A stretch of DNA of 42,757 nucleotides, from the NCBI GenBank assembly GCA_965234725.1, contig CBDDUX010000077.1, forward strand, positions 1 to 42,757, given 5' to 3'. Shown piece by piece: positions 1-42,757 of this stretch. Made by a program: the position numbers and the translations under genes. The stretch's first letter is position 1. The number at the start of each line of letters is the position of its first letter. Source of the stretch: Thermoplasmatota archaeon (GTDB taxonomy: Archaea > Thermoplasmatota > Penumbrarchaeia > Penumbrarchaeales > Penumbrarchaeaceae). A model generated the notes under the pieces. The model worked only from the letters and a program-made list of their open reading frames with translations. It was not told the DNA's origin and ran no database searches.

Positions 1-91
1 TCGGTGGGCCAGTGTACCTTACATCGATTCAAAAAGTTAGTGAAGTACTGAATTTGGGTGTGCCAAAAATATTCCATTATTTACTTTTAAT

Positions 92-1705
92 TCAGTCAAA
101 CCTCACTCTGTATACTATCCCATCATCCAGGACCTTTACTGCCTCCAATTTATAAAGTTCTTTCAGGTCATCATCTGAATAAACATAGTCATGAGGAATA
201 TCAAACCAGATAAGTATTACATACTCCCTGAGTTCAAGGGTTCTATTGAAATCTGGTAGATCATCTGGTGAGACATCTGTTGCCTGGTAGGTCTCTCTAG
301 GTCCAAGATGGACCTTCCCTTCGAGGTCCGTTCCAAAAAAGAAATTGGGATGGTTACTGTAGAGTTTCCCTTCGGGTCTGTTATTAATTACAAAATGGGA
401 AGTATCAGAATTCTGAATATCAAGATCAGCTAAACCGCCTGGAGAATTCTCCATATCTAATAATATTGTATATCCAACTGAAATGATCATTATCACTGAA
501 GTTAAACTGAGTAATATCAACATTGGATTCCTGAACTTTAACAATTTTTTATATTGACTCTTCATTGAAACGATTTTTAAATTATTATTATTATTATTAC
601 CTGGTATTATCGAAATAAATGAAAGGATTACCATCATCAAAGGAAAATACACTGGAGAAAGGAACCTTCCAGAAAGGGAATCAAATCCAACAATATTTGC
701 TGAGATATAGATGTAGATCAAATATATAGAGGAAAAAAGAATAGAGGAGATCGTGTAAGAATATATCACGGACTTCTTTCCCGCCATCTTCAATATAAGA
801 ATCGAAATAATTATTATTGATACAATTATGGGTATGGATGCAATTAAAAGTATAAAACCCAATCCAATATCTGGTATGAATTGATTGGAAAAAGATCTAA
901 GAATAGTGGATGTAATCTCTAGAAAAGACCTATTTGTTGGATATCGTTCACCAACCAACGTCCCAGTAAGCCAATAATTCCTTAGGACAAAGAAACCGGT
1001 AGGGATCGAAGGTAAAACCGCAAAGAGGCTTGAATCGATAATCTTTCTTCTTATTGGTTTTACTCCAATTAAAATAAGAATCCAACCTGTAAAAACAATG
1101 GTTATTCCAACATATCTCATCAAGCAAGCAAACATTACTGCAATAATTGCAATGGCAAGGTTAGTCCTTCCTGAAACCGGATCAGCAAGATATCTACTTA
1201 AAGTGATAATGAATATTATTGTGAAGAAAATAAATATCAACTCTGACCAAGCCATAGAAGCAACCGTAAATATTGGTCTGGACCCCAGTAGCAGTAAACT
1301 ACCAATTACTAAAACCCAGCCCTTATTTCCAATTGTTCTGAACCAGTGAACCATGATTCCTACAAGTGTACCATATGTAACAACATTTATAAGTCTGGCA
1401 AATTGAAGTGCATCCGTTCCAAATAAATTTGACAGGGATAAAATCATCGAATAAAGTGGGGCATATAATACATAGGGATCTCCATTGTGATAAAAAAAAC
1501 CAACTCCATTCCATATGTTTCTGGATACTTCAATATAATAAACAGAATCATTTGTATATCCCAATCCATATCGACTTGTTGATATCAATAAGGACAGAGC
1601 TGAAATTGCGCCGATCAGAACCTCCAGAATAAATGGATATTTCGATGAAGTATCCTTTATGAAGGTGATTATATTCGATCTTCGATCATTTTCTTTGGTG
1701 GACAA
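92..1705 (-). CDS. Polytopic membrane glycosyltransferase, GT-C fold (ArnT/PMT/GT39-like)
   Basis: About 11-13 hydrophobic helices. N-terminal loop 'TNDSVYY', 'YAPLYS', 'WSELIF' and 'MRYVG' motifs are typical of GT-C enzymes. TTG start. Markedly AT-rich versus the rest of the window. Confidence 0.7.
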   Translation of the reverse strand: MSTKENDRRSNIITFIKDTSSKYPFILEVLIGAISALSLLISTSRYGLGYTNDSVYYIEVSRNIWNGVGFFYHNGDPYVLYAPLYSMILSLSNLFGTDALQFARLINVVTYGTLVGIMVHWFRTIGNKGWVLVIGSLLLLGSRPIFTVASMAWSELIFIFFTIIFIITLSRYLADPVSGRTNLAIAIIAVMFACLMRYVGITIVFTGWILILIGVKPIRRKIIDSSLFAVLPSIPTGFFVLRNYWLTGTLVGERYPTNRSFLEITSTILRSFSNQFIPDIGLGFILLIASIPIIVSIIIISILILKMAGKKSVIYSYTISSILFSSIYLIYIYISANIVGFDSLSGRFLSPVYFPLMMVILSFISIIPGNNNNNNLKIVSMKSQYKKLLKFRNPMLILLSLTSVIMIISVGYTILLDMENSPGGLADLDIQNSDTSHFVINNRPEGKLYSNHPNFFFGTDLEGKVHLGPRETYQATDVSPDDLPDFNRTLELREYVILIWFDIPHDYVYSDDDLKELYKLEAVKVLDDGIVYRVRFD

Positions 1706-1888
1706 GTTGTGTCACTTTCTATATATTGGAATATAATAATAAAAAACCTTTGAAATAAATATTTGAAAAAAGGAAAGGTCCATCATTATTCTGCAAGAAA
1801 AACACCAAATGCAATATATCATGGACAATCAAAGAAATCATTAATTTTAAGAATACTGAAAAATAAAGAAGAAAAATGCCCAGGAACC

Positions 1889-2200
1889 TTAATTCCTGAG
1901 CACTATCTCAATATTCACATCATCTGGGACCTTGATCCTCATAAGGGACCTTAGGGCCCTATCGTCTGCATCAAGGTAAATGAGCCTTTTATGCACCCTC
2001 ATCTCCCAGCGATCCCAGGTCTCGGAACCCTCTCCATCCGGAGATTTCCTGCAAGGTACTACGAGCCTCTTGGTTGGAAGGGGAATTGGTCCGGAGAGGT
2101 TAACACCTGTCCTCTCAGATATCTGCTTGATCTGTCCGCATACACTGTCAATGGACTTTGCGTCTGTCCCTGTCAGAGATATCCTTGCTTTTGCAACCAA
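1889..2200 (-). CDS. rpsJ: 30S ribosomal protein uS10
   Basis: '[39 protein letters not shown]' is the archaeal S10 signature. The start is placed at TTG 2200 because GGAGG (2212-2208) lies 7 nt upstream. The ORF track starts at 2206. Confidence 0.97.
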
Positions 2201-2218
2201 TCCCAATCCTCCAGAATA

Positions 2219-3490
2219 TCATATCTTCTTCTCGATGTCAAGACACATCCCGGCAGCCACGGTGGTTCCCATATCCCTTATTGCGAACCTACCAAGCTGT
2301 GGGAACTCCTTGGCCTTCTCGATACAAAGGGGCCTTGTCGGCCTGACCTTAACGATTGCGATGTCGCCGGTCTTGATGAAATCGGGATTCTCCTCCTTCA
2401 CTAGACCTGTCTTGGGATCTAGCTTCTTGAGGATCTCCTCGAAGGTGCAGGCTACCTGAGCTGTATGGAGATGGAACACAGGAGTGTATCCGACAGCAAT
2501 AACAGAAGGATGCTGTAAAACAGCGATCTGTGCGGTGAAAGTCTGTGCCACGGAAGGAATACTGTCAGTGGGACCGCATACATCTCCCCTCCTGATATCA
2601 TTCTTTCCAACACCTCTGACGTTGAAACCCACATTGTCCCCGGGTTCTGCTGTTGGCATTGTCTCATGGTGCATCTCGATGGACTTGATCTCACCCTTGG
2701 ACCCTGATGGTTGGAAGACCACGTTTGCCCCTACTTTTAAGATCCCGGTCTCGATCCTGCCCACTGGGACAGTTCCGATGCCGGTAATTGTATAGACATC
2801 CTGGATGGGAAGCCTTAATGGGAGGTCAGTTGGTTTCTGTGGTATGGTGAGATTGTCAAGGCACTGGAGGAGGGTTGGTCCCTTCCACCAGCCGAGATTT
2901 GAGGATGGCTTAACGACATTGTCTCCCTTGAAGGCTGAGGTGGGGACATACTGGACATCCTTGTATCCGACCATTCTTAGGAGTTTGCCAACCTCTTCCT
3001 TCACCAGATTGAACCTCTCCTCGGACCATTCCGGTTTGGTAGCGTCCATCTTGTTGATATTGATGATCAGCTGGTTTACACCGAGGGTCTTGGCAAGGAA
3101 CACATGCTCCTTCGTCTGGGCCATGACACCTTCCGGTGCTGCCACCACGAGGACCGCTGCATCTGCCTGAGAGGTTCCAGTGATCATGTTCTTCACGAAG
3201 TCCCTGTGCCCAGGAGCGTCGATGATGGTAAAGTAATACTTATCGGAGGTGAATTTCTTGTGAGCGACATCAATGGTCACACCACGTTCCCTTTCCTCCT
3301 TGAGTCCATCCATGACCCAGGCGAACTCGAAGCTTCCTTTACCCTTCGACTCGGCCTCCTTCCTGTATTTATCAATCACATGCTGCTCGATGTGTCCTGT
3401 ATCCAGCAGAATGCGTCCTACGGAGGTGGACTTTCCAGCGTCCACGTGACCTATGAACACCAGGTTCATATGGGGTTTCTCACTTGCCAT
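2219..3490 (-). CDS. tuf: Translation elongation factor aEF-1alpha
   Basis: [36 protein letters not shown] and C-terminal GRFAIRDMG motifs. GGAGG RBS upstream. Confidence 0.99.
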
Positions 3491-3560
3491 TTATTATTCC
3501 TCCTACTCGGGTTGTTCCCTTATTTACTACTTGTATTTAAAGCTTGATACCTGTCAGGAT

Positions 3561-5762
3561 TCAAGCAGCGTAATAATCAGCTGTTGGCGGTTCTGGTTTC
3601 AGACCCTTTCTTGTTCTGATCTCCCTTGTTACATTTTCGAGAAGCTCACGGGGAAGGATATCAAATCCTGCAAACTCCGCTGACCAGAGGGCCCTACCTT
3701 GTGTTGCTCCCCTGATCGCACCAGCAAATCCGAAAAGCTCTGCAACAGGTGCCTTGGCGATCACAGTCACCTGGTCACCTTCCATTGGCATATCTTCTAT
3801 AGTGGCCCTTCTGGAGTTTAGCTCCCTGCTTACACCACCCATCAGATCATTGGGAACGGAAACGTAGAGCTTCTGTTTAGGTTCAAGCAGAGTGGTTCCT
3901 GCTTCTACCATAGCCCCGTAAATTCCGGATCTTCCGGCCGGAATAACCTGACCGGGACCTCTATGAATGGTATCCTCATGGAGCTTTGCGTCCGTCAATC
4001 TCACCATTACACCCTCGCAGGGTTCCCATGTCCTTGGTCCCTTTCTCATTGCCTCCTTGAAGGCATCTATCAGGAGTTCCTTGGTCTCATGGAGATATTG
4101 GATACCCTTGGTGTTGTTAACGAAGATATTGGATCCTGAGATCCAGAAAACATGCTTCATATCATCCTTATCAAGACCATACTCCTCCAGCTGTTTTGCA
4201 AGGGCCTTGTTATCCTTGATCCTTTCATCTGAATGGATAGTACCTTCCTTGATGGCCGTGACCAGTTCAGGTGGTAGAGGTTCGACCTTGAAATAGAATC
4301 TGTTATGCTTGTTGGGAGATTTTCCCTCGAACTCTCTATCCGATGCTTTCAATATGGTTTCCCTGTAAACAACGATGGGTACTGATGTCTTGATCTCTAT
4401 CCCGTGCTCGTTATTGATCCTGTATTCGGTGATCTCCAGATGAAGTTCACCCATACCTGAAAGCAGATGCTCACCGGTCTCCTGATTTATCTCCACCTTA
4501 AGGGAAGGATCCGCCTTTGCCACCATTCTGAGAACCTCAACGAGCTTTGGAAGGTCCTTCATATGTTTTGCTTCGACCGCTACAGTGACAACAGGTTCTG
4601 ATACATGGACTATCTTTTCGAAGGGATCCATATCCTCATACCCGGAAACAGTTGCTCCGGCAATTGCAGCTTTAATACCTGATACATTGACAATATTACC
4701 TGCGATAGCCTTGTCCACACTAATCCTATCGGGACCTACAGCAACTGATACTTGCTGGGCTCTTCCCTTTCCAGGTATTCCCAGGACCACAAGTTCCTGA
4801 CCTCTTTCAATGCTTCCGGCAAATAATCTTCCAGATGCGATCTCACCTGCATGTGGATCGATCAGGATCTTTGTTACCATGAGTACCGGAGGACCCTTTG
4901 GTGAACAGGTTGCCATGGCCTTTCCGATCTCACTTTCCGGATCTCCATGCCAGATGTGTGGTATCCTGTACTTCTGAGCCTCCAAAGGATCAGGAAGATG
5001 GTGGATTATCATATCCAGAAGGACCTTGTGGAGAGGAGCTTTCTTTGCCAGGTCCTTTTGTCTACCAGTATTGCAGAAATCATAGATATCCTTGAATGTG
5101 ACGTTATTTGCCTTCATGTAGGGAACCGAGATTGCCCAATTATGGTAGGCTGAACCGAATATCACGGTTCCGTTCTCGGGGGTCACGAACCACTTTCCCT
5201 TGAATTCGTCGGGACACATCCTTGCGATCAGATCGTTCACTGATTTTATGATCTTGACGAATCTCTGCTGCATCTCTTCGGGAGTTACCTTGAGCTCATT
5301 GATCAATCTATCAACCTTATTGATGAAGAGGGTTGGTTTGACCTTCTCCTTGAGGGCCTGCCTGATGACGGTCTCCGTCTGCGGCATGGATCCTTCCACA
5401 GCACATGCAACGATAACACAACCATCCACGGCCCTCATGGCCCTGGTAACATCACCGCCAAAATCGACATGTCCAGGAGTGTCTATCAGATTGATAAGAT
5501 GGTTCTCACCCTGATATTTATGGACCATCGAGGCATTGGCTGCGTTTATGGTGATCCCCCTGGCCTGTTCCTGCTCATCAAAATCTAGCAGGAGCTGCTT
5601 TCCAGCAAGTTCCTCTGACATCATTCCAGCGCCTGCGATAAGATTGTCAGAAAGCGTGGTCTTGCCATGGTCTATATGTGCCGCAATACCTATGTTCCTG
5701 ATTAATTTCGGCTTATCCATCAACACTTGGGCCAGTTTGATATTATCTTCTCTTCTTCCCAT
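3561..5762 (-). CDS. fusA: Translation elongation factor aEF-2
   Basis: [22 protein letters not shown] and NKVD motifs. The diphthamide loop '[12 protein letters not shown]' is present. Confidence 0.99.
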
Positions 5763-5809
5763 AGTAACACACCTTTAAAGATCGTGATCCTAAGTAGATT
5801 CCTTTTCTA

Positions 5810-6928
5810 TCAATGGGCCGATTTGGCGACCCTTTCAACCTCATCCTTCTTGGAAACAGCATAGCTCTGAATGTCACCTTTTGATGCGGCTATCAACTCT
5901 CCGGCAAGGCAATCTGATATGGATTTCTTGTTCTTGTGAGAAGCCTTGACCGTACCTACGGAAATGTTACGCAGGGCAATGTCCAATCTCCTGGATGGTC
6001 CCGCGTCCACCGATTTAGGAACCGATATCCCGCCGAACTTGAGCCTTGTGACCTCTTCCCTTGGAGCAGAGTTCTCAATTGCCCTTACCAGTATTTGTAC
6101 CGGATTTTCTTTTGTCTTGTAGGAGATTATCTCGAAGGCATCCTTGACGACCCTGTAGCTCTTGGTCTTCTTCCCTGTGAATCTCTCTGTTCTCATCATG
6201 GAATTGACAAGCCTCTCCACAATGGATATCTTTGATTTGTTGAATGGTTTATTGGCATGCCGTGCAGAGGAATGGGGAACATAGGCAGGTTCGAGGTTAA
6301 TATGTGCTTTCAGGCTAGGATCCTCCACGATTACCTCCAAAGTGTTGTACAATCCGAAAATAAGTTCCTCAGTATTTGGAATGGCCTTTACTACCTCTTC
6401 CTCCTCAGGAGCTTCCAATTTCTCCTCATCTGCGTCCTTGATCTCTTCGGTAGGAGCTTCTGGTGTCTCCTCAGAGGATTTCGTGACCTCATCGACCGGA
6501 GCTTCCTTCTTCTCCTTCTTGGAAGGCTTCTTGATTTCTTCGGCTGGAGCCTCTTTCTTCTCCTTCTTGGAGGGTTTCTTGACATCCTCAGCAGGAGCTT
6601 CCTTCTTCTCCTTCTTGGAGGGTTTCTTGACCTCCTCAGCAGGAGCTTCCTTCTTCTCCTTCTTGGAGGGTTTCTTGACCTCCTCAGCAGGAGTTTCCTT
6701 CTTCCCCTTCTTGGAGGGTTTCTTGACCTCCTCAGCTGGAGTTTCCTTCTTGGAAGTCTTCCCCTTCTTGGGAGCTGTTTTCTTCTCTTTCACTGGAAGG
6801 TCCTTGCCTTCCTGATCCTCACTGACCGCGATTTTCTCCTTAGGTGTGTCTACCTTTTTGGTTGCTTCCTTCTTCGACACCTTCACATCTTCAGAGATCT
6901 CTTGCTGATTATTTTCCTCATCAACCAT
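5810..6928 (-). CDS. rpsG: 30S ribosomal protein uS7 with a long Lys/Glu/Pro-rich N-terminal extension
   Basis: The C-terminal ~185 aa is archaeal S7 (IVERLVN, NPVQILVRAIENSAPREE, YAVSKKDEVERVAKSAH). GGGTGA RBS precedes ATG 6928. It sits between rps12 and fusA. Confidence 0.95.
   Translation of the reverse strand: MVDEENNQQEISEDVKVSKKEATKKVDTPKEKIAVSEDQEGKDLPVKEKKTAPKKGKTSKKETPAEEVKKPSKKGKKETPAEEVKKPSKKEKKEAPAEEVKKPSKKEKKEAPAEDVKKPSKKEKKEAPAEEIKKPSKKEKKEAPVDEVTKSSEETPEAPTEEIKDADEEKLEAPEEEEVVKAIPNTEELIFGLYNTLEVIVEDPSLKAHINLEPAYVPHSSARHANKPFNKSKISIVERLVNSMMRTERFTGKKTKSYRVVKDAFEIISYKTKENPVQILVRAIENSAPREEVTRLKFGGISVPKSVDAGPSRRLDIALRNISVGTVKASHKNKKSISDCLAGELIAASKGDIQSYAVSKKDEVERVAKSAH
6498..6753 (-). 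repeat. Intragenic 48-bp tandem repeat, about 5 copies, encoding EAPAEEVKKPSKKEKK
   Basis: The + strand unit ggagcttccttcttctccttcttggagggtttcttgacctcctcagca repeats head-to-tail with few substitutions. Confidence 0.93.
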
Positions 6929-6947
6929 ATTCTCACCCCGCTACCCC

Positions 6948-7376
6948 TTAACGAACCGGTTTCTCCTTCCTTCCCCTTACCATTTCATCGAGGGAGACAT
7001 TATTGACCTTGATAACCTTATATCTGACACCAGGGATATCACCATATGATCTTCCCAGGCGACCTCCGATACCTTCCACCATTACTTCATCATGTTCATC
7101 AATGAAGTTGATGGCTCCATTCCCGGGAGCGAACGCTGTTATCTGTCTGCCGTTCTTGATGAGCTGGATCTTGACACATTTCCTGATGGCGGAGTTGGGC
7201 TGTTTTGCCTCCACACCAACCTTTTCCAGGACGATGCCCCTACCCTGGGCCGAACCCTGAAGGGGATCAGACTTCTCTCTGAGCTTAAGGACCCTCTTCT
7301 TGTAATACCGATCATTCCATCGGTTCTTCTGGGCATCCTTCCTCAGCTTTCTGGCTGTGAACAGACCTTTGGCCAT
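6948..7376 (-). CDS. rpsL: 30S ribosomal protein uS12
   Basis: '[23 protein letters not shown]' and '[10 protein letters not shown]' motifs. Confidence 0.99.
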
Positions 7377-7414
7377 TTACTAACACTCCTTATGGGAATA
7401 CTTGCCCGGGTTAC

Positions 7415-7433
7415 TTATACCTGGTATAAATAT
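7415..7433 (-). promoter_or_regulatory. Putative TATA box of the rps12 operon overlapping the palindrome TTATACC-T-GGTATAA
   Basis: Minus-strand TTTATA at 7430-7425, about 50 nt before the rps12 ATG. Perfect 7-bp inverted repeat at 7415-7421 / 7423-7429. Confidence 0.45.
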
Positions 7434-7468
7434 GTTTGGACCTGTACTATGTTCAAAAAGGTCGTTTC

Positions 7469-10400
7469 TCACAGCTTTTTCCTCATGAGGTATAGGAAGA
7501 GGGCCAACGAGAGCACCAAGGCCATACCAGCACCCCCCAACGGAACCCATGACCCATACCAGATCGGATCCTTGGGAGGATCCTCCCCAACTTCCAACAA
7601 CAAGGAGATCTCATTGTTCTCCACAGACCCTTCCAACCATTTCTCCTTTACATCGATTGTAACAGTGATCCGGTATACCATCTCAGGTCTGATCCTGACT
7701 GCTCTGAATTGGACCGATGTATTGGTCCCGGAAGAAAGGTCAGTAACATTGACCGTAAGCGTAGTCCTGTTCTTTGGTTCATCAAGTTCGAAGACATCCA
7801 ATGTAACAATGAATAAATTGGCAGAGCCATTACCATTGTTGGCTATCAATGCCTTGAACTGATAGGTACCTGGATCCATTGGGTCCTGGTCCGGTCCGAG
7901 TGTGGTCTCGCCTGCCAGGATCCCTTCGACAGAGATATCAACATACCTCACATCCACCAGGGTGGAAATCCTGTTCAGGAGGCCCTGCTCCTCAACATCA
8001 GGATAATTTGGACCATGGATCAAGATGGTTAGATTGTGAATGCCCGGAGTATCGAAAGTCCATGTCAATTGATGCTTGAAACCCACCCCTATCGTATGAG
8101 CAAAGTTCTCGATCTTTACCTCGACATCATCGAGGAGAAGTCCTATCTCGAATTCCTCACTCTGTGGCGCTCCAAAGGTGAGAGATGAGAACTCTATAAT
8201 GGTCTCCATTCCCATGATCACCTCCTCTTTAAGGATATCAAGGGACCCGTCGATAAGGAATGTTCCCTTTGAGATCGGAGTTGAGCCGATCAATAGTATC
8301 AGTTCCACAATATCGTCTTTGATCGGATCCTTTCCTGAAGATACAGCCTTGATCGTGATATTATATTGACCCCTCGGAAGTGGAAATTCCAAACTCACCT
8401 TGGCATTCAATATCTCGGAATCATCAGGACCTATACTGATCTCAGAAGGTAGGGCCACATCGATCCCATCGATAAAAGGGGTCGTTACCAGGTCGAAGGT
8501 AACAGTATCCAACCCATTCCCATTGTTGATCAGGAAGAGGGTATAGTTCAATTCCATCGTTCCGTTAATGGGGGGGTCCTTGACATCTCGGTAGGATGTC
8601 ATTGCTATAAGTTCCACCGAAAAGAACTGTTCAAATGAATAATTTAGTTCGTGAATAGACCAGAGAGGATCGATCTGCCCTTTCTCGATCAATTCAAGGA
8701 CCTCATGATCAGATGGTAATAATGAGATCGATGTGACAATGAAACCGACCTTGTTTCCGGAGAGGGTTCCGTTTGATATCCTGATCTCCCCATTGATCGT
8801 TACCTTTTCTCCGGGTCCAACCTGGACCTTCCCCCTTATAGGGGTCCATTCCAACTCGGATCTGGTCACAAATGTGTAATCCACCCTTTCTTGAATGTTC
8901 CCCGCATTCTCTATTGAGAGGTCCATCTTTACAGATTGTTCCGTCCCCAGCTTTCCAGAGATGGGACCCGAAATATCTGCAATAATATTGTGCCTGGGTT
9001 TGACATTGAATTCGAATTTCAGATCGCGGGCTATCCCTCCACCCATGGCTCTGACAAAGAACCAGGCTGGTCCAGACCCTTCATTTGCTGGTATCCTGAC
9101 AACCACATTGATGGTTATGGATACAGTTTCCTCCCCGCTTAGTGCAATATGGCCCGGTTCGATGGTTATGTCTCGATCAGGAGATATCTTTCCTGAGGCG
9201 TTGATGGTCTGGAACCTCACCGTGAACTGACCGGAGGTTCTCCTGGGAGTGATATTGAATGTCATTTCAAGGTTTGTGCCTGGATCAACGTTCTTCCCCT
9301 GGGGTTTGGGAATTCCCAGATCGAACGGTATCGCCTCTATCAGGTCCATTCCCATTAAAGAAAAATCATCTAGGACATAGCCTGATTCATTAAGACCGGA
9401 GACCTCCATATCAAACTTTATCCTGATCTTCTTTCCTTGGTATTCTCCCAGGTCCAAACCTACCATATAGCCAGTACCCACATAGAATGGTCTCTTTGAA
9501 TAATCCCATTTTCCAGAAGAGGTATTTCCCGATATCACCACGGGTTGGTCCTTTGTATCCAACAGGGGTTCCCATGTCGTGCCGTTATCCGTGGAGATAT
9601 AATGGGCCAGAGAACCATTTCCGGAGGGTCCTTTTTTCGTCAGGTCCCCTCTGTATCTGTAGAGGAGGAATATCTGTGGCCTTCTTTTGGATCTCTCAAT
9701 ATCATAAGGTTCCGGGTCAAACCGCGTAAGGTCCATTAAAGGACTGATCAGTGAATGGTTACCCTCCTTGGATGTGTTCCATGTGGATATGTTGCCAGCC
9801 CAGAAGCAATCCGGAGGAGAATGGTAGGGTTCCCCATCCTGGGAAAGTGGGTGCTTGACCGACCTCCAGCCCTCATCCGGTGAGGAACCTTCGTCCATGG
9901 ATCTCCATCCATCGAAACTCGAACCATCCCAGTATTCTGAAGCAACCCATACGCCGCTATAGAAATATGATCCTGGAATGGGTTCATATTTCAGACCCTG
10001 AAAGAACGGTGGGTCCGTAGACATTGGTCTGGCGTCACCGGGAACATGGGCAGATATATTGATCATATAGGATCCTGAAAAAGATGGCACCCAGTTGAAA
10101 TATACCATTTCCGAGTATTCATGATCCCCGGGTGGAACATCAACAAGTATGATATCCTTGAACATCACCTGGCCCCTATCTGGATAGAAACCATCATACC
10201 AGTAAATGGTGCAGGTAACCTCCACATCCACCAACGGGATATCGCCCCTGTTCTCCAGTCTCGTTGTGATGGTGGTTGTTCTGTTGACCCTTCCAACCAC
10301 GAATTCTGGCCAGCCCATGACACCATCGGACCTTACCTTGGTATTCTGGAGATCGAACTTCACCAATTCGGATAGTCGGGAGGGTTCTGCACCAGCTTCA

Positions 10401-10492
10401 TTCCCTGGACCAAGAGGAATTGAACTCAAGATCAATATTGAGAAAAGAATGGAAAGAGTGTATCGTTGAGCCGTTCCTCCGCTATATCCCAT
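7469..10492 (-). CDS. Large C-terminally anchored surface protein (beta-sandwich/CARDB/NEW3-like repeats)
   Basis: Signal-like hydrophobic N-terminus, repeated 'I.N.GN..D' motifs (IENAGNIQE, LINNGNGLD, IANNGNGSA), a CARDB-like 'EGSVENNEIS', and a C-terminal TM helix followed by RKKL. The start is moved from 10555 to ATG 10492, which avoids overlap with trmY and has TTAATA 24 nt upstream. Confidence 0.75.
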   Translation of the reverse strand: MGYSGGTAQRYTLSILFSILILSSIPLGPGNEAGAEPSRLSELVKFDLQNTKVRSDGVMGWPEFVVGRVNRTTTITTRLENRGDIPLVDVEVTCTIYWYDGFYPDRGQVMFKDIILVDVPPGDHEYSEMVYFNWVPSFSGSYMINISAHVPGDARPMSTDPPFFQGLKYEPIPGSYFYSGVWVASEYWDGSSFDGWRSMDEGSSPDEGWRSVKHPLSQDGEPYHSPPDCFWAGNISTWNTSKEGNHSLISPLMDLTRFDPEPYDIERSKRRPQIFLLYRYRGDLTKKGPSGNGSLAHYISTDNGTTWEPLLDTKDQPVVISGNTSSGKWDYSKRPFYVGTGYMVGLDLGEYQGKKIRIKFDMEVSGLNESGYVLDDFSLMGMDLIEAIPFDLGIPKPQGKNVDPGTNLEMTFNITPRRTSGQFTVRFQTINASGKISPDRDITIEPGHIALSGEETVSITINVVVRIPANEGSGPAWFFVRAMGGGIARDLKFEFNVKPRHNIIADISGPISGKLGTEQSVKMDLSIENAGNIQERVDYTFVTRSELEWTPIRGKVQVGPGEKVTINGEIRISNGTLSGNKVGFIVTSISLLPSDHEVLELIEKGQIDPLWSIHELNYSFEQFFSVELIAMTSYRDVKDPPINGTMELNYTLFLINNGNGLDTVTFDLVTTPFIDGIDVALPSEISIGPDDSEILNAKVSLEFPLPRGQYNITIKAVSSGKDPIKDDIVELILLIGSTPISKGTFLIDGSLDILKEEVIMGMETIIEFSSLTFGAPQSEEFEIGLLLDDVEVKIENFAHTIGVGFKHQLTWTFDTPGIHNLTILIHGPNYPDVEEQGLLNRISTLVDVRYVDISVEGILAGETTLGPDQDPMDPGTYQFKALIANNGNGSANLFIVTLDVFELDEPKNRTTLTVNVTDLSSGTNTSVQFRAVRIRPEMVYRITVTIDVKEKWLEGSVENNEISLLLEVGEDPPKDPIWYGSWVPLGGAGMALVLSLALFLYLMRKKL

Positions 10493-10532
10493 GGAGGTAA
10501 CTATCCGTTCAGGATTTATTAATATATTGGAC

Positions 10533-11213
10533 CTATGAACTACTAACCTCTCCAATGTCTAGAATATTGTTGACCAGGACGATGGTCTGGTATGTATGTA
10601 ATGGAAGAGGACCGACAGACAACTCAGTCGTAGCTTTTTTCCGAATTATCTTCAACTCATCATCCTCGAACTCCCTATCGTCGGATAGAATGAAATATTC
10701 CCTTTCCTGGTCCGACTTCCCTCCGAGGACCTCCCCTGCATCCAAGCCCCCCTCTTTCATAAGATAGATACTTCCATTTATCCTATCCAGTAATGATCCG
10801 AGCCTCCCTCGGGTGATATAGATACCAGGTGAGGTCTTCACGGTCCTATCCATCTCCTCTCCGATAGTTATCGACAGGTTCTTCTTCATAAGGGCAGAAC
10901 AGGCCCTCTCATCCGGGTTCAGATATTTCACGTTCAGACCTTCAATTGTAAGGACCTTAGGTGGGTCCCCGGGACCTAAAAGGAGTATATGAATGCAAGT
11001 ATCCCGTCTCATGTCATGGGAAAGGAACAATGATGCTGTAATGCTCCTTGCTATACCGTCCCATCTTCCGCTTGCCCCGCACAGGTCATTCAACTGGATG
11101 TTGCCATTGCTTACTGCTCTGTGGGCAATAACGATAAAATTCCTTTTGGATATGTTGAAGGGATCAAAGGTTTCGAAACCTTTGTGTATAGTGGGCATCA
11201 TCTGACCCGCCAT
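10533..11213 (-). CDS. trmY: tRNA (pseudouridine(54)-N1)-methyltransferase, SPOUT family
   Basis: 'LNDLCGASGRWD', 'FLSHDMRRD', 'LNPDER', 'SPGIY' and 'LSVGPLPLH' match TrmY. The exact start is uncertain. Confidence 0.88.
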   Translation of the reverse strand: MAGQMMPTIHKGFETFDPFNISKRNFIVIAHRAVSNGNIQLNDLCGASGRWDGIARSITASLFLSHDMRRDTCIHILLLGPGDPPKVLTIEGLNVKYLNPDERACSALMKKNLSITIGEEMDRTVKTSPGIYITRGRLGSLLDRINGSIYLMKEGGLDAGEVLGGKSDQEREYFILSDDREFEDDELKIIRKKATTELSVGPLPLHTYQTIVLVNNILDIGEVSSS

Positions 11214-11474
11214 TTATTTCTTCGATTCCTTTTCTGCTTCCAGTTTTTCCTTCTCGTGCTTCTCGAAGGTCAGACGGGCCTTTTCCTTTCTTCTGATGCT
11301 AATCTGGGCAATCCTTATCTTCTCCTGATATTTGTGCCGTGCCTTTGCCCACTGGTCCTTATCTATCCTGCCAGATTTATGAAGCTCCCTGGCCTCCTGG
11401 ATCTTGTCTTCATGTTTCACGATATCCTGTCTGAGCTTTTCTATGTCCCTTGTTAGCCTGTCGATCTTTCCCAT
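11214..11474 (-). CDS. Small basic coiled-coil hypothetical protein
   Basis: 86 aa, highly charged and helical. GAGGTG RBS upstream. Tightly packed between ftcD and trmY. Confidence 0.7.
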   Translation of the reverse strand: MGKIDRLTRDIEKLRQDIVKHEDKIQEARELHKSGRIDKDQWAKARHKYQEKIRIAQISIRRKEKARLTFEKHEKEKLEAEKESKK

Positions 11475-11483
11475 GGATCCACC

Positions 11484-13145
11484 TCAGAGCATCTTATCAA
11501 CATTCCTTAATATCTCCGCCAGTAGTTCATCCTTTCTGGTGATGAAACCTTCGATACGGGTCCTGGTCTCATTTACAAAATCCGGGTCCTTTATGGATCC
11601 CAGGTTGATCCTTACATTAAGAACAGCACCGTCAAGACCTGATGCAGCCATCTCGGCTCCAACAGCAGCATCCGTGATCGAGTTGGGATTTCCGAGAAGT
11701 GAAACAGGAATCGCAGATTCCATAACTTCCAAGCAATTCTCAGCGGTTTCAAGGGGAGTGGAAATTGCCTTCTTGTATCCAACCTGGATCATATCGGATC
11801 GGATGGTCTTTTCCTCATCCGTCTCTTTTGGCATCCTGAAGGCCTTCATTACATCAGTGAAAGCTTCAGTGTCCTCATCCACAAGTTCCAGAAGTCTCTT
11901 TTTTATTGGTATGATAACTGTCTGGACCTTCTCCATCTCATCCCATGACTCCCTGTATTTTTCCTTTCCGACTGTCAATCTGCATACCATTTCCAGCAGA
12001 GATGCCCCTAGTGAACCAGATAAAGCGGCAACACTTCCCCCACCTGGAGCAGGTGAGGAGGACGAAAGCTCCCCGATGAAACCCTTCAAGGTCATGGAGG
12101 CAAGCTGGCCAACCTCTTTGACCATTCTGTCTATTACCTTCTCGTCCGTATTGAATTCATATAACTGGTTCAGACCCAGTTCATCGAGTGAAAGTCCTAT
12201 GAGCTTCTCATTTCCCAAAGCTGTCATTCCCTTTCTCTCCGCATAGAACATACCCGCTTTCAGCAATGCTTCCTCCGGGACCAGACCAACTATCTCGGAC
12301 CCTGTCACGATAGCACCGAGACTCTCAGCCTCTTTCTTGCAGGCTTCATAAGCTTCGTGAAGGTTCGTCTCCTGGAAATCCAGAAGGTTCATGGATACCT
12401 GGGCGATGTCATCGTTGTACATCATACCGCCACCCTGGACCGATCTCAGGTAGCCAGGTATCCTGACAGGTTTGCCGTTCTCACCTATTACCTTCTCTCC
12501 GTTTTCATCCTTCTTGATAACACCTGTAGACCTTATTCTGCCTGCGATCTCCGAGGCGATGGATTTGTCATTGGTCCCGATATTGACATTATATGCTATC
12601 AGGATCTGTCTTGACCCTGTAGCGAATGTCCCCGACCTTGGAACGAATACCGGATCTCCAAAATCCGGATGGAATCCAGGGTCCTTGAACTTCTCGGAAA
12701 GGGCCTCATATTCCCCCTTTCTGATGTCAGGGAGCCTGACCCGTTCAGGTCTAGCTGCGGAATTTGCATACAGGAAACCCGGGACTCCCAGTTCATTCCA
12801 TACCCTCTCTCCGAACTTACGTGCGATCTCAGTGCATTCTTCGAAGGTAACACCTTTGATAGGTATGAATGGACAGACATCCAATGCACCCATCCTTGCA
12901 TGCTCACCAGAATGCTTCGTCATGTCGATCAGGGAGAGACCTACCCTGGCAGCTCTGAAGGCGGCCTCCAAAACATCTTCCGGACCCCCAACGAACGTGA
13001 AGACGGTCCTGTTGAAATCCGCACCTGGATCAACGTTCAACAACTTGATCCCTTTCACACCAGAGATTGCTCCTGATATTGCATCCAATACCGTTTGGTC
13101 CCTTCCCTCACTGAAATTGGGGACACACTCCACTATCCGTTCCAT
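11484..13145 (-). CDS. ftcD: Bifunctional glutamate formiminotransferase / formiminotetrahydrofolate cyclodeaminase
   Basis: 'IVECVPNFSEGR', 'HSGEHARMGALDVCPF', 'AQVSMNL', 'SEIVGLVP', and cyclodeaminase 'PAPGGGSVAAL' and 'AVLNVRINL'. ATG 13145 is preceded by a GAAGGTGA RBS. Confidence 0.95.
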   Translation of the reverse strand: MERIVECVPNFSEGRDQTVLDAISGAISGVKGIKLLNVDPGADFNRTVFTFVGGPEDVLEAAFRAARVGLSLIDMTKHSGEHARMGALDVCPFIPIKGVTFEECTEIARKFGERVWNELGVPGFLYANSAARPERVRLPDIRKGEYEALSEKFKDPGFHPDFGDPVFVPRSGTFATGSRQILIAYNVNIGTNDKSIASEIAGRIRSTGVIKKDENGEKVIGENGKPVRIPGYLRSVQGGGMMYNDDIAQVSMNLLDFQETNLHEAYEACKKEAESLGAIVTGSEIVGLVPEEALLKAGMFYAERKGMTALGNEKLIGLSLDELGLNQLYEFNTDEKVIDRMVKEVGQLASMTLKGFIGELSSSSPAPGGGSVAALSGSLGASLLEMVCRLTVGKEKYRESWDEMEKVQTVIIPIKKRLLELVDEDTEAFTDVMKAFRMPKETDEEKTIRSDMIQVGYKKAISTPLETAENCLEVMESAIPVSLLGNPNSITDAAVGAEMAASGLDGAVLNVRINLGSIKDPDFVNETRTRIEGFITRKDELLAEILRNVDKML

Positions 13146-13309
13146 TTGTTCACCTTCCACGGTCCTTTCATCGGCCTGAGGGTCCTGGATGGGCCCTAAT
13201 AAGAAATGTCATAGATAAACCCATCCCGGAAGTTTCACTGGTCCTTTTTCATCATTATTCGATGAGCGTTCAATAAAACCTTTTTAAGGAGAGTCCCGAA
13301 TTGAGGTGC

Positions 13310-15781
13310 ATGAGAAGGAGATCCTTTCAAAAAGGGATGGGGACATGGAAAATCGGACCTATCCCGCTTTTGGTCCTGTCGATCCCCATCATGATCATAC
13401 TGTCAGGGATCGGCTGGATCCTGCCGATGGAAATATGTCTGGGATCCTATACCGAACATGTAGTTACGCGGGAAGCTCCCGCTGGATACTATCGGATCGC
13501 CCAGGCCGTTTCTGATTATCCTGGAATTGTTGTGCAGAACGGTTCATCATATGATATTATGTCAAGTCTTTCCCTTCCCGCTTCCAAATCATTGTATCTG
13601 GGTCCGGGAGAGAACCTGCAGTTCGCTAGAGGAGCTTATATGAACCTATCCGCTCCTCCTTTCTTCGAAGGTTCCGAGGAACCCCTCAAGTTCTCTCCCA
13701 TGAAAAATGGAACCTTTTGGGGTGGTATCAACATATACGAGGCTGATCCCACTACCATCCCGATCTTTCACAGGGTATCGATATCTGGGGCAAAGATCGG
13801 GATCAGAACGAGCGGTGGAGCCGATATTGAAGTCACAGGGTCCTCATTCCAGAACTGTGAACGTTCCGGAATAGAGGCGTTTGGCCCTACATCAGCTGGG
13901 ACCTCCGTAACCATAGAGGATACGTCATTCACTTCATGTGGGAATTACGGGATCCACTTCAGCGAGATATCCTCAGCTTTGATCGTCAATGTATCGGCAT
14001 TTGAATGTATCACGGGTATCAGGGCATTCAAGTCCCAGCTACTTCTTGAAGATTCCAACCTCCTTGACTCATTTGCTCTGGGGCTCTCCCTTGTTAACTC
14101 CGAAGCTACCATCTCCAGGACCGTTGTGAATGAAACAGAAGGAAGGAGCACGACTGCAACTCATCAGATCATATCCCTTAACTCCTCCTTGATATTGGAA
14201 GATTCCTGGATCGATGGCGGCAAACAATGCATCCTCCTCCAACAAGGTTCTGACATGGAAATGAAGGGATCGACCGTAATGGGTGGTTTCACAGACTGCA
14301 TCCAGGCAATTGGGTCCAGTATCATTATGAATGATTCGAGGATCTCCGACGCTGTTGAAAGTGCTGTTCACATGGTGGATTCCACTCTTTGGGGAAAGGA
14401 CCTGGACCTGGATGATAACGGTAAGGGTACCGGTGATGTTGTCTACTCCACGCTTTATATGGACAGGTCACAGGCCCATCTGGAATCCTCTTCTGTTACA
14501 GGATCGGGTGATGCTCATTTTCACCTGAACTCCTCAAGGATCTCTATTGCCAATTCCACACAGGGTAATTTCGGAAACTACCCTATCATTTTACAGAGTT
14601 CCTCCTCTGCGGATTATATCAACTCCAGACCGCCTTCCGATGCCAGGTTCAAGGATATCCTGTCCTTCACAAGGTATTCCATTACACCAATGGTATCTAC
14701 CACATCCTACACCACAGGAGGTCCTTTGGAGAACGTTCAGGTGGATATCGAGGACAGAGAAGGAACCCTGATCGGTTCGTCCCTCACAGGAAGTGATGGA
14801 AATGCCGGACCTTTCCTTTTGAACGTATATACAAATACATCCTCGGGTACCATCAACCGTCTTCCCTTCAGAATACTGGCATCCTTGAAGGACCATGAGG
14901 TCTCTGTCCTGGATATGGACACCCCTCAGATAGAGATGGAAATGGTCCTCTTCCCGCCCAACTCACCTCCTACATTGAACCTGGTCTCACCTGTAAACGG
15001 AACGATCGTGGATGGAAATGTGGTGGTCCAGGGTTATATATCCGATGATCTGGACATCTTCAAATTGAGGTACAGGGTGGACCAGAGCTCGTATTTCACC
15101 ATGGATCTTGGGTCCGTGGGAGAGAATGGTTATTTTGAGATCTCATTGGATCCTGGAACATTGTCAAAAGGAGAACATCAACTCTGGATCCATGCTTTTG
15201 ACGGGTCCCACCTCTCCACACCGGAGATCAGGAGGGTGATCTCCAATACATCAGGTCTTGATGATTCTGACAGTGACGGCATCCCGGATATCCTGGAGGA
15301 TCTCAATGGTAATGGAGAGGTTGATGAGAACGAGACCGATCCCGAAGATCCGGACACAGATGATGACGGTCTTCTGGATGGGATCGAACTGGATGATTCC
15401 GATGGTTTCACAACAGATCCTCTGAAAGCAGACACTGACGGAGATTTCATCCTTGATGGAACAGAAGATGCCAACGGAAATGGTAGATTGGATGAGAACG
15501 AGACAGACCCTAACAATAGTGATACGGATCAGGATGGAAGATCGGACCTTGATGATCTTTACCCCCTTGACCCGGAAAGATGGGAGGACCCTGACGAAGG
15601 GAACGAGGGGTCGTCTATTATCTTGGTCCTTGTGGTGATCATATTCGTTCTGGTCCTTATACTCGGATATGCCCTTTACCAACGCTTATCCATACCTGGT
15701 GGTTCCACCAAGGAAGATATTCCCGAAAATGGAGATCCCTCGAATTATCGGAGGAGAGGGAGGGGTCCGAATAGAGAATGA
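13310..15781 (+). CDS. Membrane-anchored surface protein: right-handed beta-helix, Ig-like domain, DxDxDG Ca-binding (TSP3-like) repeats, C-terminal TM
   Basis: Parallel beta-helix pattern, 'PNSPPTLNLVSPVNG' Ig domain, repeated DSDSDG/DTDDDG/DTDGD motifs and TM 'IILVLVVIIFVLVLILGYALY'. AAAACC-TTTTTAA (BRE/TATA) at 13275-13287 supports ATG 13310. Confidence 0.8.
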   Translation: MRRRSFQKGMGTWKIGPIPLLVLSIPIMIILSGIGWILPMEICLGSYTEHVVTREAPAGYYRIAQAVSDYPGIVVQNGSSYDIMSSLSLPASKSLYLGPGENLQFARGAYMNLSAPPFFEGSEEPLKFSPMKNGTFWGGINIYEADPTTIPIFHRVSISGAKIGIRTSGGADIEVTGSSFQNCERSGIEAFGPTSAGTSVTIEDTSFTSCGNYGIHFSEISSALIVNVSAFECITGIRAFKSQLLLEDSNLLDSFALGLSLVNSEATISRTVVNETEGRSTTATHQIISLNSSLILEDSWIDGGKQCILLQQGSDMEMKGSTVMGGFTDCIQAIGSSIIMNDSRISDAVESAVHMVDSTLWGKDLDLDDNGKGTGDVVYSTLYMDRSQAHLESSSVTGSGDAHFHLNSSRISIANSTQGNFGNYPIILQSSSSADYINSRPPSDARFKDILSFTRYSITPMVSTTSYTTGGPLENVQVDIEDREGTLIGSSLTGSDGNAGPFLLNVYTNTSSGTINRLPFRILASLKDHEVSVLDMDTPQIEMEMVLFPPNSPPTLNLVSPVNGTIVDGNVVVQGYISDDLDIFKLRYRVDQSSYFTMDLGSVGENGYFEISLDPGTLSKGEHQLWIHAFDGSHLSTPEIRRVISNTSGLDDSDSDGIPDILEDLNGNGEVDENETDPEDPDTDDDGLLDGIELDDSDGFTTDPLKADTDGDFILDGTEDANGNGRLDENETDPNNSDTDQDGRSDLDDLYPLDPERWEDPDEGNEGSSIILVLVVIIFVLVLILGYALYQRLSIPGGSTKEDIPENGDPSNYRRRGRGPNRE

Positions 15782-15791
15782 TAGGGACCCG

Positions 15792-16406
15792 ATGATATCA
15801 AGACCCTTGGATGGTCTGGTCATACTTGGAACGGTCAAAGGCCTGGTGAAGGATGCTGCCATCGCTGAAAGGATATTCATGGAGACTTCCCCCAAAGCTG
15901 TTGCCCTTCATATTTCACCTGAGGAGCTGAAAGGTCTGGAAGCGGTAGTCAAGGGTAAGATCAAGGAAGTCCCCTTATCATCCTACGAGATGGTATATGC
16001 AAAGAAACTATCGGTTTTCGGTGAAGTGCAGGTCCCATCACCCGCACTCGTTACAATGATGAAGAGCGCTAAAAAACACAAGATCCCTGTTCTTCCACTC
16101 GATATGGATGAGGAAACATACTCGGAGGTCTATATAAGGACCATCGGAGGCCTTTCCATGGTTTGGACATCATTGAGGTTGAAAAGGGTCAACAGGAAGA
16201 AGTTCAAGGCAGGATCGCCCGAGGAATTCTCCCTTCAATGGGACAGATACGTCAACAGAAAGACCTATCAGAGATTGGAACGCCTTAGAGAGGAACATAT
16301 GGCAGAGGAGATCAAGAAGTTCCTGACCGATCATAAGCCCCTGCTTTGCATAGTTGAAGTGGAGAGGTTCGAGGGGATAATAGGGTCACTTCAAAGGGGT
16401 CATTGA
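15792..16406 (+). CDS. Conserved hypothetical protein, possibly TraB/GumN-like fold
   Basis: 'LVILGTVKG', 'PKAVAL', 'IPVLPLDM', 'REEHMAEEI' and 'LLCIV' follow the TraB layout but lack the usual His residues. The start is uncertain (ATG 15729 or 15792). The 15669 start overlaps the upstream gene by over 100 nt. Confidence 0.55.
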   Translation: MISRPLDGLVILGTVKGLVKDAAIAERIFMETSPKAVALHISPEELKGLEAVVKGKIKEVPLSSYEMVYAKKLSVFGEVQVPSPALVTMMKSAKKHKIPVLPLDMDEETYSEVYIRTIGGLSMVWTSLRLKRVNRKKFKAGSPEEFSLQWDRYVNRKTYQRLERLREEHMAEEIKKFLTDHKPLLCIVEVERFEGIIGSLQRGH

Positions 16407-16502
16407 CCCTGGACCCTCAGCTGAGATTTCTCTTGCGGGATAATGGTTCAGATACTATGAAGTATTAAAAAGTTGGATTCATTTTAAAAGAGGTCGATCT
16501 AT

Positions 16503-18887
16503 ATGGATGATGATTCAGGTTATTTCTTCTTTCAAAGCCCCTGGAAGAACATCTTTCTATGGCATTTCATGGAAGTTGAAAGAGAGGCCCTTATTGTCAC
16601 TCCAGCAATAGACATGGATATTCTGAGGAAGATACAGTCAATTCTGATCGCAAGATCCGATAGAGAACTAGAGGTCAAGATCCTGTTGAGGATGTCGGAA
16701 AGCGACATACTTCTGAGGAGTATCGATCCGGAGGCCATCAGGATACTTGCACTTCTCCTTCAGGAACCCAGGTCGAAGATCCAGATCAGGTTCGCTCCCA
16801 ATCTCTCACTTACTGCCATGGTCCTTGACAACAGGAAAGCACTGATGGCCACCGGAGATCTGACCTCATCTTCCCTTCTTGAGGAGCTTAACTACGGTCA
16901 ATTGATGACAGGAGAAGACCTTGTATCAGCTTTCAAGGAAGACCTGCTTGAAATGTGGAAAGGGGCTCATCAACCCACATCAAAAGAGATGATCTCCTTC
17001 ATGGATGACCTTCGAAACAGGATAGAGCTCCGCAAGGACCTTGTATTCGAGGATCAGGATAAGGGGATCGAATTCTCTGATGATGAGTTCATAACCATTG
17101 GAAAGTCACTGGGACCGCTGGGGAAGGACAGACAGGAACCACACTTGGACGAGATCAAGAAGATCATCAAAGAGCTCTTGATGAGAGCCAGGGATGCTGT
17201 GGAAGATGATAGGGCCCAGGCAGCACTTTTCTATCTGGAGGAGGGCCTCGCCCTTGACAAGGACAACCCTGACCTCCTGATGGAGAAGGGTAAGGTCCTG
17301 TTCTCAGTTCAAAATGAAATAGATGAGGCTCAGGTCTGCTTCGATAAGGTCCTTGACCAGGATGAAGACAGTATGGAGGCTTGGGCCTTCAGCGGAATGT
17401 GCCATCATGAAAGGGGAGACCTGGAGGATGCTCTGTATGCTTTTGACCAGGCTACGGATATAGATCCCTCCCACCATCCTGTATGGATCAGGAAGGGCAT
17501 GATACTGGGAACTATCAAAGGTAGGGAGGAGGACGCCCTTAAGTGTCTCGAATATGCCCTTTCAAAGGACCCCTACAACGAAGAGGCCTGGTACCACAAA
17601 GCTTCCATCCTCGATCAGAGACTTTCCAGGATGGAGGAGGCGATCCTAGCTTACAGAAGCCTTCTCAGGATAAATCCAAAGAATGTGATCGGTTCTTTCA
17701 GAATGGGTCTTCTCTCATACAAAAGACTTGATAACGTTGAAAAGGCCAAGAAATATTTCGATAGGGTCGTTGAAGCGGCTCCCGATCACAAACAAGCCTG
17801 GATATTCAAAGCCGAGATCGCTGAAGAAGTGGATGAAGATCCTGACCAGGCCCTGGAATTCTATGAGATGGCCAGGGAGCATCATCCTGATTCTGCGGAC
17901 ATACTGGCAAAGGAGATCTCACTTCTGATGAAGCACAGGAAGAAGTTCAAGAAGGCCGTGGAACTTTCCGAAGAACTCCTTGAATTGAATCCGGATGATC
18001 CACTGGCCTCCTATGTTTCGGGTCTTGGGGCATTACGGATAAGGAACGATCCGATGAAGTCTCTGGAACTCATTAACGGATCGCTCAAAAAGGATCCTTC
18101 CTTCAAACAAGCGATCCTGACCAAAGCAAATATACTGGCTGAATACCTCAACAGGGCCCAGGATGCGGTCAACCTTCTGAAGGTTGCGATTCAGAAGAAT
18201 GAATCCGATCCGGAGCTATGGATGGAGCTCGGAATCACCTACTTCGATTTCCTTTATGATCCCAAGGAAGCACTGGTATGTTTCGATATGGTGACCAGGC
18301 TGGACAAGAAGAGCAGTGATGGTTGGTTCAATAAAGGAATGGTCCTTTCCAGGGGATTCGACAAACACCAGGAAGGATTGAACTGCCTTGACGAGGCCAC
18401 AAGGTTGGATGACAGTAATTACCTTGCCTGGTCAGAAAAGGGAAGGATACTCTTCAAGATCTACAATATGGTAGATGATGGAATGAGGTGCTATAACAAG
18501 GCCTACTCAATCGAGAGTGAGGACCCCGAGGTCCTCTCCGCCCTGGCCCTTGTATATAGAGCCAAAGGAGATATGGCCAAGGCGGAGGCATTGTATAAAG
18601 AAGCCATTGAGATCGGAGGGCCCAGCATGGAACCCATGTTCGGACTTGCAGACCTGCAGGTTTCCATAGGTGATATGAACAGTGCTCAATCCACCCTGAA
18701 CATTGCTCTCCAATCAGATCCCAATAGTGAAAAGATCTGGATGTTGAAGGCTGATACTTTCAGGAATGGCGGAGAACTCGGAAAGGCCATAGAATGTTAC
18801 AAGAGGGTATTAAGGATCAATCCTGACCATCAGGATGCTTTGAACAGGAAGACCTCCGTGGAAGCACAGTTGGAAAGGATGTCCTGA
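16503..18887 (+). CDS. Degenerate PLD-superfamily N-terminal domain fused to a long TPR array
   Basis: Residues ~1-155 follow the single-domain PLD nuclease layout (SPW..., IVTP, NLSLTAMVLD...ATGDLT...L...NYG). Residues ~220-790 carry about 15 TPR-like repeats (AW..KG/A, A...Y..AL...P). Confidence 0.8.
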   Translation: MDDDSGYFFFQSPWKNIFLWHFMEVEREALIVTPAIDMDILRKIQSILIARSDRELEVKILLRMSESDILLRSIDPEAIRILALLLQEPRSKIQIRFAPNLSLTAMVLDNRKALMATGDLTSSSLLEELNYGQLMTGEDLVSAFKEDLLEMWKGAHQPTSKEMISFMDDLRNRIELRKDLVFEDQDKGIEFSDDEFITIGKSLGPLGKDRQEPHLDEIKKIIKELLMRARDAVEDDRAQAALFYLEEGLALDKDNPDLLMEKGKVLFSVQNEIDEAQVCFDKVLDQDEDSMEAWAFSGMCHHERGDLEDALYAFDQATDIDPSHHPVWIRKGMILGTIKGREEDALKCLEYALSKDPYNEEAWYHKASILDQRLSRMEEAILAYRSLLRINPKNVIGSFRMGLLSYKRLDNVEKAKKYFDRVVEAAPDHKQAWIFKAEIAEEVDEDPDQALEFYEMAREHHPDSADILAKEISLLMKHRKKFKKAVELSEELLELNPDDPLASYVSGLGALRIRNDPMKSLELINGSLKKDPSFKQAILTKANILAEYLNRAQDAVNLLKVAIQKNESDPELWMELGITYFDFLYDPKEALVCFDMVTRLDKKSSDGWFNKGMVLSRGFDKHQEGLNCLDEATRLDDSNYLAWSEKGRILFKIYNMVDDGMRCYNKAYSIESEDPEVLSALALVYRAKGDMAKAEALYKEAIEIGGPSMEPMFGLADLQVSIGDMNSAQSTLNIALQSDPNSEKIWMLKADTFRNGGELGKAIECYKRVLRINPDHQDALNRKTSVEAQLERMS

Positions 18888-18936
18888 CCGACCTGCTCTG
18901 GCAACATTAATTAGTGGTTTGGTGCATTGCGGTCGC

Positions 18937-19671
18937 ATGGATGAGAAGGAGTGGGGGGGTTCCTTCGGGGTCTCACAGCTTGACAATATAACCCTTGGAA
19001 CCTTGACGCCGGGCACAATGGGAATTTTTTACGGACCCCCGGGAGCCGGAAAGAGTTCCGTTCTGGTACATTTCCTATTCCAGGGGGCTAAAAAGGGTAA
19101 CAACGTATGCCTGATCACCTGCGAACCCCCGTCCACCATTGCCTCCCGGATAACACAGTTTACAGATTGCAACCAGAAATGGTTGAGGGACGGCTATATC
19201 TCCATCCTCAATCTCTTCGACCTTGCTAACATGATCGGTGTGGACCTGGGCAGGATGGAAGAAGGGGATGCGGACCTTCTATACGACCTCTTCGTCCAGG
19301 TAGTGGACCATCTGGATGCCAAGAGAGTGGTCATTGATCCTGTCAATCCTCTGACTCGGTCTCTCGGGTCAATGGGAATGACGAACTTCTTCCAGACACT
19401 GAAAGGAGACCTGGCCCATAGAGGTGTTATCTCCTTCCTCTGTTTCGATACCAGCAGGGACAGAGGCGATTGGGAGGACAATGAACTTTCACCCTACGAT
19501 ATGGATATAGTGATAAGGTTCAGAAAGGAGAGGGAACCTACATTGGTCCTCAATACACTGACAATAGAAAGGTGGAGGGCAAGTGCCCATGCAAGGAACT
19601 CATATGTCGTTGACATCTCAGATGATGGAGTGGTCCTTGTTCCACGAATCAAACCCCTGGAGGTCAGGTAG
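18937..19671 (+). CDS. KaiC/RAD55-family RecA-superfamily ATPase
   Basis: 'FGVSQLD..TLG', intact Walker A GPPGAGKS, 'ITCE' and Walker B 'RVVIDP'. TTAATTA about 24 nt before ATG 18937. Confidence 0.85.
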   Translation: MDEKEWGGSFGVSQLDNITLGTLTPGTMGIFYGPPGAGKSSVLVHFLFQGAKKGNNVCLITCEPPSTIASRITQFTDCNQKWLRDGYISILNLFDLANMIGVDLGRMEEGDADLLYDLFVQVVDHLDAKRVVIDPVNPLTRSLGSMGMTNFFQTLKGDLAHRGVISFLCFDTSRDRGDWEDNELSPYDMDIVIRFRKEREPTLVLNTLTIERWRASAHARNSYVVDISDDGVVLVPRIKPLEVR

Positions 19672-20250
19672 ATGATCATAAACGAGATCAAGGATATTGA
19701 TCATAAGACCCTGGGAAAAGGATCCCAACTCTTGATCCAGGTATCTGGAGAGAGATATCTCAAGGGTATCTCGGACCTAATATCAAGGCTAACCAAGGAG
19801 AAGGGTTCCAAAGGGATACTTCTGAGCACTCTATGGTCTTCAAATGCACTTTCAAGAAGGATAGGCCTCTCAAAACTTCCAAGAGGATCATTGAATGTGA
19901 TCGATACCATCTCATTATCACTCGGGTCCAAAGTGACAGGTGGTGAAGGATTCATCTTCCTGCCTACACCATCCCCTCTGGAATACATCCTTGTGGAGAT
20001 GGAGAGGCTCATCAGGGAATATGGAGACGATCTGAAATTCTTTGTCCTGGATTCCTTGACGGTAATTGACAGATATTATACCCAGGGACAGCTCAGTGAG
20101 TTCTTCCATTACCTGATGAACAGAATGCTGGAAGAGGAGATAACCGTGATCATCTTCGACCAATCCCCGGATGGTGTCCCCGGGATCGGGGCCCATCTAT
20201 CCTCCATAATGGACAGAACGATCAGGATCGGCAAGGAGGAGTTGAAATGA
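19672..20250 (+). CDS. Inactivated KaiC/RecA-fold protein (DUF835-like)
   Basis: No Walker A, but retains 'VIDTIS', 'PTPSPL', 'FVLDSLT', 'FFHYL' and 'MDRTI', typical of degenerate archaeal KaiC-like proteins. GGAGGT RBS. Confidence 0.7.
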   Translation: MIINEIKDIDHKTLGKGSQLLIQVSGERYLKGISDLISRLTKEKGSKGILLSTLWSSNALSRRIGLSKLPRGSLNVIDTISLSLGSKVTGGEGFIFLPTPSPLEYILVEMERLIREYGDDLKFFVLDSLTVIDRYYTQGQLSEFFHYLMNRMLEEEITVIIFDQSPDGVPGIGAHLSSIMDRTIRIGKEELK

Positions 20251-20996
20251 TGAGGATCCATGTAGGAGGTCAGGAGTTCTCAGACCTGGTCGGGTCCAGG
20301 ATAGGGGTCGGGAAATGCATACTCTTCAAGTATGGACCCGGAACCGGAGGTGATATGCTACTCAAGCAGTTCCTTTCCAGTACTGTTGAAGGCACCCATT
20401 CCATCTATCTGTCCACCCATGAGACCGAGGGAGAACTGCTCTCATCCGTTCGTGAACTGGGGCTTCCACCGGACCTTGAACTGATCTCGCTGCTTCCTGA
20501 CCTTACGGATGGGCTGGATGATGTGGTGAAGAAGGACAGGTTCAGAACCGATGGGATCATGGTAACGGACCTTCTGGAGGTCTCTTCGAATACACAACTT
20601 GGGCGAAATAGAAGGGACGGAGTGAAGAAGGTACTTGCCCAGGTATCTTCCGTGGCTCAAAAACAGATCCTTCCATTCAAACTTGTACTCGATTCCGTGA
20701 TGGACCTTGTAAGGAAGACCTCTCTTGATGAGGTCGAGGATCGTATCCAGATACTGAAAAAGGTGGTCAAGGAAAAAGAGGGAATTGCGATCCTTGCGGT
20801 TCCGCTCGGATTTGAGGGGCTGAAGGACATCGAAACGACCCTTTTCGATGCTATAATCACGGTTAGAGCTGACAAGTCCTCCGGGGCATGGAAGAGGACC
20901 GTTACCCTTGAGAATCTCAAGGGTTCCTCCATTCCTCCCACCGAATGGGAACTTGGACATTTGAGGAACATACAGACGGCGAAAAGCCTGAAATGA
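20247..20996 (+). CDS. RAD55/KaiC-like protein with degenerate Walker A
   Basis: 'YGPGTGGDMLLKQF' (the GK[ST] Lys is missing), 'IYLSTHET', 'LVLDSV', 'FDAII' and 'NLKGS'. ATGA overlap with the previous gene and a GGAGG RBS. Confidence 0.78.
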   Translation: MMRIHVGGQEFSDLVGSRIGVGKCILFKYGPGTGGDMLLKQFLSSTVEGTHSIYLSTHETEGELLSSVRELGLPPDLELISLLPDLTDGLDDVVKKDRFRTDGIMVTDLLEVSSNTQLGRNRRDGVKKVLAQVSSVAQKQILPFKLVLDSVMDLVRKTSLDEVEDRIQILKKVVKEKEGIAILAVPLGFEGLKDIETTLFDAIITVRADKSSGAWKRTVTLENLKGSSIPPTEWELGHLRNIQTAKSLK

Positions 20997-21062
20997 GGTT
21001 TTTACCTGAGGCATCCAATTTGAGGCAAGGATTTATATTATCTGCTTTCTGATGTTCATTTG

Positions 21063-21335
21063 ATGAAAGGTGGTTCAATAGGTGATCTGCCATTACCCGG
21101 GGTGGATCCTTATTCTGAAGCAGTAGCTCTAACAAGGTCCCACCAGACCGCTGAAAGTTCTAAATGTACAGTTTGCGGATCACCTCATCAGACCTGGTAC
21201 AACAAGATAATGACGATCGGGAACGATGAAGGTGTCCTATCAGGTGACCTGTCCATCAGGAAGCTTGTTATCAAGACATGTCTCTCCTGCGGTCATACGG
21301 CCCCTGTGACATTCCAGCTTGTCAGGGATATGTGA
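21063..21335 (+). CDS. Small zinc-ribbon protein
   Basis: CTVC and CLSCGH pairs. TTTATA at 21032-21037, 25 nt upstream of ATG 21063. Confidence 0.6.
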   Translation: MKGGSIGDLPLPGVDPYSEAVALTRSHQTAESSKCTVCGSPHQTWYNKIMTIGNDEGVLSGDLSIRKLVIKTCLSCGHTAPVTFQLVRDM

Positions 21336-21345
21336 TCGGGTCCTT

Positions 21346-22167
21346 TTACAGATCGATATCGGGTCTGGCTTCTTTAAGAACAGGTATCTTTTCTCTCAGA
21401 GAATACATCTCCTTTGGATCTATAAGGCAGGTGGACCAACCCTCACCTTCATCCACGGATGCGATAACGTTCCCAAATGGTGAGAAGATCCTTGATCTGC
21501 CTCCCATCATGGATCCACCATGGTCACCGTAAACATTGGTACCGATCACAAAACACTGGTTCTCGATCGCTCTAGCACGAAGGAGGGTCTCCCACTGGAA
21601 TGTTCTAAATGATGGCCATTGGGCAGGATAGATCAGAAGCTGTGCTCCCCCGAAGACAAGTTTTCTGGAAAGCTCAGGAAAACGTACTTCGTAACATATT
21701 AGGGGGCCAATGGGAACATCATCAAAACGGAACAGGGTCAAATGGTCCCCCGGTGTGAAGAACCGGTCCTCTCCGGACCTCGAGAAAAGGTGGGTCTTAT
21801 CATATACACCTTTTATTTTTCCATCCCTGCCAATGTGAATTGATCTGTTGTAGAAGCAGGAATTCTCCTCGACGACCTGGGTGAAGATAATATTGACAGA
21901 ATGTTCCGATGAAAGATCCGAAAGGGCCCCTATAACATCCCCGGACCTCTTTGCCAGTTCTTTCAGCATGCCGTATGGGAATCCGGTTGCAAAAACCTCA
22001 GGAAGGACCAGGAGGTCGGGTTTGCTGTTCTTGATACAATCCTCTATCATCCTTGTGGCAGATCTGAGATTGCCATCGATATCTCCAAGATGAAGTTCTG
22101 TCTGAATGATACCCGCTGTGAACTCCTTGGTCCACTTTGGAAACGGGGAGATATCTCCATTCTCCAT
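21346..22167 (-). CDS. Nitrilase / carbon-nitrogen hydrolase (omega-amidase/YafV-like)
   Basis: Catalytic triad motifs 'LPEVF', 'YDKTHLF' and 'ICYEVRFPE', plus 'RARAIENQ'. Confidence 0.92.
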   Translation of the reverse strand: MENGDISPFPKWTKEFTAGIIQTELHLGDIDGNLRSATRMIEDCIKNSKPDLLVLPEVFATGFPYGMLKELAKRSGDVIGALSDLSSEHSVNIIFTQVVEENSCFYNRSIHIGRDGKIKGVYDKTHLFSRSGEDRFFTPGDHLTLFRFDDVPIGPLICYEVRFPELSRKLVFGGAQLLIYPAQWPSFRTFQWETLLRARAIENQCFVIGTNVYGDHGGSMMGGRSRIFSPFGNVIASVDEGEGWSTCLIDPKEMYSLREKIPVLKEARPDIDL

Positions 22168-22169
22168 GG

Positions 22170-22499
22170 TCAGATGACCTCGCTTAGTTCCTGAACAAGC
22201 CTGGGTTTTGGCAGGAATCCCATTCTTGTCTTAACGAGCTTTCCACCTTTATAGAATGCAAGTGTCGGGATCGATCTTATACCCAGCTTCATGGGTGTCT
22301 TCATGTTCTTGGTAACATCCATCTTTCCGATGGCTATCTTTCCCTTCATCTCGGATGAAAGCTGCTCCAGAATAGGCGCTATCATCTTGCAGGGAGCACA
22401 TGCCGGACCCCAGAAATCTACCAGCACTGTATCAAACTTCTTTGTGAAATCCTCGAATCCCTCGTCATTTATCTCCACGATCCCATCGGGCCAATCCAT
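22170..22499 (-). CDS. trxA: Thioredoxin
   Basis: 'LVDFWGPACAPCKMIAP' and 'GIRSIPTL'. Confidence 0.9.
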   Translation of the reverse strand: MDWPDGIVEINDEGFEDFTKKFDTVLVDFWGPACAPCKMIAPILEQLSSEMKGKIAIGKMDVTKNMKTPMKLGIRSIPTLAFYKGGKLVKTRMGFLPKPRLVQELSEVI

Positions 22500-22668
22500 A
22501 GGTCATCTCCGTCTCCGATTAGGGTACCTAACTATTTATCCTTGACCCCGGACCCGCATTTCGGATGTTGATAATTTACCGAGGTCCATGACCTCTGTGA
22601 AGGTGTTTCTACATTCCATACTATCGGTCTTAACAGGGTTTATCAAAAGGGAATCCATTCCCCCCTGG

Positions 22669-22845
22669 ATGATACCTGTATGGAAAGGATCTTCCTGCCT
22701 AAGATGCGTGGCATGTGTCGGTGCATGTCCCGCGGGAGCTATCAGGTTCAGAGAGAATGTGATAATAATCGATGCCGAGGTCTGTACCTCGTGCGGGACC
22801 TGCATCAGGATCTGTCCTGTTGGAGCCATGGAGGAGGGGGCCTGA
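22669..22845 (+). CDS. 2x[4Fe-4S] ferredoxin
   Basis: Two CxxCxxCxxxCP motifs. ATG 22669 has TTTATC 24 nt upstream. The stop overlaps the GGR start (TGATG). Confidence 0.9.
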   Translation: MIPVWKGSSCLRCVACVGACPAGAIRFRENVIIIDAEVCTSCGTCIRICPVGAMEEGA

Positions 22846-24032
22846 TGATCGAAGTGGATAGTGTTGATTGTCTTGTTGTGGGCGGTGGACCTGCCGGAAG
22901 TACAACTGCATGGAAACTTGCGGAGATGGGAAGGTCCGTACTCCTTATAGAAAAGAGAGAGGAGATCGGTGTCCCTGTTCGCTGCGGCGAAGGTATATCC
23001 AAACAGCTTCTAGAGAAACTGGGATTGAGACCGGATCCTCAATGGATCTCTTCCGAGATGGATGGGGCCATTGTTGTATCCCCGGGTGGTAAAGAACTGG
23101 TGATCGGTCCTGAAATATCAGGACCGGAGGTAGGATATGTGATCAAAAGGGAGATGTTCGACCAGGCCCTTGCAAGAAAAGCGATAGGGGCGGGAGCACA
23201 GGTCGAGGTCAGAGCGGAAGCGGTCTCCATGGAGAGGCATGGTAAAGGGTGGAAGGTGGGGATCAGGACGCTTAATGGAATTGTGAAGGTGGATGCAAAA
23301 GTGGTGGTGGCCGCTGACGGCTTCGAATCATTGGTCTCCCGATGGGCCGGTTTTGACACTAAACTCTCTCTTGGTGATATCGATACCTGCATACAGTACG
23401 AGATGACCGGGATCGAGACAATGGGTAAGTTCACGGAGTTCTTCCTGGGCAAGAAGAAAGCTCCCGGAGGCTACATCTGGTGCTTCCCCAAGGGACCTAA
23501 CATTGCAAACGTCGGCATCGGTATAAACGGGTCCATGATAACCGAAAGGGCAGATCCTAAAAAGTATCTGGATGATTTCATATCAAAGAATGAAAGGTTC
23601 TCCAAAGGGACCATTACAGAGATCAATGGCGGAGGGGTATCTGTCTCACTTCCGCTTGAAAGAACCGTTGCCGATTCCTTCATTGTTGTAGGTGATGCAG
23701 CCAGGATGATCGATCCCCTTACCGGAGGAGGAGTATACAATGGCTGCATTGCAGCCATCCAGGCAGCCAAAGCAATAGATAATGCCCTGAAACTGGGGGA
23801 CACATCCGAGAAGGTCCTGGAGAGCTACGAGAGAGGTTGGAGGGACCTTCTGGAGCAGGAAATGGTTCGGAACTACCTTGCAAAGGAGAAGATGCTTGAG
23901 GTTTCAGATGAGGTCCTTGACAAGGTTATTGAAGCCATTTCCGAATATGATCTGGAGGATATAACCACGGAAGAACTTCTTAAAGCGATATCGTCCAAAT
24001 ATCCCGAGATAATGAACCAGATCACACTTTGA
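22845..24032 (+). CDS. Digeranylgeranylglycerophospholipid reductase (geranylgeranyl reductase)
   Basis: GGGPAG FAD motif, 'PVRCGEG', 'AADG', PxxYxWxFP ('PGGYIWCFP') and 'GDAARMIDPLTGGG'. GGAGG RBS before ATG 22845. Confidence 0.92.
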   Translation: MIEVDSVDCLVVGGGPAGSTTAWKLAEMGRSVLLIEKREEIGVPVRCGEGISKQLLEKLGLRPDPQWISSEMDGAIVVSPGGKELVIGPEISGPEVGYVIKREMFDQALARKAIGAGAQVEVRAEAVSMERHGKGWKVGIRTLNGIVKVDAKVVVAADGFESLVSRWAGFDTKLSLGDIDTCIQYEMTGIETMGKFTEFFLGKKKAPGGYIWCFPKGPNIANVGIGINGSMITERADPKKYLDDFISKNERFSKGTITEINGGGVSVSLPLERTVADSFIVVGDAARMIDPLTGGGVYNGCIAAIQAAKAIDNALKLGDTSEKVLESYERGWRDLLEQEMVRNYLAKEKMLEVSDEVLDKVIEAISEYDLEDITTEELLKAISSKYPEIMNQITL

Positions 24033-24044
24033 ATTGAAAGATAA

Positions 24045-27000
24045 TCACCCTTGATCATTATTCAAATTATCCGAAAGCAGTTCCGGAGAGGTTTTTCCAT
24101 TATCCAATTCCTTCCTGGTTTCAAGCAATATGAATGGAGAATCACCCACCTTCTGTTGATCTGGTGGAAGCGGAGCTCTCTTGAATTCGTTCATTGCCTC
24201 TTGTTCTCCCATATTATTTTCCTTCCGTTTCTTCATCAGAATGAACACCAATATCGAACCGATCAGAATCAACAGGAAAAAAAGGATCGTTATTATGATA
24301 CCAATGGGGAGTTTCTTTTCATCCTTTTCATTTTCATCCAAGATCTCTTTCCGAGGCAGGACCTCTATCTCCTTCTCGGTCGATGCCGAGAGACCCTCTC
24401 CATCGGTGACCATTAATGTTATAAGATGACGACCGGCAGGAAGGGAGAGATTGATGGATTGACCAGGACCTATTTCACCGGTAATGTTAGAGGACCAGGT
24501 GAATACGAGTGTATCACCATATGGGATATCGACATCCTTTGCGGAAGAATCAACGGTCTGGTCCTCCCCTTCCCTGAAGGTCGATCCGGCAATTATCCTG
24601 ACATCATACGGAGGATCATTTACGGGAGTCACGATGACATTGGTGTTGATGGAGACTGAGAGTAACCCATCAGAAGCTGTGATCTCAAAGGATCCAGTTC
24701 CTGACCAATTCCGGATTGGTATCACTTTCAGCAATCCATTCTTGATGGATAAGGTGAAGTTCTCGGAAGGGTCGAAATCGAATGTGAGCGGATCATTGTC
24801 GATATCGAAGAATACCTCATTTAGGTCAAGTTCGGTTCCGGGGGAATCCTCTTCCATTTCAAGGACGATCTCGGTTAGGTTGAGTTCAGGACCGTCATTG
24901 ACATTCAGGACCTTCAATGTGAATATTCTGAAATCGATCCCTCCGTTACCATCATTGACGGAAACGTTCAACCACCAAACACCCACATCTTCATTTGCGG
25001 GGATACCAGTGATGTTTCCTGTGTTTGGATCGATCACAAGGAAGGAAGCATCGGTGTCCAGGTCCCATCTTAAAACATCTTCTCTATCGATATCTTCCGC
25101 ATCCAGGTCCAAATAGAATGGCATATCCTCCACAGCATCAGGCACATCGAAGAGTTCAATGAAAGGATCGTCATTGACATTGAGGACCGTCAACGTGAAA
25201 TTCACATCATCCGATCCTCCCTTTTCATCGGACAGGTAAACATGTACCCACCAGGAACCTATATCGTCACATCTCGGTAAACCTGAGATCATACCACTCC
25301 TCTTTCCGATCTCAATAAAATCAGCATCGGTTTTCATTGACCACAACATATTGTCCCTTGTCGGGTCCTCATCGAAAGCATTGAGGTCCAACGAGAAACT
25401 TTCATCCTCACGGATCTCTGGGACCTCGAAGGGGAGGATCACCGGATCATCATTCGTGTTGTATACATTGATCCTGAATTCCTTCTCGTCGGTTCCTCCG
25501 TTTCCATCATCAAGGATTATTTTGATCGAACAGGATCCCGTGTCGTTATTGGTGGGCATCCCCGAGATCGTTCCGGTATCCGGATCGATTTCGAGGAATC
25601 CGGCATCGGTTTCCATGGACCATGTTAACTTATCGTTGACAGGATCGATGTCGCTTCCCTCGAAACCATGAGAATAGAACAGGTCCTCCGTGGCATGGGG
25701 CATACTCGTTGTTTCGATCTTCGGAGGATCATTGATGTTGACCACTTCCATAGTGAAGTTCAGGTAATCGAAATTGATGTTGTTGATAGTGGCTGACACG
25801 TTCACCCAGTATTCTCCGACATCATCGTTTGTTGGTGTACCTGATAGTATCCCTGATTCTTCGATCGTCAGCCAACTTCCCGCATCAGTCCTAATATTCC
25901 AAAAAGCTCCCTTTCCACCGGGAAGGGATGTGTTCGCATCCAGGTTCATTCTGTAATTTTGATCCTCATATGCAGTGTCATTATCGATCCTGGTGACTAT
26001 CTTACATAGACCACCGTAATCACACATTCTAAGAAACGGATAGGTATTGTCTTCCACAATATTCCAGGTATTCTCGAAGTCCCAGCCTGCATATCTGCTC
26101 TGTTTCATCATGTTGGACGTATTCATTCCCAATCCGCCATCGCTGACCGTTCTTCCAGAAGTTTCGACATCCCAATAACAATTGGACACACTACCATAAT
26201 GATGGTAACCAATGAAACCACCACCACTTCCGGAGTAATTTGATGTGATCTTTCCTGTAGAATAACAATTCGTAATTTGAGCATTATAAAAATATCCGAT
26301 AAATCCTCCGACTGATTTCAATGAACAGAATACATCCCCAGTTGAATAGCAATTAGATATTGATCCAGAGTCCCAATCTCCAATCAGTCCTCCTACACAA
26401 TTGCCATATACATCCATTGTTGAAAAGCTGGTTTTAACTGTTGCACTTCCGCTTCCAATCAAACCTCCTGCACGGGCTATCAAATTTTCAATATCATTTA
26501 TTTGACCTAACGAGGAGCATTTTTCGATTATCCCATAATTGCTCATCCCAGCAATGCCACCGCAACTATCCAATCCATTTATTATTACATTTACATAACA
26601 TTTACTGATCGTTCCAAAATCTATGCTTGAATAATGGATTCCGGAACTTCCAGCTATTCCACCTATATTGTAGTATCCTGAAATTTTTCCAGTCACCGAG
26701 CTATTGTATATGAGGCCCAAATTTGTTCCTGCAATGCCTCCGATTAAATAATAACCAGTGATAACTACATCTCTCATGGAAATATTGGTGATTTGAGCGG
26801 TTCCATTGTTAAACCCAATTAAACCAATAAATGATTCATTTAGTCTGTTTATGAAAAGACCAGAAATGAAAAAACCCTTACCATCAAGACTACCTTCAAA
26901 GTAATTAGTTGAATTCCCGATCGGAAGGAAAGCCTTTCCACCGTTCCAGGTCCTGGTCTCGCTTGCATTGATATCATTAATAAGAATGTAATGAGCGTCC

Positions 27001-27200
27001 AGGTCCTCGTTCATCGATTGTAGCTGAGTTACATTCGAGATCCGATAGGGATTCGAATCGGTTCCATTGCCGCCTGCAAAGGAGGAAGATAGTGAGGAAA
27101 AGATTTTGGGAGATATGGAAATCTCGGCGTCAACTGGTAAGATGCTGAAAGAGCCGGATATGAGAAATGTGAATATTAGAAAGATTACAAACTTCCTCAT
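24045..27200 (-). CDS. Surface adhesin-like protein A: signal peptide, GLUG repeats, cadherin/Ig-like repeats, PKD-like domain, C-terminal TM
   Basis: 'FAGGNGT..NPYRISN', GGL/IG GLUG repeats, repeated 'NVNDxP' cadherin-like linkers and TM followed by KKRK. Confidence 0.85.
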   Translation of the reverse strand: MRKFVIFLIFTFLISGSFSILPVDAEISISPKIFSSLSSSFAGGNGTDSNPYRISNVTQLQSMNEDLDAHYILINDINASETRTWNGGKAFLPIGNSTNYFEGSLDGKGFFISGLFINRLNESFIGLIGFNNGTAQITNISMRDVVITGYYLIGGIAGTNLGLIYNSSVTGKISGYYNIGGIAGSSGIHYSSIDFGTISKCYVNVIINGLDSCGGIAGMSNYGIIEKCSSLGQINDIENLIARAGGLIGSGSATVKTSFSTMDVYGNCVGGLIGDWDSGSISNCYSTGDVFCSLKSVGGFIGYFYNAQITNCYSTGKITSNYSGSGGGFIGYHHYGSVSNCYWDVETSGRTVSDGGLGMNTSNMMKQSRYAGWDFENTWNIVEDNTYPFLRMCDYGGLCKIVTRIDNDTAYEDQNYRMNLDANTSLPGGKGAFWNIRTDAGSWLTIEESGILSGTPTNDDVGEYWVNVSATINNINFDYLNFTMEVVNINDPPKIETTSMPHATEDLFYSHGFEGSDIDPVNDKLTWSMETDAGFLEIDPDTGTISGMPTNNDTGSCSIKIILDDGNGGTDEKEFRINVYNTNDDPVILPFEVPEIREDESFSLDLNAFDEDPTRDNMLWSMKTDADFIEIGKRSGMISGLPRCDDIGSWWVHVYLSDEKGGSDDVNFTLTVLNVNDDPFIELFDVPDAVEDMPFYLDLDAEDIDREDVLRWDLDTDASFLVIDPNTGNITGIPANEDVGVWWLNVSVNDGNGGIDFRIFTLKVLNVNDGPELNLTEIVLEMEEDSPGTELDLNEVFFDIDNDPLTFDFDPSENFTLSIKNGLLKVIPIRNWSGTGSFEITASDGLLSVSINTNVIVTPVNDPPYDVRIIAGSTFREGEDQTVDSSAKDVDIPYGDTLVFTWSSNITGEIGPGQSINLSLPAGRHLITLMVTDGEGLSASTEKEIEVLPRKEILDENEKDEKKLPIGIIITILFFLLILIGSILVFILMKKRKENNMGEQEAMNEFKRAPLPPDQQKVGDSPFILLETRKELDNGKTSPELLSDNLNNDQG

Positions 27201-29300
27201 TTCATTACCTCATTTCTCTCGTTATGTGGATTCAATCTCTCCAGATGATCCTCCCTTCCATTTAATTCATACATTGATTTGGATCGTTGAATCATGAAAG
27301 TAGAATCACCCTTAATATACTGATACGGAAGAGGTGGGCCTCTCTGAAATCGCGAAAGGTCCGCTTCCTTTTTCTTTATCTCTTTTTTCTTTTGCACTTT
27401 GAGGAAGAGGAAAATTCCACTGACAATAGCAATAACAAAGATGATCACGATCGAGATGATCAGAAACGGTATCAAGAATCCATTTTCTGCCTCATCTTCA
27501 CCTTCGGCTCTTCTTTCATCATTTGGAAGGACCTCGATCTCCATCGATTTGGAAGCGGAGAGGCCCTCCTTATCGGTGACAATCAGTGTGATTTGATATT
27601 TACCTGGAGGGAGGGACAGATTGATCGATTTACCAGATCCGATCTCTCCGGTAATATTGGAGGACCACTTGTATGTCAGCTCATCCCCGTAGGGAAGGTC
27701 CACATCCTTTGCCGATGAGTTGACGGTCTGGTCCTCTCCTTCTCTGTAGGTGGGATTTGCCAAGATGGTAACATCGAATAGAGGATCGTTAACGGGACGA
27801 ACATTTACAGTGATGTTCAGTTGGGCTTTCAGAAAACCATCGGAAGCGGTGTAGATGATGTTCTTTATCCCGGACCAATTCCCTAACATTTCGAGGGTGA
27901 CCCTGCCATCCATTGTTAGGATTGCCATCGGATCTCCCCTGTTCAATGAATGAGCATATCTCAAGGTGTCACCGTCATCATCGTGGAAGACCTCATCGAG
28001 ATGGAACAGTAGAATGGTGGTGCCCTCATCCATCGTAATATTGAGGGATGAAGGATCTGCAATGGGTGCATCGTTGACATTGAGGACCTCCAGTTCGAAC
28101 ATCCTGTAATCGGATCCTCCATTTCCGTCGAAAACGGAAACGGTGATGCTCCATGTTCCAACATCGTCGTTGGTGGGAGATCCTTTGATGTTTCCCGTGG
28201 ACCTATCGATGGAGAGGAATGAAGCGTTGGTTTCGAGGTTCCATTCCAGAACATCTTCCGGATCGATATCTTCCGCATCCAGGTCCAGATAGAATGGTAT
28301 ATCCTCCACAGCATCAGGCACATCAAAGAGTTGGATGATCGGATCGTCATTGACATTGAGGACCGTCAACGTGAAATTCACATCATCCGATCCTCCCTTT
28401 TCGTCGGACAGGTAAACATGTACCCACCAGGAACCTATATCATCATATCCCGGTAAACCCGAGATCATACCACTCCTCTTTCCGATCTCAATAAAACCAG
28501 CATCGGTTCTCATTGACCACAACATATTGTCCCTTGTCGGGTCCTCATCGAAAGCGTTGAGGTCCAGAGAGAAACTTTCATCCTCGTTTATAATTGGAAT
28601 ATCAAAAGGAAGGATCACCGGATCATCATTCGTGTTGTATACATTGATCCTGAATTCCTTCTCATCGATTCCTCCGTTTCCATCGTCGAGAAAGATATTG
28701 ATGGTGCAGGAACCCGTGTCATTGTTTGTCGGGGTTCCTGAAATAGTTCCGGTTTCCGGATCGATATCGAGGAAACCTGCATCCGTCACAATGGACCATG
28801 TCAATTTATCGTTGACAGGATCGATGTCGCTTCCCTCGAATATGAAGGAGTAGAACAGGTCCTCTGTGGCATGGGGCATACTCGTTGTTTCGATCATTGG
28901 AGGATCATTGGTGTTGACCACTTCCAGAGTGAAGTTCAGGTAATCGAAATCGATGTTGTTGATGGTAGCCGAAGCATTCACCTCGTATTCACCGACATCA
29001 TTATTGGTTGGAGTTCCCGAGAGAACCCCTGATCCCTCAACCGTCAGCCAGCTTCCCGCATTGGTAATTATATTCCAGAAAGCTCCCTTTCCACCGGGAA
29101 GGGATGTGTTTGCATCCAGGTTCATTCTGTAATAATAATCCTCATAAGCAGTGTCATTCTCGATCCTGGAGACAATTTTACAAAGACCGCCGTAATCACA
29201 CCATCTGAGAAATGGATATGAACTGTCTTCCATTATGTTCCAGGTGTTCTCGAAGTCCCAGCCTGCATATCTGCTCTGTTTCATCATGTTGCTTGTATTC
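25086..29300. repeat. Long direct repeat between the two adhesin genes (~25086-26120 vs ~28262-29300)
   Basis: Long identical runs, e.g. gtcattgacattgaggaccgtcaacgtgaaattcacatcatccgatcctcccttttc and ttctcgaagtcccagcctgcatatctgctctgtttcatcatgttg, at an offset of about 3176 nt. Confidence 0.9.
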
Positions 29301-30352
29301 ATTCCCGTTCCAAGGTCACTGGTATTTCTACCTGATGTTTCCTTGTCCCAGTAGCTGTTTACCACGCTTCCAAGTCCTGGTCTATGTGAACCAATTAGAC
29401 CTCCTGCATAATGTTGGGCCGATACTTTTCCAATTGAATAACAATTGGATATTTTTCCTCTTTCGATATATCCAACTAATCCACCGGCTGTACCCATGCT
29501 ACTATTTACATTGCCCGTTGAATAACTATCTTTCACACTTCCTCCAGAATTACCAGTAGATCCGATTAATCCACCCGAAGAATACTCGCCATATACATTT
29601 CCGGTTGCAAAACAATTTTCCACTTTTCCATCAGATTTCCCAACCAATCCACCAGCATCTGCCTTTGCATCGACCACTCCATGAGATGAGGAATTTTTTA
29701 CCAATCCAAAAATTAAATAACCAACCAAACCCCCAATATTGTAGGAGCCACGGACACATGCTAAGGTATTACATCTTTCAGCGATTCCTTTAAAGGCCCC
29801 AAATATTCCACCTGTATTCATTACTCCTCTAATCTCTCCTTTGATCGAGCAATTGAAAATATTACCAGTTCCTGTACCAATCAATCCTCCCGTGTAATTA
29901 TTGCCCATGATCATAACCTTTGATAATGTTAGATCTTTAATTCTAGATTCTTGCGAAGAAATTGATATTAATCCAATATAATCATCATCGGATCTGTTTA
30001 TCTCAAGTCCGGAAATATCAAATCCCTTTCCATCAAGACTTCCATCAAAGGAATTTGTCAAATTTCCAATTGGAAGGAAACCCTTCCCATCATTCCAGGT
30101 CCTCGTCTCGCTTGCATTGATGTCGTTTACAAGAATGTAATGGGCATCCAGGTCCTCGTTCATCGATTGCAGCTGGGTTATATTCGAGATCCGATACGGG
30201 TTCGATTCCGAACCGTTACCGCCTGCAAATGAAGTGGATGAGGGAAGGGCCTCGAAGGAAAATGAATTCTGAACCTCTCCCTGGATCGAATTGAAAGATA
30301 GGCTGCTCGCTATCAACGATCCAAATATCAAGAAGATGAGGATCCTTCTCAG
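27197..30352 (-). CDS. Surface adhesin-like protein B, tandem paralogue of A; probable CTG start
   Basis: Same architecture as A. Extending the ORF from TTG 30331 to CTG 30352 gives (M)RRILIFLIFGSL, matching A's MRKFVIFLIFTFL. GGGGTGA RBS precedes the CTG, with an in-frame TGA at 30370-30368. Confidence 0.8.
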   Translation of the reverse strand: MRRILIFLIFGSLIASSLSFNSIQGEVQNSFSFEALPSSTSFAGGNGSESNPYRISNITQLQSMNEDLDAHYILVNDINASETRTWNDGKGFLPIGNLTNSFDGSLDGKGFDISGLEINRSDDDYIGLISISSQESRIKDLTLSKVMIMGNNYTGGLIGTGTGNIFNCSIKGEIRGVMNTGGIFGAFKGIAERCNTLACVRGSYNIGGLVGYLIFGLVKNSSSHGVVDAKADAGGLVGKSDGKVENCFATGNVYGEYSSGGLIGSTGNSGGSVKDSYSTGNVNSSMGTAGGLVGYIERGKISNCYSIGKVSAQHYAGGLIGSHRPGLGSVVNSYWDKETSGRNTSDLGTGMNTSNMMKQSRYAGWDFENTWNIMEDSSYPFLRWCDYGGLCKIVSRIENDTAYEDYYYRMNLDANTSLPGGKGAFWNIITNAGSWLTVEGSGVLSGTPTNNDVGEYEVNASATINNIDFDYLNFTLEVVNTNDPPMIETTSMPHATEDLFYSFIFEGSDIDPVNDKLTWSIVTDAGFLDIDPETGTISGTPTNNDTGSCTINIFLDDGNGGIDEKEFRINVYNTNDDPVILPFDIPIINEDESFSLDLNAFDEDPTRDNMLWSMRTDAGFIEIGKRSGMISGLPGYDDIGSWWVHVYLSDEKGGSDDVNFTLTVLNVNDDPIIQLFDVPDAVEDIPFYLDLDAEDIDPEDVLEWNLETNASFLSIDRSTGNIKGSPTNDDVGTWSITVSVFDGNGGSDYRMFELEVLNVNDAPIADPSSLNITMDEGTTILLFHLDEVFHDDDGDTLRYAHSLNRGDPMAILTMDGRVTLEMLGNWSGIKNIIYTASDGFLKAQLNITVNVRPVNDPLFDVTILANPTYREGEDQTVNSSAKDVDLPYGDELTYKWSSNITGEIGSGKSINLSLPPGKYQITLIVTDKEGLSASKSMEIEVLPNDERRAEGEDEAENGFLIPFLIISIVIIFVIAIVSGIFLFLKVQKKKEIKKKEADLSRFQRGPPLPYQYIKGDSTFMIQRSKSMYELNGREDHLERLNPHNERNEVMK

Positions 30353-30453
30353 AACCTCACCCCTACTTCAATTCCTGATATTTCCTCCACATCAATTGTA
30401 TCGAAGGGGTCCTTTTAATATTCTTTGAGACATATTCGGAATGAGGGCTTCAA

Positions 30454-30924
30454 ATGACCACGTATGCGAACTTCGAGACCAACATGGGAAAGATCAAGAT
30501 CAGACTTGAAACCGAAAAGGCACCGCTGACAACCAAGAACTTCATGGACCTTGCGAACAAAGGCTTCTACAACGGCCTCATCTTTCATCGGGTCATCCCT
30601 GATTTCATGATACAGGGAGGATGTCCCCAGGGAACCGGGACCGGAGGTCCTGGATACAAGATCAAGGACGAGTTCCATCCTCAGCTAAAACACACCAAAG
30701 GGGCCATCTCAATGGCGAATGCAGGACCCAATACAGGTGGAAGCCAGTTCTTCCTCGTCACTAAAGAAGGTGGAACAACATGGCTCGACAACCATCACTC
30801 CGTCTTCGGTTACATCGTGGAAGGCCAGGACATAGCCGATAAGATATCCCTGGTCCAGAAGGACAGACAGGACAGACCCGTATCACCCATAGTCATGAAC
30901 AGGATCGCTATTATCGAAGAATAG
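30454..30924 (+). CDS. Cyclophilin-type peptidyl-prolyl cis-trans isomerase
   Basis: 'FHRVIPDFMIQGG', 'SMANAGPNTGGSQFF' and 'WLDNHHSVFG'. Confidence 0.97.
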   Translation: MTTYANFETNMGKIKIRLETEKAPLTTKNFMDLANKGFYNGLIFHRVIPDFMIQGGCPQGTGTGGPGYKIKDEFHPQLKHTKGAISMANAGPNTGGSQFFLVTKEGGTTWLDNHHSVFGYIVEGQDIADKISLVQKDRQDRPVSPIVMNRIAIIEE

Positions 30925-30946
30925 ATCCTACCACTGATGTGGCATC

Positions 30947-30981
30947 AGGTCCCGGGCTATAATATCGGGACCTTTTTTTTT
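30947..30981 (+). terminator. Hairpin plus oligo-T terminator after the cyclophilin gene
   Basis: AGGTCCCG (30947-54) / CGGGACCT (30966-73) followed by a T run, between convergent genes. Confidence 0.7.
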
Positions 30982-30995
30982 ATTTAATTCTCCAT

Positions 30996-33596
30996 TCAGC
31001 CCTGGGGAGGTATGTACTGAGGCTGCTGTGGCTGGGCTTCAGGAGGCGGAGTTGTAACAGGCTGAAGGGGTTGACCCTGCGAAACCTGCTGTGGTACTTC
31101 CTGCGGCTGCTGCATTTGAGCAGGGGGGAGTCCCTGCGGTTGATCCGCTGCATTAGAGGGAGGGAGGCCTTCTTGAACAGGTTGTCCGTACATCTGTTGT
31201 GCACCCGGGTAGTTTGGATAACCTTCCAGGTTCGTTCCGAACAATTCCTCCTCAACAGATATCTGAGGTTGCGAGGGGACCGGCGGTTCCTCTTCCTCCT
31301 TCTTCTTTCTCTTTGAAAGGAAGACGAAAAGGGCGATAACCAGGACCACAATAATGACCAACACCAGTATTATCACCAGCACCAATACAGGGAACCCATC
31401 ACCATCGCCACCGTTACCATCTGCATCCTTGGCATCGGTAATGATAGGTTTCTTGGTACCCAGACCGGTGGAGTCCCAGGAATTCAGGACCTCAAGGGTC
31501 TGACCGTTGGCATCCTTTATGGTGGTCTTCATCTGTGCCACTGCATAGAGGTCAAAATCGGGTTTGATCCCCAGGTCGTCCATCTCCACAATTGTCAATG
31601 TGATCTCGACACCCATTCCACCATCCAGCATCCTTACCGTATCAAGAGGCACTATCGAGGGAGGATAGGTTGCTGAAGGACCTCTTAGATCGAACTGGAG
31701 CCGTGTGTATCTAACATTCGAGAATGGGACAGGGAAGGGATAATCAAGGGCAGATTGTGGATCCAGGATTATCTGTGTCTCGTTGAACTCTTTTGTAAGG
31801 AAGTAAAGTTCCAGCTTTGGTTCCTGGATGATCTCCTCGGTGTAGAAGAAATCAAGCTCCTTTGCGAACATGACCCTAACTTTGTAAATGGCCCCATTCC
31901 TTGTCCCTATGACAGAAGAGACATCTAGCGAGTATGGTCCGCCATTCAAGAGGGTAACCTCTTTTGTGGTCCTTGAGATTACGATAGCGGTAGTGTTGTC
32001 CGTGTGGGACCTATCAAGTTCCTTTCCCTGGAATATCTCACCAGGGACCCTGGCCTTCTCTACCTTGATGGTTACCCAATCCTTGGAAAATAATCCTGAA
32101 CTGTCCGTTACGTTCACCGTGATATTATAGGTCCCAACGGTTGAGATAGTCCTGAAGATGTGCTTGCCGTACCCGAGTACTTCACCATCCTTGGTCCAGG
32201 TGTAATTGAGGACATCTCCGTGTATGAGATCATCATCCGCTGACCTGGATGCATCGAACTCGATCACGGAGGATGTGTTGTAGACGAACGATGAGAGGGG
32301 CTGATCAAGTTTTGCCCTGGGTCCGTCGTTAACATTGATCACTGTCAATGTGAAGTTCTGATATATCCTGCCGGGTGTCGGGGGATAATCCGGTCTTCCG
32401 GATTCGGTGGACCTGTCCTGGACATAGGCCATTATGTCATAGGTGCCCACAAGCTTGTTGTAGGTCATGAACTTGAGCAGACCTGTATCCTTGTCCCAGT
32501 AGTAATCCTCCTGGAACTCTATCTGCTCCTGGGTCTTCTCGTATATTGAAGTAGTGATATTGATCCCGAAAACAAGTGATTGGTCAACATCCACATCAGA
32601 TGCCTCGAGCTGGACAGTGACCAGCTCATCTTCCAGGGCCTCCACCTCTCCGAGAGGTTCCATGGAGGGAACATCATTGACAGGGGAGACATAGACATAA
32701 AATTCCTTTCTATAATACAATCCACCCTGGTCCGAACAGTTGAAGAGGAATACTGCAAATTTATTCATATAATCCTGGACGTTCCTACCACTTAACCTCT
32801 GAGCACTGGGAATATAGGGACAGGACCAATTCTCTTTAGGAACGAATTGGACAAAACTACCGTTTGTTGTTATGTCAACTGTAATATTTTGGGCCAGGTC
32901 ATTTACCGGTTCACAAGTGTAGGTCAATGTATCGAACGGATCCTTGAGGTCCCCGAAGATCTCGTTTATGGGATCATGGTCCTTGTTGATCCCGATATAC
33001 GATCCGTCCTCTGGCAACTTGATGGAGTAGTAATCCTTTTCCGAGATCTGGGTAGGTCTGTCATTGACATTTACCACTTTGAACTTGATCTGGGATGTTG
33101 ATTCGCCCGTCCTGTTCCTGGCGATGATAGTGACGTTGAACCATTCCTTTCCATATATCTGGTTGTTCCAATCATCCTTGTTCTCCGTGATGGTCACCAT
33201 ACCAAAACTGGATTCAAGATAATAGGTCACGATATCGATCTTGATAGGTGTGTTTTCCTTGTTGAAACCCCACGGATACTTGACTTCGAAGGCTTTCAAC
33301 GGGTAGGGTATATCTTCCCCTTCTTTCCATTCATAGGAGGGATCGTAGAACAAATCATCTGAACCGAATCCGGTCACATTTAGGTATGCGCTAACAATCT
33401 GACCATATCCTTCTCTTAGGGTGATCTCCACAACGGACCTGTTGACGAGGGGTCCTCCTTCATCTCTCGTGGGGATATCATTTGAGACCATACCCTGATC
33501 CGCCATTGATAGTAAGGGCATGGAGGATATCATGATGATGATCAGGAAAATGGCTGTCAAGGGTCTGATGCTGGCGCGGTTTGGGGGGACCCACAT
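30996..33596 (-). CDS. Membrane-anchored surface protein with cadherin-like and PKD domains and a Pro/Gln-rich cytoplasmic tail
   Basis: Signal peptide, NVND motifs, PKD-like 'FDASRSAD...YTW...GTYNITVNVTD', TM followed by KRKKK, and a P/Q-rich C-terminus. GAGGTG RBS. Confidence 0.82.
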   Translation of the reverse strand: MWVPPNRASIRPLTAIFLIIIMISSMPLLSMADQGMVSNDIPTRDEGGPLVNRSVVEITLREGYGQIVSAYLNVTGFGSDDLFYDPSYEWKEGEDIPYPLKAFEVKYPWGFNKENTPIKIDIVTYYLESSFGMVTITENKDDWNNQIYGKEWFNVTIIARNRTGESTSQIKFKVVNVNDRPTQISEKDYYSIKLPEDGSYIGINKDHDPINEIFGDLKDPFDTLTYTCEPVNDLAQNITVDITTNGSFVQFVPKENWSCPYIPSAQRLSGRNVQDYMNKFAVFLFNCSDQGGLYYRKEFYVYVSPVNDVPSMEPLGEVEALEDELVTVQLEASDVDVDQSLVFGINITTSIYEKTQEQIEFQEDYYWDKDTGLLKFMTYNKLVGTYDIMAYVQDRSTESGRPDYPPTPGRIYQNFTLTVINVNDGPRAKLDQPLSSFVYNTSSVIEFDASRSADDDLIHGDVLNYTWTKDGEVLGYGKHIFRTISTVGTYNITVNVTDSSGLFSKDWVTIKVEKARVPGEIFQGKELDRSHTDNTTAIVISRTTKEVTLLNGGPYSLDVSSVIGTRNGAIYKVRVMFAKELDFFYTEEIIQEPKLELYFLTKEFNETQIILDPQSALDYPFPVPFSNVRYTRLQFDLRGPSATYPPSIVPLDTVRMLDGGMGVEITLTIVEMDDLGIKPDFDLYAVAQMKTTIKDANGQTLEVLNSWDSTGLGTKKPIITDAKDADGNGGDGDGFPVLVLVIILVLVIIVVLVIALFVFLSKRKKKEEEEPPVPSQPQISVEEELFGTNLEGYPNYPGAQQMYGQPVQEGLPPSNAADQPQGLPPAQMQQPQEVPQQVSQGQPLQPVTTPPPEAQPQQPQYIPPQG

Positions 33597-33797
33597 TTAA
33601 AACACCTCTACTGAACGCGGAAAGACCGTGTCCGGCGGTCAAGAGTTCCTACAGTTATAAATATTTTCAAGGACCCTGGATTACAAATAACATTTCACAG
33701 ACCTGAATTCCGATGATATATATCGATCGGTTCTGGTCAAGGAAAGGTTATTTATGTCCATTTGACCTTTTCAGCCTAATAAATGGAGGAGAAATAA

Positions 33798-34169
33798 TTG
33801 ACCGAAAAAGAGGAGGAGAACATGAGCATTTCCCTTCCTGTCAGGAAGAGTGCCATATCCTCGATCGAGAGCGGTCTGGCGAGGATCAATATCTCCCAAA
33901 TGGATATGTTTCAGGGGAACGAGCATCCAATGGCTGTTCTCTCCCGGGAGAAGAAGAGGGTTGTCGTGAAGATAGTATCGGATAGACTTGCCCCGGAAGG
34001 ATATGTCACAATAAGGGCGAAGGATATGGAGGACCTTGATGTGAAGGAAGGGGAAGAGGTTGTCCTTCAGCCCTATTCCAATCTGACATCGGACCTGAAA
34101 AGCTCATGGAAGAAGTTCATTAACAGATTCAAAAAGAATGATGTAGAAGAAGAGGAAGGTGATGATTGA
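33798..34169 (+). CDS. Stand-alone double-psi beta-barrel (Cdc48/VAT N-domain-like) protein with a C-terminal amphipathic helix and acidic tail
   Basis: 'GLARIN...RVVVKIV...EGYVTI...MEDLDVKEGEEVVL' resembles CDC48_N. GGAGGAG RBS 6 nt before TTG. An alternative ATG lies at 33822. Confidence 0.6.
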   Translation: MTEKEEENMSISLPVRKSAISSIESGLARINISQMDMFQGNEHPMAVLSREKKRVVVKIVSDRLAPEGYVTIRAKDMEDLDVKEGEEVVLQPYSNLTSDLKSSWKKFINRFKKNDVEEEEGDD

Positions 34170-34442
34170 ATGAAACTGACACAACGGTTCCAGGCAATAT
34201 CTGTCACTCATCCGCTATCCATGAACAGAAAGATAGACCAGTACTTAAGCGAAAAACTCCCAGATATGATGGACGAGTACAAGATAGCTGACAGGTCTGA
34301 TATCTCTGATATGGATAAGGGTTTCGAGGATCTTGAAACAAGGATGGATGCACTGGATGTCTGGAAAAAAGGGTTCGATGGAAGATTGGATAACTCTCAG
34401 AATAAAATGGCCAGATTGAGGGTCAAGTATGGAGTGAAATGA
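34170..34442 (+). CDS. Small coiled-coil protein, paralogue 1 of an IDxY(L/F)xE...E(Y/W) family
   Basis: GGTGA RBS. 'KIDQYLSEKLPDMMDEYKIADRSD' followed by heptads. Confidence 0.75.
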   Translation: MKLTQRFQAISVTHPLSMNRKIDQYLSEKLPDMMDEYKIADRSDISDMDKGFEDLETRMDALDVWKKGFDGRLDNSQNKMARLRVKYGVK

Positions 34443-34448
34443 GGTGAT

Positions 34449-34784
34449 ATGATGGCATTCGATTGGACTACATTCTGGTTTGTCGTGATAATTGGCTTAT
34501 TAGTGTTTGCCTTCGTTCTTGTATTGATGTGGTATGTTTCACTCAGCAAGAAGCGGAAGAAGCTTCCATCCCATATCGACCTCTACTTCGATGAGAATTT
34601 CAGGAAGATAATGGATGAATGGGATTTTACCACAAGGGACAAGGTGAAGGATTTCAAGAAGGATATGGGAAAGAGGTTGACCAAAGTGGGAACAGATATT
34701 TCCGCACTTGAAAAGAAGAAAGCAACCCTTGACAGAAGAATGACCGCAGTAGAACGCGGAATGGAAACCCTGGAGGCTTTCTGA
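34449..34784 (+). CDS. N-terminally membrane-anchored coiled-coil protein, paralogue 2
   Basis: GAGGTGA RBS. TM at aa ~8-31 followed by KKRKK, then 'HIDLYFDENFRKIMDEWDFTTRD' and heptads. Confidence 0.8.
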   Translation: MMAFDWTTFWFVVIIGLLVFAFVLVLMWYVSLSKKRKKLPSHIDLYFDENFRKIMDEWDFTTRDKVKDFKKDMGKRLTKVGTDISALEKKKATLDRRMTAVERGMETLEAF

Positions 34785-34797
34785 GGAGGTGTGAAAG

Positions 34798-35142
34798 ATG
34801 ACCGAAGAGATGATCGAAGAGGAAAAAAGAAAGGGATTCTTCACATGGCTCAAGGAGAAGTTCTCGAAAGATGAGGAGGAAGAACCGGAAGAGGCTCCGC
34901 AGTACAAACGGCGGCTCTTTGACGGCAGGATCGAGAAGTATCTGGATCAGAACCTGGATGCCTATATTTCAGAATACGGCATAGTCACTGGTCTTGACCT
35001 TGAAGTTTACGAGGAGAGGTACGGTAGATTGACGAAGAGGATATCCACTATGTCAGAATATATGTCCGAGGCTGATGTGAAGGTATCCGTCCTGGAAAAG
35101 GACCTTTCCCAGATCCAGGAGGCCGCATCCAAAAAGAAATGA
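34798..35142 (+). CDS. Coiled-coil protein with an N-terminal amphipathic helix, paralogue 3
   Basis: GGAGGTG RBS. 'KGFFTWLKEKF', then 'RIEKYLDQNLDAYISEYGIVTGLD' and heptads. Confidence 0.8.
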   Translation: MTEEMIEEEKRKGFFTWLKEKFSKDEEEEPEEAPQYKRRLFDGRIEKYLDQNLDAYISEYGIVTGLDLEVYEERYGRLTKRISTMSEYMSEADVKVSVLEKDLSQIQEAASKKK

Positions 35143-35148
35143 GAGGTT

Positions 35149-35649
35149 ATGGATATGCTTGCAGAGATCATAGAAAAATACAGGGTCGTCAATTCTGTTG
35201 GAACTACCATCGGAAAGGTCAAGGACATCCATATAGACCTCAACACCTGGAAGATCGAGGCTTTCGAGATCTCACCGGGTGCATTGAAGAAGGATTTCCT
35301 TCTCAGAGCTTCCGAGATAGTGAAGTTTGACGAGAAGGACCAGATAGTGATCGTTGCTGACGACTATCTTTCGGAAGAGGTTCCCAAGACACCCAGAAAG
35401 GATCTGTTCCCCTTCGATGAGCTAAAGAAGAAGAATGTTGTCGACAGGAACGAAGAGAAGGTGGGCAAGGTCTACAATCTTGAGATACCCTTCGAAAAAT
35501 TGAAGGTGCTCAAGGTCTGGAAATTGCTCATCAAGACAGGTATTTCCGACAGACGGCTGAGGATCTCCATCACCGAGGTGGAGGAGATAATGGAGAACAT
35601 CACTCTAAAGGGAGTCCTGGAGGATTATACCGAGAAGGACGACCGATAG
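35149..35649 (+). CDS. Tandem PRC-barrel domain protein
   Basis: Two PRC motifs: 'RVVNSVGTTIGKVKDIHID' and 'NVVDRNEEKVGKVYNLEI'. Confidence 0.85.
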   Translation: MDMLAEIIEKYRVVNSVGTTIGKVKDIHIDLNTWKIEAFEISPGALKKDFLLRASEIVKFDEKDQIVIVADDYLSEEVPKTPRKDLFPFDELKKKNVVDRNEEKVGKVYNLEIPFEKLKVLKVWKLLIKTGISDRRLRISITEVEEIMENITLKGVLEDYTEKDDR

Positions 35650-35728
35650 ACGCGATATGTTCCATTACGCAAAATTGAAATAACCATCCACTTTATCGTG
35701 GATGTCCACTATCGAACCAGGTGATAAC

Positions 35729-36328
35729 ATGTCCACCACCGAGAAGATGACAACGCAGGTACTTGAGCTCAGGGAGAAAGGCCTTTCAAGGGAAGATATT
35801 GCGAAGGAACTTCATCTCTCAGAGGAGACCGTCGGCTGGCTGCTGTCCAGGGGAAAGGGATCCGAGAAACCACCTGCTGACATATACATAGGCTGGAGGT
35901 CAATGGGAGTGTACTCCACCAGGCTTACACACCTTGCGAGGATATTCTCGGATATCATTTTGGAGGAATGTGAGGAAGCTGGCCAAGAGGTCGATGCAAT
36001 CATGGGAGTTGCCATCAATGGCATACCGCTTGCTACCACCATTGCCAACGAAATGGACCTGGAATTGGTGATCTACAGGCCTCTGAGGTCAGACCAAACA
36101 GATGATGTTGGTGGCTCCACCCTGTCAAACTTTGCAGGTGTAAGGGATAAGAGGGTGGTTATCGTTGATGATGTCCTTTCATCCGGAAAGACCATGAATG
36201 GGGCGATAGACTACCTGAAAGCAAATCAGGGTGTCCCTGCACTATGCCTTTCGATCATAAACAAACAGCAGTTCAACGAAATTGACGGGGTCCCGGTAAG
36301 GGCTCTCATCAGGACCCATGTGGTCTGA
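35729..36328 (+). CDS. gfcR: HTH + PRTase-domain protein (archaeal PyrE-like / GfcR-type regulator)
   Basis: N-terminal HTH 'LREKGLSREDIAKELHLSEETVGWLL', 'PADIYIGW', 'NGIPLA', 'SNFA' and PRPP motif 'VIVDDVLSSGKT'. GGTGA RBS before ATG 35729. Confidence 0.85.
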   Translation: MSTTEKMTTQVLELREKGLSREDIAKELHLSEETVGWLLSRGKGSEKPPADIYIGWRSMGVYSTRLTHLARIFSDIILEECEEAGQEVDAIMGVAINGIPLATTIANEMDLELVIYRPLRSDQTDDVGGSTLSNFAGVRDKRVVIVDDVLSSGKTMNGAIDYLKANQGVPALCLSIINKQQFNEIDGVPVRALIRTHVV

Positions 36329-36336
36329 TAGGGATT

Positions 36337-37917
36337 TTGGTGTTGACAATGCATTGGGCGGATGTTATAGCCTTGAGGCTGAAGGAGATTGGTGGAAAGC
36401 ACAGGATAGCCACGGGGATAACACCATCCGGTCATATCCATGTGGGCAATATGAGGGAGATCCTGACAGGGGACCTTGTACATAAGGCTTCAAAGGAAGC
36501 TGGTGTGGATTCAACTCTTTATTACCTTGCAGATGATTTTGATCCCTTGAGAAAGGTCTACCCCTTCCTCCCGGAAAGTTACAAGGAACATGTGGGGAAA
36601 CCTCTTTCAGAGATACCCTCACCTGGAGAAGATGGGAGGACTTATGCCCAATATTTCCTGGAACCATTCCTTCGATCGGTGAAGGACCTTGGTATCGAGG
36701 CGGAGGTTCTTCGATCATCAGGATCCTACAAGGAGGGACGATATGCCGAGGCTATCTCGATCCTGCTTGATAGAAGGGAGCAGGTGAAGGAGATCCTGGA
36801 AAGGGTATCCGGAAGGGACCTTCCCGGGGACTGGCTTCCATACAACGCGAAATGCCCGGTTTGTGGAAGGATAGATTCCACCAAAGCCGTTTCCTGGGAG
36901 AAACCCTATGTCCATTTCATCTGCACCTGCGGAAATGAGGGGCGGGCCGATACCAGGACCGATGACGGAAAACTGCCTTGGAGATTGGACTGGCCGGCAA
37001 GATGGTACTGGCTGGGTGTGACCTGTGAACCTTTCGGGAAGGACCATGCGGCCTCTGGTGGGTCCTACGACACATCATCAGAAATCTCAAGAAAGGTCCT
37101 TTCGAGAGAACCTCCGGAACCTGTCGTATACGAATGGATACAGCTCAAGGGCAAAGGTGCAATGTCATCGTCATCAGGGGTGGTCGTAAGCGGAGTGGAT
37201 ATGCTCAAGATAACCCCTCCTGAAGTATTGAGGTTCCTCATTTCCAGGAACCAGCCCTCCAGACATATTGACATGGACCCTGGTCTGGGGATCCTTAACC
37301 TCGTTGACGAATATGACAGATACGAGAAGGAATACCTTTCAGAGGAGAATGGGGAGGGAGAAGAGAAAGGTGATAGAAGAAGGGCCTTCCAGCTTTCAAT
37401 GGTCTCATCGGATGATGGAACCCAGATACCATCGGTCCAGGTCCCATACAGACACCTGGTGACCCTTGTCCAGTTAACAGATGGATTCGAGAATGTCAAA
37501 GATATGGTACTTCGGAGCGAGGGGATCGATAAACTGGATGATGCATCCCTCGAAAGGCTCAGACACAGGATCGATTGTGTAAGGTCCTGGCTTGACAGGT
37601 TCGCACCGGAGGATGTCAAGTTCACACTATATGATGTTCCACCCCTCGAAGAGATCGATTCACTAACGGAGGAACTGATACAACCACTCAAAGCAATGAG
37701 AGAGGACCTGGTATCGGTGAAATGGGACGCCGAATCCATTCACAATGCAATCTATGAAGGGTCCCGAAGCAGAGGGATAGAACCCAAGAACACCTTCAAG
37801 GCCTTCTACCGCATACTTCTTGGAAGGGACAGAGGTCCAAGGCTCGGTTTCTTCCTCTCTACCATGGAAAGGGCGGATATCCTGAGAAAGCTTGATATTG
37901 CACTGAAGGATGCATGA
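36337..37917 (+). CDS. lysS: Class I lysyl-tRNA synthetase
   Basis: 'HWAD', 'TPSGHIHVGN', 'KLPWRLDWP', 'EPFGKDH', 'AMSSS' and 'GPRLG'. The start lies somewhere in 36337-36349. Confidence 0.97.
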   Translation: MVLTMHWADVIALRLKEIGGKHRIATGITPSGHIHVGNMREILTGDLVHKASKEAGVDSTLYYLADDFDPLRKVYPFLPESYKEHVGKPLSEIPSPGEDGRTYAQYFLEPFLRSVKDLGIEAEVLRSSGSYKEGRYAEAISILLDRREQVKEILERVSGRDLPGDWLPYNAKCPVCGRIDSTKAVSWEKPYVHFICTCGNEGRADTRTDDGKLPWRLDWPARWYWLGVTCEPFGKDHAASGGSYDTSSEISRKVLSREPPEPVVYEWIQLKGKGAMSSSSGVVVSGVDMLKITPPEVLRFLISRNQPSRHIDMDPGLGILNLVDEYDRYEKEYLSEENGEGEEKGDRRRAFQLSMVSSDDGTQIPSVQVPYRHLVTLVQLTDGFENVKDMVLRSEGIDKLDDASLERLRHRIDCVRSWLDRFAPEDVKFTLYDVPPLEEIDSLTEELIQPLKAMREDLVSVKWDAESIHNAIYEGSRSRGIEPKNTFKAFYRILLGRDRGPRLGFFLSTMERADILRKLDIALKDA

Positions 37918-37936
37918 AAGAAGATCGATAACTAAC

Positions 37937-38009
37937 AGCCCTGTAGTGTAGTGGTCTAACATTCCGGCCTTTGGAGCCGGAGACGACGGTTCGAATCCGC
38001 CCGGGGCTA
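37937..38009 (+). tRNA. tRNA-Gln (anticodon TTG), intronless, CCA not fully encoded
   Basis: Acceptor AGCCCTG/CGGGGCT with A1-U72 (typical of archaeal Gln), anticodon arm CCGGC-CTTTGGA-GCCGG, T loop TTCGAAT and discriminator A. Confidence 0.95.
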
Positions 38010-38013
38010 CCTT

Positions 38014-38042
38014 TTATATTATTGATATAATCAATAATATAA
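38014..38042. repeat. Perfect 13-bp AT-rich inverted repeat TTATATTATTGAT-ATA-ATCAATAATATAA
   Basis: Arms at 38014-38026 and 38030-38042, directly after the tRNA. Confidence 0.9.
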
Positions 38043-38050
38043 CATCTTGG

Positions 38051-38224
38051 CCGGATGGATTCGAACTTGTCCTGGAATCATTGTGAAGAATATCTCAATG
38101 ATTGTAGGTACGCGAAATCACGAAGGGATTTGGCTGTATCCTTGAGACTCGAAGCACGAAGTGATGAGAGTCTGAAGGCAGACACAATCTCTGATTGTGG
38201 CGATGCGAATCCGCCCGGGGCTAC
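38051..38224. mobile_element. tRNA-linked miniature element or att-site scar
   Basis: 19-bp exact direct repeat of the tRNA 3' end (CGAATCCGCCCGGGGCTAC at 37992-38010 and 38206-38224), plus an inverted T-arm copy CCGGATGGATTCGAAC at 38051-38066. Confidence 0.6.
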
Positions 38225-38298
38225 TATTTTTAATTTTTTTATGAAAATCGACGGATAGAAATATGGATTCGGCGATAAGGTGGACCTGAGGGAAGACC

Positions 38299-39414
38299 AT
38301 GACTTACAGGATCGCTGAACTACCCGGTGACGGTGTTGGAAAAGAGGTTTTGGATGCCGCCAAGATGGTGCTTGATTCGGTCGGCTTCAAGGCGGATTAC
38401 ATACATGGCGACATAGGCTGGGAGTTCTGGAAGAAGGAAGGCAATGCCCTTCCCGATCGGACCATAGAGCTGTTGAAGAACACGGATTGCGCCCTTTTCG
38501 GAGCCATCACATCAAAACCTAAAGATGAAGCAGCCAAGGAACTGGACCCCGCATTGAAGGACAAGGGTTATGTCTATTTCTCACCCATTGTAGGTATGAG
38601 GCAGCTACTCCAACTGCACACCAATATGAGACCGTGTAAAGCATTCGAAGGGAATCCCCTCAATATCAGAGAAAATGTGGACATAGTGGTCTTCAGAGAG
38701 AACACAGAGGGTCTCTATTCCGGCATTGAATGGTGGCCTGTCCCTCAAGAGGTAAGAGATACATTCCTTGAACACCACAAGAAATGGGAGAGGTTCCATG
38801 AACTTCCAGAAAAGGATGTGGCCGTCACCCTGAGGGTCATCACCAGGGAAGGTGCCAGAAGGATCCTGAGGTCCGGCTTCGAATTTGCCAAGGAACATGG
38901 GAGAAAGAGACTTACCCTGGCAGAAAAACCGAACGTCCTTCGAGAGACATCCGGATTGATGACGGAAGTTGCAAGGGAGATGTCAAAGGATTACCCCATG
39001 GTGAGCATGGATGAAGCGAATATCGATGCCATGGCCATGTGGATGGTCAAGAACCCGGAGGATTATTCCATCCTCGTTTCCTCGAACCTGTTCGGAGATG
39101 TCCTTTCCGATCTGGGGGCCCAGCTTGTGGGAGGCCTTGGATTCGCATCCGCCGCCAATATCGGTGATGACTATGCTGTTTTCGAACCTACACATGGATC
39201 AGCCCCGAAGTATGCAGGGAAGGGGATCGTCAATCCCATTGCCATGATACTTGCCTCCAGACTGATGCTGAACTATCTCGGTGAAAAGGAATTAGCCTCA
39301 AGGATCGAGTCCGCAGTGGCGAAAGTTGTAAAGGAAGGAAAAGTAAGGACCAAGGACATGGGAGGCACAGCATCCACGATGGAGATGGCTACTGCTGTTC
39401 GGGATGCACTCTGA
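38299..39414 (+). CDS. Isocitrate/isopropylmalate dehydrogenase family protein (possibly homoisocitrate dehydrogenase)
   Basis: 'LPGDGVGKEV', 'RENTEGLY', 'KPNV', 'NLFGDVLSD', 'FEPTHGSAP' and 'NPIA'. 'YFSPIV' resembles the homoisocitrate dehydrogenase 'YSSPIV'. Confidence 0.9.
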   Translation: MTYRIAELPGDGVGKEVLDAAKMVLDSVGFKADYIHGDIGWEFWKKEGNALPDRTIELLKNTDCALFGAITSKPKDEAAKELDPALKDKGYVYFSPIVGMRQLLQLHTNMRPCKAFEGNPLNIRENVDIVVFRENTEGLYSGIEWWPVPQEVRDTFLEHHKKWERFHELPEKDVAVTLRVITREGARRILRSGFEFAKEHGRKRLTLAEKPNVLRETSGLMTEVAREMSKDYPMVSMDEANIDAMAMWMVKNPEDYSILVSSNLFGDVLSDLGAQLVGGLGFASAANIGDDYAVFEPTHGSAPKYAGKGIVNPIAMILASRLMLNYLGEKELASRIESAVAKVVKEGKVRTKDMGGTASTMEMATAVRDAL

Positions 39415-40123
39415 GATAATGGAGGCATGTCGTTCAATGGATATCAGAAGAAGTATCGAAAGGACCTATGATTCCATTGCACCCTTCTTCGTCAAGCACC
39501 GAGAAGAGGTCTGGCCACCAAGTCGGTCCCTGCTGGATGATATTGCACCATGCATTATTGCAGACATCGGATGCGGAACAGGGAGACTTATAGCTCTGGC
39601 AGTATCCAAAGGCTGCCATGTGATCGGTATGGACCTATCTTCCGGCCAACTCGATACAGCAAGGAAATTCCTTTCTGATATGGGAATAGGATCCTCGTTC
39701 GATCTGATAAAATGTGATATGGAGATGATCCCTCTCCCGGATTCTTCCGTAAATGCTGTATTCATGATCGCATCCTTGCATCATCTCGAGGATCGAAGTT
39801 CAAGAAGGAAAGCATTGATGGAAGCCTGCAGGATCCTTGAACCAGGTGGAGTGATCCAGATCTCTGTCTGGTCATGGGACCAGGAAAGGTTCAGAGAAAG
39901 ACACCTCAACAGGATCTTCGGGAAAAGGGAACTTGACGAGATGGATGGTGAATATTCCGGGGATCTCCTTGTACCCTGGAATGATGGCAGGAAGGAATTG
40001 AGGTTCTATCATCTCTACGGACCGGGTGAGATCGAAGAGGAGATGTCCGGGACCGGATTTTCTTTGATCAGATCCTTCTTTGACGGAAGGAACCACTGGG
40101 TGGAAGCAGTGAAGAAACAATAG
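39404..40123 (+). CDS. Class I SAM methyltransferase, Trm9/ALKBH8-like
   Basis: 'YDSIAPFF...VWP', 'DIGCGTGR', 'IASLHH', 'RR.AL.E..RIL.PGG...ISVW', 'DLLVPW' and 'RFYHLY'. The start is uncertain (39404, 39419 or 39437). Confidence 0.8.
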   Translation: MHSEIMEACRSMDIRRSIERTYDSIAPFFVKHREEVWPPSRSLLDDIAPCIIADIGCGTGRLIALAVSKGCHVIGMDLSSGQLDTARKFLSDMGIGSSFDLIKCDMEMIPLPDSSVNAVFMIASLHHLEDRSSRRKALMEACRILEPGGVIQISVWSWDQERFRERHLNRIFGKRELDEMDGEYSGDLLVPWNDGRKELRFYHLYGPGEIEEEMSGTGFSLIRSFFDGRNHWVEAVKKQ

Positions 40124-40167
40124 GCTAATCGAATGCTTTAAAGGGGGCCCTTCCTTTTCGGTCGAAT

Positions 40168-41310
40168 ATGAAGAAGATCTGCTTCGTCATCAATCCTATT
40201 GCCGGAATGGGAGGCAGGGTCGGATTGAAGGGTACGGACGGAGTGGTCGATGAAGCTCTTAAAAAGGGTGCCACACCAAGAGCTGGAGATAGAGCTAAAA
40301 TGGCCATCCAGAGGTTGTGGGAAGCTTTTTCAAGACATAGACTGAAAGAAGAGATAACGTGGCTGACAGCTTCAGGGGATATGGGAGAGGACCTCCTGAC
40401 AGAGTTGAAGCATGATCTGTGGAACATTGAGGTGGTCCATAATTCAGGTGAAAGGACCAGGGCAGAGGATACAAAGGAGACCGTTAAGAAAGCTGTCGAA
40501 GAAGGTGCACAGATCATATTCTTCTGTGGAGGGGATGGAACAGCAAGGGATGTCCTATCCGCTTCCGGTGATATTCCGATATTCGGCATTCCATCCGGAG
40601 TGAAGATGCATTCCGGTGTATTTGCAATTGATCCGACCCTTGCAGGGGAGTTGATGGAGTTCTATATAAGAGGGGAAATGACCACGGGAGTCGGGGAGGT
40701 AATGGACCTCGATGAGGAGAGATACCGAGATGGAGAATGGAACATAAGGATCTACGGGAAAGCATCAACCCTTTACGAACCCGCATACGTCCAGGTCGGT
40801 AAATTCATCGTGGAAGCCGAGGGCATAGACAGCTTCCTCTCCGAGATCGCAGATGATATCAAAGAGAGGATGAAAGATGAAGAAAAGGCACTGTTCATCC
40901 TGGGTCCCGGAGGGACCCTCGAGGCGATCGGGGAGGAGATCGGTATCGATAAGACCCATCTTGGAGTCGATGCGGTCAAGGGAGGCATACAGGTTGGAAA
41001 GGACCTGGATGAAAGGTCCATTCTAAAGCTTCTGGACGAACAGGGAGAGGGACCATCCTTCATCATTGTTTCACCAATAGGCGGTCAGGGGTTCTTCCTG
41101 GGCAGAGGGAATCTCCAGATAGGACCGGATGTAATAAGGAGAATTGGCAAGAAGAATATCATTGTTGCATCCGTTCCACAGAAACTGGACAGGACCGATG
41201 CTCTCAGGGTAGATACAGGGGACCATTCACTGGACGAGGAGTTCAGGAAAATGAGATCAGTGAAGGTCCTGACAGGTTACAGGACATATAGATTGAAGAA
41301 GATCAGATGA
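40168..41310 (+). CDS. ATP-NAD kinase / AcoX-like family protein
   Basis: 'NPIAGMGGRVGLKGTDG', 'GGDGTARD', 'GIPSGVKMHSGVFA' and 'GRGNLQ'. TTTAAA 25 nt upstream of the ATG. Confidence 0.88.
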   Translation: MKKICFVINPIAGMGGRVGLKGTDGVVDEALKKGATPRAGDRAKMAIQRLWEAFSRHRLKEEITWLTASGDMGEDLLTELKHDLWNIEVVHNSGERTRAEDTKETVKKAVEEGAQIIFFCGGDGTARDVLSASGDIPIFGIPSGVKMHSGVFAIDPTLAGELMEFYIRGEMTTGVGEVMDLDEERYRDGEWNIRIYGKASTLYEPAYVQVGKFIVEAEGIDSFLSEIADDIKERMKDEEKALFILGPGGTLEAIGEEIGIDKTHLGVDAVKGGIQVGKDLDERSILKLLDEQGEGPSFIIVSPIGGQGFFLGRGNLQIGPDVIRRIGKKNIIVASVPQKLDRTDALRVDTGDHSLDEEFRKMRSVKVLTGYRTYRLKKIR

Positions 41311-41316
41311 TTTAGG

Positions 41317-41794
41317 ATCTGGAAATTTTAATCTGATTGAAAAATAATCCGCAATTTCCATAGAAGAATAATCTTGTAACTTGCTCCTTTTTTCAAAAGG
41401 AGGTTGTAAATTGCTTTCGTCGCTTTCAAGACGAAACGCAATTTCGACCCGCTGCAACAATTTGATCGTCAATTAGAAATTTCATTGTGCGCGTCTTGGA
41501 ATTTTAAATGTTAAAATTAAGTTCAACAATTCCAAGATCTCGTCAATGACAGAATGAAACGCAAGTTCAAGACCATCGTAATAAACAGGCTCCGCCTTCG
41601 GTTTTTTACTGTCCTTCGCATCAAAGATACGAAGGCCCAGCATTTGATAAAATCAAATGTCGTAACTTCCTCCCATTACTTCCAATATAAATCAGAAGTT
41701 CGACACACAGCTAAATTAAACCATTGATTCTATATTTCATTTAGCGTGTCTGGAAATTCTATTACTATGTCCTATTGTTCAACAATTTCCAGAT
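41317..41794. other. AT-rich insert with no intact long ORF, bounded by 11-bp inverted repeats
   Basis: ATCTGGAAATT (41317-41327) / AATTTCCAGAT (41784-41794), with an extra TCTGGAAATT at 41749-41758. Only short, interrupted frames inside. Confidence 0.35.
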
Positions 41795-41826
41795 AAAAAA
41801 AAAGGGGAGTCCGCGAGGGACTCCCC
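41795..41826 (-). terminator. GC hairpin plus U9 terminator of the last gene
   Basis: GGGGAGTCC (41804-12) / GGACTCCCC (41818-26), with A9 at 41795-41803 (T9 on the minus strand). Confidence 0.8.
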
Positions 41827-41849
41827 ATTTGTCCAACTGCTTTTCAATA

Positions 41850-42757
41850 TCACATGAATGATACGCCGCAGTTTGGACACTCGGAAATATTGTCTTCGAC
41901 GACAGCACCGCAGTTTGGACATTCCAGGGCTATCTCGAACTGTGCTCCGCAGTTCGGACATTCGGAGTCATAGGGTCCAAGCGGAGCATTGCACTCCGGA
42001 CATGCATCACCTATTTCTTCCTCCGTCCTCTCCATCTCATCTATGAGCTGTTCGAGGTCCTGAACCTCCTGAGGCTCGGATTCACCGGGCAGTTCAGGGA
42101 TCTCCTCTTCCTCCTCATCAATGGAAGGAACGGTCCCCATAGTGGGTACACCGATCTCTCCTTCTGGTTCCGGAGGTTCCATTTCTATCTCTTCGAACCC
42201 TTCCTCTTCCATTCCATCATCGTAGACATCTGTCTCGGATGAAAGATCCTCGGAGGACATGCCTGCTTCAGGTGTAAGCTCTTCGGTCTCCTCTTCCTCC
42301 TCTCCTTTGCCTTTCATCAGGAAGAATACAACCACTATGACAACCAGCACCAAGATGATGCCGATGATCACGAAGGGCAGGTAATTAGGTTCATCATCCT
42401 TCTGCTCGAATATCTCAACATCAACCGTCCTTGTTGTTTCTCCACCCTTATCATCCTCCACCACAACAGTGAAGGTGTATGTTCCGGGTTCGAGATTATC
42501 GGGTCCGTCCACGGAGGATCCGGTATCCGTCCAATCCGAACCCGCCTGGGTCCAGGTGAATGTCATCGGATCGGAGTCGGTATCTACTGCATTCACTGAG
42601 AGTGTGAAGGCATTCCCCTTCTTGACCTTCTCCTGGGGTCCTGTTACACTGTTGATAGTCGGGTTCTCATTGATCCAGACAGTTCCGGGGATCAGAGGCT
42701 GAGGATCCCTGGCATCCGGGATGCCGTCACCGTCATCATCATCATCATCGATATCAT
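41850..42757 (-). CDS. 3' part of a membrane-anchored protein: DxDxDG repeat, Ig/PKD-like domain, TM, acidic linker, C-terminal double zinc ribbon (5'-truncated)
   Basis: The frame stays open to the window edge (DIDDDDDDGDGIPDARDPQPL...). TM 'FVIIGIILVLVVIVVVFFLM' and four CPxC motifs at the C-terminus. Confidence 0.85.
   Translation of the reverse strand, partial: DIDDDDDDGDGIPDARDPQPLIPGTVWINENPTINSVTGPQEKVKKGNAFTLSVNAVDTDSDPMTFTWTQAGSDWTDTGSSVDGPDNLEPGTYTFTVVVEDDKGGETTRTVDVEIFEQKDDEPNYLPFVIIGIILVLVVIVVVFFLMKGKGEEEEETEELTPEAGMSSEDLSSETDVYDDGMEEEGFEEIEMEPPEPEGEIGVPTMGTVPSIDEEEEEIPELPGESEPQEVQDLEQLIDEMERTEEEIGDACPECNAPLGPYDSECPNCGAQFEIALECPNCGAVVEDNISECPNCGVSFM

Follow-up and report, generated by a model that had tools for sequence, protein, structure and literature searches.

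Few systems that organize archaeal membranes are known: FtsZ/SepF/CdpB, Cdv/ESCRT and, more recently, Dip and CdpA/CdpC. In the first of these, heterodimers of CdpB1 and CdpB2 chain into filaments, which SepF tethers to the membrane (10.1101/2023.03.28.534543, in its accessible part). The components attributed to Dip and CdpC, in the available portions of those accounts, are a GTPase, DUF2073, an N-terminal zinc-ribbon protein with a disordered region, and a two-zinc-finger FtsZ1 anchor; none of these, as set out there, corresponds to any of the genes described below.

The five small genes considered here (g1 to g5) occupy positions 33798-35649 of ‘the window’ (the whole 42,757-nucleotide stretch of Thermoplasmatota DNA that was analyzed). 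As read from the open reading frames, all five lie on the plus strand, separated by gaps of 0, 6, 13 and 6 nucleotides. An earlier sequence-only reading had described co-directional genes 0-13 nucleotides apart, divergent from the gene upstream, and the coordinates agree: the upstream gene, which encodes an 866-residue PKD/cadherin surface protein, is on the minus strand (30996-33596). The intergenic region between them (33597-33797) is the presumed promoter region, with AT-rich boxes, read by eye, near 33655-33667 and 33779-33786. GGAGG/GAGGT-like motifs precede the starts of all five genes; the same reading had correctly placed Shine-Dalgarno motifs on the first four, but the start of g5 has one as well. 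The five genes are a real operon.

A sixth gene on the plus strand, g6 (35702-36328), begins 52 nucleotides 3' of g5 and encodes a GfcR/orotate-phosphoribosyltransferase-like regulator (NF002620, E 1.5e-61). It follows g5 in 16 of 18 first-copy loci of relatives (L002-L019; the exceptions are L010, which is cut, and L015); among second copies and the other families (L021-L030) it never does. Its synteny is confined to the window's own family, and g6 probably lies outside the module.

Contigs from three metatranscriptome libraries of a single study cover g1-g3 and g3-g6 at identities of at least 95%. The sequences of g1-g5 are thus present in RNA-library assemblies; such contigs may contain DNA. 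Cover is zero over 33600-33747, and the assemblies break at 34576-34581, where the loose ends resemble the sequence of the paralogous operon, which accounts for the break. Neither the gap nor the break is usable as a transcript boundary.

The operon is widely conserved. In 17 of the same 18 relatives' loci, the five genes are all there and ordered as in the window (L018 is cut inside g4). Of 31 independent Thermoplasmatota loci (L031-L061), 27 have the complete five, and the remaining four are cut by contig ends; the order in those 27 is g1-g5 in 23 and g5-g1-g4 in four. The genome itself carries a second full copy on contig C47, and second-copy loci of relatives are complete in three of the four that were fetched (L023 is cut). 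Among 41 relatives, g5 is found in 31, and the identical 31 hold g4. The sequence-only reading had named a lack of conserved synteny as grounds for abandoning its proposal; what was found instead is an order kept widely across the Thermoplasmatota. The view that these genes are mere neighbours without a joint function is very unlikely, given an order that several families of the phylum maintain, the duplication of the whole cassette, and the matching presence and absence of partner genes that are not linked to it.

Those partners are gX (a membrane-anchored coiled-coil protein), gY (a zinc-ribbon protein) and a Prok-RING_2 finger. Over 401 genomes of the phylum, g4 is present in 38, gY in 36 (35 shared with g4), gX in 39 (36 shared with g4) and Prok-RING_2 in 40 (32 shared with g4). 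In all six distant loci L063-L068, gX and gY lie between g3/g4 and g4/g5; they are directly 3' of g5 in L027 and L030, and between both operon copies in L048. A unit of five genes, as originally proposed, is therefore too small, because gX, gY and Prok-RING_2 co-occur with it and the first two are inserted within the operon of other lineages. The larger set consists of g1-g5, gX, gY and Prok-RING_2: eight components, constant in composition. A candidate assignment of gX to the g3 family was rejected (hhalign 28%, no detectable homology).

In the window's own genome, where the operon copies are on contigs C77 and C47, the three partners are found on a separate contig, C48, in the order gX'-gY-gX-RING, followed by a 267-residue protein with transmembrane segments and two winged-helix (wHTH) domains, with overlapping stop and start codons. 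The finger scores over the Pfam cut-off (PF14445) both in the C48 partner gene (E 8.5e-14) and in the last gene of a methanogen-type cluster (E 3e-23). The Prok-RING_2 family is said to have been defined within the context of prokaryotic ubiquitin-like systems, and Burroughs et al. 2011 reportedly defined the prokaryotic RING families. Two further matches on C48 were seen in PADLOC: a weak one to Cas3 for a second transmembrane coiled-coil protein (E 0.0014), and one to Csa3/CasR for the winged-helix protein, through its wHTH domains.

A reduced form of the set extends beyond the phylum. Contigs of Methanolinea/Methanoculleus type (Methanomicrobiales-type) carry a core of the barrel, gX, three coiled-coil paralogues and the RING protein, without the PRC barrel (g5) and without gY; this reduced core is also found in Theionarchaea-type genomes. 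The g1 protein of methanogen-type loci bears a TrkA_C ligand-binding domain. Among cultured organisms, at least Methanolinea mesophila has a core-type paralogue.

At the center of the operon are the paralogues g2, g3 and g4. The first (34170-34442, plus strand, 90 residues) is soluble and consists of a short helix, a turn and a heptad helix of about 43 residues. The second (34449-34784, plus strand, 111 residues) begins with a clear transmembrane helix (residues 9-27, KD19 3.09), followed by a KKRKK stretch that, by the positive-inside rule, would place its coiled coil on the cytoplasmic side. The third (34798-35142, plus strand, 114 residues) comprises, in order, a conserved N-terminal aromatic and cationic segment (GFFxWxKxxFxK), an acidic linker, an invariant YKRR..DGR motif and the coiled coil. 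That these are three mutually homologous coiled-coil proteins, as had been claimed, is borne out by three concurring lines of evidence: pairwise BLASTP E values of 1e-4, 6e-3 and 2e-3 in a single shared register; pairwise hhalign probabilities of 81-90% (E 1e-5 to 1e-6); and heptad a/d positions occupied by LIVMF at frequencies of 0.75-0.85 vs 0.03-0.13 elsewhere, a level reached in 0 of 1000 shuffles.

Three elements of the operon had been proposed to target the membrane. The transmembrane helix of g3 stands, but the two amphipathic helices, in g1 and g4, are not singled out by shuffling of their hydrophobic moments. Both candidates are conserved, cationic and aromatic; the g1 helix has a moment of 0.66, equalled in 85 of 500 shuffles, and the g4 N-terminus ranges from 0.28 to 0.65 over its family. 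As these moments are unexceptional against shuffles, membrane binding through the two helices is graded as plausible.

Profile searches of Pfam, NCBIfam and the PDB placed g2, g3, g4, gX and gY in no family, returning scattered sub-threshold coiled-coil and zinc-ribbon matches. A search of a cluster atlas led to archaeal clusters without names, the nearest named one being PHA_synth_III_E at a chance-level score of 0.75. A likeness to SNAREs was considered and set aside, as no SNARE family was found in Pfam at E up to 1 or 10, and g3 and gX carry their anchors at the N-terminus, not the C-terminus. PADLOC gave 0 families for g1-g5, gX, gY and the RING protein at E up to 0.01. The assertion that no described system has this composition agrees with the contents of Pfam, NCBIfam, PADLOC, the PDB and the searchable literature, where none was found.

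Two explanations take the coiled coils as their starting point. One regards them as a phasin-like coat of a lipid or polymer inclusion, and draws on matches to PF05597 in one of 11 g4-family members (E 0.0059) and in two methanogen-type paralogues (E 0.0011 and 0.0065), on a JGI record that calls one relative a ‘polyhydroxyalkanoate synthesis regulator phasin’, and on apolipoprotein-like repeats in the g1-type protein of L081 (E 4.8e-8, under cut-off). Every such match falls under the curated cut-offs, however (for PF05597, a best E of 0.0011-0.0065 and 17-19 bits, vs a cut-off of 28.8), and PhaC_N was not found in the window's own genome; a PhaE search gave no signal anywhere and so carries no weight. 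A transmembrane helix, a RING finger and two barrels are also unlike a granule coat, and this explanation is highly implausible.

The other, which we consider unlikely, is that the module handles membrane stress or signalling along Psp-like lines: small membrane-anchored coiled coils would register the condition of the membrane and signal through the RING finger and zinc ribbon to a membrane-bound winged-helix regulator. A protein of the latter kind does overlap the end of the gX'-gY-gX-RING run on C48; Lrp/AsnC-like genes (read from sequence, not scanned) lie directly 5' of g1 in L027 and L065; and methanogen-type g1 proteins carry the TrkA_C domain. Yet the regulator genes vary from lineage to lineage, and the weak PspB-like match of g3 (E 0.052) is confined to the transmembrane helix and, at 13.8 bits, is far under the NCBIfam cut-off of 51.7, so that assignment of g3 to PspB/PspC was rejected. 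Neither PspA nor an ESCRT-III-like gene was seen, the Snf7 search being barely positive in its controls.

The operon begins and ends with a barrel gene. The first, g1 (33798-34169, plus strand), encodes 123 residues from a TTG start at 33798 (an alternative ATG is at 33822), comprising a double-psi beta-barrel (residues ~10-92), the cationic helix (98-119) and an acidic tail. Its match to Pfam CDC48_N is under the cut-off (E 1.4e-3), and its family profile matches solely Cdc48/p97/NSF N domains in the PDB (E 0.006-1.3). The top Foldseek matches of its AF2 model (pLDDT 78) are p97 N domains (E 2e-7, TMq 0.58); after the barrel, the model contains only a helix. The profile search and the structural comparison thus agree on the Cdc48-N-like barrel that had been noticed from the sequence.

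The last gene, g5 (35149-35649, plus strand, 166 residues), was read as a tandem PRC barrel, and both Pfam (PRC in two stretches, E 1.6e-10, over cut-off) and a structure model (pLDDT 86.8) concur; its tandem nature rests on these two because its halves have no detectable sequence similarity to each other. The second barrel carries an invariant basic patch (KxWK...G...RR.R). Against the CdpB1:CdpB2 structure (8qzo), the model gives a Foldseek E of 3.9e-9, with TMq 0.66-0.68 across 163-167 columns, and the profile an E of 8.5e-4. Membership of the Cdv system was rejected, as barrel and coiled coils are separate here and a Snf7 family search of the genome found none, with a weak signal in its Sulfolobus control. 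FtsZ_C is matched three times in the genome, which also holds SepF (C3:120877-121098) and four further PRC matches, one of them an 82-residue open frame directly after Cdc48. The presence of FtsZ, SepF and single-domain PRC proteins, together with the PRC-less core of the methanogens, weakens the step from a PRC barrel to a division module, and with it any division-specific reading. Since the methanogen-type core has neither g5 nor gY, the CdpB-like part is a lineage-specific addition, from which the function of the entire set cannot be defined.

The two barrels also bear upon the possibility that the set serves an AAA+ unfoldase, either Cdc48/VAT or a Vps4-like ATPase, as an adaptor or quality-control platform bound to the membrane. 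Clients would be captured there by the free barrel, RING finger and zinc ribbon, with the coiled coils as their anchor, loosely in the manner of ERAD or NSF/SNAP. The fold of g1 and the co-occurrence of the operon with a Prok-RING_2 protein are in keeping with this, and in one complete genome (L027/L060) another small barrel gene comes after the cluster, together with a gene for a single-AAA ATPase anchored in the membrane. PRC-barrel genes are also described, in the accessible part of one study, as frequently adjoining Cdc48 (10.1101/2023.03.28.534520). Among the loci whose ORF lists were read, however, the adjoining AAA gene is seen only at L027/L060 and is absent from L021, L026, L028-L030 and L063-L068; tblastn matches of that ATPase in the window's own genome are on C40, C21, C8 and C7, and not on C77, C47 or C48; and no ubiquitin-like, E1, E2 or JAB gene appears in the ORF lists or Pfam scans of the loci examined. 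Such a platform seems improbable.

On balance, and with modest confidence, the reading that we favor is that g1-g5 are subunits of one membrane-anchored, cytoplasm-facing scaffold, the operon-encoded part of the larger gene set. In this scaffold, for which we infer each protein-protein and protein-membrane contact as well as the cellular role, g2, g3 and g4 would pair through their common helix-turn-coiled-coil core into a hetero-oligomeric bundle. The bundle would be attached to the cytoplasmic side of the membrane by the transmembrane helix of g3 and probably by the cationic and aromatic N-terminal helix of g4. The barrels of g1 and g5 would act as adaptors that dock on the bundle, g1 contributing a Cdc48-N-type peptide-binding barrel and its own cationic helix, and g5, as a covalent look-alike of CdpB1:CdpB2, perhaps chaining likewise into a membrane-proximal filament. 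Against this, neighbouring genes may not bind one another. That the cellular role is cell division or envelope organization is possible, if doubtful.

A more far-reaching proposal, which is quite unlikely, is an ancient euryarchaeal membrane-remodelling machine, distinct from FtsZ and ESCRT, which would have recruited a fused CdpB-like PRC filament former and a zinc ribbon. Here g2, g3, g4 and gX, all membrane-tethered, would zip into a bundle that a free Cdc48/NSF-N-type barrel and the RING finger would read or reset; the filament former and zinc ribbon, added in the Thermoplasmatota, would couple the machine to division or vesicle formation.

The gene set is without annotation and without a description in the searchable literature, and many uncultured Thermoplasmatota carry it. 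The products of g1-g5 are all small and soluble or single-pass, making reconstitution feasible, and the fused, CdpB-like g5 offers a natural single-chain probe for PRC-barrel polymerization. Even if the module is no more than a scaffold for a housekeeping process, its description would improve the annotation of hundreds of archaeal MAGs, in which these genes are now gaps.

Each known system that the set recalls is matched only in part. With prokaryotic ubiquitin-like systems it has Prok-RING_2 in common, but here without Ubl, E1, E2 or JAB in the examined loci. With Cdc48/p97/VAT/NSF it shares the N-terminal (Nn) double-psi barrel, whereas g1 is a stand-alone protein of 123 residues, without the second N subdomain (Nc) and without the D1/D2 ATPase domains. 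CdvA, of the crenarchaeal Cdv/ESCRT system, likewise brings together a PRC barrel and a coiled coil at the membrane; there, however, both are parts of one protein that recruits ESCRT-III (CdvB) through a binding tail and is encoded with CdvB/CdvC, while here they are separate genes. With CdpB1 and CdpB2, division proteins of archaea that use FtsZ (Haloferax, Archaeoglobus; PDB 8qzo, 8onw), g5 shares the PRC fold and, in its model, a heterodimer-like packing. Those proteins, which bind SepF and take up a position at the division ring, are separate, small and single-domain, and pair as B1:B2, whereas g5 is one fused chain of 166 residues (20% identity), encoded with coiled-coil, DPBB, zinc-ribbon and RING partners and without SepF or FtsZ. 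The membrane-helix partner of the PRC unit, which is SepF in that system, would by analogy be g4 in this one.

The products of the operon g1-g5 can be regarded, with moderate confidence, as the parts of a single membrane-anchored complex. The five open reading frames (33798-34169, 34170-34442, 34449-34784, 34798-35142 and 35149-35649, all on the plus strand) run head to tail with spacings of 0, 6, 13 and 6 nt, as the sequence-only reading had described; the clear SD motif that it allotted to the first four is better extended, because a GGAGG/GAGGT-like motif precedes all five starts. The upstream gene is indeed divergent (30996-33596, minus strand); its product is a PKD/cadherin surface protein of 866 aa. 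A GfcR-like regulator lies 52 nt downstream of g5 and is followed by an ORF that we take, by eye from its sequence, to be class I lysyl-tRNA synthetase-like. The remainder of the window carries housekeeping genes (EF-1alpha, EF-2, S7, formiminotransferase-cyclodeaminase, geranylgeranyl reductase and isocitrate dehydrogenase), and the setting of the operon is chromosomal, not that of a mobile element. Metatranscriptome contigs from three libraries, all from a single study, match 33813-34516 and 34584-35800 at no less than 95% identity and span the g1/g2/g3 and g3/g4/g5/g6 junctions; DNA carry-over is possible, and such contigs do not define transcripts.

Several other features of the window were recorded. 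The 866-aa protein is the third in a row of large predicted surface proteins (24045-33596, minus) and has a TM helix at its C-terminus and a tail rich in P/Q; the other two (1051 and 1044 aa) harbor He_PIG, Big_9, GLUG and cadherin-like domains, and GC falls to 0.41-0.44 across their genes. Positions 1-2000 have a GC of 0.345, versus ~0.47 elsewhere, and a 537-aa ORF at 92-1705 (minus) is without a Pfam match, as is a 192-aa ORF between two KaiC-like ATPase genes (18919-20996), a pair preceded by the gene of a 794-aa TPR protein.

The case for a complex begins with g2, g3 and g4, which are mutually alike in one register (BLASTP E 1e-4 to 6e-3; hhalign probability 81-90%, E 1e-5 to 1e-6). In their final ~43 residues LIVMF occupies 0.75-0.85 of a/d positions, as against 0.03-0.13 elsewhere, a level matched by 0 of 1000 shuffles, and their earlier description as homologous coiled-coil proteins is thereby borne out. 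A clear TM helix spans residues 9-27 of g3, with KKRKK next to it, and g4 is marked by the conserved segment GFFxWxKxxFxK, by an acidic linker and by the motif YKRR..DGR, which is invariant. Of the three membrane-targeting elements originally proposed, that of g3 holds; the amphipathic helices of g1 and g4 have unexceptional hydrophobic moments, so that membrane binding by them is no more than plausible. Judged from sequence, g2, g3 and g4 would form a hetero-oligomeric coiled-coil bundle on the cytoplasmic side of the membrane, and the g1 and g5 barrels would be its peripheral adaptors. Such a bundle is the best account of why three paralogous heptad proteins, one of them bearing a TM helix, are always inherited together. 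We think a Psp-like signalling module unlikely. A phasin-like coat is far less probable still; the weak Phasin matches may reflect no more than a common helix-turn-coiled-coil motif.

That co-inheritance is extensive. With g5 as query, matches were found in 31 of 41 related genomes (22 of the 23 within the window's family), and tblastn recovered the window's gene order, with all five present, at 17 of 18 relatives' loci (L002-L019), L018 being cut inside g4. Thirty-two loci came from a scan of species genomes in GTDB: a spurious one (Tannerellaceae) and 31 titled Thermoplasmata, Thermoplasmatota, Thermoplasmatales or uncultured archaeon; 27 of these 31 have all five genes (23 as g1-g5, four as g5-g1-g4) and the remaining four are cut by contig ends, so that the synteny expected of a module is conserved. 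In a set of 5.8 billion clustered proteins the g4 family has 220 members, and a set of 1.84 billion yields only 52 representatives at E up to 1e-3; where the 120 listed matches carry a name it is always 'hypothetical', and no Pfam domain is assigned to any of them. The window's own genome holds a second complete paralogous cassette on another contig (C47, ~7636-9479, minus; L021 3634-5479), with 45-62% identity per protein, and three of four second-copy loci fetched from relatives are complete (L023 is cut). Several relatives have two or three cassette copies, with gY and RING single. Positions 34576-34581 are a breakpoint of RNA and DNA assemblies from other samples; the loose ends there resemble the paralogous cassette in sequence, so the two copies collapse or branch in assembly at this conserved g3 stretch.

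The original delimitation to five genes proved too narrow. Three further genes belong to the set: gX (~140 aa, with a TM helix at its N-terminus and a long helical region), gY (~110 aa, a C-terminal CPxC...CPxC zinc ribbon) and a Prok-RING_2 protein. Six loci of other families in the phylum (L063-L068) have gX between g3 and g4 and gY between g4 and g5; elsewhere both lie directly 3' of g5 (L027, L030), or gX-gY-gX is flanked by two cassette copies on one strand (L048). In the window's genome they occupy a separate operon (C48 20243-22636, minus; L069), encoding in order a second TM coiled-coil protein (136 aa), gY (128 aa), gX (152 aa), Prok-RING_2 (109 aa; PF14445, E 8.5e-14) and a TM protein with two wHTH domains (267 aa); a NOG1-type GTPase is found nearby. 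Across the same 401 genomes of the phylum, g4 is matched in 38, gY in 36 (35 in common with g4), gX in 39 (36 in common) and Prok-RING_2 in 40 (32 in common), the mismatches being mostly incomplete genomes or weak matches. Prok-RING_2 was found in none of 14 control genomes, including Haloferax, Methanosarcina, Methanocaldococcus and Sulfolobus, and the model archaea are therefore without the system.

An exhaustive profile search also returned proteins of 72-118 aa that consist of the shared core alone, one from a Theionarchaea MAG; a group of 101-105 aa has relatives named Methanolinea mesophila, Methanolinea sp. and Methanoculleus sp. Scanning metagenomes with three core-only queries gave 47 loci, 22 of which have the whole series: a g1-type barrel, gX, a trio of coiled-coil paralogues whose last member bears a TM helix, and Prok-RING_2 (best E 3e-23); the others are cut short or have one part undetected, and in none is the order different. 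Neither a PRC barrel nor gY was detected in these methanogen-type loci, which shows the PRC barrel to be an addition specific to a lineage. Amphipathic repeats and TrkA_C (E 1.6e-8 to 1.9e-13) often extend the methanogen-type g1. Fusions of barrel and C-terminal TrkA_C were noted at L081 3703-4605, L095 3666-4607 and L110 3867-4604, and the L081 protein also shows apolipoprotein-like amphipathic repeats (E 4.8e-8, below cut-off).

The Cdc48-N-like character of g1, weak by Pfam (CDC48_N, E 1.4e-3), is upheld by two agreeing approaches: a 12-member family profile matched in the PDB solely Cdc48/p97/NSF N domains and designed double-psi barrels (E 0.006-1.3), and Foldseek aligned the AF2 model (pLDDT 78) to p97 N domains (E 2e-7) and to 7dg7 and 7dg9, isolated barrels of archaeal VCP-like ATPases. 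C-terminal to the barrel are a helix at residues 98-119, one face of which is conserved and cationic/aromatic, and an acidic tail. An AAA+/Cdc48 adaptor platform would accord with this barrel, and we hold it improbable beside the membrane-anchored bundle. Comparable barrels occur in other settings. Another stand-alone one in the same genome (C7 102038-102873, L070; 119 aa, Pfam E 9.2e-6) is encoded in overlap with the 5' end of a gene for a 159-aa membrane protein, and the pair looks like a separate two-gene unit. In a complete Thermoplasmata genome (L027 5276-6751, equal to L060 7944-9419) the cluster is followed by the genes of a second Cdc48-N-type barrel (88 aa) and of a single-AAA ATPase anchored in the membrane (393 aa).

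The literature searched on PRC barrels, archaeal division, prokaryotic RING proteins and the Cdc48 N-terminal domain yielded no description of the gene set, in keeping with the initial claim, and the work defining the Prok-RING family may bear on it. The part available of a PRC-barrel paper mentions duplicated PRC proteins and Cdc48 neighbourhoods and not the cluster g1-g5 (10.1101/2023.03.28.534520), and an ESCRT survey, in its available portion, presents a minimal Thermoplasmata system different from this set. A role in division or envelope organisation remains a tentative proposal, because FtsZ (three matches) and SepF are present in this genome, as are four PRC matches besides g5. One of these, a single match in an 82-residue frame directly after a two-AAA-domain Cdc48-like gene (C21 42167-44084), is a likelier CdpB orthologue than g5, since its neighbourhood matches that reported for CdpB-type genes. 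The tandem PRC assignment of g5 itself is supported by Pfam, with two PRC matches (E 1.6e-10), and by its model (pLDDT 86.8), which superposes on chains of the CdpB1:CdpB2 complex from A. fulgidus (8qzo; 163-167 columns, E 3.9e-9, TMq 0.66-0.68, 20% identity); single PRC domains cover just half of it. In that system, according to the accessible part of its description, the heterodimer forms filament chains that are tethered by the amphipathic helix of SepF (10.1101/2023.03.28.534543). As modelled, g5 would correspond to a fused chain resembling that heterodimer, and g4, with its putative membrane helix, linker and core, is comparable in layout to SepF.
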